Origin: Pristiophorus japonicus
Taxonomy: Eukaryota
NCBI RefSeq assembly: GCF_044704955.1
Contig: NW_027254409.1
Span: 310,001 to 374,000, forward strand
Direction: 5' to 3'
DNA: 64,000 nt
Positions 1 through 64,000 of this stretch are shown in pieces; the first letter of the stretch is position 1, and each line of letters opens with the position of its first letter. The position numbers were made by a program, and so were the translations under genes. Under the pieces are notes generated by a model. It saw only the letters and a program-made list of their open reading frames with translations. It was not told where the DNA came from and made no database searches.

Positions 1-463
1 TCATATCCTGACTGAACCATGTTCATTCTGACAGTTGGGGTTTGTCTCTGTTGATGTTAATAACCCTGTAACTGGGCTGGACTTTAATATTCTGGATATA
101 TTGCTGATTGTGTTCTCAGGGCTGCAGTGTCCATTTAAGAAACACTGTGGGTTATCTTTCCCCTTAATTCAGCAATTCTCAACATAAATTTAGTTTGCAA
201 TAAAATGATGAACTTTTACTTTAATCCTAAATTGATCTTTGGTACAAAATCTACAATAGTGTGTGAAAGTTTCCACTGAATAAAATCTCCAATTGGAAAG
301 AGCTTGCTGACAATTCTTAATGACTTGCTCATTACACACAGTGGCCCCTCCATATCCACCAGAAAGAAGGGGAATGGGAATTGGTGGGGAATCAGTGTAC
401 TCAAATGTTGTCCTTCCCATCTGGGTGTATCAATCCTCTCGGCACGAGAATGGAGACAAGTCC

Positions 464-1915
464 AGACCAAAACTGTGCGCAGTAGCCCAGGTGTGGTCTT
501 ACAGTTGTAGCAGTACTTCTCTACTTTTAGACTCCATCCCCTTTGCAATAAAGGCCAGCTGTACCTGCATGCAAACATTTTGAGTTTCATGTACAAGAAT
601 CCCCAGATCTCTCTGTATAACAGCATTTTATAATTGTCCACATCTAAATAATAATTTGCTTTTTTTTTCCTACCAAAGGAAATTACCTGATATTTTACCA
701 CATTATAGTCCATCTGCCAGATTTTTGCCCACTCACTGAGCCTATCTATACCCCTTTGTCGATTCTTTGCGTCCTCCTCACAACTTGCTTTCCCACCTAT
801 CTTTGTACCATCGGCAAATTTGGCTGCGTTACACTCGGTCCCTTCATCCAAGTCATTGATATAAATTGTAATTAGTTGAGGCCCCAGTACTTATCACTGC
901 GGCACCCCACTAGTTACTGTTTGCCAACCTGAAAATGATCCATTTATCCGGACACTCTATTTTCTGTTAGTTCGACAATCCTCTATCCATGCTGATATAT
1001 TATCCCCAACCCCATGAGCTCTTAGCATGTGCAGTAATATTTTGTGTGGCACCTTATCGAATTCTTTCTGGAAATTAAAATATACAACATCAAGTGGTTC
1101 TCCCTTATCCACTCTGCTCGTTACATCCTCAAACAACTACAGCAAATTTGTCAAACCTGATTTCTCTTTCATAAAACCATGCTATCTCTGCCTAACTGCA
1201 GTATGGTTTCCTAAATGTCCTGCTAGTACTTCCTTAATGATGAACTCGATTATTTTCCCACTGACAGCTGGTAAGCTAACTGATGTATAGTTTCCTGCTC
1301 CCTGTCTCCCTCCTTACTTGAATAGGCGTGTTACATTTGCAGTTTTCCAGTCCACTGGGACCTCTCCAGAATTCAGGGAATTTTGGTGGATTACAACCAA
1401 TGCATGCATTATTTCTGCAACTAATTATTTTAAGACCCGAGGATTTATGCCGTCAGGTCCAGAGGACTTGTCCACCTTTAGTCACATTAGTTTGATTAGC
1501 ACTTTATCTGTAGTGATAGTGATTGTTTTAAGTCATCCCCCCCACTCCCCCTCCGCAATAGCTCCTTGGTTATCAACTGTTGGTATGTTTCTAGTGTCCT
1601 CTACCGTGAAGCCTAATACAAAATATTAGTTCAAAATCTCTGCCATTTCCGTGTTTCCCATTAGTAATTCTCCAATGTCATCCTCTAAGCGAGCAATGTT
1701 TACTTTAGATACTCGTTTCCTTTTTATATCCCAGCAGAAGCTCTTACTGTTTGTTTTTATATTTCTTGCTAGTTTGCTCTCATCTGCTATCTTCTCTATC
1801 TTTTTCATTTTTCGTCATCCTTTGCAGGTTTCTAAAAATTCCCAATCCTCTGGCCTTCCACTGTCCTTCACAACATTATCTGCCATTTTTTCCAATTTGA
1901 TACCATCCTTTACTT
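464..1915 (-). mobile_element. CR1-clade (HER1-like) LINE, degenerate ORF2 reverse-transcriptase fragment
   Basis: Minus-strand translations include KFADGTKIGG (RT YADD-like motif), WAKIWQMDYNVVK and KTNSKSFC..IKRKRVSKVNI. Multiple stops and frameshifts. Confidence 0.9.
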
Positions 1916-2179
1916 CCATGACGACACTTGTTGCACACGTGATTGACCAGGACATGAGAAGTGTGGTTGCTCCACAACGACAGGGTTTCATCTGTTTCAA
2001 CAGAAACAACTACACTGTTTTATTTCCAGAAATAATCCCCGCTGTCTGGCCTGAATGAATCCATGTCACTACCAAATGCTGCAATGTTTCCTCCACCCCA
2101 CAGAGTTCCATCTGTTTAAAGCCACGACAGAAATGTCCCATTTCCTCCTGGAGTTTGAGGGACATCAGCTTTAACAATG

Positions 2180-2500
2180 GGGCAGAGTTTCAGCCAATGA
2201 GCGAGATCCAGACCCAGCCCCGCCCACTGCGGGGCTGCAAGCCTCACCTCTCACACAGTCTGATTGGCTGGAGGACCAACCGCCTGCCTGGTCCTCCAGC
2301 CCCGCCCCCATTCTCCCTATTGGTCGGGAGCTGCTGTCAATCAGCCAGGCAGTGTGAACTGAGCATGCACAGTGGGTGAGTCAGCAGGTGAGAGATGGGC
2401 GGAGGGAGGGAGCGGGTTAATAAAGAACATGCTTATTTGTACTGCCAAAATGGCCGCCACGCCGCACCATTTGTCTATGATTGGTCCCTTGGAGGATAAG
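2180..2500. promoter_or_regulatory. CpG-rich promoter-like element (CCAAT boxes, GC boxes, YY1-like site)
   Basis: CAGCCAATGA (~2191), several ATTGG, CCCCGCCC twice, AAAATGGCCGCC (~2447), GGTGAGT donor-like site (~2376) and a 13-bp perfect inverted repeat at 2266-2301. Confidence 0.55.
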
Positions 2501-2639
2501 CCACACCCTGAGATTTCACTGGAATGTGTAACTGGAACCGCCCATCCCAAGGTCTCACTGACTTTGCAAATTGAAACTTGATCCACTTTGAATTGCTGAA
2601 GTGACAGAGGACAGAGCTCCCCATAAGATAGCAAGGGCC

Positions 2640-5600
2640 AGCCAAAGTACCTTGCCCCCATCCCAGTGCATGCCTCCCCCAGCCGAAGTGCATTACCCCA
2701 GTCCCAGTACATGCCTCCCCCAGCAGAAGTGCTTTACCCCAGTCCCAATACATGCCCCCCCCAGCAGAAGTGCTTTACCCCAGTCCCAATACATGCCTCC
2801 CCCAGCCAAAGGGGTTTACCCCAGTCCCAATACATGCCTCCCCCAGCCGAAGTGCTTTACCCCAGTCCCAATACATGCCTCCCCCAGCCGAAGGGCTTTA
2901 CCCCAGTCCCAAGATATGCCTCCCCCAGACGAAGTGCCTTACACCAGTCCCAGTGCATGCCTCACCCAGCAGAAGTGCCCGACACTAGTCCCATTGCATT
3001 TCTCCTCCCGCCGAAGTGTCTTACCACCATCCAAGTATATGCCTCCCACAGCCAAAGTGCCTTACCCCAGTCCCAGTATATGCCTCCCCAGCCGAAGTGC
3101 CTTACCAAAGTTCAAGTGCATGCCTCTCCCAGCCGAAGTGCCTTACTCCAGTCACAGTGCATGCCTCCCCCAGCCGAAGTGCCTTACCCCAGTCAGAGTG
3201 CATGCCTCCCCCAGCCGAAGTGCCTTACCCCAGTCCCAGTGCAACCCTCCACCAGCTGAAGTGCCTTACCCCAGTCCCAGTGCATGCCTCCCCCAGCTGA
3301 AGTGCCTTGTCACAGTGTGAGTGCATGCCTCCAACAGCCAAAGTATTTTACCCCAGTCGCAGTGCATGCCTTGCCCAGCCGAAGTGCCTTACCCTAATCC
3401 CAGTATATGCCTTCCCCAGCCAAAGTACCCTACCCCAGTCCCAGTGCATGCCTCCCCCGCCGAAGTGCCTTACCCCAGTCCCAGTGCATGCCTCCCCCAG
3501 CCGAAGTGCCTTATCCCAGTCCCAGTTTATGCCTCCCCCAGTTGAAGTGCCTTACCCCAGTGCCAGTGTATCCCTCCCTCAGTTGAAGCGCCTTACCCCA
3601 GTCCAGTCTATGCCTCGCCCAGCCGAAGTGCCTTACCCCAGTCCCAGTGCAACCCTCCCCCAGCTGTGGTGCCTTATCCCAGTCACAGTATGTGCCTCCC
3701 CCAGCCGAAGTGCCTTACCCCAGTCCCATTGCATGCCTCCCCCAGCCAAAGTGCCTTATCCCAGTCACAGTGCATGCCTCCCCCAACCAAAGTGCCTTAT
3801 CCCAGTCACAGTGCATGCCTCCCCCAGCTGAAGTGCCTTAGCCCAGTCCCAGTGCATGCCTCCACCAGTTGCAGTGCCTTACCCCAGTCCCAGTGCATGC
3901 CTCCACCAGCCGAAGTGCCTTATCCCAGTCCCAGTTTATGCCTCTCCCAGTTGAAGTGCCTTACCCCAGTGCCAGTGTATCCCTCCCTCAGTTGAAGCGC
4001 CTTACCCCAGTCCAGTCTATGCCTCGCCCAGCCAAAGTGTCTTACCCCAGTCCCAGTGCAACCCTCCCCCAGCTGTGGTGCCTTATCCCAGTCACAGTAT
4101 GTGCCTCCCCCAGCCGAAGTGCCTTACCCCAATCCCATTGCATGCCTCCCCCAGCCAAAGTGCCTTATCCCAGTCACAGTGCATGCCTCCCCCAACCAAA
4201 GTGCCTTATCCCAGTCACAGTGCATGCCTCCCCCAGCTGAAGTGCCTTAGCCCAGTCCCAGTGCATGCCTCCACCAGTTGAAGTGCCTTACCCCAGTCCC
4301 AGTGCATGCCTCCACCAGTTGAAGTGCCTTAGCCCAGTCCCAGTGTCAGTTGAAGTGCCTTAGCCCAGTCCCAGTGCATGCTTCCCCCAGCCGAAGTACC
4401 TTACCCAAGTCACAATATATGCCTCCCCCAGCCGAAGTAGCGTTTCTCAGTGCAAATGCATGCCTCCATCAGCCAAAGTACCCTACCCCAGTCCCAGTAT
4501 ATGCCTCACCCAGCCAAAGTGCCTTACCCCAGTCCCAGGGTATCCCTCCCCAGCTGAAGTGCCTTAGACCGGTCCCGGTGGAAGCCTCCCGCAGTTGAAG
4601 TGCCTTATTCCAGACCCAGTGTATCCCTCCCACAGTTGAAGTGCCTTTCCTCCAGTCAAAGTGTATTGCTCCCCCGCCGAAGTTTCTTACTCCAGTCCCA
4701 GTGTATGCCTCCCCCAGTTGAAGTGCCTTACCCCAGTGCCAGTTTATCCCTCCCCCAGTTGAAGTGCCTCCCCCAGCCATTGTGCCTTACCCCAGTCCCA
4801 GTGCATGCCTCCTCAGCCAAAGTGCTCTAACCCAATCCCAGTATATGCCTCCCCCAGCTGTAGTGCCTTAATTCAGTCCTAGTGTAACCCTCCCTCTGTT
4901 GAAGTGCCTTACCCCAGTCCCAGTGTATGCCTCCCGCAGTTGAAGTACCTTGTTCCTGTCCCAATGTATCCCTCCCACATTTGAAGTGCCTTACCCCAGT
5001 CCAAGTATATACCTCCCCCAGTTGAAGAGCCTACCCCGAGTCCCAGTGCATGCCTCCCCGAGTTGAAGTGCATTGTTACAGTCCCAGTGCATCCCTCCCC
5101 AGCCGAAGTACCTTACCCCAGTCCCACTGTATCCCTACCCAGATGCAGTGCCTTACCCCAGTCCCAGTACATGCCTCTCCCAGTTGAAGTGCCTTACTCC
5201 AGTCCGAGTGCACACCTCTGCCAGCCGAAGTCGCTTACACCCGTCCCAGTGCATGCCTCTCCCAGCCAAAATGCCTTGTCCCAGTCCCAGTATATGCCTC
5301 CACCAACCAAAGTGCCTTAAACCAGTCACAGTTTATGCCTATCCCAGCCAAAGTGCCTTACCCCAGACCCAGTGCACACCTCCCCCACAACCGAAGTCCC
5401 TTACCCCATCCCAGTGCATGCCTCCCCCAGCCGAAGTGCCTTGCCACAGTATGAGTGCATGCCACCCCCAGCCAAAGTATTTTACCCCAGGCGCAGTGCA
5501 TGCCTTGCCCAGCCGAAATGCCTTACCCCCATTGCAGTGCTTGCCTCCCCCAGCCGAAGTACCCTACCCCATTCCCAGTATATTCTCCACCAGCCGAAGT

Positions 5601-7450
5601 GCCTTACCCTAGTCCCAGTGCATGCCTCCCCCAACCGTAGTGCCTTATCCTAATCCCAGTGTATCCCTCCCCCAATTGAAGTGCCCTTAACACAGTCTCA
5701 GTTTATGCCTCCCCCATTTGAAGTGTCTTATTCCAGACCCAGTGTAGCCCTCCCACAGTTGAAGTGCCTTTCCTCCAGTCCCAGTGTATCCCTCCACCAG
5801 TTGAAGTGTCTTACTCCAGTCCCAGTGTTAGCATCCCCCAGTTGAAGTGCCTTACCCCAGTCCCAGGGTATCCCTCCCAGCTGAAGTGCCTTTGCCCAGT
5901 CCTGGTGTAAGCCTCCCGCAGTTGAAGTGTCTTATTCCAGACACAGTGTATCCCTCCCACAGTTGAAGTGCCTTTCCTCCAGTCACATTGTATCGCTCCC
6001 CAGCCAAAGTTTCTTACTCCAGTCCCAGTGTATGCCTCCCTCAGTTGAAGTGCCTTACCCCAGTGCCAGTTTATCCCTCCCCCAGTTGAAGTGCCTTACC
6101 CCAGTGCCAGTTTATCCCTCCCACAGTTGAAGTGCCTTACCCCAGTCCCAGCGCATGCCTCCCCCAGTTGAAGTACCTTGTTATTGTCCCAATATATCCC
6201 TCCCACATTTGAAGTACCTTACCCCAGTCCCAGTGTATCCCTCCCCAGCCGAAGTACCTTACCCCAGTCCATGTGTATCCCTCCCCCAGTTGAAGCACCT
6301 TGTTCCTGTCCCAATGTATCCCTCCCACATTTGAAGTGCCTTACCCCAGTCCCAGTGTATCCCTCCCCAGCCGAAGTACCTTACCCCAGTCCATGTGTAT
6401 CCCTCCCCCAGTTGAAGTACGTTGTTCCTGTCCCAATGTATCCCTCCCACATTTGAAGTGCCTTACCCCAGTCCCAGTGTATTCCTCCCCAGCCGAAGTG
6501 CCTTACCCCAGTCCCAGTGCATGCCTGCCCTAGTTGAAGTGCCTGAACCCAGTCCCAGTGCATGCCTACCCTAGTTGAAGTGCCTTAACCCAGTCCCAGT
6601 GCATGCCTACCCTAGTTGAAGTGCCTTAACCCAGTCCCAGTGCATGCCTGCCCAAGTTGAAGTGCCTTAACGCAGTCCCAGTGCATGCTTACCCGAGTTG
6701 AAGTGCCTTACCCCAGTCCCAATGTATCCCTCCCCCAGCCGATGTGTCTTACCCCAGTCCCAATGTATCCCTCCCCCACCGATGTGCCTTACCCCAGTCC
6801 CAATGTATCCCTCCCCAGCTGAAGTGCCTTACCCCAGTCCCAATGTATCCCTCCCCCACCGATGTGCCTTACCCCAGTCCCAATGTATCCCTCCCCCAGT
6901 TGAAATGCCTTACCACAGTCCCAATGTATCCCTCCCCCAGTTGAAATGCCTTACCCCAGTCCCAATGTATCCCTCCCCCACCGATGTGCCTTTTCCCAGT
7001 CCCAATGTATCCCTCCCCCAGTTGAAGTGCCTTACCCCAGTCCCAGTGCATGTGTCCCCGACCCGATGTGCCTTACCCCAGTCCTAGTGCATGTCTCCCC
7101 CAGCCGATGTGCCTTACCCCAGTCCTAGTGCATGTCTCCCCCAGCCGATGTGCCTTACCCCAGTCCTAGTGCATGTCTCCCCCAGCCGATGTGCCTTACC
7201 CCAGTCCTAGTGCATGTCTCCCCCAGCCGATGTGCCTTACCACAGTCCTAGTGCATGTCTCCCCCAGCCGATGTGCCTTACCACAGTCCTAGTGCATGTC
7301 TCCCCCAGCCGATGTGCCTTACCCCAGTCCCAGTGCATGTCTCCCCCAGCCGATGTGCCTTACCCCAGTCCCAGTGCATGTCTCCCCCAGCCGATGTGCC
7401 TTACCCCAGTCCCAGTACATGTCTCCCCCAGCCGAAGTGCCTTCCTCAAG
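2640..7450. repeat. 41-bp tandem satellite array (~4.8 kb, roughly 115-120 units)
   Basis: Unit consensus CCCAGTCCCAGTGCATGCCTCCCCCAGCCGAAGTGCCTTAC, directly visible. Higher-order periods of ~409 bp (3647 vs 4056) and ~122 bp (6178 vs 6300). Confidence 0.97.
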
Positions 7451-7479
7451 TCCTATTTCCCTGCACCACCTGCATGGAA

Positions 7480-8060
7480 TGATTCGGGCTAGGAGGGGGC
7501 GGGGCTTGCCGCTTGTCAATCACAAAGTGCAGAACCAATAGTTTTCTGGGTTAATAAACCCGGGGAGTGAGTGGGGTCACACAGCCCGAGTGTGGGCCCA
7601 GGCCCGAGAGACAACACTCCGCACCATCCGCTTCACACACACCTGGGCTCGTCCCCAGGCCCAGAATCACAGCCTGCAGACCCCGTGTTTACCCACCGGT
7701 AACAGACACGGTCAATGAGCGTCCGGGGGAGTGGGCTCAGCGGCCATCATCTTGGTCAGGGCGGGGCGAGCGGGCTCAGCGGCCGCCATACTGGTCAGGG
7801 TGGAGGGAGCGGGTTCAGCGGCCGCCATCTTCGCCATCTTGGTCATGGTGGAGGGAACGGGCTCAGCGGCCGCCATCTTGGTCATGGTGGGGGGGTGGGA
7901 GATGGGCTGAGCGGCCGCCATCTTGGCCAGGTTGGAGGGAGCGGGCTTAGCGGCCGCCATCTTGGTCTGGGCGGATCTCGCGGCGCATGCGTGGCTTTTT
8001 CAGCAGGGACAATGGGTGGGCGGGGCTTCAGGTTGTCTGTCAGTTTGATTGGACCAGATG
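7480..8060 (-). promoter_or_regulatory. CpG-island promoter-like region with tandem YY1-site array, NRF1-like site, GC box and CCAAT box
   Basis: Six ~39-bp units carrying GCGGCCGCCATCTTGG or variants (7740-7965), GCGCATGCGT (~7983), GGGCGGGG (~8018) and GATTGG (~8047). Confidence 0.65.
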
Positions 8061-8129
8061 TTTGTGACCAGGTCAGTGGCCCCTGAAAGGGAGTCTTCTT
8101 GTGCTGATTGTTGCCTGGTGACTCTAGGC

Positions 8130-8415
8130 CAGCCCGACTCACCTTATTGGGCCAGCCTGGGCTCAACCGATTGGGCCAGCCTGGGCTCAACCTATTGGGC
8201 AGCCTGGGCTCACCCTATTGGTCCAGCCCAGGATCTTACTATTGGGCTAGCATGGGCTCATCCAATTGGGCAAGCACGGGCTGACCCTATTGGGCCAGCA
8301 CGGCCTCACCCTATTGGGCCACTCAATTGCACTCTTTTGGGCCAGCCCAGGCTCAGCCTACTGGCCAGCCCGGGCTCACCTTATTGGGGCAGCATGGGTT
8401 CACCCTATTGGACCA
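8130..8415. repeat. ~22-25-bp tandem repeat, most units containing ATTGG (inverted CCAAT)
   Basis: Unit approximately GGGCTCACCCTATTGGGCCAGCC, about a dozen diverged copies. Confidence 0.8.
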
Positions 8416-8511
8416 GCACAAAAGACGCAGTGTCCAGCAGAGAGAATCAGCAGCTCATTGATTTTATTCTCACTCTGCGCACAGCGGGTGCAGAATTGAA
8501 CCCAACCTTGT

Positions 8512-8628
8512 AAACTGGAAATGCATCATCACAGTCACATTGGGGAGAGGACGTTCACCTGCTCTGATTGTGGGAAGTGATTCACTCAGTCATCCAACCT
8601 GCTGACACACCAGCGAGTTCACAAGTGA
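8512..8628 (+). pseudogene. C2H2 zinc-finger gene remnant (last finger and stop), followed by conserved 3' flank
   Basis: Translates as [37 protein letters not shown]. TGEKP-like linker, CxxC and HxxxH, with an in-frame TGA at 8578-8580. Confidence 0.85.
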
Positions 8629-9053
8629 CTGCAGGGGTTAGATTCTGCTGTTATTGCTGGTGTTAATGGCTTCCTGACTGAATCTTGTTTCTTGTGTTGG
8701 TTGGAATTTGTTTCTGCTGATGTGAATAACCCCTATAACTGGGCTGGAGTTTAATAATTTGATATTTTAAATAACAGAGTGTGTCGATATTTGATGTCTC
8801 CAAGATAAGAGGGGACTAAGTTATTTCCTGTTACCGACTGCACCATTTTGTGCATTTTCTACTTTCTAATTCTCCATTATTTCAGTCTCATATCTTTGGT
8901 TACTCTCAGGGACAAGTCCCAGTTCCTCTTACCTTCCAGAGTACCTCTCCTTGCCTTGGTATCGAGCAAAGGTGTCAGAAACACGCCCGGGATCACTAAA
9001 CACAATACACCGTCTCTTAATCACTTTCAGATACTGGACTGAGTGTGTGCCCC

Positions 9054-9619
9054 TGTTGGAGCGGATTTTTGGACATATACTTGATTAGTATACGGGACCA
9101 AATATTTGTTTTTATTTTCCCCTTGAATAAATTTTGTAAGGGACAATACTGATGCATTATGCTTTATATAAAAAAAGCGCAGTTAGACTTCAAGGTATGC
9201 TGGCCTTGAGTTATGGAGATAGGAAAGTGAGATAATGAACGACTGGAGAGATAAGTGGGGGTATGTTTGTTTATACCGGTGCCAAAAAGCCTGCCACTTG
9301 TTTTTTTGTTGATAAAAGGAGAACTAGTCCTCTTGGATGTATATAATTCCTGTCACAATGCGAGGCTGGTTTATATCAAGAGCTCAGCCTTGGACAGTAA
9401 TTGTATGAAAAGCTTTGTAAACCTTGTAATGCGATGATTGGACTTAAGGACGTGATGTAAAGTGACATAATTTGTAAGATAAAAAATTTCACTGTAGATA
9501 TCAAATTGAGAAGCTGGTTCAAAGACAGGGGTCTCTAACACTTCTCCCAAAGCTTTGTCTCCGATTTAATAAACCTCTCTTTATATATTATACAGTCTCG
9601 GAAATATTTTTCCACAACA
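9054..9619 (+). repeat. 5' LTR
   Basis: TGTTGGAGCGG...TTCCACAACA, AATAAA at ~9568, about 95% identical by eye to 13795-14366. Confidence 0.96.
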
Positions 9620-9622
9620 AAA

Positions 9623-9640
9623 TGGCGTCACAAACAGGAT
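9623..9640 (+). promoter_or_regulatory. Primer-binding site, probably tRNA-Ser(CGA)
   Basis: TGGCGTCACAAACAGGAT 3 nt after the LTR. It differs at one position from TGGCGTCACGAACAGGAT, the complement of the 3' end of a vertebrate tRNA-Ser(CGA) as recalled; not searched. Confidence 0.75.
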
Positions 9641-11099
9641 ACTGTCCGATCAGACGTGATCACTTAAGACAGTATTTGGAATCTGGTGTTAGAGACTGAG
9701 AGAGAGGTGTATGAGCACGACGGGATAGTGTATAAGATACGAGTAAGTAGATAGCAGGAGGAGGCTGACTAACCAGTTTGACTTGTCCCTTTAGCAAATA
9801 AGGTCGGTGCAGAAGGGAGCTGATCACTCCAACCTAGAGCCGAAACTCCGGTGGTAAGGAAACACACTAGCTTTGTTGCGAAGACAAAGGGTCTCCACAG
9901 AGTAGTCATGGCCGTGAGTATTACAGAAACAAAGGGAAACGTCCAAGACTGGCGAACATGGAAGGTAAGGAAGGGAATGTAAAACGCGGGCTGCCCGGGT
10001 CATTAATTAATTCCTATCATTAATTGTAACTTGCGTAATTACATAATGCCATAAGAAATCTGATAGTGACTATCTTAAGTGACATATGGATCCAAAAATA
10101 GAACTGGCCAGACTTAAGCTTTGTTGAATGAAGAGAGACTTTTGTGAATGTCTATTTTGAATGAGAATACTTGAGTGATTTTGACTGCGGAATGAATGAA
10201 AAGCCTGTTTGGGAAGGTATGGAGTGGCTGACTGTTTTAGCTCCACCCACCTTTTCCAAACAGGGTGAAAGTTTTTTTTAACCCTTCGCAGTGTTGTCCT
10301 ATATATGGGAAGTTTAAGAAAGTGTGAACCTTATGGTATTACATTTTAAGTTAGAAACGCAGGTGTGGATATATTCGGATGATAAGTTACAGAGCTAGGA
10401 AATGCACAAAGGATAGGTTTGTTCAATAAAAGATAAAAAATACATGGTCCCAGTAGTTAAAAAAAAAAGAATTTATTTGACACACTCACTTACTTGTCGA
10501 AAGAAAACATGCAATTGGGTTGAAAGACATAAATTTAGTCGAGGAATGAGATAAAGAATGCCTTTTAAAATGCTCCCATTTTCCTTTGTGTAAAACCTTG
10601 ACACAAAAGCTTCTAGTTCAGTAAAAAAAAAGATTTAAATTGAGAAATACCTTCAGGGATCAGGCCAACTCCTGGGCTAGTGGTGAGCTATCTGTGAAGG
10701 TGTAAAAGGGACATTTGAAAAATGCTAAAACAGTAAGCTTTAGCAGTTTAGAAAAGAAAAAGATAAAGACGCAACTTTGAAAATAAACAAATTGAACGAT
10801 TGGAAAGAAAAACTGTCTTCGATTGTCTGATGATTTTCAATACAAAACCTAATTTGAAGAAAGGTGATCTAAAAAAAAAAGACGTAATACAATAATTAGG
10901 TGCTGGAAAAAATAAAGGGGTGTTTGCGATGGGTAAAGACATAACTTACTAAATACCAGTTGATATCAGCTGTGAAAAAGATATTGGTTTAATTGGAAAA
11001 AAAAATTTGAAGAGGTAAAAAACACTCTCCATTGATAATGATTTTAAATTATTAAAATTAAGTCAGTGCTGCTGGAGCCCGAGACGAACAGATAAGTAT

Positions 11100-12194
11100 T
11101 GAGAAACTACACCAGGACACTTCTGAGGAGGAAATAGGTATGTGGACAAAGCAGGGCGCAACGCAAGGGAAGGATAATGTTTGGAGACGAAATTACAAGG
11201 TAATGGCGCTTGAATGCATACAGAATACCTTATTGGAGTTGCATCATGGCCTGTCTCAATCAGGATGAGAGGCCATGACCGGGAGTCTTGGGAGAGATTG
11301 GTGGTGGAAAGGGATGGGGAGAGATATCACCAAACATTGCCATCGATGCATTACGTGCGCACAATATGATCCAGGCCGGCCCATTAAAATTAAAATGGGA
11401 CACCAGCCCCGTCAACGGGTGCCATGGGAACATGTACAAATTGATTTCACAGGTCCTTTGTCCCCATCCCATCGAAAAAAGATATTGCCTAGTGATTATA
11501 GATCAACTTACCCGGTGGGTAGAAGTTTTCCCCACACGTGATTGCACTGCCTCAACAGTGGTAAGGATATTCTGACCAAGGCACCCACTTCACCAGGAAG
11601 ATTGTAAAAACAATATGCCAGCTGATGGGCATAAAATAAAAATTCCACATCCCCTACCACCTGCAGAGTTCTGGGATGGTAGAGCGCATGAACCATACCC
11701 TTAAGAACGCCCTGGCAAAGGCCATGCAAACGTCAGGAAAAACGTGGACGGAAGTAGTACCCATTATATTGAGGAAGTTAAGAGCCACGACAAACTGGAC
11801 AACCGGATTAACCCCTTATGAACTAATGACAGGAAGGGCGATGCAATTACCAGAGAACATCATAACAGGGGGGGCCGATGTAGGCCCATTAAAAGACAAA
11901 ATAAAAATGTGTGCCTTGGAACTAAGTACTCAATTAAAAGGGATGTGTAAATTAGTTAGGGACAATCAGCAAGAAAGATACGCGGAAGCAGAGCTTACAA
12001 AGCTCCCTGAAGTCCCGTTGGCGGGAAGTCGCGTTATGGTAAGGGTCCTCCCGGGAAAACTGGGGTTTGCCCCAAAATGGATAGGACCATATGAGGTTAT
12101 AATCAGCGGGGACACTTGTGCCTGCATCGATGTTAAAGGGAACGGACAATGGAAGCATTGGACCCAGCTTAAGGTTTTTGAACCAGCCGTTTAG
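11100..12194 (+). pseudogene. pol: Retroviral pol, integrase portion only (disrupted)
   Basis: HHCC region (LHHGL...CHRCITC), PWEHVQIDF, LVIIDQLTRWVEVFP, DQGTHF, SSGMVERMN and a GPY-type C-terminus KWIGPYEV...WKHWTQLK. Stops, frameshifts and a small deletion near 11570. Confidence 0.92.
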
Positions 12195-12307
12195 CACACG
12201 TATTATTTGTTGTTGTTTGTCTATTTACAGATTGACAGCGAGAGATTCTTCAAGCAAGCCATATGGCCATTTTGCCTTTGACTATTTGTTAATTATAGAG
12301 TAATAAG

Positions 12308-13648
12308 ATGAAACTATATATTGTGACCGGTGCGATTATCATAGTTCATGTTTGGTCCGGCCTGCTAGCTAGACCGAAACGAGAGTTACATGTGAATACC
12401 TTTTTATACATGTCTTATGTTTACGCGCAAAATGGGAACTTTTCTGGTTGCTGGGTATGTTTGCACATCCCCATACATAGCAAAGGAGGCATCCCTTTGA
12501 GGTCAATCTCCCTCAACATTTCGGAAGTAGTGGAGTGGGTAATAAAGAAACGTGGAGATGGGGGGGGTTACCTTTTGGATGCATTGATGGATGGTACCAG
12601 CCGGAATACAATAGGTCGGTACGACACCCATTCATGGTTTTGACCAACACCTCAGGAGTTGGAAGGCTCACCGCTGACATTTGTTTCACTCGAAACCTGA
12701 CTGGTGAGGAAACAGGTTTTGAGCAGGATATAGCAATTGTACGCAATACTTTAACCTCACCAGGTGGAACATAACAGACAGCGAAACAATAAACCAGGGG
12801 TTCCTTGAAATGAAGGGTTTGAAGAATCAGACAAGTAGCCAGGACTGGGACCCTGAGATTAGGTGGCGACGGGGGCTGAGAGAGAGAGATTGGGATCGAA
12901 TCTAAAAGCATACAATGGCACTTATTTTGTGTGCGGGCACAAGGCCTACCCCTGGTTGCCACAGGATTGGAGGGGGTCCTGTTATTTGGGATATGTGGTC
13001 AGCTTTGTCAGACGGCTACATACTTTAGCAGAAGCACAGACACCAGGTCGAATATGACGAGCTCTTACCCCGGTAGAGAGGCTATTTGGGGTCATGATGC
13101 TCCCATTCGGGATAGGACGCACCATGGATGAATTAGGTAACCTAGAGAGGGTACTGGAACAGATAGTTAACGACATTGCTGAAGCAATGGAGGGCATAAC
13201 GGCTGAAATGGTAGCCATGCGCACAATGGTACTCCAGAACCGAATGGCCCTAGATACTAGCACAAAGTGGGGGCACATGTGCTTTAATTGGAGCTGAATG
13301 TTGCACTTACATTCCCGATAATTCAGAAAACATAACCAACCTCGCTGATCACATAAGAAGGGACGTAAAGAAGTTATCCACGACAGCAGGAGGATCTGGC
13401 TGGTTTGACTGGCTGTTAGGGGAATCCTGGGGGTCCTATCTTATGCATGGAGTAATTATTCTGGTTGTAATAATAATTACTTGCTGTCTGATTATCGGGT
13501 GTTTTAATATCTGCTGTAAAGTTATGATGGCCCGACTGATCCAGTAGCCAGTGTAATCGCCGAAGAAGCAGCAGCACACCTGATGGAAATACCTGAAGAC
13601 ACCAAGGATGAAGAAACAGACGACGTTGACACTGACCACTATCTTTGA
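12308..13648 (+). pseudogene. env: Retroviral env (gamma-type), disrupted
   Basis: Signal peptide MKLYIVTGAIIIVHVWSGLLA, CWVC motif, GTYFVCG..AYPWLP..WRGSCYLG, decayed furin site RI*R (~13049-13060), immunosuppressive domain LQNRMALD, CX6CC (CALIGAECC), TM helix and an acidic tail ending TGA at 13646-13648. Splice acceptor TTTACAG at ~12230. Confidence 0.92.
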
Positions 13649-13780
13649 AGGGTAGCCTAGAGCTACTGGCAAGGTGGACATACGGAACATCAGGGAAGTA
13701 ACATACCCCAAAGGACGAATATATGACACCATGCTACGATCATTGTGGTCATCTAGATTTCGCGAACATCCTCCAGGACC

Positions 13781-13791
13781 AAAAGGGGGAA
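13781..13791 (+). promoter_or_regulatory. Polypurine tract
   Basis: AAAAGGGGGAA, 3 nt upstream of the 3' LTR. Confidence 0.85.
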
Positions 13792-13794
13792 TAT

Positions 13795-14366
13795 TGTTGG
13801 AGCGGATTTTTGGACATATACTTGACTAGTATACGGGACCAAACATTTGTTTTTATTTTCCCCTTGAATGAATTTTGTAAGGGACAATACTGATGTAATA
13901 TGCTTTATACAAAAAAACACAGTTAGACTTCAAGGTATGCTGACCTTGAGTTATGGAGATAGGAAAGTGAGATAATGAACGACTGGAGAGATAAGTGGGG
14001 GTATGTTTGTCTATACCAGTGCCAAAAAGCCTGCCACTTGTTTTTTTATTGATAAAAGGGGAACTAGTCCTCTTGGATGTATATAATTCCTGTCACAATG
14101 CGAGGCTGGTTTATATCAAGAGCTCAGCCTTGGACAGTAATTGTATGAAAAGCTTTGTAAACTTTGTAATGCGACTTAAGGACTAGTGCTAAAGCACGTG
14201 ATGTAAAGTGACGTAATTTGTAAGATAAAAGAAGCTCACTGGAGATATCAAATTGAGAAGCTGGTTCAGAGACAGGGGTATCCAACACTTCTCCCAAAGC
14301 TTTGTCTCCGATTTAATAAACCTCTTTTTATATATTATACAATCTCGGAAATATTTTTCCACAACA
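13795..14366 (+). repeat. 3' LTR
   Basis: Direct repeat of 9054-9619, followed by the CCCC TSD. Confidence 0.96.
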
Positions 14367-14504
14367 CCCCACAGCATCTCTCTCTAAACCAATCACATCA
14401 AATAATTGGCAAAGGTTTAGAATCAACTAGATGAATAAGTAAACAAATCACAGCCGAATAACCTAGCTCTATTTTCACAGGAGAAAGTCTGTTATCTAAC
14501 GCCT

Positions 14505-14805
14505 CGAATGTCAATTGGTGAGATGAGCGACTGAATCACTTTCCACGTGCAACAGCATCCATTCCCACTGTCCCCACATTTACAGTGTTGAGTCAGGTGG
14601 GCGCACGAGTCTCACAGGCTGAACGATTGGTTGAAGGTACATTCACACACAGAACATGTGTCCTGTTTCTCCCCGCTGTGATTGGTGCTTTTACAAAGGC
14701 TGATGATAAGGTGATCCTAATCAATCCAGGGAATCTCTCAAATCTTGACGTGATGTCCGGTTTGAGTTTCCCAGCTGCAGATCCTCCTCTTCTAATACCC
14801 TGCAA
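14505..14805 (-). pseudogene. Degenerate 5' part of a C2H2 zinc-finger coding exon
   Basis: Minus strand has an acceptor TTTGCAG, then HSGEKQDTCSVCECTFNQSFSL* and CKCGDSG remnants. Confidence 0.6.
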
Positions 14806-16545
14806 ATGGTGGTTACAAACGTTGTTAGATTAAGTAAAGGATTGAAATTCAGAACACACTATTCCAGATTCTACAGAACATCCTGTCCTCTCCTGTCCCC
14901 CCTAAGCTGTAAATTCCTTATTCAAGACTCTCCCCTCCATCCTCACTCTCTAAAATCAACATTCCTTTCATCGCCTGAGATGTATTATCTCCAGAAAGTG
15001 CTGAATCTGGCTGGGTGCAATTCCACAGACATTAGAAAACCTCTCGTGCCTCACCGTCAGTCGACACAGTGAGTGCCAGCAGGATTCCCACTTTGGTAGG
15101 CATCACAGCCTCAAATCCTGTCCTCAAATGACATCCACACTCTTCCCAGTTGACGTCACTTGATCGGTCTGAAGAGCAGGGGCAGTGTCTGATTTTTACT
15201 CTTATTTAGCCCAATGGTATTGAGGACAATTATAACGCCTGAACTGCTGCCTTGGCTGAGGTCAACCAACAGCCCAGATCAAGGATTAAACTTGGGACCT
15301 TCCCAGTCAGTATTGTAGTGTTCTAAAATTTGGGGGGTTGGGGAAGGATTAGAACAGAATATTTTGAAACAAATTTTACTCCACCTTTAAATGAAATCTT
15401 CCTCACACTGCACAATTCTGGACTCTTTCCAAATTATACAATTGGATCATCAAAATCAGTGAGACATTTTAGAAATGTTCAAGTAACTGAAATGGACAGC
15501 TTTACAATCACTGCACAGTACAGAAGGGAGCGACTGTCAATGGGAACTCTGTTAGTGAAGTCCTCCGACACCCCAAGATAAACTGGACTGTCCCTTTAAC
15601 TATAAAGAAGCAGAGAAAGGGGAGTCCCGGTTCCTTTAAATACCTGCCCCATTCCCCCAGGCAGTGGGAGGAGGAACAGCGCACGGTCTCTTTATATCCT
15701 GACCCGGCAAGCACCGCCGGATGGGCTGCCGCAGGGTCCTAAAATGCACATCGTAAAAACGGTCGGGTTGAGCAGAACAATTGAAAAGGGCAAACACAGA
15801 GTCTTTGCTATATATATAAATATTTATGTGTGTTTGTAAACAAAACACGACACTCTTAATGTTTGCTAGTCAATTCCACAGAGATAAATAATTATTTTCA
15901 CCAATTATTTTCCAACAATTTATTTCCATTCTGTTTACAATGCAATTGCGGGGTGTTTAATAACTTTACCATTTATTGATAACACATTGTCTTGTGTGCT
16001 CTTGTTCAAAAGGTGACGTCACATTGACCATTCTGTTACAAGGTGACCATGTCTGTCTGCAGTAATCAGTGGGAAAGTGGATTAAATCACATCGAGGATA
16101 ATGAGCAGCCCCCACCCCCCCGCCCTCCCCGCCGTCTCTGCGCTTTATTGTCCAGTGATCATCGCACCGTCACACAGAAGCTCCTGAGATTTACCTCCAG
16201 TGGGAAAGAGGAGCTGGGGTGAGGAGTTGTATGTAGAGAGGGAGTTGAAGAGTCGGGTTGAAGGAGGTGTATGAGTGAAAGGGATTTACTGAAATTAATC
16301 ACCTCTGTTGTGCTATGATGCGGTTCATTTTTATTTTAAAATGTTTATAATTCACTGAAGTTAAATGCGGGGCAGCAGTTACTTGTGGGCACTGGGTTGT
16401 TTCTGTTGAATTAATGTGGACCGTGTTAATTGGGAATAGACTGAGTGGGATCATTCTGTGCTGAATGCAATGCTGGGCTGCGGGTTTGCACTCAGTCCCA
16501 GTGACGAGGTGCTTTCGACAACAAATCCAAAAACTACTCGCATTG

Positions 16546-16730
16546 TGACACCAAACCCAGGGACCGCTTACACTGAGACACCAAATCCAGGGACCACTTA
16601 CACTGAGACACCAAATCCAGGGACCACTTACACTGAGACACCAAATCCAGGGACCACTTACACTGCGACACGAGATCCTTGGACCAGTTATACTGAGGCA
16701 CCAAATCCAGGGACCACTTACACTGAGACG
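16546..16730. repeat. 30-bp minisatellite, ~6 copies
   Basis: ACACCAAATCCAGGGACCACTTACACTGAG repeated; explains the TPNPGTTYTE ORF. Confidence 0.92.
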
Positions 16731-16936
16731 ACAAAATTACACAGGATTTACGACACACAAATGGGCCATTCGGAATAACCAGTCCATGCTGGCGTTTGTG
16801 CACCTTTCGGGAATTAGAGAGTCTTAGTGTGGGCAATGGTCATGATGCTGAAACCAGCTCTAGTGAGGGCAAAAGCTGAGTAATGGATGAAGATATGACG
16901 GTGGCATCACATGGTGACTGGTGGAGCCTGGTACAG

Positions 16937-17690
16937 GAACATAAGTAGGAACAGGAGTCGGTCACCTGGCCCCTCATGGCTGATCTGATCATGGACTCAG
17001 CTCCACTTTCCTGCCCGTTCCCCATAACCCTTTATTCCTTTATTGCTGAAAAATCAACGTATCTCCGCCTTAACTATATTCAATGACCGAGCCTCCACAG
17101 CTCTCTGGGGCAGAGAATTCCACAGATTTACAACCATCTGAGAGAAGAAATTCCTCCTCATCTCAGTTTTAAATGGGCGGTCCCTTATTCTGAGACTTTG
17201 CCCCTTAGTTTTAGTTTCCCCTGTGCGTGGAAATATCCTCTCTGCAAGCATATTGTCGAGCTTCCTCATGATCCTATATTTTTCAATAAGATCACCTCTC
17301 ATTCTTCTGAACTCCAATGAGTATAGGCCCAACCTACTCAACCTATCTTCATAAGTCAATCACCTCATCACTGCAATCAACCCAGTGAACTTTCTCTGAA
17401 CCACCTCCAATGCAAGTATATTCCTCCTTAAATACGGAGATGAAAACTGTATGCAGTACTCTTGGTTTGGATTCACCAATACCTTGTGCAGTTGCAGCAG
17501 AAATTTTCAGCTTTTCTAATCCATCCCCCTTGCAATAAAGGTCATCATTCCATTTGCCTTCCTGATTACTTGCTGTACCTGCATACTAACGCTTTGTGTT
17601 TCATACACAAGGACCAATAACTCCCTCTGTATTGCAGCACTTTGCAATTTTTCTCCATTTAAATTATAATTTGCTTTTCTATTTTTTTCA
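16937..17690 (-). mobile_element. CR1/HER1-like LINE 3' fragment
   Basis: YEDRLSRLGLYSLEFRRMRGDLIE...RRNFFSQMVVNLWNSLP, followed by 3' UTR and tail. Confidence 0.92.
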
Positions 17691-17993
17691 ATTTTGTAAT
17701 AGGTTATTGTCAGAAGCACTTTTCAGACAGGCTGATAATTTGATGTAACCAGCACAGCAAACGTATACGTCTGTTCTTGTTCCAAAATACCAAAATCTAA
17801 TGTCCCTAATTAAATGTTCGGTGAGATTATGTAGAGAAGGGAGGAAATGAGGCTTGCAGGAAAGAAGGTTCTTTGAATGAACAGTTTGTGAGGCAGGTTT
17901 GTGACTCGTCTGCATGAGGTTAAAGGCATGAAATGGAAAAGGACACAACCAGTGACACTTATATTGTCAATAATGGTTTCTGTGTTAATTACT

Positions 17994-18530
17994 CATCATC
18001 ATAGGCTGTTCCTCGGAATCAAGGAAGACTTGCTTCCACTCCTGTAGTAAGTTCTTTGGTGGCTGAACAATCCAATACGAGAGCCACTGACTTGTCACAG
18101 ATGGGGCAGATAGTCGTTGAGGGAACGGGTAGGTGGGACTGGTTTGTGTACGCTCTTTCTGCTGCCTGCACTTGATATCTGCATGCTCTCGGCGTTGAGA
18201 CTCGAGGTGTTCAGAGAATTACTATCTCCTAAGCCTCATCATCATCATCATAGACAATCCCTCGAAATTGAGGAAGAAATGCTTCCACTCTAAAAGTGAG
18301 TTCTCAGGTGATTGTACAGTGCAATATGGGAATTATAGTCACTGTCACTGGTGGGACAGACAGTCGCTGATGGAAAGTCTGGGTGAGGAGTCTGCTTTGT
18401 CAGATGCTCCTTCCACTACCTTCGCTTGTTTTCTGCATGCTCTCGGCGATGAGACTCGAGGTGTTCAGTGCCTTCCTGGAAGCTCTTCCCTCGCTTATGG
18501 TGGACTTTGGCCAGGGATTCCAAGGTGCCT
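17994..18530 (-). mobile_element. Two adjacent RTE-clade LINE 3' fragments (17994-18215 and 18236-18530)
   Basis: Each ends on the minus strand in GAGTGGAAGCA...CCTC...(TGA)n. Translation HRREHAENKRR...VCPTSDSDYNSHIALYNHLRTH resembles the RTE ORF C-terminus. Confidence 0.7.
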
Positions 18531-19142
18531 AATATCCTACTGACTATCCCAACCACTAACCCCAATCCTAACAAATAACAACAACCACTAAACCCTAAAC
18601 CCGCGCCCAAACCCAGTCCCGAATCAAAGGTTGTTCACAGGGATCAGTGGAGGAGCTAAAGACCCGATAATGGAAGTATTTCAACAATTATCTTGATGCA
18701 AGAAATTCTGCAAGCTATGTTAGTAACAAGAAATTATATCAACAAAACTATTACATCAGGAAAGACAGTTAAAAAGATCACACATTTCAAAGACGATTAC
18801 ATATAGTAACCACATTCAAAAAGCATTAAACAATGTACAAAATAATAGATTTCCAGTCTTAAGCAACATAATACTTTCAATGGTTGCTTGAAAGGAATGT
18901 CATATGAGTGTAATGTGAAACATTCCGGTTCAGTTTATGACACCCACAAGCCGTATACTCATAGAGAACAACCTTGGTATTTGATATCATAAAAGATCAA
19001 CTGGGGTAGAAGTGAAATAATCTATAGTAAGAAAAGGCCCAAAATGGAACAGTCGGTAACAGAACATTAATTAGTTATTATTATGGAGAAATCAAACATT
19101 CGACACACTGTGTTTGAACCAAGCTGATTTATTCAATATTTA

Positions 19143-19463
19143 TAGAAACATAGAAAATAGGTGCAGGAGTCGGCCATTTGGACCTTCGAGCCTGCACCGC
19201 CATTCAATGAGTACATGGCTGAACATGCAACTTCAGTACCCCATTCCTGCTTTCTCACCATACCCCTTGATCCCCCGAGTAGTAAGGACTACATCTAATT
19301 CCTCTTTGAATATATTTAGTGAATTGGCCTCAACAACTTTCTGTGGTAGAGAATTCCACAGGTTCACCACTCTCTGGGTGAAGAAGTTTCTCCTCATCTC
19401 GGTCCTAAATGGCTTACCCTTATCCTAAGACTGTGACCCCTGGTTCTGGACTTCCCCAACATT
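19143..19463 (-). mobile_element. CR1 3'-end fragment (TAGAAACA-tail subfamily)
   Basis: Near-identical inverted copy of 24541-24869. Confidence 0.92.
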
Positions 19464-19464
19464 A

Positions 19465-22400
19465 ATAAGAACATAAGAACAGAAGAACATAAGAATTAGG
19501 AACAGGAGTTGGCCATCTAGCCCCTCAAGCCTGCTCCGCCACCCAACAAGATCACCGCTGATCGAGCCGTGGACTCAGCTCCACTTACGCGCCCGCTCCC
19601 CATAACCATTAATTCCCTGACTGGTTAAAAATCTATCTATCTGTGATTTGAATATATTCAATGAGCTAGCCTCAACTGCTTCCTTGGGCAGAGAATTTCA
19701 CAGATTCACAACCCTCTGGGAGAACAAATTCCTTCTCAACTCGGTTTTAAATTGGCTCCCCCGTATTTTGAGGCTGTGCCCCCTAGTTCTAGTCTCCCCG
19801 ACCAGTGGAACAACCTCTCTGCCTCTATCCTGTCTATCCCCTTCATTATTTTAAATGTTTCTATAAGATCACCCCTCATCCTTCTGAACTCCCAACGAGT
19901 AAAGACCCAATCTACTCAATCTATCATCATAACGTAACCCCCTCTTCTCCGGAATCAGCCTCGTGAATCGTTCTGTACCCCTACCAAAGCTAATATATCC
20001 TTCCTTAAGAAAGGTGACCAAAACTGCACGCAGTACTCCAGGTGCGGCCTCAACAATACCCTGTACAGTTGCAGCAGGACCTCCCTGCTTTTTACTCCAT
20101 CCCTCTCGCAGTGAAGGCCAACATTCCATTTGCCTTCCAGATTACCTGCTGCACCTGCAAATTAACTTTTTGGGATTCATGGACGAGGACCCCCAGATCC
20201 CTCTGCACTGCAGCATGTTGTAATTTCTCCCCTTTCAAATAATATTCCCTTTTACTGTTTTTTGTCCCAAGGTGGATGAACTCACATTTTCCGACATTGT
20301 ATTCCATCTGCCAAACCTTAGCCCATTCGCTTAACCTATCTAAATCTCTTTGCAGCCTCTTTGTGTCCTCACACAACCCGCTTTCCCACTAATCTTTGTG
20401 TCATCTGCAAATTTTGTTACACTACACTCAGTCCCTTCTTCCAGGTCATCTATGTATATTGTAAACAGTTGTGGTCCCAGCACCGATCCCTGTGGCACAC
20501 CACAAACCACCGATTTCCATCCCGAAAAGGACCAATTTATCCCGACTCTCTGCTTTCTGTTAGCCAGCCAATTCTCGATCCATGCTAAAACATTTCCTCT
20601 GACTCCGCGTACATTAATCTTCTGCAGTAACCTTTTGTGTGGCACCTTATCGAATGCCTTTTGGAAATCTAAATACACCACAACCATCTGTACACATCTA
20701 TCCATCATGCTCTTTATATCCTCAAAGAATTCCAATAAATTAGTTACACATCATTTCCCCTTCATGAATCCAGCTTGCGTCTGCTTGATTGCAGTATTCC
20801 TATCTAAATGTTCCGCTATTTCTTCCTTCATGATAGCTTCAAGCATTTCCCCACTACAGATGTTAAACTAACCGGCCTATAGTTACCTGCTTTTTGTCTG
20901 CCCCCTTTTTTAAACAGAGGCGTTACATTAGCTGCTTTCCAATCCGACGGCACCTCCCCAGAGTCCAGAGAATTTTGGTAGATTATAACGAAAGCATTTG
21001 CTATAACTTCCGCAATCTCTTTTAATACCGTGGGATGCATTTCATCAGGACCAGGGGACTTGTCTACCTTGAGTCCCATTAGCCTGTCCAGCACTACCCC
21101 CCTAGTGAAAGTGATTATCTCAAGGTCCTCCTTTCCCACATTCCCGTGACCAGCAATTTTTGGCATGGTTTTTGTGTCTTCCACTGTGAAGACCGAAGCA
21201 AAATAATTGCTTAAGTTCTCAGCCATTTCCACATTTCCCATTATTAAATCCCCTTTCTCATCTTCTAAGGGAACAACATTTACTTTAGTCACTCTTTTCC
21301 ATTTTATATATCTGTAAAAGCTTTTACTATCTGTTTTTATGTTTTGTGCAAGTTTACATTCATAATCTATCTTCCTCTTCTTTATTGCTTTCTTAGTCAT
21401 TCTTTGATGTCGTTTAAAATTTTCCAACTCTTCTAGTTTCCCACTAACCTTGGCCACCTTATACGCATTGGTTTTTAATTTGATACTCTCCTTTATTTCC
21501 TTGGTTATCCACGGCTGGTTATCCCTTCTCTTACCACCCTTCTTTTTCACTGGAATATATTTTTGTTGAGCACTATGAAAGAGCTCCTTAAAAGTCCTCC
21601 ACTGTAACTCAATTGTGCCACCGTTTAGTCTGTGTTCCCAGTCTACTTTAGCTAACTCTGCCCTCATCCCACTGTAGTCCCCTTTTTTAAGCATAGTACG
21701 CTCGTTTGAGACACTACTTCCTCACCCTCAATGTGTATTACAAATTCAACCATACTGTGATCAATCATTCCGAGAGGATCTTTTACTGTGAGAACGTTTA
21801 GTATTCCTGTCTCATTACACAGGACCAGATCTAAGATAGCTTGCTCCCTTGTAGGTTCTGTAACATACTGTTCTAAGAAACTATCCCGTATGCATTCTAT
21901 GAATTCCTCCTCAAGGCAAAGAACAAAAAGGGCCACTGTACAGCAAAATTGTAAAAGGACAAAGGGTGTTAAAAAAAAAGCCTGAAGTCTTTGTGTCTTA
22001 ATGCAAGGAGTATCCGCAATAAGGTGGATGAATTAACTGTGCAAATAGATGTTAACAAATATGATGTGATTGGGATTACGGAGACGTGGCTCCAGGATGA
22101 TCAGGGCTGGGAACTCAACATCCAGGGGTATTCAACATTCAGGAACGATAGAATAAAAGGAAAAGGAGGTGGGGTAGCATTGCTGGTTAAAGAGGAGATT
22201 AATGCAATAGGAAACACATTAGCTTAGATGATGTGGAATCTATATGGGTAGAGCTGCAGAACACTAAAGGGCAAAAAACGTTCGTGGGAGTTGTGTACAG
22301 ACCTCCAAACAGTAGTAGTGATGTTGGGGAGGGCATCAAACAGGAAATTAGGGCTGCATGCAATAAAGGTGCAGCAGTTATAATGGGTGACTTTAATATG

Positions 22401-25400
22401 CACATAGATTGGGCTAGCCAAACTGGAAGCAATACGGTGGAGGAGGATTTCCTGGAGTGCATAAGGGATGGTTTTCTAAACCAATATGTCGAGGAACCAA
22501 CTAGGGGGTTGGCCATCTTAGACTGGGTGTTGTGTAATCAGAGAGGATTAATTAGCAATCTCATTGTGCGAGGCCCCTTGGGGAAGAGTGACCATAATAT
22601 GGTGGCATTCTGCATTAGGATGGAGAATGAAACAGTTAATTCAGAGAACTTAAAGAAGGGAAATTTTGAATGTATGAGGCGTGAATTGGCGAGGATAGAT
22701 TGGCGAATGATACTTAAGGGGTTGACTGTGGATGGGCACTGGCAGACATTTAGAGACCGCATGGATGAACTACAAATATTGTACGTTCCTGTCCAGCGTA
22801 AAAATAAAAAAGGGAAGGTGGCTCAACCGTGGCTATCTAGGGAAATCAGGGATAGTATTAAAGCCAAGGAAGTGGCAAACAAATTGGCCAGAAATCACAG
22901 CGAACCCGGGGACTGGGAGAAATTTAGAACTCAGCAGAGGAGGACAAAGGGTTTGATTAGGGCAGGGAAAATGGAGTACGAGAAGTAGCTTGCAGGGAAC
23001 ATTAAGGCGGATTGGAAAAGTATTTATAGGTATGTAAAGAGAAAAATGTTAGTAAAGACAAACGTAGGTCCCCTGCAGTCAGAATCAGGGGAAGTCATAA
23101 CGGGGAACAAAGAAATGGCAGACCAATTGAACAAGTACTTTGGTTCGGTATTCACTCAGGAGGACACAAATAACCTTCCGGATATAAAAGGGGCCAGAGG
23201 GTCTAGTAAGGAGGAGGAACTGAGGGAAATCTTTATTAGTCGGAAAATTGTGTTGGGAAAATTGATAGGGTTGAAGGCCGATAAATCCCCAGGGCCTGAT
23301 GGACTGCGTCCCAGAGTACTTAAGGAGGTGGCCTTGAAAATAGCGGATGCATTGACAGCCATTTTCCAACATTCCATTGATTCTGGATCAGTTCCTATGG
23401 AGTGGAGGGTAGCCAATGTAACCCCACTTTTAAAAAAAGGAGGGAGAGAGAAAATAGGGAATTATAGACCGGTCAGCCTGACCTCAGTCGTGGGTAAAAT
23501 GATGGAATCAATTATTAAGGATGTCACAGCAGCGCATTTGGAAAATGGTGACATGACAGGTCCAAGTCAGCATGGATTTGTGAAAGGGAAATCATGCTTG
23601 ACAAATCTTCTGGAATTTTTTGAGGATGTTTCCAGTAAAGTGGACAAAGGAGAACCAGTTGATGTGGTATATTTGGACTTTCAGAAAGCTTTCGACGAGG
23701 TCCCACACAATAGATTAATGTGCAAGGTTAAAGCACATGGGATTGGGGGTAGTGTGCTGACGTGGATTGAGAACTGGTTGGCAGACAGGAAGCAAAGAGT
23801 AGGAGTAAATGGGTACTTTTCAGAATGGCAGGCAGTGACTAGTGGAGTACCGCAAGGTTCTGTGCTGGGACCCCAGCTGTTTACATTGTACATTAATGAT
23901 TTAGACGAGGGGATTAAATGTAGTATCTCCAAATTTGCGGATGACACTAAGTTGGGTGGCAGTGTGAGCTGTGAGGAGGATGCTATGAGGCTGCAGAGTG
24001 ACTTGGATAGGTTATGTGAGTGGGCAAATGCATGGCAGATGAAATATAATGTGGATAAATGTGAGTTTATCCACTTTGGTAGTAAAAACAGAGGCTCAGA
24101 CTATTATCTGAATGGTGACAGATTAGGAAAAGGGGAGGTGCAACGAGACCTGGGTGTCATGGTACATCAGTCATTGAAGGTTGGCATGCAGGTACAGCAG
24201 GCGGTTAAGAAAGCAAATGGCATGTTGGCCTTCATAGCGAGGGGATTTGAGTACAGTGGCAGTGAGGCGTTGCTACAGTTGTACAGCGCCTTGGTGAGGC
24301 CACACCTGGAGCATTGTGTGCAGTTTTGGTCTCCTAACTTGAGGAAGGACTTCTTTGCTATTGAGGGAGTGCAGCGAAGATTCACCAGACTGATTCCCGG
24401 GATGGTGGGACTGACCTATCAAGAAAGACTGGATCAACTGGGCTTGTATTCACTGGAGTTCAGAAGAATGAGAGGGGACCTCATAGAAACGTTTAACATT
24501 CTGACGGGTTTAGACAGTTTAGATGCAGGAAGAATGTTCCCAATGTTGGGGAAGTCCAGAACCAGGGGTCACACTCTAAGGATAAGGGGTAAGCCATTTA
24601 GGACCGAGATGAGGAGAAACTTCTTCACCCAGAGAGTGGTGAACCTGTGGAATTCTCTACCACAGAAAGTAGTTGAAGCCAATTCACTAAATATATTCAA
24701 AAGGGAGTTAGATGAAGCCCTTACTACTCGGGGGATCAAGGGGTATGGCGAGAAAGCAGGAAGGGGGTACTGAAGTTTCATGTTCAGCCATGAACTCATT
24801 GAATGGCGGTGCAGGCTAGAAGGGCTGAATGGCCTACTCCTGCACCTATTTTCTATGTTTCTATGTTTCTACCCCGTGTGATTTCATTTGACCAATCGAT
24901 ATGTAGATTAAAATCCCCCATGATTACTGCTGTTCCTTTTTCACATGCCTCCATTATTCCCTTGATTATTGTCCGCTCCACCGTGAAGTTATTATTTGGG
25001 GGCCTATAAACTAAGCCCATCAGTGACTTTTTCCCCTTACTATCTCTAATCTCCACTCACAATGATTCAACATTTTGTTCATTAGAGCCAATATCGTCTC
25101 TCACAACTGCCCTGATATCATCCTTTATTAACAGAGCTAACACCCCTCCTTTCCCGTCTTGTCTATCTTTCCGAATTGTCAGATAACCTGTATGTTTAAT
25201 TCCCAGTCTTGGCCACCCTGCAACCTCGTTTCTGTAATGGCCACCAAATCATACCCATTTGTAATGATTTGTGCCGTCAACTCATTTACATTATTTTGAA
25301 TGCTGCGTGCGTTTTGGTAGAGTATTTTAATACTAATTTTTACACCATGATTTTTAGTTTTGACCCCTCCTGCAGCCCCTTTATATTCATACATATTGTT

Positions 25401-25716
25401 CCTTCTTATCACCTTGTGGTTTCCACTTCCACCAGTGCTACTCTGCTTTGTTGCCTCCTGGCTTTTGCATTCTTTCTTGGGGTTCTGTTCATCTGAGCTC
25501 TCACCCACTCCAGCTAGCTCAGAGACCTCTCCTGGGTACCCATCCCCCTGCCAAGCTAATTTAAAGCCCTCCCAACTGTACTTTCAAAACCACGCGCGGG
25601 AACATTGGTCCCGTCGCTGTTGAGGTGTATCCTGTCCCGACTTGCACAGGTCCCACCTTCCCCAGAAGCGGTCCCAATTGTTCAGGAAACTAAAGCCCTC
25701 CCTCCTACACCAACGG
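19465..25716 (-). mobile_element. Long CR1 LINE (end of ORF1, ORF2 EN-RT, TAAGAACA tail), split into 19465-21917 and 24870-25716 by a nested LINE
   Basis: ORF1 esterase C-terminus (WCRREGFSFLNNWDRFWGRWDL), EN motifs (YQNARSIQN, VYRPPN, IMGDFN) and RT motifs ([30 protein letters not shown]). Joining the flanks restores ITRG-SLEEEF. Confidence 0.93.
21918..24869 (+). mobile_element. 5'-truncated CR1 LINE with nearly complete ORF2 (APE endonuclease plus RT)
   Basis: CLNARSIRNK, GITETWL, VYRPPN, MGDFN, SDHN, then a 575-aa open RT segment 23046-24773 ([22 protein letters not shown]). One frameshift at ~22215 and one TAG at 22986-22988. TATGTTTC tail. Confidence 0.96.
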
Positions 25717-27234
25717 GAGAGTGGAGAGCACCAGCTCCAAATGTCGCAGGAGAGAGAGTGGAGAGCACCAGCTCCAAATGTCACAGGATAGAGCGAGGAG
25801 AGCACCAGTTCAAACTATCACAGGACATTAATATAGAACATTAATCTCCAGCGCAGATATAGGGGTTATTAAGATCAGCAGAAACAAACAATAACTGCCA
25901 GAATGAATATGGTTCAGTGCCCAATGCAATCCCAGTAAATCCTGTTCAATTCACCAACGCAGTATTACACTTTGAAGTGTAATTATCCGACATCACCTCC
26001 TCACCCTTCTTTTTTCTCATGCATTCAGCAGCCAGAGGCAAATCCGCAATAAATACTGCAAAGCTCGAGCCAGAAAAAATGTAATTGCCTTTGGGAAGTG
26101 TCTGCTCTAGTTACATTAGACAATGCCATAGGAACTGTTCCTTTAACCATTCAATATTGCCAGGTGTCTAACAGCGTCATTTATTACTGTTCACTGGGTA
26201 CAATGTGCTCTGTGCACAATGTGCATGGTTGAAAGCCGGCTTTTCCCATCTGTCAAGCTCCAACTTGACAGATCCTCCACATCTCAGCAGCCAGCACATT
26301 CGGATGGGCAAGATTGCGTTATTTATCCATATCTTGCCCAGTAACTGTCCTGAAAACTTGAACCTGATAAAAGCATTTGCATAGCCTTCTTTTAGAGGCA
26401 TAGAGTTTTAAATCATAAAATTCATAGAAAAATAAAATTTAAAACACATTTTTTGTCAAAAGCCCTGCCCACTGAGGTAAGTTTATTTTAAAGTGGAAAT
26501 TAAAAAAAACTTTTAAAAATTTGGAAAGTTTTTTTTAATTGGACAAAAATAGCTTTAATTTAAATAAATATTAAATATGTGGTGTATTTTCTATTTTTTT
26601 CTTTTTGTTTTGATGTTTGGCGGGTGTGTTTCTCAATCATAATAATCGGAATACCAACTTATGGAGTTCCCATTATTTTAAATGAGAAAATATTGTATCG
26701 TGATTGGCTGCCCAGGGCCATGTGATTCCAGCTCAAGCTTATGGACGTTAAGACGTGCACGCCTCCGCTGCACAGCGTGGAGGCCTCAAGGCCTGAATTG
26801 ATGGTAGTCGCAGCATTTGAAGGTCGTTCTGCAACTTTTAAAATTTTTTAGTCAATCGCCTTCGGGAAGACCTCGACTGGGATTTCTAGGCCATTATTAA
26901 AAAAGAATGTAAAGATTGCAGTTGCGACTGTGTTTGCTGACAGAAATTTCGATGTACCACATGGTCGAGACCGTGCCTGTGATTGTATCAAAACCTAATG
27001 TGCAGCGTCAGGAAAACATTGTGCCAATTTGGAACAGTAAGAGGAGGGCAGACCTTCCAATGATGAAGTTTCTTCTTGAGAACTTAACTTTGGTATTTTT
27101 TGCCCAAGAGCGCACACTTTAATAGGTTTAAAGTCCATGTTAAGAAAATACACAAAGGAATGTATTACACATTTGTTCGTGTTCCTTTGTGAACTTTGCT
27201 GACCTGACGATTTGCCAGATCATTTTGCATTATC

Positions 27235-27722
27235 CTTTGATTTCCTCAGGGTTAAAATGGAGTAGGGAGTGGCCTCGTGTCAGACAGAGAGATTAAAGCT
27301 TGAGTAGAGTGGGCCTATATTCTCTGGAGTTTAGAGGAATTAGGTGATCCCATTGAAATGGGGACAATTTTAAGAGGGCTTGGCAGTGTCGATGATGAGA
27401 GGATGATTACCCTCGCTGAAATTCTAGAACGAGGGTTGATAGACCCAGCATAACGGGTCAGCCATTTAGGACTGAGATGAGGAGGGATTACTTCACTCAG
27501 AAGATGGTGAATATTTTGAATTTTTATGTTCCCGGGGGCTGTGGAGGCTCAGTCGTTGTATATTCGAGGCAGAGGCCAATAGATTTTTGGGCTCAAAACG
27601 AATATGGCGATGGGAAGTGGAGATGATGTACAAGTTCAGCCATGACCTTATTGACCGGCAAAGCAGGCTGGAAGGGCTACCTGACCTTCTCCTGCACATA
27701 TTTCTTACGTTCTTATGTTCTT
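27235..27722 (+). mobile_element. Degenerate CR1 3' fragment
   Basis: Similar to CR1 ORF2 C-terminus and 3' UTR; TTCTTATGTTC tail. Confidence 0.8.
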
Positions 27723-27913
27723 CAGAGGAAACTAGTCACGGACGAAGGGGGCAGTCTTGAAGGGAGCAGCAGTGCAAAGCTGGCAATAGCGAATCGGCTG
27801 CACATTTTACAAGGCCGACAAAGACCAATGTCATGACAGAATGTTAGACCGAAGAAAAGAAAGACACCAAGATATAATCCGAGTAGTAATTGAAGCCGAC
27901 TCTTAAAGCTTTC

Positions 27914-28821
27914 CTAGTTTACTAACATTACAATTCGATTGCAAAAATATTTTGCCGCATGCTTTAACTCCTCCCTGAATTTTTTCTGAGTCACTTCATA
28001 AATAGACGTGTTGGTGCAGCAACTTAGGAGCTGGAGCATGTTTCCCCTTTCCTGGCGAATGAACCTGGGGTCATTGAAATTGGAACCTGCGAAATAAGAT
28101 TCGTTTGTAATTTTCACATACAAGAAATCTACAACATACGTCATCCATAACAGGATAAAACTGCCCGAGATGGTGAAGAGTAAAATGATGGACTTTCTGC
28201 GCCTCTCCATCTCTGGATCACTCTCATTCTTTCCATTGATGTGGGCCCGGAGCCTCCTGCGGGCTCTGTTGGCTCCTACAATGTCTCTGACGGTCAGAGC
28301 ATTCAGCAGCAAGATCAGGAAGAACGGGAGGCCTGGGTTTAAAAGACGAGCAAACCAATCATACGCTGTCCACGCGAGTGAAGTGTAGAAGCTGGATTTA
28401 ATATTACAAAACCAAGGGACCTTGTTGATTATATCGAGTGGTTCGTATATAAAGTACCAGCGAACGCTTTTTAAACAGCTCAGTAAACAGACCGTTCATA
28501 TAACCACAGCCGCTGTTTTCTCGGTGCAATAATTTGTTTTCAGCTTCTGGCAACAAATGGCTACAAATCGATCAAAGATGAAAGCGACCGTTAATCAGAC
28601 CGAACTCTCCGTGGCTGCATACATTACCACAGTACTAAGAGTACACGCCGGGGTCAGGGACAAGAAACTAACTGGAAAATAAATGCCACTATTCCGATTG
28701 AATATCACAGCTGTGATAACGACCAGAAGATCCGTCACCGCCATGGACACAAGGTACCGAGTGATACATCTGGAGAGACCGCACCTTCCTCGGGACAGGA
28801 TCACAATTGCCACTAAATTAA
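27914..28821 (-). pseudogene. Class A GPCR pseudogene, GPR139/GPR142-like, main coding exon
   Basis: Acceptor CTCTCAG, then VNLVAIVILSRGRCGLSRCITRYLVSMAVTDLLV...SV*LTVAFIFDRFVAICCQKLKTNYCTEKTAAVVI*...PFFLILLLNALTVR...RRKSIILLFTISGSFILLW...LQLLSCCTNTSIY. Seven-TM pattern with a DRF motif and two in-frame stops. A decayed first exon may lie at ~28985-29157. Confidence 0.88.
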
Positions 28822-29487
28822 CTGAGAGTAAGAAGAAAGTTAACATTGGGAAGCTACCAGTCAAAGTCTCAGCAAACACCTAAGTGTGACAGTTATTCTG
28901 TGACATTTTGAGACTTCATCCAACCACATCAGAACACCGTTTACAAAATATACCCCAAAAAATATTAGTGCGTTTCCAGTGTCACCTGTATCTCGACATT
29001 ACTCGCGATAATTAGTTGTCAACTGTAGAATACAGTATAATATAACAGGAAAGTAGCTTCAAAATATAATCGTCAGTATTAATAACTTTGTATTATGAGA
29101 ATGTATTATTTGATAGAGCCGACCACGGTTTAGATGTGGCCATTGGGATACTGCATGATAATACTCAGTAAGCAGGAGGATTCATGTTAATGCAATTTAA
29201 GGAGCATCAAAGGGTATGTGTAAGAATTCTCGCTTGTATGGAGCTAACACGCCTCCAAACTGTTCTAGATTCTGTTGATATCTGATCTTTATAACCAAAC
29301 AAACTCGATATCTTCAACACAAACACAACTCTAATCCCAGCGAGACTGGAGTGTCTATGGTGCCACACTTCCATTTACAGGTGATGTGGCACATGACAAC
29401 AGAAACACGACATGAGAATAATCTCAGAATTGATAGGTTCACAGCTACTGATCTCACATCTAGGTGTATAAATCGGCAAAAGCTCAC

Positions 29488-31308
29488 GGAGCGAAATTGC
29501 CCTGCACCCTGATTGGTGTTGGTAACCAGCTGGGGTTGGGACGTCCTGCTCCCAGTGTGGAAGTCCCACCCCGATTGCTGAATTGTGCTTATTGCCGCTC
29601 AAATGAAATGGAGTGCAAACTCGCGCATTCCACTTACTTTAGAGGCGGTACCAGCAGCTCTAACAGGGTGAGTAGTGCAGTGCTACACAGATGCTCCACA
29701 TAACGCTGATGCGGTTTAATGCCCCTACCCTTCGCCTAAAGCGGACGGCCTCTGTGCACTTTGCAAACCTCTGGTGGTCTCCACTAAACCGCCAGGACAG
29801 CGTGGAACCGGCCCTGCAGCCCGGCACCCAAAAGAGAATAACGGGCTCCACGATGGTGGCTCGGACCATAAGAACATAAGAACATAAAAAATATGAACAG
29901 AAGTAGGTTATACGGCCCCTCGAGCCTGCTTTGTCATTCAATAAGTTCATGGCTGATCTGATCATGGACTCAACTCCACATCACCACCCGCTCCCCATAA
30001 CCCCTTATCCCCTTATCGTTTAAGAAACTGTCTATTTCTGAATTTTAATTATTCAGTACCCCAGCTTCCACAGCTCTCTGAGGCAGCGAAGTCCATAGAT
30101 TTACAACCATCTGTAAGAATAAATTCCTCCTCATCTTTGTTTTAAATCGGCGGCCCCTTATTCTAAGATCATACCCCCTAGTTCAAGTCTCCCCCATCAG
30201 TGGAAACAGTCTCTCTGCATGCATTTTGTCAAACCCGCTCATAATCGTATACGTTTCGATCAGATCACCTCTCCTTCTTCTGAACTCCATAGACTATAGG
30301 GCCAACCTTCTCAGCCTTTCCTCATAAATCAACTCCAGAATTCCCGGAAGCAACCTAGTGAACCTTCTCTGAACTGCCTGCAAAGCAATGATACCCTTCC
30401 GTATATATGGAAACCAAATCTGCACACATTATTCCAGGAGAGGCCTCACCAAAACTTTTTATAGCTGTAGCAAGCCTTCCCTGTTTTTATACTCCATCCC
30501 CTTTGCAATAAAGGCCAAGATACCATTGGCCTTACTGATCACTTGCTGCACCTGCGTACTATCCTTTTGTATTTCATGTACAATTACGCCCAGGTCCCGT
30601 GGACTGCGGCACTTTGCAATCTTTTGCCATTCAAATAATGACTTGCTCTTTGATTTTTTTCGGCCAAACCCTCTCACACTTTCGAACATTTTAGTCCATC
30701 TGCCAAATGTTTTGTCCACTCACTTAGCCTTTCAATTTTCTTTGCAGATTTTTGTGTCCCACTCACACATTTGTTTTCCTCCCATCTTTGTATCGTCAGC
30801 AAACGTGGTTACGTTACACTCAGTCCTTTCTTTGAAGTCATGAACATAGATTGTAAATAGTTGGGGTCCCAGCGTGATCCCTGCATCACCCCACTAGTTA
30901 CTGGTTGCCAACCAGAGAATTAACTATTCATCCCGACACTCTGTTCTCTGCTTGTTAGCCAATCCTCTTTACATGTCACAACCAAGTGAACTTTATCTTG
31001 TGCAGTACCTTTGACCATGCCAGATGGGTACATGTAGAGCCAACCCGAGAGTCGGCAAAACGAGGAAGATGATGTCGCCGGTCTCTGGCGACATTACTTT
31101 TAACTTCTGGCTGCAGCGGAAGTCAGAAGCTGGGGTTGGCACCCGCTCGCGCCAGCCTTGCGGGAAGCGTTCTCCAAATTCCCGTGCAATTTACCAAGAG
31201 CCAGGAGAGCCCCCATCACCCCACCTCCACCCCTTGCGAAAATAGTATTTTGCCCCGTTGGCACCCCTGGAGGCACTAACGGGCCTCTAAAAAGGGCAAT
31301 TTGGCCCC
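29488..31308. mobile_element. Non-autonomous TIR DNA transposon (MITE, possibly PIF/Harbinger-like) interrupted by a CR1
   Basis: GGAGCGAAATTGCCCT at 29488 and AGGGCAATTTGGCCCC ending at 31308 form a 14/16 inverted match. GC-rich body, no clear TSD. Confidence 0.55.
29867..31008 (-). mobile_element. CR1 LINE 3' fragment
   Basis: TAAGAACA tail at 29867; RDLGVIVHE...QVQQVISKANGILAFIAKGMEY. Confidence 0.9.
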
Positions 31309-33604
31309 AGCAGTTGTCCTTTGGGACTCCTTGCTGAGAATGATCCTGGGTTGATCCATAGTTCTTATAAACCGGTGGGTATCCTACTAGTAAGTGTAGA
31401 AGTATGACATTCTTGTATGTTCTGTCAAGATTAATAAAGTAAACAAGTTCGAGAATACATGTGGTTATAGATTTTCGATATATATATGTAGATAGAGAAA
31501 TGGGAGGGGGAATGTGTGCGCGAATGCTCTGTTCAAGAGAGGATGGATCCTTATACTTTATTAAGAGTGTAGCATCGGCTGCGTTTCATTTCCATTTACT
31601 TCAATGTTGAACACAAACAGCGATCATTATAATGGGCAAAGTCGATGAAAATATATTGGTGTGCAAAAGGGGCTGAGATTGCCTGCGAGACATTTTTTGG
31701 CTGGCAGCAAAAGTAGGAATCAACCCAGTCCTACAATACTGATTCAGTATTATTATTCCTAGTTAAATAGAAACCGTTACTGAATTTGAGGAAAATAGTT
31801 GGTTGAAGATTTGGCGATTTTGTATCGTGTAAAGTAAGCTGCTGTGTAACACCAAACTAAAGCGCTATAACACCCTTTATGCCGGAATTGTGTAAGTAAA
31901 TAGCAATGATTACAGTTAGCAGTTTCTATTAATGTAATGAAATAAATTCGCACACACATTTGCCAAAATATAAAAATGGAAAGTCACTTTCCTTTAGACA
32001 CCAAGAGCAAGCATAAATATGTTTAGCATATTATTATTCAAGATTGCAATCGATAGATTTTTGCATATTGAAGGTATCAAGTGATATGGTGATAGTACGG
32101 AAAGGTCGAGTTGAAGTCGAATATCAGTGCTGTTGCTGTGATTTTGAAGCAACGGCCTCATTTAAGCCAGGCCGGCAATTCGGGTCGCCAAACAGGTGTC
32201 CCGATGCTGCTCCTGGATTGAGATCTCCCAATATCCGGACCCTACATTCCACGTGAATTTCCTGTTCATCACTCTTTCTATCTCAATTTTTTCTCAGAGT
32301 TTTGTGTCACACTCAATTCGATGCGAACATATTTTAGATGGAAATTTCATGCAGCTTACTGTTTTATATCAAACGTTCATCTATCACTAAAATATTATAG
32401 CTTCTCTTTGCAACTAAATATAATATTTACAAGACAAAAACATCAAACTTATTCAAAGTTTATTTAATTATGCGTGGCTACTAATGTACGGTTATTAAAT
32501 AAATCTTAGCCAAAAACTTGTTTTGTTCTACTGGCCTACGACGAGGCCCTGTGCCCAACTCTCAACCTCACGACCGTTTCAAGACCTGTTCCAGCTTCCC
32601 CGATGTATGCCGACCCCTCCGACTCCCTCCACGGTCAGTATGCCGTGATCCATGTTAAATTCTAATTCTGTCTACTTAGCCTCAACGATTTTCCTGTCAA
32701 ACCCATCACTTCTCGGTTATCTAGCCCGGTTTTATGCTGAACGAGCAAGCAGCATGTCTTCCCTGCCATCTTCCTTGCTCATCCACTTCTGGCCATCAGG
32801 AGTGTCTCAGAATCGAGCATCGCGAAATTACCCATTAACACTAAGCAGCCATACCTGAACAACTATTCACCTTATTTGATAGTGATACTGACTCTCTCAA
32901 TTAATAATTATTGTAAAAATTAAACATAATCACTTAAGTTAACTTACCCGATAAATGTAATCATTGATTGAATCATTGATTTAACAACCTCACTTTAAAA
33001 ATTCTATCCGATACATGTGATCGTTCTCGTCTGATCTCTACATTGGTTTACAAAATGTTGTCTGTATTCAGTTTATATTCAGTCTTTCATTATCAGCAAC
33101 GCAATCCTTTCCGCCAGGAAACCCACTAGAAGCCGACGAAAGATCCAATTTAAAGGCCACAATTAACGCATTATGAGAAATAATAATAAAAAGTGGGTAG
33201 CAAAAATGAACCAAAACCCTCTGAAATGAAACTGCAAATGCTGCAGCTCTGAAAATAAACCACTGAGATGGAAATGCACAACAACTCAATCAGCATCTGT
33301 AAAGAACACAGAAAGAATCTGGCTTCGGTTGCAGGCCCTTCACCAGAAATGATAAATTCCTCACCAATGACCTACACATCAACCCTTACATGTCGAATGC
33401 TCCTTACATTCGGGGACACACCTGTTATTCATGTGCAACATTTCCATGTTGTCATTTCATGCATACTGCACGACAACGAAAATATTGGAGATTGCAATCC
33501 CCAATAAAAGTAGCAACTAATTAAATAGGGATAAACCCCGAGATTTTATCTCTACTGGAATAGAAAATAAAAGCCAAGAGATAATAATGAAACTATATAA
33601 GAAA

Positions 33605-34050
33605 AGAAATTGCATTTATATTGCGCATTTAACGAAGTAAAGCGTCCCAAGACGCTTCACAGGAGTATCATAATGAGCCAAATATTCGGAACGATAACCA
33701 AATACTTGATCAGAGAGATAGGTTTAAGGAACGTCTTTCATGACGAGAGAGAGATAGCACGGTTCTAGAGAGAATTCCAGAGCTTAACGACTAGGGAGCT
33801 GAAGGCATGGCCACCAATGGTGGAATGAAGAACATTGGGGATGGGGGACAGGCCATAATTCAAGGAATGCATTCATGATCAAAGATAGTAGGGCTGAAGG
33901 AGGTTACAAAGTCTGGAGGTGTGGTGCAATGGAAGGATTCGACCAAGGCTGATAACGTTCAAATCAAAGCGTTGTTCGACCAGGAACTCGTGTAGGTCAG
34001 CAAGCACAGGGCATGATGGATGAAACGGATGGTGGGAGTTAGTATACGGA
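33605..34050 (-). mobile_element. Old L2-like LINE 3' fragment
   Basis: TTGCATTTATATTGCGCATTT...CCCAAGACGCTTCACAGG on the + strand resembles the reverse complement of an L2/SINE 3' end. Recognised by pattern only. Confidence 0.5.
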
Positions 34051-34194
34051 CAGCATGGTTAACGAAATTTAGTTAAGAATACGGTATGAAGTATTGCAGC
34101 ATCGGAAGGATAGTGAGGCAATAGAGAGAGCAAATCACGCGATGCTGATTGGCATGATGAGATACAAATATCAATAAATCTTCCAATTTTAATA

Positions 34195-35500
34195 TGCCGC
34201 TTTTTGATTTCTCTGCCCTCCACTCTTACTTTTCTCCTACCTATCTTTTGCTTCTGCCGCCTTTTTACTTCCCACTGCCTCCCTACAAAAATACCCATCC
34301 CCCTGCCATATTCGTTTAAACACTCGCCAACAGCACTAGCAAACGCACCACCGAGGACCTCGGTCCCGGTCCTGCCCAGGTGCAGACCATCCGGTTTGTA
34401 CTGGTCCCCACCTCCCACAGAACCGGTTCCAATGTCCCAGGAATTTGAATACCTCCCCCTTGCCCCAGTCCTCAAGCCACGTATTCATTTGAACTATCCT
34501 GCTGTTCCAACTCTGAATAGCACGTGGCACTGATTGCAATCCTGAGATTCTACCTTTGAGGCCCGACTTTTAAATTTAACTCCTAGCTCCCTAAATTCAG
34601 CTTGTAGAATGTCATCCAGTTTTTTACCTATATTGTTGGTACCTATATGCACCACGATAGTTGGCTGTTCACCCTCTCCCTCCACAATGCCCTGCACCCG
34701 CTCCAAGTCACCCTTGACCCTTGCACCAGGGAGGCAACATACTTCTCTGGAGTCTCGTTTGCAGCCGCAGAAACGCCTATCTCTTCCACTTATAATAGAA
34801 TCTCCTCTCACTATATACCTTCCACTCTTTTTCCAGCCCACCTGCGCAGCACTGTTATTGCTGCTGCCATGAACTTGGCTGCTGCTCCCTTTCCCTGATG
34901 AGCCACCATCCTCAACAGTATCCAAAACTGTATAATTGCCCTACCTTCCTTCCCCTGCTCTTCCTGATGGTCACCCATTCCCTATCTGTCTGTGTCACCT
35001 TTACCTGCTGTGTGACCAACTCACTAAGCATGCTATCCAAGACATCATCAGCATCGTGGATGCTCCAGAGTGAATCCATGCGCAGCTCCAGTGCCTCAAT
35101 GCGACCTGACAGGAGCTGCAGCTCGACACACTTCACGCACACATAGTAGCCAGTGTCCCTGGCTTCCCACATTCCGCAGGAGGAGCAGGACACGGCTCTG
35201 GGCTCTCCTGCCATGACTTAACCTTTAGATGAACATAATTTGGCAACAATGCCAAAGGTTTCCTACTAATAAGAAAAGAAAAAGAAAACGAAAAAATGCT
35301 TACCAATCAACCAGCCAAAAACTTACCCGCTTGGTTGTGACATTACTCTTCGATTTCATTTTACTTCTATTTTGCTTTTTGTTTTTTGACGCTACACCAG
35401 CTGTTCCTGTGACTGCTCTTCCTCCCGATCTGCCGCAGAACTTTTATCCGCCTCGATCCTCCCGCTCCCTCTAGCTCCTCCAACTGATGCTCCTCCGAAT
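34195..35500 (-). mobile_element. CR1 LINE 5' portion (5' UTR and ORF1 with zinc finger and SGNH esterase), 3' part missing
   Basis: MAGEPRAVSCSSCGMWE...CVKC, GDSII, VCCLPGARV, VVHIGTNNIG, DGLHL. Frameshifted. Confidence 0.88.
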
Positions 35501-35506
35501 CAGAGA

Positions 35507-36072
35507 TCAAGGTTTACTCACATAATACATGGTGTACTTATACAATGCAAGCTGAAATTACGCAATACAATCTATTCTCACACAATACAAGGTTTACGCA
35601 CACAACCCCAAGGTGTAATCACATAATAAAAGGTGTACACATACAGTAAAAGGGGTGCTCATACAATACAAGGTGTACACATACAACAAAAGCTTTACTT
35701 TCACAATACAAGATGTACTTACACGATACAACGTGTGCTCACACCATAAATGTTAGACTCACACGATATAAAATGTGAACTCACACCATAATATCAATAC
35801 TCACACTATATAAGCTGTATTCATACAACAAAGTCAATACTCACACAATACAAGGTGTACTCACACAATAAAAGCTTTACTTATAAATACATGGTGTACT
35901 CCCACAATACAAGATGTAGTCACGCAACACAAGCTGTACTCATGCAACACAAATTCTACTCACACAATATATCGTGACTTCACACAATACAAGGTGTACC
36001 CACACAAAACAACATATACGGACAAATGTTAATCTGTACTCACACAACACATTGCATACTCACCCGATACAA
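35507..36072. repeat. 20-bp degenerate minisatellite
   Basis: Unit approximately CACACAATACAAGGTGTACT, over 25 diverged copies. Confidence 0.85.
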
Positions 36073-36074
36073 AT

Positions 36075-36382
36075 ATCATCATTGGCAGTGCATCGAAACG
36101 AGGATGACTTGCTTCCACGCCGAAAAGAATGATGAGTTCACAGATGTTTCAATGAAGGACCTAATATTCCAGGTTCCAAACTACATCCTGACGGGTGGAA
36201 GATGCTTGTGCATGGATTTTTTTAACGTGTGGTGGCCGTTACACACCAGCCGCCACACGGGCTTGACAGAGCTAGGTCTTATTCCAGTGGCAAGGGTAAT
36301 CCTAGATGTGCTCTGCTGCGCGGACCTAGTGACCACTGTGTGGTCTGGCCCGCGCTGCCCAATGGCCCCGAACTCACGCCTC
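36075..36382 (-). mobile_element. Short bipartite RTE-derived non-autonomous retroelement
   Basis: Minus strand has a 5'-UTR-like body and FGTWNIRS codons (36157-36180, RTE endonuclease start), joined almost directly to GTGGAAGCAAGTCATCCTCG...ATGATGAT, the 3' end shared with 17994-18530. Confidence 0.6.
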
Positions 36383-37111
36383 TGCAAGCTACAAGGCTAC
36401 GGACTAAGAGCTGGAAAGTGGGATTAGGCTGGATAGCTCTCTATCAGTCTGCACAAACACGATGGGCCTAAATGGCCTCCTTCCGTGCTGTAAATTTCTA
36501 TGGTTATATAATGAGAAATAATTTACAATTTCGGGGGTCGATAAACAGGTGTTTAAAGGCCATTAATTTCTCTCTTTCCATATCGCTGTTAGTTAAAGGA
36601 ACACAGATTGATTTCCCCTCATTATGCATCTTTAGTTGTGAAACAAAATTCTTTCCTGTTAATAGAGAGCCACATTCTGCACTGGGGGATACGGCGGGTA
36701 GCTTCAGCCTTTAAAATTCTCCTCCTCTTGTTCAAATCCCGCCAAATCCTCGCCACTCCCTATCTCTTTAACCTCCTGCAGCCCACCAACCCTCTTAATG
36801 AGGGAAAACATTTTCAGTGTCAGACGGCTCGGTAGCCAGAGGACACCGAATTAAGATGATTGGCAAATGAACCAGATGCCACACGAGCGAAAAACATTCA
36901 GTAGCGAAATGTTATGGCCTGGAACGCACTGCCTGTAAGGGTGGTGGAGGCAGATTCACTCCTTACGTGCAAATGAGATAAATATTTGAGTTGCATAGAT
37001 TTGCAGGGTTATGAGGCAGAGCAGTAGAGTGGATTAATTATACAGCTTAGGATGAGCAAGAGAGGAAAGAATGTTCCAGAGAAACTAGAACTGTCTGTAG
37101 AGAATTTATAT

Positions 37112-37400
37112 CTTGGGCAGGCAGCTCAGTCCTTTGGAATGCACATCCTGGGCAGGCAGCTCAGTCCCATGGAATGCACATCCTGGGCAGGCAGCTCAGT
37201 CCCATGGAATGTACATCCTGGGCAGGGAAGCTCAGTCCCAAGGAATGCACATCCTGTGCAGGCAGCTCAGTCACAAGGAATGCACATCCTGGGCAGGCAG
37301 CTCAGTCCCATGGAATGTACATCCTGGGCAGGCAGCACAGTCCCATGGAATGTACATCCTGGTCAGGGAGCACATTCCCATGGAATACACATACTGGGCC
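37112..37400. repeat. 35-bp minisatellite, ~8 copies
   Basis: GGGCAGGCAGCTCAGTCCCATGGAATGCACATCCT repeated. Confidence 0.92.
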
Positions 37401-37439
37401 ATGTGGGAACACCTGGATGACCACGTTGCGGGAAGTGTC

Positions 37440-40400
37440 GCCAGCTCCCTAATTGACTGTGTGATGCCCTCCACAACATCACTACTACTGTTTGGATGTC
37501 TGTACACAACTCCCACTAACGTGTATTGCCCTTTGGTGTTCTGCAGCTCTACCCATATAGATTCCATATCATAGGGGTGCATTTTCAGCTCCGGGTTTCG
37601 GAGCTTGAGCGGTTGCTAGCGTCAATGCAGTCTATCCGCGGGGCTCAGAGCTTCGAGGATAACACATTTCAGGAGGTAGTCACCCAGCAGCTTAAAATTG
37701 TGCAGGCATAGAGGGAATGGAAGATCGTCAGACAGACAAGGTGGAACTGGCATGTAGGACAGGAATCCCCTGACTCATTAACCGCTTTCCAGTTCTGGTT
37801 AATGAGGAGCACCATGGTTGCTCTGGGGTGTGAATCCAATGCCAAGTCCACGGAACCATAGGTGGCTCAGCTGCACAGAAGGGAAGGAAGAAGAGTGGAA
37901 GAGCAATAGTGGTAGGTCAATTGATACATGGGGAATAGACAGACATAGAAACATAGAAAATAGGTGCAGGACTAGGCCATTCGGCCCTTCTAGCCTGCAC
38001 CGCCATTCAATGAGTTCATGGCTGAACATGCAACTTCAGTACCGCATTCTGCTTTCTCGCCATACCCCTTAATCCCCCTAGTAATATGGACGTTTGGCGG
38101 CTGCAGACGTGACTCCAGGATAGTTATTGCCTCCCTGGTGCAAGGGTCAAGGTTTGTCACTGAAAGTGTGCAGGACATTGTGAGGGAACCGGGGGGAGGG
38201 GGGTTAATAGCCAGAAGTCGTGGTCTATATTGTCAAAAATGACAAAGGTCGAAAGAGAGATGACGTCCTGCAGGCAGTTCTGAGGGAGCTGGGAAGGAGA
38301 CTAAAAAACAGGACATCAAAAGTAGTAATCTCCAGATTACTCCCAGTACCACGTGCTAGTGAGTACAGGAATAGGAGGATCGAGCGGGTGAATATGTGGC
38401 TTGAGACGATGCAGGAGGGAAGACTTTAAATTCTTGTGGTATTGCGACTGTTTCTGGGGGCTGTATGACCTGGACAAGCCAGTCGGGTTGCACCTGAACA
38501 AAGCTGGGACCTAGATCCTCTCCAAGCTGGGGAGAGCCTCAGCTCGTTTGTGGGAAAAATTTTCGACGAAATGCTGATGGATAGGATAAATCTTCATTTG
38601 GGAAGACACGGATTAATCAAGGACAGTCAGCATGGATTTGTTAAGGGAAAGTCGGGTCTGTCTACCGATTGACTCTCCTGTATAGCCACTCAAAAAATTT
38701 AATGAGGGCAGTGCATTTGATGTAGTGTATATGAATTCTAGCAACGATGTTGATAAAGTCCCACAAGGCAGACTGGTCACAAAAGTATAAGCAATTGGGA
38801 TACAAGGCAAAGTGGCAAGTTGGATTCAAAATTGGCTCAGAGTCAGGAAGCAAAGGTTAATGGTTGATGGGTGTTTTTGAGACTGGAAGGCTGTCTCCAG
38901 TAGCGAATCCATAGGGCTCACTACTAGGTCCCTTTTTTATCAATAATTTGGACTTGAATCTACAGGGTATGATTAGGAAGTATGCAGATGACACACAAAT
39001 TGGTCTTGTGGTTGATAATGAAGAAGAAAGCTATAGACTGCAGGGAGATGTCAATGGACTGATCAGGTGGGCAGAATAGTAGCAAGTGGACTTCAATCCG
39101 CGGAAGTGTGTGGTCTTGCATTTGGGGAGGGCTAACAACGCAAGGGAATACACAATGAATCGTAGGATACTGAGAAGTGTCGATGAATAAAGAGATCTAG
39201 GAGTGCATATCCACAGACCCATGAAGGTTTCAGGACAGGTAGACATTCTAAATATATTAAGTGGATAACTAGAGAAAGAATGGGGCCTATTAGAGACCAC
39301 AAAGGAAATGTGTGTGTGGAAGCAGAAGATGTGAATCTAATTGTTAATAAATACCCTGCATTTGTTTTCACAAAAGAGAGGGGCGATGCAGATTTTGCAA
39401 TGAGGGAGGAGTGTGAAATATTGGACGAGGTAAACATAGTTAGAGAAGAAGTATTAAGGGACTTAGCAGCTTTGAAAGTGGATAAATCCCCAGGCCCAGA
39501 TGAAATGTATTTCAGGCTGTTAAGAGAAGCAAACGAGGAAATAGCAGAGGCTCTGACCATCATTTTCCAATCCACACTGGCTACAGGTGTGGTGCCAGTG
39601 GACTGGAGGACCTCTAATGTTTAACCTTTGTTTAAAAAGGGAGACAAGGATAGATCGATTTATTAAAGGCCTGTCAGCCTAACCTCAGTGGTGGGAATTT
39701 TTTTTGGAAAAATCCTGAATGACAGGATAAATCTTCATTTGGAAAGACATGGATTAATCAGGAACAGTCCGCACGGATTTGTTAAGGGAAGGTCATGTCT
39801 GACTAACTTGATTGAATCTGTCCCTTCTTCCCGTTCATCCATGCATATTGTAAACAGTTCTGGTCCCAGCACCGATCCCTGTGGCACACCACTAACCACC
39901 GGTTTCCAACCCGACAAGGACCCATTTATCCCGACTCTCTGCTTTCTGTTAGCCAGCTAATTCTCTATCCTTGCAAATACATTTCCTCTGAATCCACGTA
40001 CCTTTATCTTCTGCCGTAACCTTTTGTGTGGCACCTTATCGAATGCCTTTTGGAAATCTAAATACACCACATTCATCGGTATATCTCTATCCACTATGCT
40101 CATTATATCCTCAAACAATTCAGTAAATTAGTTAAACATGATTTCCCCTTCATGAATCCATGATGCGTCTGCTTTATTGCACTATTCCTATCGAGATGTC
40201 CCGCTATTTCTTCCTTAATGATAGCATCAAGCATTTTCCCCACTACAGATGTTAAACTAACCGGCCTATAGTTACTTGCCTTTTGTCTGACCCCTTTGTT
40301 AAACAGAGGCGTTACATTTGCTGCTTTCCAATCCGCTGGTACCTCCCCAGAGTCCAGAGAATTTTGGTAGATTATAACGAATGCATCTGCTATAACTTCC

Positions 40401-41082
40401 GCCATCTCTTTTAATACCCTGGGATGCATTTCATCAGGACCAGGGGACTTGTCTACCTTGAGTCCCATTAGCCTATCCAGCACTACCCCCGTTGTGATAA
40501 TGATTATCTCAAGGTCCTCCCTTCTCACATTCCCGTGACCAGCAATTTCTGCAATGGTTTTTGTGTCTTCCACTGTGAAGACCGAAGCAAAATAATTGTT
40601 TAGGGACTCAGCCATTTCCACATTTCCCATTATTAAATCCGCCTTCTCATCTTCTGAGGGACCAACATTTACTTTAGTCACTCTTTTCCGTTTTATATAT
40701 CGGTAAAAGCTTATACTATCTGTTTTTATGTGTTGCGCAAATTGACTTTCGTCATCTATCTTTCCTTTCTCTTTTGCTCTCTTAATCATTCTTTGCTGTC
40801 GATTAAAATTTTCGCAATCTTCTAGTTTCCCGCTAACATTGGCCACCTTATACGCATTGGTTTTTAATTTGATACTCTCCTTTATTTCCTTGGTTATCCA
40901 CGGCTGGTTATCCCTTCTCTTGCCGCCCTTCTTTTTCACTGGAATATATTTTTGTTGAGCACTATGAAATAGCTCCTTAAAAGTCCTCCACTGTTCCTCA
41001 ATTGTGCCACCGTTTAGTCAGCGTTTCCAGTCTACTTTAGACAACTCTGCCATCATCCCACTGTAGTCCCCTTTGTTTAAGC
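37440..41082. mobile_element. Mosaic of CR1 fragments: EN (-, 37440-37572), ORF1 (+, 37575-38520, with a minus 3'-tail insert at ~37940-38082), RT pieces (+, 38545-39245 and 39270-39815), ORF2 (-, 39816-41082)
   Basis: ORF-track peptides ESIWVELQNTKG, RRLKNRTSKVVISRLLPVPR and LKVDKSPGPDEM. The 40103-40939 ORF is nearly identical to the 20828-21694 ORF. Confidence 0.88.
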
Positions 41083-41594
41083 GACTGTAATATAAATAGA
41101 GACAGGGTCTCGTGTAATGAAAATAGGGACAGGGTCTCGTGTAATATAAACAGAGACAGGGTCTAGTGCAATGTAAGCAGGGACATGGTCTAATGTAATC
41201 TCAGCAGAGACAGGGTCTAGTGCAGTAATCCATTTTAAATCTCCGGCTTGTGGTTACTGTCCGTCCTACCAGTGGCAAAGGTTTCTAACTATTTACTTGA
41301 TTAAAACTCCTCATAATTTCGATCGCCACTATTAAATCTGCCTTAACATTCTCGGATATAAGGAGCACCGTCCCAGTTTCCAGCCGTTCTACTGATGCAC
41401 CTCATGAACATCCAGATGAGGAGTCGCTAAGATTTGATCCCATTTTACAACAGTGCCAGAATATCATCCCAGGCAAGATAAGAGTATTATCCGAGGGAAT
41501 TAAACCGACTGTGTAAGACTCGTCTCAGGCTTTGAACTTTGGACACTCTGAACTAAATGACAACATCTAAAAAATTAAGCTGTGACGTGCTAAA

Positions 41595-42035
41595 GCCCTG
41601 GTACAATGGGATCACTCTCACCTCTGAGTGAGAAGGCTGTGGGTTCACAACCCCTCTCCAGAGACTGAGCACATAATCTTGGCTGGCACTCCCGGTACCA
41701 GTACCGAAGGAGAAGGGGAGGGGGGCTATATTGACGGTGGAGCAGTCTTTCGGATGAGACGTTACATCTGCTGAGTCTTCGCTTACAGTTGGATGTAAGA
41801 GATTGAATGGCACTATTTTAAATAGCAGGGGAGTTCACCCCGAAGTCCATTACACATATTTATCCATTAACCAGCATCGCTAAAGAACAGATTCTATGGT
41901 TATTATCACATTATGTTTGTGGGAGTTTGCTGTGTGCAATTTGACTCCACGTTTCCTACATTACAAAAGTGACTACACTTCAAACGTACTTCAATATAAA
42001 GCACTTTTGGACATTCTGAGGACGTGAAAATCGTG
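41595..42035 (+). mobile_element. tRNA-derived SINE with Deu domain (DeuSINE, SacSINE1-like)
   Basis: Head with GGGTTCAC B-box-like motif, GTCTTTCGGATGAGACGTT Deu-domain motif and TTTGTGGGAGTTTGCTGTGTGCA tail. Recognised from family knowledge. Confidence 0.7.
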
Positions 42036-42879
42036 AAAGTTATTTCTAAAAGTCAACATTTAAAATACACGTTGCAATGGGTGAATCCTCTGGTCGCATT
42101 GTTAACTTGTTTAGTTTAAGTGGCTGGAATCTTACGCTAAATGGACATTCAGTGAATTACTGATCTGTTCAGCGAGGTTCCATTGACTTTGGTAGCAGAA
42201 TTTTCAGAATTGAATTATTAATTTTAATATGTTCCCTTTGATATAAATCATATCTCTTCTAATTGAACAAACCAAAAACCGATGTCACAGCTGGAGATAT
42301 TTCCATTTCTTTGTACCAACTACCAATATTCATAAAATAAACCTGTGCTGTGAGTTAAAACTAATCAGTAAATTACTTTGTGGATCTGCTTTTGCTGCCA
42401 TGAACACTTCATGGAAATCTGTGAGGTGTTTCTGTAAATAAACGCAGAAATAGAAGTCCCAGATTAGAATAGTGAACGACAGAATAGAAATAAACAGAGA
42501 AAGAAACGCTAATGTCTCAACGGATTCCAGCAACAATTGATGTTTGGGATATTTTTTTTCAGTTATTGGTGAACAAATCAACGATGTTATCCGCGGCCAG
42601 AATGGGGAAAGATTCCAGTCACCATACATAGTCACAGCTCAAATGTATTCGTGGCAATTCCCTGCATCCCCTCCCTCTCTGCCTCTCTCTAATATCCCCA
42701 CCTTTTGCCTTGCCTGTAAAGAATGCGTCATTATTTTACCTCACAATAAGAAGTCAATGTCTAACAAAAATGTTCTCTAAGGTCTATTTCCAGGCCTCAC
42801 ACCAAATTGGTAGGTGTGCGGAATGGCAGCTTTATAATAAAATATGTCGTGTGAACTCAATGATCTTGGGTGTTTGATG

Positions 42880-43352
42880 TGACTCTGTAGCGGGAACTTT
42901 ACTCTGCATCTAACTACGTGCTGTACCTGCCCTGCGAGTGTTTAATGGGACGGTTTCGAGAGAGCTTTGCTCTGCATAGATCAGTGATGTACCTGCTCTG
43001 GAAGAGTTTGATGGGACGGTATAGAGGGGGCTTTACTCTATAGCTTACCCGTGCTGTACCTGCCCTGGCAGTCTTTGCTGGGACAGTGTTTTGGGAGCTT
43101 TACTCTGCATAGACCAGAGCTGTACCTGCCCTGGGAGAGTTTGATGGGACGGTGTTGAGCAAGATTTACTCTCTATCTAAACCGTGCTGTACCTGCCCTT
43201 GGAGAGTTTGATGTTACGGTGTAGAGGGAGCTTTATTGTTTTTCGAATCGTGCTGTACCTGAGCTGGGAGTGTTTGACGGGACAGCATCGAGGGAGCTTT
43301 TCTTTGCATAGACCCGCGCTGTCCCTGCCCTGGGAATGTTTTAATGGACAGT
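42880..43352. repeat. ~67-bp minisatellite, ~7 copies
   Basis: Consensus approximately GGGAGCTTTACTCTGCATCTAACCCGTGCTGTACCTGCCCTGGGAGTGTTTGATGGGACAGTGTAGA. More decayed copies at ~55460-55990. Confidence 0.85.
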
Positions 43353-43569
43353 GTGATATCACTATCGCAGAAAATTGTTTTTGTCAGTGCAACTTCCTGT
43401 ATATTGCATTTCGTGTTTACCTGTTTGACATCATCACGTCAGCAACACGTAAACAATGGGTGACGTCATTGTTTACAACAAAGCAGCGTCATCAACGTGA
43501 TTTGGTCGCCATTGCTACATCAGTGCGACGTCTGACCCTCAGCCAAATGGATTGCTCGATTTGACCTAT

Positions 43570-44520
43570 ATATACACCAGGGTCTAGTGCAGTAATAACC
43601 GAGACACGTCCAAGTGTAACATAGACAGAGAGAGGATATAGTGTAATATCTACAATGACAGGGACCAGTGTAAAAAAAAAAGACACAGCGTCTAGTGTAA
43701 TATAAACAGAGACAGGGTCTTGTGTAATATAAACAGAGACAGTGTCTAGTGTAATATAGAAAATAAAGGGTATCGTGTAATATAAACAGAGACAATGTCG
43801 AGTGTAATATAAAAAATACATTTTCTAGTGTAATATAAACAGAGACAGTGTCTAGTGTAATATAAACAGAGACAGTGTCTAGTGTAATATAAACAGAGAC
43901 AGTGTCTAGTGTAATATAAACAGAGACAGTGTCTAGTGTAATGTAAAAAATACAGTGTCTAGTATAATATAAACAGAGACAGGGTCTAGTGTAATATAAA
44001 TAGAGACAGGGTCGAGTGTAATATAAATAGAGACAGGGTCTAGTGTAATATAACCAGAGACAGGACCAATCTATTATAAAGAGACAGGGGATAGTATAAT
44101 ATAAATAGTGACAGAGTCCAACATAATATAACAAAGGATAAAGTGCTCTAATACTAACTAATACATGAACTATTGTAGTAGAAACATTGACATTTTCTAG
44201 TGCAATATAAACTGAGACATGTCGAGTGTAATATAAAGCGAGACAGGAACTAGTGAAATATTGACAGAAACGTGGTGTACGGTCATATAAACAGTGACAG
44301 CGTCTAGTTCAGTAGTAACTGAGAATGGGTCTAATGTATTATAACGGAGGGTCCAGTACTGTGATAACTGATACAGAGCCGAGCATAATATAAACAGAGA
44401 CAGGGTCTAGTGCAGTAATAACTGAGACAGGGCCTTGTGCAATCCGAAAAGAGAGATGTAGTTATAATTAAACAGGGTCCAGAGTAATTTAAACATATAG
44501 AATGTCTGGAATAATTTGAT
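43570..44520 (+). repeat. 27-bp minisatellite array, forward orientation
   Basis: TAGTGTAATATAAACAGAGACAGGGTC units. A short array of the same unit is at 41083-41230. Confidence 0.9.
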
Positions 44521-44649
44521 AGTAACATTCCAGCCATGCGAATCTTCATGTGGTCTGACTGTCTATCTGTCTGTCGTTCGGTCGGTCGGTCCATTCGTCT
44601 GTCCGTCCGTCCGTCGATTCGTACTTCTATCCATCTATCTGTACTTCTA

Positions 44650-46690
44650 TCTAATATTACACTAGAACCTGTCTCTCTTAAGATCCTGTTCCTGTTAATA
44701 TTACCCGAGACCCTGTCTCTGTTTATATTACCCGTGTCCATGTCTCTGTTTATATTGTACTAGACCCTGTCTCTGTTTATATTACACTAGACTCTGTCCC
44801 AGTTTTTATTATACTGGACACTGTCTCTGTTTATATTAGTCAAGACTCTGTCCCTGTTTATATTATAATGGATCCTGTCGGTGTTTAGATTATACTGGAC
44901 CCTGTCCCAGTTTATATCGCACTAGACCCTGTTTCTGTTTATATTAAGTAGACTCTGTTTCTGTTTTTATTACACTGGACCCTGTCTCTGTTTATATTAC
45001 ACTAGACCCTGTCCCAGTTTATATTACACTAGACCCTGTCTCTGTTTATATTGTACTAGACCCTGTCTCTGTTTATATTACACTAGACCCTGCCTCTGTT
45101 TACATTACATTAGACCCACTCCCAGTTCATATTATACCAGAGACTGTCTCTGTTTATATTAGTCTAGACCCTGTCTCTGTTTATATTCTACTAGACCCTG
45201 TCTCTGTTTATATTACACTGGACCCTGTTTCTGTTTATATTAAACTAGACCCTGTCTCTGCTTATTTTACACTAGACCCTGTCTCTGTTTATATTCTTCC
45301 AGACACTATCGCTGTTTATATTACACTAGACTCTGTCTCTGTTTATATTACACTAGACCCTGTCTCTGTTTATATTGTACTAGACGCTGTCTCTGTTTAT
45401 ATTAAACTAGACCCTGCCTCTGTTTACATTACACTAGACCCTCTTCCAGTTCATATTATACTGGACCCTGTCCCTGTTTATATTAAACTAGATCCTGTCT
45501 CTGTTTATTTTACACTGGACCCTGTCTCTCTTCATATTACATTAGACCCTGTGTCCTTTTATATTAAACACGACCCTGTCTCTGTTTATATTACACTAGA
45601 CCCTGTCTCTGTCTATATTCTTCTTAACACTATCCCTGTTTATATTGGACTCGACCCTGTCTCTGTTTATATTGAACTAGACCCTGTCTCTGTTTTTATT
45701 GCACTAGACCCTGTCTCTGTTTATATTACACCAGACACTGCCTCTGTTTATATTCGTTCTGACACTATCCCTGTTTATATTACACTAGACCCTGTCTCTG
45801 TTTGTATTACACTAGACCCTGTCCCTGTTTATATTACACTAGACCCTGTCTTTGTTTATATTCTTCCAGACACTATCCCTGTTTATTTTGGACTCGACCC
45901 TGTCTCTGTTTATATTAAACTAGACCCTGTCTCTGTTTATATTACACTAGACCATGTTTCTGTTTATATTCTTTCTGACACTATCCCTGTTTATATTACA
46001 CTATACCCTGTCTCTGTTTGTATTACACTAGACCCTGTCTCTGTTTATATTACACTAGACCATGTCTCTGTTTATAATACACCAGACACTGCCTCTGTTT
46101 ATATTCTTTCTGACACTATCCCTGTTTATATTACACTGGGCCCTGTCTCTGTTTGTATTACACTAGACCCTGTCACTGTTTATATTACACTAGACCCTGT
46201 CTCTGTTTTTATTCTTCCAGACATTATCCCTGTTTATATTACACTAGACCCTGTCTCTGTTTATAATACACTAGACCCTGTCTCTGTTTATATTAAAATA
46301 GACCCTGTCTCTGTTTATATTACACTAGACCATGTCTCTGTTTATATTCTTTCTGACACTATCCCTGTTTTTATTACACTAGACCCTGTCTCTGTTTGTA
46401 TTACACTAGACCCTGTCTCTGTTTATATTACACTAGACCATGTCTCTGTTTATATTACACCAGACACTATCTTTGTTTATATTCTTTCTGACACTATCTC
46501 TGTTTATATTACACTAGACCCTGTCTTCCCTGTCTTTTTTTGTATTACACTAGACCTTGTCTCTGTTTATATGCCAGTAGACACTGTCTCAGTTTATATC
46601 ACACGAGACCCTGTCTCTTTTTATAATACGCCAGGCATTGTCACTGTTTATATTATCCTCGACACTGTCTCTCTTTGTATTACCCAGATC
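44650..46690 (-). repeat. 27-bp minisatellite array, inverted relative to 43570-44520
   Basis: GACCCTGTCTCTGTTTATATTACACTA units (~75 copies); source of the LDPVSVYIT pseudo-ORF. Confidence 0.95.
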
Positions 46691-47509
46691 ATCTTTCCTT
46701 TTCAAATATATATTGATTTCCCTATTTGAAAGTTATAATTACATTTGCTGCCATCACCCTTTCAGACACTGCATTCCAGGTTATTACTACTCGCTGCATA
46801 AAAAATCTCCTTATCTCCCGTCTGGATTTATTTTTTCATTCATCTTAATCTTTGTGTTCTGGTTACCGATAGACCTACCGATAGAATCCCCACCTTACTA
46901 TTAACTCAATGAAACCCCTTCACAATTTTGAAAACATCTGTTAATTCTCCCCTAAGCATACCCTGCTATAATAAGAATAAACCCATCCTCTCTCGTCTCC
47001 ACAAAACTGAACTCCCTCATGCCTTCCACCAATCTCCTCTGCATCCTCGACAAGAGCCCGACAATCTTCTTAAAATGTGGATTGAAAAAAATGCAATCTT
47101 TATTTGTCCTTCAGATTATTTCTAAGGATACATGCTCCCTTCAAATTTGACTGACTGAGAAGCATTAATTATATTGTTTTACTTGTTTTGACAAAACGGA
47201 CGGTGACTGAAATGCTCAGCAACATCTGTCTCCACATGACTCATGTATCAATATGATCTCTGTCGCCACCTGCTGATAAACGACATCTACTGCAAGCTCC
47301 AGAGCTTACTTTAAACATGATTCATAACACCCACTACAATAACTTGCTTGAACGTTTAACCAGAGGATTTTTTTTAGAACAAACCACAAGAGGTGCAGAT
47401 GATCAGGAAGTATCAAGGGCGGAATTAGCAAAATTATTATTGCAAATTCACCTTCAGCTCATCATACAGAGCCGTCAGATTAGATAAACATCCATAATGA
47501 ATAAAAACC

Positions 47510-48930
47510 TCACAGGAAAAATGGTCCAACCGTGGCTAACAAAGGAAGTTAAAGATAGTAATAGATGAAATTAACAGCCATGGAATGTTGACAAAAAGAG
47601 TAATAAGCCCAAAAATTGGGAAGATTTTGGAATTCTGCAAAAGATGCACATGCAACTGATAATATGGGAGAAATATAAAATTAAATAAGCTATCAATAAT
47701 CTACAAACAGATTGTTCGAGCTTCTACACGTGTATAGAAAGATGACTTAAATTAGCGTACTTTACAATACAAAGGTAGGTGGGACAGTAAACAGTGAGGA
47801 TGTAGTAAGGAGGCTGCAAAGGGATATTGACAGGTTAAGTGAGTGGGCATGAACATGGCAGATTGAGTATAATGTGGAGAAGTGTGAAGTTACGCACTTT
47901 GGTAGGACAAATAGAGACGCATAATAATTTTTGAATGCTGAGAAACTGGGTAATATTGTTATTCAGAAAGACCTGGATGGCCTTGTACACGAATCACAGA
48001 AAGCTAACATGGAGCCAAAGTGAGCAATTAGGAAAGCAAATGGTAAGCAACATTTTATTGCAAAGGGATTAGAGTATTAGAAAAAAGAAGTCTTCATGCA
48101 CTTATATGGGGCTCTGCTGAGACTACACCTGGTGTATCGTGCACAGTTTTCTTCTCCTTATCTAAGGAAGGATACACTTGCCTTGGAGGGAGTGCATCTA
48201 AGGTTCATCAGACTGATCTGATTCCTGGGACGGCGGCGGGGGCGTGAGGCTGTTCTATCAGGAGAGATTGAGTATCTAATGTCCATATTTCCTTGGAAAT
48301 CACAACATAAGAACATAGGAATTGGGAGCAGGAGTAGGCCATATGGTTCAGCGAGCCTGTTCCGTCATTCAACGGGATCATGGCTGCTCTTCTACCTCAA
48401 CTCCCCTTCCCTGCACTATCCATATATCTGAATGGAAACATATGCAGGGCTTCAGGGAAATGGCGGGGGATTGGTCAATTATACAAAGTACGACAAGTGT
48501 GGTCTAACCAAGTTTAGCATAACTATTGCACTTTTCAATTCTATCCCTCTAGAAATAAACCCGAGTGTAAGTGTTCTTCTTTTTATAGCTTATTAACCTG
48601 CGTCGCTACCTTTAGTGATGTGCGTAATTGCATTCTCAGAGACCTGTGTTCCTCCATCCCGCATAGGTTCTTATTTTAAACGTGATGAGTGACCTCCTTA
48701 TTTGTCTTACCAAACTGTAATAACTCATACTTGTCTGTGCTGAAATGAATTAGTCAATTCATGTATTATTTTAATTAGTTGCAGTGTTCCACAGTATTTA
48801 CACGCCGACCCGCCCGCCCCAAGTGCATTGGTAAAATTTGGAAATTGTGTGTTTGACTCCAAAATCTAAATTGTTAATATAAGTTGTGAACAATAGTGGA
48901 CCCATCACTGATCTTTGTGGGATCCCTCTT
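47510..48930. mobile_element. Degenerate CR1 fragments in both orientations
   Basis: Decayed RT-region sequence (47760-48290, +), TAAGAACA tail at ~48307 (-) and GIPQRSVMGPLLF next to the gap. Confidence 0.75.
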
Positions 48931-49205
48931 NNNNNNNNNNNNNNNNNNNNNNNNNNNNNNNNNNNNNNNNNNNNNNNNNNNNNNNNNNNNNNNNNNNNNN
49001 NNNNNNNNNNNNNNNNNNNNNNNNNNNNNNNNNNNNNNNNNNNNNNNNNNNNNNNNNNNNNNNNNNNNNNNNNNNNNNNNNNNNNNNNNNNNNNNNNNNN
49101 NNNNNNNNNNNNNNNNNNNNNNNNNNNNNNNNNNNNNNNNNNNNNNNNNNNNNNNNNNNNNNNNNNNNNNNNNNNNNNNNNNNNNNNNNNNNNNNNNNNN
49201 NNNNN
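48931..49205. other. Assembly gap (275 N)
   Basis: Run of n characters. Confidence 1.
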
Positions 49206-50734
49206 ACTGATACTCCAGCTGACTGCTGCTACTGACATGGTGTCTGAGACTTTGGATATATTTCCTTTCCTGCAATATGTGAACAGTTACACACATTTAC
49301 ACAACGAAAAAATTTAACTTAACACCAGTTCTGTTATTGGGTAGATGTGTATATAAATAGGTCTTTTGACAATGTGAATGTTTTGAAGTTGGCTTCCAGG
49401 CATGCGGTCAGTAGTGAGAAAACTGACCTTTGATGGAGTGCACAGAACCCCAGATGCTTTCTGAAAATGACACTGGTGTTCGATGCTCGCTGACGGCAGT
49501 CGGTTTGGTTACTGCCAAATATTGTGCGGGTCAGATTAGCGTGAACAAGAATGAGAGAAAGATGGTATTTAACTATTTAAATATTACATTATTCAGTCGA
49601 ACTTTTAAAATAAGAAACATTTTACATAGTATAACATCTCAAGAATGATTTTACGTAAATTGCATGCTCACAATATTACAAAACAGGATCGGAAAATAAT
49701 GAATTGATCCACACGGTACCTAATGAAAACTATTTCCAAATAAAGACCATTCTAAATCTTTCAGTCGATTTATTCAGTACAGCATGAAATGCTGGAGAGA
49801 GGTTTAATGTCCTCACCCCACACTGTAATGAGATGAGTGGGATTCGGAAATTAACTAAAACAGGTTGAATTGCCTTGAATTATTCTCACAGAGAAGTGCC
49901 AGCTGCACTTCTTTAATATTCTCACAGAATTTTGCGCCTGGTCTAAACTAATGTCTCCATTATTCGTGATTAGTAGCCGCGCAGTGTGTCGTGTAATTTG
50001 AAATGATTTGGATCCCTGAACAAGCCCTGTCATAGCCCGGCTACCAGTGGGTGGTGAAAGGCCCCAGATTGTGATCTGTTTCTGCTGGAGATGAAGCATT
50101 TATTCCTGTGATATTCTGCAACATATCACTATGTCCTGATACACCGTGTTCCTGTTACCCGTGTCTGTTACACATTCGGTCGCTATTAAAGTTAGCTGCA
50201 AGGCTTTGGATGTCGAGGTTTGCTGATCACATTATCGATTCTGATTCACCAGCTTCTCTCATAAAACGCTGGTCTGAAGCGGGCGGGCCCCACTTTCTTA
50301 TGTGTCTTCGTCAACTCACTCCTTAATCATCAGACAAGCGGACTTATTTTACAGCTAAATTTACAAACGGCTGTCTTAGAGTCACAGACTCAGGGGCAGT
50401 TAGTGAAATGCAGTGAGAGACAATTTTATAATGTGAGGAATATGATCTCATCTCCAGAACAAAAGTGTAGCTTCAGCCAAGTACACTGTAAATAGAATCA
50501 CATTACCCATCTACCGCACTCGGTTACATAGAGTGATATCAATTCAGATTATAGGGGATACTTTATTGGTACAGTTGCATGGATAGATAGCGGGAGATGT
50601 AAAAGCACAAACTGGCAGTGTCTTTAGATCCTGATTAGGTAATTCATTCTCAAAGATTTACATCCCCTGTGAAAGAGTGAGGAATAAACGGATTTAATTT
50701 ACAGTCCAGATGTGAGTCCATTCTGTTGGTGATG

Positions 50735-50910
50735 TGGAAGGAGTGACGTGGATCCAGAAACCGCTTCTATCAGGGAATCAATGGGTGGCGCCTTTCACCT
50801 CGCCCCCATCACCCGGGTATTTAGCTGCCGGCCACTGGGAGCGCAATACAACAGTCTGGGAGTGGGTTTGCTCAGTGAGTTCTTGCCGGAACCAGTCACC
50901 ACACATTGCC
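50735..50910 (+). promoter_or_regulatory. VH promoter, octamer-less, with CRE-like element and TATA-like box
   Basis: AGTGACGTGG at ~50742 and GTATTTAG at ~50817. No ATGCAAAT octamer seen. Confidence 0.5.
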
Positions 50911-50962
50911 ATGAGGATGAGGTCGGCGATTGCTTTCGTTCTGTTGCTGGCTTTACTTTCCC
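50911..50962 (+). pseudogene. IGHV: VH leader exon
   Basis: MRMRSAIAFVLLLALLS(R), phase-1 donor C|GTGTGT, 128-nt intron ending TTTTTACAG at 51090. Confidence 0.9.
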
Positions 50963-51090
50963 GTGTGTAGATTTTATTGTCCAATTCTCTCATTGTTACT
51001 GTCTCAGTGAAAGTCTCTCTCTGGAATTTTACAGAGTCAGGAATCATTTCTCGAGGATTGATCCTCGGGGTATTTTGATTATTTTTACAG

Positions 51091-51410
51091 GTGTCCAGTC
51101 GGATGTGGTGTTGACTCAGCCCGAGGCAAAGACCAGGATTTCCTGAGGCTTCCTGAGACTGACCTGTAAACCAGCGGGTTCGATCTTAGCGGATATGGCA
51201 TGAACTGGGTCCGCCAGGTTCCCGCACAGGAGCTGGAGTGGCTGGTTTACTATTACACTCCATCGAACAAGAATAACGTCCCAGGGATTGAGAGCCGATT
51301 TACTGTATCCAAAGACACTTCAAACAACATCTTCACGTTGGACATGAAGAACATGAGGAGCGAAGACACCGCCATCTATTACTGTGCAAGGAAGGACTAC
51401 GGGAGTGGGT
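51091..51410 (+). pseudogene. IGHV: VH exon fused to a D-like segment (germline-joined VD)
   Basis: [25 protein letters not shown][frameshift][15 protein letters not shown]...LEWL...RFTVSKD...[10 protein letters not shown], then 19 extra nt AAGGACTACGGGAGTGGGT before the heptamer. Confidence 0.92.
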
Positions 51411-51448
51411 CACGGTGAAATACAGAGCGAGCTCTCCATACAAAAACC
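51411..51448 (+). promoter_or_regulatory. Recombination signal sequence, 22-bp spacer (23-class)
   Basis: CACGGTG + 22 nt + perfect nonamer ACAAAAACC. Confidence 0.93.
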
Positions 51449-51765
51449 CCAGACAGGGAGTTTGCTCAAACCTGCGACCATTACCACGCCAGGAGCGTCG
51501 AAGGAACTGAGGCTTAAATAAAAATAATTAGAAATAAGTTATATATATATATATATTTAAATGTGTAACAGTTTTCTTCTTTATTACTATTGATTGCCAT
51601 GTTGAACATGCACAGATGCTTCAGAAGTATTCCAATCATTTTTGTAAATATAATGAACGGTAAAAAATGAAATATCTCGCTGATTCACTCTTACGAGAGT
51701 CGGAATCGTGTTTTTAGAGCTGTGTGGAATTTAATCTCTGTATTTTACAGTTAACAGTCCGCCGG

Positions 51766-51793
51766 AGTATTTGACACAACGTTTCTCACTGTG
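51766..51793 (-). promoter_or_regulatory. Recombination signal sequence, probable 12-bp spacer
   Basis: AGTATTTGA (6/9 match to GGTTTTTGT) + 12 nt + perfect CACTGTG. No nonamer-like sequence at 22/23 spacing. Confidence 0.7.
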
Positions 51794-51843
51794 TTACGCA
51801 ATGGGCTACTGGGGACAAGGGACCATGGTGACGGTGACTGCAG
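51794..51843 (+). other. IGHJ: JH segment (possibly D2-J fused)
   Basis: YAMGYWGQGTMVTVTA followed by donor G|GTAAGG. Confidence 0.95.
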
Positions 51844-54800
51844 GTAAGGAGCATTCACTGATTCAGTAACACTTGTATTTGTGTCTTTATTTTATATTTT
51901 TGTTTATTTTAATAATTACTTTGTTCACTGAAACTTGGGTTCGGTGGATTTTGTTTTGAGATTTTTTGCAATGTTCAATGTGATTCTGCTGCAAAGTGAT
52001 TATAGAATTCAACTGTTTCTCCACAGAAAATGTTGTTGATGTGATTTGGTATTTATTTGCTGACGAGACTGTGTGTCTAGGTTACTTTAAATACTTAATG
52101 ATTATTACACTGTTTGACGTTTCTGCAATGTTTAATCTTGGTGACCCATGATTGCTGCAGTTTTTCTGATCGAATGCAAACATTGTGTTTGAATGTGTTT
52201 AAAAGAACATTGTAGGCACAAAGCAGAAAGCTTAGTGATCAGTAAATACCCTTAAGGAATTTTAAGTTTTTTCATGAAAATTACATTGTCATCTCCTGAC
52301 CGAATGTTCCCGAATGATCAGATTCAATACGTGAGCTGTAATTAAGAACTGAAAAATTAACATATTTCCAGCTGGAACACATTTAAATTAACATTATTAT
52401 AACGTAGTAATATCACCAATTATTATTTAAATATGCTATACTATCAAAATTAATGTATTTAACATGATCCATCGAATCACAATTCTCTGTCAGTATTTTA
52501 TATTTCTGTTGAATTCAATCATTAGTTATTTCAGTGTGAGTCGGGTTCGGTGATTGTGTAATGAGATTTTTTTGCAATGATATATTTGATTCTGCTGAAA
52601 GGGTTTATAGAATTACGGATCTGCTCCATGAAAGGTTCTGTCGAGGGATTCCGCCCCTCAGCGATGTGATTTAGTGTTGATCTTCTGAGGAGAGTTCGTG
52701 CCTGTGTTACTCAGAATACTTAGAATTTGTGAAGCTGTTTGGCGTTTCTACCATGTTTAATATCGGTGACAGCGGGTAGCAGCAGGTTTCTGATCGAATC
52801 CAAACACGATATGTATTTTGAAACTGTTTGAAAACAGTAGGTAGGCAAAGAACAGGACGGGTTTAGACATCAGAAATCATTGAAAGGTATTTTAAAATCA
52901 CAATTATTGAAGTGATAATTATATATTCAACTATTAATCTATGTTGACGATGCTGGTATTTTAATATGTGAAATGTAACTAGTTGCCATCTACATAATTA
53001 ACTTATTCAGGTTGTAGTTGAATTAAATTACTATTAACCAACCGATTATAATGCAATAATATCTCCGAATGTTATTAAAATATGCTATAAGTCCAATGTT
53101 CATTTACTTAATATTATTCACCTTCAAAAATCCTGCTCTACACTGGGCACCATTAAGGGAAGCAGAAACTTTTAGAGGCTGGATACAGTTGTTAATTATG
53201 CCTGCAATTATTTCATTAACAACATACTGATTCCACCGCTGTGTTCAGTTTGAGTCGGGAGTTCAATTACTTGCTACCTCCTGTTTACACAGATGAATGA
53301 CTGAGTGCAATTAATTATAACTTGAAGCCGTGTTGCAAATTGCATTTTGTCAATTTAATATATCTGCCGGGGTGTGACATTCTCACTGTGTAGCCGAAAT
53401 TTGTTATTGAATCAATATTGTGTGTTGTTTGATAAAATTATCACTAAGTTAATCTCGAACACTTTGCAAGAACAAAAGCTGAGAGAGAGGCATCGCTGGC
53501 AGTCAAAGAATTGTTCATGTAATTATATTGAAATTCAAGGCAGGTTCCGACTGCGTATGGCTGGAGAAAGCAAATAATCCATTGAAATTCAAGCAGATTA
53601 ATTTACTTACAAAAGGTTCATCTGATTTCGAATTTGATACAAAGTCCTATCTCCCAAAACGCTGCTGTATGCGGAATAGAACGGTAGACAAAGCACAAAT
53701 CATATCTGAGTGCTATGTTTAATTCTTATTAATATTAAATTGATGAACAAAGTCTCTCCTCCATTTGCTCATTCAGTTTCAGTGCCCCAGATGGTCTGAA
53801 TGAATTGTTATCCTCTAGTTTTACACTGACCATTCTGGAAACTATTTTCAAGAAGTAGCAGAATATATTTAATCATTAACTTACGGGCATTTTGTGAATA
53901 ACTGGAGTGTTCACCCATGAACTCATTGAATGGCCTACTCCTGCAACTATTTTCTATGTTTCTATGAACTTTAAAAGATTGTCTGTCTTATTAAGTAGCG
54001 GAGGCTCTGCTACTGACTGCAAAATGCAAGGATATATTTTAATTAATAAAAACTTTTTTGGGGATTAAGGTTGAGGAGAATATTTCAGCTCGAGATTCCA
54101 GCATTAGTAAACAAGCGGTTTACAGCCCATCGGAGTTGTGACCCCGGCTGGACAGAGAACTATTTAAATTAGTCCACACCCAAATCCATCATGTGAAATA
54201 TTCTCTGCGAATAGACGCAGATTATGCGATATTATAAACATGCAGAGTTTAAAAAGGTGTCGGTCGAGAGCGGGACAATAGTAGAAATGCGTGATTATTG
54301 TCAATTATTCAAATTTGATTCCATTTAAGTAAAAATAAAGTATATTTATGAGTAGTTATGTATTAATATGCTGCTTAATATTGTAATATTGATTAATTGT
54401 TATGGTAAGTTAAGTAAACCATAATATATCACAAGTTATCAGGCAGAAAAGGTTTTAAAATTATTAATAATTACTTGTATTTGTATGGCTGAAATTCAAG
54501 CACATTAATTTAATTTCAAAAGTTCCAGGTAGGTATGCTTCTGAGGAGGAAGGGCCAGACTGGCACTCAGATTATTTTCAATATTCAGCTAACATGAACA
54601 TTAAATTAGAATGTAACATAAGTGCTAATTCATTAAAACGTAAGCGAGCCCTTACAATTGTTTTGCATACTGGTCAGTATTACAATTATTGCAACATTTC
54701 AAGGGTTGGAGATAATGTTTAATTCATTCATAAATTAATTTAGAAAACAATGCATTGATAACTCGGCTGTGCTGAGTTCGACAAGGTGTCGCTGCAGATT

Positions 54801-56714
54801 TTAGTGAATTAATTTCCTGTTTTGCCGCGATGATATTACAGGTTATATTTACTGATGAAAACATATAAAATCAGTGGGTGATTAGGTATCACTGTATATG
54901 TCTCCTGGATTGCGACATTCTTACTCTGTCACCGAGTCCCGTGTGACGGGCAGACAATTCCCGTGGAATGTGAATTATTTCCAGATACTTGCTTTCAGGG
55001 AAGTTAATCTTTGCACGGTTTACAAGATAGTTGACAGAGATGGGGAAATGGCTGGATGTTGAAGAGTCTCTCAAATTAATATCACATTAATTTCAAAGAA
55101 TCTGCAGCGTTGAGGTGGTTGGAAATTGACAAGAAATAAACTAGAAATCAAACAACTTCATTGAAATTAAAAGATTGAACTGGTCTCTCTCTGCCTGGAG
55201 CACCCTTGTTACACCGTTTGTGTCTGTTCTGTTTATGTGCGCCTGCTCACTGTGTGAGAATCAGGAGTCCTCCTGACGGGTTGTAAACCTTCGGGGTTGT
55301 GATCCTGTATTGCGGGGAGTGTCACTTAATTCAGTTATTTAAGAAACTGGTATATGTGAGAAACGTGAAAGATTGACTTTAAGGTTGAGGAGTCGCCGTA
55401 GAAATGAGATCAGTAACCCAGATTGTGACAGTCAGAAGGAGCAGTTCCGAAACACTACGGTGAGACAGTCGAAGGAGCTTTAATCAGTTTCTAACCCGGT
55501 TGTACCTGCCCTGACAGTGTTTGATAGGAAGCTTTACTCTGCAACTAACCCGTGCGTTATCTTATCTGGCAGTGCTTGATGGGACATTGCAGAGATAGCT
55601 TTAATCAGTATTTAACCTTTTCTTTACAAGGACGTGGAACTTAATTGCGTCCTTCAATATAGAATGATCTTCTATTTAATCAGAGCTTTGGAGGGGTGGT
55701 GCGCTTTAATGGGAGAGTGTATTGGAAGCTTTTCTTTGTACTCGTCATAATTGTGCTTAATTAATCGGTCAATTTGATAACACATTTTATGGGGAGACAT
55801 TTCGTAGCACATCTCTGCAGTACTTGAGCTGGGAATGTTTGACGGGATAGTATAGATAACATATTACTCTGTGTGCAACACTTGCTATACCTGTCCTGAC
55901 CACACGGCAGCATAGCGGGAGCTTTGCTCTCTTATCCGTGCTGTATCTGACCTGAGAGTGCTTGGTCAGGCAGTGTTCTAGTCATCGTTATCTGCGACTA
56001 ACAGATAGCAGATAAACTGCTCGTGCCAGATATATACAATAATTCGTCCCATTGCCCAGATTAAAAAGCGCACATTCTTTGATGTTTATATTCTTTCTGA
56101 AAAAATGCCCAATTTTTAATGAGTTATTAATGTTTGAACATTTTGAGCATCAGATTACTAATGAACATGATTGGCCTGATCCTCAGCTCACTTTCAGAAC
56201 AAACAGTTTGAGGAAGTGAATAACGCTCCAGAAAGCAGCGCCTGTTCTGATCTGATGGGAGGTTACAAGTTATTTCCACAATTAAAATAGAGAATATCGA
56301 GACTCCCACTTCAAATAACCGTCATGGGGACCTCATGTTTAGAAACATTATGTTGTCCAATTCTTCCTGAGAAGGTTAAAGGCAGGGACAAACTGTGACG
56401 AGATGCAGCTAATAGCCTGGGTCACAACACAAGGCACACAGTCACTGGGCTGCAATTCTGTGAATCATTTAAAGAGAGAGAGTCAACCTGCAATACGTCA
56501 TCATTCGCAATGAATTTAAGCCTTTCTAACAGCATGCGATTGACTAATTTGCGTCAGATTCATAAGATCCCTTTATTTTAAATATCCTCTTTCATTATAA
56601 CGAACAATAAAAATAGATCTGGTAGAGGTATCGAAAATATGAAGTGTTTCCTTCCATGAAATCTAGAAGAACTATTCCCACTGACTCGTGTAGACTGATA
56701 GCATCTCACAGCAT

Positions 56715-57640
56715 TGGAAGAGGCCATTCAGGCATTGTGCCTGTGCCGGCTCTGAAAGAGCTGTCCAATTTAGTCCAACTCCCCAGAGTTAACATTATAA
56801 ACGTGCAAATGAGTCCTCCTGACGTACAGGAGATACTGCCTGGAGCATTCCTGAAATTACCAACCCTCTGTGTGAAAAAAATCACCTGAATTTTACCTTC
56901 TGATCTTTTCACAATTATTTTAAAACTGCGACATTTGGTTACCCACCTATTTTCCAGCGGAACAATTTCTCCCGAGTTAGTATATCAAAACCTGACATAA
57001 TGTTGAATATCTCTCTTAGGTCTCCTCTTAACCTCTGCTCTAAGGAGAATATCCCAGCTTCTCCAATCTTTCGACATAACTGAAGACCCCATCCCTGGCA
57101 TCATCCAGCTAAAAGCCTTCCCTTTACACTCCCCAAGGGCTTGACATCCTTCCTACATTGTGGTTACAAAATTGTACGCAATAGTCCAGCTGAAGCCTAA
57201 CACGTGATCTGTAAGTTTAGCATAACCACCTTGATTTTGTAGTGAATGCCCCATTTACAAAGTCAAGTATCCCATACGCTTTCCTAACAGCCTTACCAGT
57301 TTGCCCTGCCATCTTCAAAGATTTGTGAATATGTACATCCAGATCTCTCTATTCGTGCATCCCCTCAAAATAATACTATTTAGATTATACTGCCTCTCCA
57401 ACTTCCACCCAATCTGCATCGCTTCTCAATGATTCGCATTTAATTGTAATTGCCATGTCCCAGCCTATTTCACTGGTCCATCTGTCTCCTCATGGAGTCT
57501 GCTGCTATCATGCTCACTATTCTCTACGTTGCCAGGTTTTGCATTATTTTTGAACTTCGAAATTGTATTCCCTGTAACCAAGTCCATGTCATTGTTATAC
57601 AACAAGAACAACAATGGGAATTGAAACGGGCCATTTAAGG
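56715..57640 (-). mobile_element. Old CR1 fragment in the J-C intron
   Basis: FFTQRVGNFRNAP and decayed RT sequence. Confidence 0.7.
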
Positions 57641-58372
57641 AGTAACTTCAAATTAATCGGATTTTGGAATGGTATTTTATTCGGATTATTAATTGAGTGG
57701 CAGGAAGCAGGCTACTCAAGAGACATGCATATAATAGGATGGAATAGAGCTCAGATCACAGTGCGCTGAAGGACATCGCTCTCCCTCAAATGCTGAGAAA
57801 ATAAGGAATAAATTCGACTCAATCGCGGTTCATTTACAACTTGCATCTTAGAAACTAGACTATGGAAATGCTACCTGTTGAATTATGTGGTAGGCAAGTT
57901 TGGAGGGTTTTTTGCTAACGTCCGAAGCAGGAATTCCGATGTTACTTTGAAGTGCAGTCACTGTTGTTTTGTACTGATAAACCGCAGGCAACGTGCACAG
58001 AGCAAATTTCCCCAAACTGCAATTAAATAAAGGACAAGAAATGGTGCTGATTGAGAAATAAATGCAGGCCGAAATAACAGGAACATTTCTCTGTTTTGCT
58101 ATTGTATGATCCAATGAAGGCGTCTTTATTGACGAGTTGTGCAAAGGTTCTTGTTGTGTAATGTGATAGAGCTCGGTGATAGAGAGGTGCGTTCCTGACC
58201 AGCGCATTGACAAGTGCTTACGATAGAACTGACAGAAGCTCAAATGCCTGTGTAGTCTTTGATGGAGAAATGGTGGAATTAGTTTATTCTGCAGTCAAAT
58301 TTCGATTTGTTTATTTCTTTTATAAGCACGGATTACAGAGTCTAACTTGTTCAATGGGCCATTCCTTCCCAG

Positions 58373-58672
58373 TAACACGGTCTCCCCCCACCCTCTGCGC
58401 CCTGTTCGCCTCCTGTGAACAACCCAGCACCGATGGCTCCATCACGTAGGGCTGTTTGGTGATGGACTACTCCCCTGACATCATCAGACTTTTCTGGAAG
58501 GAAGATAAAGAGCCGATCACCACTGGATTGAAGATCTACCCGTCATTGATCAAAAAGAATTGAGCCTACACACTGAGCAGCCAGTTAACCATCACCGAGT
58601 CCGAGTTGGGGAGCAGCACAATTTGCTGCGAGGTTCGACGTGGTGGATCGGTGTGGAACATCACAATGTCAG
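58373..58672 (+). pseudogene. IGHM: Cmu1 exon
   Basis: TCCCAG acceptor; SPPTL...[21 protein letters not shown]...[17 protein letters not shown]...[14 protein letters not shown]...CEVRRG. Stops at 58447 and 58561. Confidence 0.93.
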
Positions 58673-58689
58673 GTTAATGATGTGAGATA

Positions 58690-59040
58690 CAGGGCAAACT
58701 CTGATAAGGTGAGAAGTTATGTTCAACTTGTATAGAAACTTGGTTAGACAACAGTTAGAGTATTGTGCATAGTTCTGGTCTCCATATAATACTTAGAATA
58801 CTGTGCACAGTTCTAGTTTCCTTATCACATTTAGAATATTGTTTACAATTCTGCTTTCCTTCTCATACTTAGAATACTGTGTGAACTTCTGGTCTCCATA
58901 TCATACTTAGAATAGTATGCACAGCTCTGGTCTCCCTATCACACTTAGAATACTGTGCATGGTTCTGGTCCCCATATCGCACTTAGAATATTATGCACAG
59001 TTCTGGTCTGCATATTACACTGAGTATACTGTGCACAATC
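58690..59040 (+). repeat. CR1 fragment amplified into a 38-bp minisatellite (~8 copies)
   Basis: CACTTAGAATACTGTGCACAGTTCTGGTCTCCATAT units correspond to CR1 RT codons HLEYCAQFWSPY. Confidence 0.85.
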
Positions 59041-59164
59041 TTGCTCTCTTCAAATGCCAGGTTAGTGTGAATCTGACAGCAAAGAACTTGTTAAAATATA
59101 AGGACACTTTGCATTTCTTAATCATTTATTTTACAAGCAATGTCAATAAAATGCCTTCTCGTAA

Positions 59165-59484
59165 ACGTCCTGAACGGATCATCGTTCCTCCAATTGTTCT
59201 CCTCTTGCTAAGCTCCACTGAACAAATCATCAGCAGCAGATATGCAAGCGCCATGTGTTCAATCATCGAATTAAGGCCAAAGTCACTGACCATGAATTGG
59301 CTGAAGAGTGAACAACTCCTGGATTCGGGCTTCACCACCTCTCCCGCCTTTGAGATGAACAGAAACGTTTTGACGGCCAGTCGGCTGACACTCCCCGACA
59401 GGGAATGGTTCACCGGCTCGGTCTACACCTGCCAGGTCACTCATGAATGGGGCACACAAAGCCGTAACTTCAGCAGATCTCAGG
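59165..59484 (+). pseudogene. IGHM: Cmu2 exon (open frame, acceptor AG apparently lost)
   Basis: IVPPIVLLLLSSTEQIISSRYASAMCSII...WLK...SGFTTSP...EWFTGSVYTCQVTH...QSRNFSRSQ, donor G|GTAAGA. Confidence 0.9.
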
Positions 59485-59619
59485 GTAAGAGGCACAATCC
59501 AGGGAGGTTCCAGACCATTCTGAGCGTTGATCTCAGTCAGGACTTTGATTGAAATTAGTAGAAAGCAGAGGAATATTCCTAATTTCCAATCATGCAGTTT
59601 GTGTATTCTTGCGATACAA

Positions 59620-60045
59620 TGTTGCCTTTATACAGCGCCTTCAGCGACCACAGACTGAACCAAAGCGCTTGCCAGGCAATGAATTAAGTTGTGAAATGTG
59701 GTCACAGTTGTAATGTATAAAGTGCAGCAGTCATTTAGTGCACAGCAAGCTCCCACAAACAGCAGTGTGATAACGACTATTTTTTTTGTTTAGTGTTATT
59801 TCTTGAGGTATTAATATTCCCAGGACACCAGGGAGAACTCCTCTGCTTTTCATTGAAATAATTCCAGGGGAACTTTTACCTCCACCTGAGAGGCTAGACG
59901 GATTCTTGGTTTAACACATGATCCGAAATACGGCACCTCCGACAATGCACCACGCCCCCAGTACTGCACTGAGAGACTCAGCTTACATACTGTGATCAAA
60001 TAACTGGAGTGAGACTTCAACCCACGATCTTCTGGTTCAGGATTC
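59620..60045 (-). mobile_element. DeuSINE copy
   Basis: Reverse-complement similarity to 41595-42035 (GCACAGCAAGCTCCCACAAAC, ATCCGAAA, CCCAGTACTGCACT). Confidence 0.7.
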
Positions 60046-60239
60046 CTCATTGCTCAGGGTTTATTATCCTCGCCAAAGAAGCTTTCCCCTTGCTCTGGTG
60101 TCAGGCAGTGAGTGAAGTGTCCTTAGTCTCAGGTATATCCTGAGTTGGCTGATCATATACGGAATGGCAATAGGAGTCTGGAATCCTTTAATGCTAACTG
60201 TCCAGGAACCCACTGCAAGAATGGGCATCTACCCTATTC

Positions 60240-60750
60240 AGAGTACTGAGCCCAATTCTGGGCTCCGCACCTGAGGAAGGATATACGTGGAGGTGCTAAA
60301 CTGCAGGTTTACCCGAATTATACCGGGGCTAATAATGTAAAATGATCAGGTGGTGAGTATAGAACGTCAAGAGATGATACAATTGACGTGTTTAAGTTGA
60401 TAAATGGAATTGTATCGATTAGTTATAGAAACATTTATTTAGTTTGATGTGAGAGTCCACAACAAGTAGCAGAACCTTAACATTAGAGTTAGGCCGTGCA
60501 GAGGTGATGTCAGAAAGGATTTTCTCACAGGAAGAATAGTGCAAGTCGGGATTTCCCTCCCCAAAAGCTGCTGACACTTGCTTTCAATTGAAAAGTTGAA
60601 AACTGAAATTGATAGATTTTTGTTCGGCAAGGTTATCATGGGTTACATAACCAAGGCGTGAAGATGGTGTTGAGTGTTGATCAGCCATGATCTAACTAGA
60701 TGGCGGGACAGAATGGATGGGCTGAATGGCCTTCTCCTATTCCTATGTTA
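60240..60750 (+). mobile_element. Degenerate CR1 3' fragment
   Basis: Similar to CR1 ORF2 end and 3' UTR with TTCCTATGTT tail. Confidence 0.7.
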
Positions 60751-61455
60751 CTATTAATGCCCTGAGGTCATAGTGCTTTCTGAATCTCTCTCACCAGACA
60801 TGATAAATGTTCAGTAATTACAGATATTAACAAACTACCTCACATCATTACAAATGATGCCCCACCACAAAAGATTCCTTGCAACTCCATTCTCCGGAAT
60901 TTGCACTTCTTCTCTGACGGGGGATGTGACTGGTTCGTGCACATTTTCATCGCAACAAAAATAGCAGCAAAAGACTAGAAACTTAACTTTGTTTCCTGTT
61001 GTCCCATAAATCCTGAAATTAATTTGACACTGGTTTTGAACAAGTATAATGCTAGTGTAGACCTCTTGAACTTGGGCTATTCGGGCTTCAGCTATTATAA
61101 CCAGTGGAGATGCACTTGGGTGCAATAATCTATAGACGGGCGTAAAGGAGCAAAGGATTTCAGAAAGAGCGCTATTCAGTGCCTATCACAATTGCGTCCC
61201 AATGTATTCCCATTTTACGCCAGGTATTTGTTTCATAGCCCATTACAGGTGGCTCTGGCTCAAATACACAGGAAATATTACAGACCTCCCGGAATCGTTG
61301 CCAATTCATTGTCCTTCCATAACGACGGTGTTCAAGCAATAGCGAGAGGTTGATATCTCAAAAGTGAGAATTTCCCCTTGAAAGAGTTAAGGCTAATTAT
61401 TGGTGTCCTGATTCTGAAGATGCGGCTTTTCCTGACTTTCATTCCTGTTTCGCAG

Positions 61456-61763
61456 TGGATGTCCCATGCAGCGATTAAAAATCACTCTTCGCCCACCGTA
61501 ATTGGAACAGGTTTTACTGGAGGCAACGGTGACCTTAACGTTTGTCGTGTCTGACGCTCCTTATGGGCTCACCGTGACCTGGACCCGAAAAAACGAGACT
61601 TTGAAATCAGAGATTGCCGTCCAACCCAGAGAGGATCCCAACAGTGTGATCAGCAACTTAAACATCTCGACAAAAGACTGGCTGAGTGGGGATAAGTTCT
61701 ACTGCGTGGTGAGCCATCAGGATATGCCGATTCCTCTCAGAGATTCCAGCCACAAGGAAAAGG
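61456..61763 (+). pseudogene. IGHM: Cmu3 exon
   Basis: TTTCGCAG acceptor; early frameshift and TAA at 61499; [22 protein letters not shown]...[17 protein letters not shown]. First Cys changed to Phe. Donor G|GTGAGC. Confidence 0.92.
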
Positions 61764-62680
61764 GTGAGCGGGGAGATTGTTGCAATAAGTGAGAAACTGC
61801 GACAATTTCGATGCGTGTGCAAGGGCCAATTGATTATATAAAGTGTTTAATGGCTACTCTGATCATTCAGGTTGGTAATTCCACCAACTCAGCACTCTGG
61901 GACCTGAGATTATGTATTTTGGGGGAAACTGGATAAGTCCATGAGCGAGAAAGAAATAGAAGGGTATATTATTAGGTTTAGATGAAGTGGGCTCGGAGGA
62001 GGCTTGTGTGGATCACAACCACCGGCATAGACCAGTTGGCCAAATCTCCTCGTTCTGTGCATTAAATTCTATGTCATTTTCCAGTCCAACGCTTCAAGAT
62101 TTCAGAGAGAAAGATCACGTTCCCTTTGATAAGGGATGGAAAACCAGAGAGGCAACAGAGGGGAAAAGGTAAAACGTTAAAATGCAATGCAGTGTCCATT
62201 TCTCTCACATCTAACCATCGGAAAATGGCTGAATTTAAATGAGGAAGGCGAGTTGTGGGCGTTGGTCTCACAGGCCACCAGTGAAAGCGGGAGGATTGGA
62301 AGCCGAGTGAGGAGGTCGCGGATCGCGGGCGATGGGTTAGGCAGGGACCCTGGATCCAGGAGGTCGGTGTAAGGGCAATTACCAGCTGGGCGCAGCAATC
62401 CCCGCCTTGCTGTAACTGCTGAGATTTACACAGTTTGTCAAGCCGGACCAGCGACAGTTAAACACCAAATGGTGGTTAAAATAGAGGATTCCAATCTCAT
62501 TTAAATATATTACTCAAATATAATATTACAACTGGAAGTAGGCGTGTTGAGGTCGGGATTCTGATTTTTACCAATTTAACAACCTCCACGCCCACAACCC
62601 GCCCGCTGTATTGGGTTGAAATTCCCCCATTGTCTCTGGAACTATCCAGTTCATTGGCCTTTGTTGTAACTGTCCTACAG

Positions 62681-63045
62681 CGAAAGATCCGCGGGAACCG
62701 GCCATGTCTGTCCTCCTGCCCTCAGCAGAAGAAGTCTCTGCTCAGAGGTTGGTCAGCCTCACCTGCTTAGTGAGAGGTTTCTCCACCCGAGAGATCTTCG
62801 TCAAAAGGACCGTCAATGATAAACTGGTGGATTACGGCAACTACAAGAACACCGAGGTGATGGCGGAGAACGGCAGCAGCTCCTTCTTCATGTACAGCCT
62901 GCTATCCATTGCAGCCAAGGAATGGGCCAGCGGCGACTCTCACTCCTGTGTGGTGGGACATGAAGTGATCCCATTGATAATCACCAACAGAACCGTCAAT
63001 AAATCCAGTGGTAAAGCATTTCCCTTGTTCTGATGGACAACGTCA
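62681..63045 (+). pseudogene. IGHM: Cmu4 exon plus damaged secretory tailpiece
   Basis: CCTACAG acceptor; [32 protein letters not shown]...[11 protein letters not shown]...[15 protein letters not shown]...[10 protein letters not shown]. Internal G|GTAAA membrane-form donor at 63010/63011. Tail remnant ISLVLMDNV is out of frame. Confidence 0.93.
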
Positions 63046-64000
63046 TAAGAACATAAGAACATAAGAATTAGGAACAGGAGAAGGCCATCTAGCCTCTCGA
63101 TCCTGCTCCGCCATTCAACAAGATCAGGGCTGATCTGGGCTTGGACTCAGCTCCACTTACCCGCCCGCTCCCCATAACCCTTAATTCCCTTATTGGTTAA
63201 AAATCTATCTATCTGTGAATTGAATACATTCAATGAGCTATCCTCAATTCCTCCCCTTTGCAGAGAATTCCACAGATTCACAACTTTGTTGGAGAAGAAA
63301 TTCCTTCTCAACTCAGTTTTAAATTGGCTCACTCGTATTTTGAGTCTCTGCCCCCTAGTTCTAGTCTCCCCGACCAGTGGAAACAACCCCACTGCCTCTA
63401 TCTTGTGTATGCCTGTCATTGTTTGAAATGTTTCTATCGATCACCCCTCATCCTTCTGAACTCCAACGAGTAAAGACCCACTCTACTCAATCTATCATCA
63501 TAAGGTAACCCCCTCATCTCCTGAATCAGCCTCGTGAATCAACTCTGTACCCCCTCCAAAGCTAGTATATCCTTCCTTAAGTAAGGTGGCCAAAACTGCA
63601 CGCAGTACTCCAGGTGCGGCCTCACCAACACCCTATACAGTTGCAGAAGGACCTCCCTGCTTTTGTACTCCATCCCTCTGGCAATGAAGGCCAACATTCC
63701 ATTCGCCTTCCTGATTACCTGCTGCACCTGCAAACTAACATCTTGGGATTCATGGACAAGGACCCCCAGATCCCTCTGCATCGCAGCATGTTATAATTTC
63801 TCCCCATTCAAATAATATTCCCTTTGCGTGTTTTTTTTCTTCAAGGTGGATGACCTCACACTTTCCGACATTGTATTCCATCTGGCAAGCCTTAGCCCAT
63901 TCGCTTAACCTATCTAAATCTCTTTGCATCCTTTCTGTGTCCTCTGCACAACCCGCTTTCCCACTAATCTTTGTGTCATCTGCAAATTTTGTTACACTAC
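63046..64000 (-). mobile_element. CR1 LINE (TAAGAACA-tail subfamily) running off the window end
   Basis: Closely similar to 19465-20430; QRDLGVLVHESQ...[16 protein letters not shown]. Confidence 0.95.

Follow-up and report, generated by a model that had tools for sequence, protein, structure and literature searches.

How does an IgM heavy-chain cluster come to lie in the germline with its V already joined to a D, a 22-spacer RSS behind that D and a J that begins directly at a 12-spacer RSS? We met this layout in a 64,000-nt stretch (G000:C3797:310001-374000, hereafter the window) of the 5.9 Gb assembly of Pristiophorus japonicus. A sequence-only reading of the window had explained it by two RAG-type joins fixed in the germline, V to D1 and D2 to J, which left the D1-D2 interval in place and the cluster rearrangeable in one step. 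We compared the window with the IgM clusters of the same assembly, and we describe below the state of the window copy, the origin of its interval and of its two joins, and the relatives in which the same architecture may still be in use.

The window cluster is a pseudogene in V and C

The window cluster comprises a leader-V-D-J unit, four Cμ exons and a secretory tail, is damaged, and fits an elasmobranch IgM minicluster (within about 20 kb; Table 1). The order of signals stated by the sequence-only reading can be read directly: the YYC end TGTGCAAGG (51383-51391) is followed by 19 nt (51392-51410) and then by the 22-spacer RSS, a 12-spacer RSS (AGTATTTGA-12-CACTGTG) adjoins J, which begins directly after it, and no free D was found between the two signals. 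The 22-spacer RSS, with heptamer CACGGTG (51411-51417), a 22-nt spacer and nonamer ACAAAAACC (51440-51448), was the sole match in the window at one mismatch from consensus, and none of 100 shuffles yielded one. On consensus alone the J-side 12-RSS stands at chance level, with three nonamer mismatches and 0.97 matches expected per shuffled window. We judged the RSSs against those of canonical paralogues, using no RSS information-content model, and accept the J-side 12-RSS as real because of its homology to the 5′ RSS of D2 and not because of its consensus score. About 170 bp 5′ of the leader there is a TGACGT motif (50740-50752), which we take to resemble the CRE-like promoter element of shark VH genes.

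Table 1. Coordinates of the IgM cluster features, counted from the first letter of the window
Feature	Position	Strand	Evidence or remark
VH leader exon, 46 nt, GT donor at 50963	50917..50962	+	Sequence; spliced translation agrees with intact paralogues
VH exon, pseudogene; 3′ end trimmed relative to unjoined paralogues	51091..51391	+	Pfam V-set, E 9e-14; alignment
V/D1 junction, 2 nt (AA), probably V-derived	51392..51393	+	Comparison with copy L026 and the unjoined V end
Complete D1 coding segment, 17 nt, joined to V	51394..51410	+	14 of 17 nt same as the free D1 of unjoined cluster L084
D1 3′ RSS, 22-nt spacer	51411..51448	+	Canonical clusters carry the same RSS after D1
D1-D2 intersegment	51449..51765	+	About 80% identity, blastn E 1e-34 and 2e-20 to D1-D2
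Former D2 5′ RSS, 12-nt spacer, adjoining J	51766..51793	+	Homology to the canonical D2 5′ RSS
TT, 2 extra nt between heptamer and J core	51794..51795	+	12 of the 44 relatives lack them
JH coding segment, 14 nt ahead of the Trp codon like canonical J; GT donor at 51844	51796..51843	+	
Cμ1 exon, stop codons at 58447 and 58561	58373..58672	+	
Cμ2 exon, open frame, splice acceptor AG changed to AA	59166..59484	+	
Cμ3 exon, 1-nt deletion near 61477, stop at 61500	61456..61763	+	
Cμ4 (open) and secretory tail with 13-nt deletion	62681..63043	+	Pfam C1-set; IgM Cμ chains among the best PDB matches

A TGA (51144-51146) and the loss of 1 nt at about 51168 break the VH exon; the sequence-only reading was silent on both. 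Homology to intact clusters stops near 63043. We looked for a transmembrane exon, present in five paralogues, over the final 4 kb of the window and the 10 kb beyond it, and found none; it may lie further on. The window copy is a dead IgM heavy-chain gene, a pseudogene in both V and C, and we regard its VD-(12)J architecture together with its pseudogene status as close to certain. Its remaining 22/12 pair obeys the 12/23 rule, and RAG could still join D1 to J; even after that join the copy could not yield a heavy chain, so that the proposed one-step rearrangement has no consequence for this locus.

The rest of the window holds features of other kinds. We take the stretches 20828-24773 (with a 594-codon open frame at 22989-24773), 40103-41017 and 63043-64000 to be pieces of CR1-like LINE reverse transcriptase, the last of which starts right after the secretory tail. 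A piece from the ORF listing at 11640-12194 presumably resembles a retroelement integrase, and a 193-codon frame on the minus strand (27914-28495) what we assume to be the second half of a rhodopsin-type GPCR. Long minisatellite arrays at 2592-5612 and 43520-46729 give low-complexity open frames.

IgM clusters of the assembly

DNA and motif searches of the assembly yielded 88 IgM V-J regions, all of which we typed. The window's VH family, family I, is the largest of the assembly (n = 72), with 9 unjoined V-23/12-D-22/12-J clusters, 35 VD-22/12-J, 20 V-23/12-DJ and 8 VDJ. Family II (n = 16) consists of 12 canonical V-23/12-D1-22/12-D2-12/23-J clusters, 2 V-DD-J, 1 V-DJ and 1 VDJ. A 12-RSS on J is thus carried by 44 clusters, the nine unjoined single-D clusters and the 35 VD-(12)J copies, and the latter divide by their V-D1 junction into type A (26, including the window) and type B (9). 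Chromosome C23 alone holds 30 VD-(12)J, 9 single-D, 16 V-DJ and 6 VDJ clusters. Type A copies are 92.9-100% identical to one another, and 23 of the 26 are spread over 43 Mb of C23; over 9.9 kb the window agrees with C23:58.02 Mb at 99.9% of positions, and unplaced contigs such as its own may be haplotype duplicates.

None of the 72 family I clusters is canonical, as judged with probes for the V motif (87 matches), two J motifs (52 and 82), the V-D1 spacer (41), the D2-J spacer (14, all in family II) and the D2 3′ RSS pattern (17, of which 14 belong to family II and 2 to a TCR J array, 1 being unrelated); canonical members could have escaped by divergence or lie in assembly gaps. At C23:9.66-9.68 Mb (L158, L160) there are 18 12-spacer RSSs with J-like segments on the minus strand over 20 kb, which we take to be, probably, TCR alpha J segments. 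A TCR J array on C23 alongside IgM clusters is in line with the linkage of IgH and TCR alpha/delta described in the accessible part of PMC12227049.

The 20 V-DJ clusters (L077-L083, L087-L099) show four junction types. In type 2 (9 copies) D1 lies directly on a 14-nt J with no nucleotides between, and L081 has a stop in Cμ1. The clusters fully joined in the germline (L127-L131, L134, L135, L157, L132) go back to several origins. One junction is common to L129-L131 and L157, which together make up the deepest branch sampled in family I. In family II, D1 and D2 are clearly fused in L117 (C158:2040), where D2 is intact; L112 (C3:330677998) has one 12/12 D and L109 (C645) is V-DJ. Cμ3 and the membrane exon appear frameshifted in the canonical family II cluster L101 (C27:19.72 Mb; L153-L154), and so a canonical layout does not imply function here. 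Two V matches, L133 (C13:186.99 Mb) and L136 (C3915), are VH-like but distinct, with a 23-RSS and no J nearby, and were excluded from the cluster counts; they are possibly TCR-delta-associated V segments.

The interval is a D1-D2 spacer ending in the old 5′ RSS of D2

We tested window positions 51411-51793 against three of the 12 canonical clusters. In all three they aligned with the D1-D2 spacer, about 80% of positions being identical (blastn E 1e-32 to 1e-34), and the window interval gave no blastn match to V-D1 or D2-J of these three clusters. The window's intersegment holds an AT-rich stretch of about 90 nt; family II clusters lack it. At the position aligned with the J-side RSS of the window, 10 of the 12 canonical clusters carry AGTATTTGG-12-CACTGTG as the 5′ RSS of D2, from which the window differs at one of nine nonamer positions and at none of the seven heptamer positions. 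By alignment, then, the interval is the D1-D2 spacer, as the sequence-only reading had proposed, and because both flank and RSS match the canonical D1-D2 spacer and D2 5′ RSS, the J-side signal is the old 5′ RSS of D2. A decayed 22/23-RSS at this place, considered beforehand, was rejected: alignment scores were 46-48 for D2-J against 244-254 for D1-D2, there was no blastn match to D2-J, and the likeness to the canonical J flank was local and by eye only.

The same alignments bear on the notion of a primordial single-D, TCR-beta-like cluster in which J always had its own 12-RSS and D2 was never present. The TCR-beta signal layout is V-23/12-D-23/12-J, and the nine unjoined single-D clusters, whose V frames are all open, have the same RSS order, so that the cluster type that had been offered as an alternative to two joins does exist. 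However, its J-side RSS and the 380 bp 5′ of it are homologous to the canonical D1-D2 spacer and D2 5′ RSS and not to a J flank, and the 12-RSS-J clusters form a shallow subclade within family I. We consider a primordial origin very improbable. The single-D clusters are IgM, would derive from a two-D cluster and resemble TCR-beta by convergence; they appear to be a derived state and the likely precursor of the window locus rather than a rival to it.

V and D1 were joined in the germline, twice

The window is 91.5% identical to the unjoined cluster L084 over 952 aligned columns. Relative to L084 it is without the V 23-RSS, the V-D1 spacer and the D1 5′ RSS, and the gap ends exactly at the D1 heptamer border with D1 complete. 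In all nine unjoined paralogues V ends at its own 23-RSS and the same D1 stands free as a 17-nt segment, which bears out the V-D1 join. A V gene naturally longer by 19 nt was rejected, the V of unjoined paralogues ending 2-4 nt past TGTGCAAGG. The two nucleotides between V and D1 are AA in the window and GA in the basal copy L026; since GA is also the unjoined V end, N addition is not required. In the nine type B copies V and D1 overlap in a 4-nt GGAC microhomology. A single V-D1 join for all 35 copies was rejected, the union of types A and B giving p-AU 8.6e-5 (28 of 75 rows), and on these trees V and D1 were joined twice independently. Multiple independent joins at RSS borders are the pattern used to infer germline RAG activity at light chains, so far as the available text of PMC2193156 and PMC2193153 goes.

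We built a tree from flanking sequence without the junctions, with 75 rows comprising all 71 family I rows then known and 4 of the 16 family II clusters. Types A and B were each recovered as a clade (support 100/100 each), and all 44 12-RSS-J clusters fell in one 51-row clade (99/97) together with seven V-DJ type 1 clusters. The J-side tree (28 rows) supports this 51-row grouping at 100/98; the V-side tree alone leaves its base open. A clade of 12-RSS-J clusters without V-DJ type 1 was rejected (p-AU 9e-4). Because types A and B both branch among the unjoined single-D clusters in the 75-row tree, the J-side event would precede the V-D1 joins, and this order, J side first and V-D1 later, is the simplest.

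As the assembly stands, the VD-(12)J layout is a germline state, with 35 copies in total and 26 diverged type A copies of one junction type. A lymphocyte's rearrangement intermediate caught in the assembly would have the right form, VD-DJ intermediates having been described in nurse shark thymocytes and spleen (PMC2435157, in part). Yet the same two junctions recur in 26 diverged copies at separate sites with common inactivating mutations, whereas somatic junctions are unique per clone in the accessible text of that paper; a lymphocyte join could not give the number, spread and identity of the type A copies, and we give this explanation next to no weight. The V stop and deletion of the window are common to 25 of the 26 type A copies, the 26th carrying its own frameshift, and most of the type A amplification would therefore have followed inactivation.

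Origin of the J-side join

Canonical D2 is 13 nt long, and in all 12 canonical clusters J has 14 nt ahead of its Trp codon. Where J follows the 12-RSS, this length is 14 nt in 12 of the 44 clusters and 16 nt in the other 32, with no trace of the GTAC start of D2. On these lengths D2 supplies at most 2 nt and J is untrimmed. Of the two RAG joins first proposed, that of V to D1 therefore stands, while a D2-J join is overstated with 0-2 nt left of a 13-nt D2. In canonical clusters the 5′ 12-RSS of D2 and the 23-RSS of J form a 12/23 pair in the same orientation, and the window product, an intact signal end joined to an untrimmed J, is what a RAG hybrid joint predicts.

We propose that RAG cut the 5′ 12-RSS of D2 and the 23-RSS of J in an ancestral V-D1-D2-J cluster and that the signal end was joined to the J coding end as a hybrid joint; D2 and the D2-J spacer would have been lost, giving a single-D V-23/12-D1-22/12-J cluster. 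A single-D copy would then have taken an ordinary V-D1 coding join, with V trimmed by a few nucleotides and D1 intact. Its V would have gained the stop and the frameshift, and the dead cluster would have been duplicated along C23. To this whole account, two separate germ-cell RAG events including the hybrid joint on the J side and then copying, we assign a probability of roughly 0.55. Three points weigh against the hybrid joint. The native D2 and J ends of family I are taken from family II, which is about 20% divergent, there being no canonical cluster among the 72 of family I; the 2 extra nucleotides of 32 of the 44 copies could be a remnant of D2; and CACTGTG occurs as a direct repeat at D2 and J, so that a deletion at this 7-nt microhomology leads to the product seen in the 14-nt class.

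The second of these points leads to an ordinary D2-J coding joint, between the 3′ 12-RSS of D2 and the 23-RSS of J, with D2 trimmed to 0-2 nt; the history would otherwise be the same and the cluster a textbook VD-DJ. Coding joints are the usual product of RAG, other germline joins in the assembly are of this kind (for example the D1D2 fusion of L117), and VD-DJ is described in germline and somatic DNA in the available parts of PMC5192425, PMC2193153 and PMC2435157. Such a joint needs, however, 11-13 of the 13 D2 nucleotides to be lost from one end and none from J. Moreover 12 of the 44 copies keep none, and the TA or TT of the other 32 does not match the GT with which D2 starts in family II, a comparison in which the native family I D2 is read from that roughly 20% divergent family. 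We hold the coding joint to be unlikely, though a serious competitor.

The third point would dispense with RAG on the J side and leave the V-D1 join as its only product, by deletion between the CACTGTG repeats of D2 and J. Both heptamers read CACTGTG in 11 of the 12 canonical clusters, and such a deletion yields precisely the 14-nt class (12 of 44). The 16-nt class, which includes the window, is not explained in this way unless the native family I J has 16 nt, and the many other joins at RSS borders in the genome make RAG activity available as a cause. We judge such a deletion improbable. Taking the J side by itself, we would put a little over half of the weight on the hybrid joint, just under a third on the trimmed coding joint and about a seventh on the repeat deletion.

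Whichever mechanism applied, the J side may have a more involved history. That the 14-nt and the 16-nt J ends each had one clean origin was rejected, each class as a clade giving p-AU 7e-4, and classes distributed in this manner would need repeated loss, repeated events or gene conversion. V-DJ type 1 clusters, nested in the 51-row clade, have 5 extra nucleotides, which agree in register with the start of D2 in family II, and D2-bearing clusters may thus have persisted and the J-side event have happened more than once. Together the two observations make gene conversion or repeated events on the J side likely.

Relatives with intact frames

All nine unjoined single-D clusters (L031-L035, L072, L075, L084 and L085; G000:C23, 24-55 Mb) have open V frames. 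Among five whose constant regions were checked, three have four open Cμ exons with secretory and membrane exons, one has a frameshift in Cμ3 and one has only Cμ1 within 20 kb. The nine type B VD-(12)J clusters (L027-L030, L036-L040) likewise have open V frames, and in L028, the one of the nine checked in full, the frames of V and C are open and the splice sites intact; without trimming, its D1-J join would give 39 nt from Cys to Trp, in frame. Type B clusters are the best candidates for one-step rearrangement, and intact relatives in this family, having lost D2, would probably need one step fewer than usual. In type A the J-side heptamer has decayed to CACTCTG in 10 of 26 copies and the D1 nonamer is altered in 8 of 26, against no such decay at either site among the 18 single-D and type B clusters, which is a hint of selection only, the copies being related.

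A wider reading can be offered tentatively, and we hold it less probable than the account of the window locus. The hybrid joint would have deleted D2 and given JH a 12-RSS, and the rewired single-D form would have replaced the canonical two-D form in the largest VH family. The nine V-D-J and nine VD-J members with intact V would need two steps or one to assemble IgM, and their CDR3s would be shorter, in a lineage that kept joining segments in germ cells (two V-D1 joins and at least one D1-J join).

Comparison with known systems

The layout of the window is not new, and Harding is said to have reported a VD-DJ cluster from skate in 1990. What sets the family apart is its complete loss of D2, the 12-RSS on J and the single-D members with intact frames. 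Our literature search found no report of a D2-less JH family with a 12-RSS; it covered few subscription papers and is weak evidence of absence.

A germline 'V D1-D2J' is described in PMC2193153, germline VD-DJ clusters are named in the accessible part of the review PMC5192425, and about half of elasmobranch IgH loci are partly or fully joined according to the available text of PMC3308330. In the partly joined germline IgM clusters of horn shark and little skate (VD-J, VD-DJ, V-DD-J, VDJ), as far as the consulted parts of PMC5192425, PMC2193153, PMC3308330 and PMC4279169 describe them, V is fused to D1, the D1-D2 spacer is kept, J is fused 3′ and Cμ lies downstream, as in the window, and they coexist with canonical and fully joined clusters as in the present genome. 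Unlike the VD-DJ clusters described there, the present family has no recognisable D2 coding sequence, a contrast that may not extend to the VD-DJ clone of the skate; it also shares its J end with unjoined single-D clusters and belongs to a VH family in which no canonical member was found.

For an IgH cluster of the horn shark, PMC2193153 recounts a germline hybrid joint with RSS swapping (Kokubu 1988). There too a germline event placed an RSS on a different coding end and changed the 12/23 disposition, by a D1/D2 inversion in one cluster, whereas the present candidate is a deletion of D2 that put a 12-RSS on J in 44 clusters. The nurse shark NS4 light chain (Lee 2000, PMC2193156, in part) is alike in its several independent germline joins on a tree among split paralogues and in its junction trimming; NS4 is a light chain, whereas the present case is a heavy chain with D segments and close unjoined paralogues. 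Somatic VD-DJ intermediates of nurse shark lymphocytes (Malecek 2008, PMC2435157) have the same segment order, shark IgH segments joining in no strict order by the accessible text, but they are unique per clone, whereas the VD-(12)J of the window is fixed, amplified and decayed.

The window locus itself matters little, as a dead copy of a known kind. Its family is a dated series of germline recombination states among close paralogues: unjoined, V-D joined twice, D-J joined and fully joined. Heavy-chain junctions are hard to dissect, as noted by Lee (2000) in the available part of PMC2193156, and the series makes germline RAG activity at heavy chains dissectable, which has so far been possible mainly for light chains. 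If D2 was indeed lost by a hybrid joint, the family would be a living case of RSS swapping that created a new locus architecture. If in addition the single-D clusters are used, they would give a direct example of the route proposed for the swap of 12/23 signals and the change in D number between antigen-receptor loci, and their use would be expected to shift the IgM CDR3 repertoire of Pristiophorus japonicus measurably.
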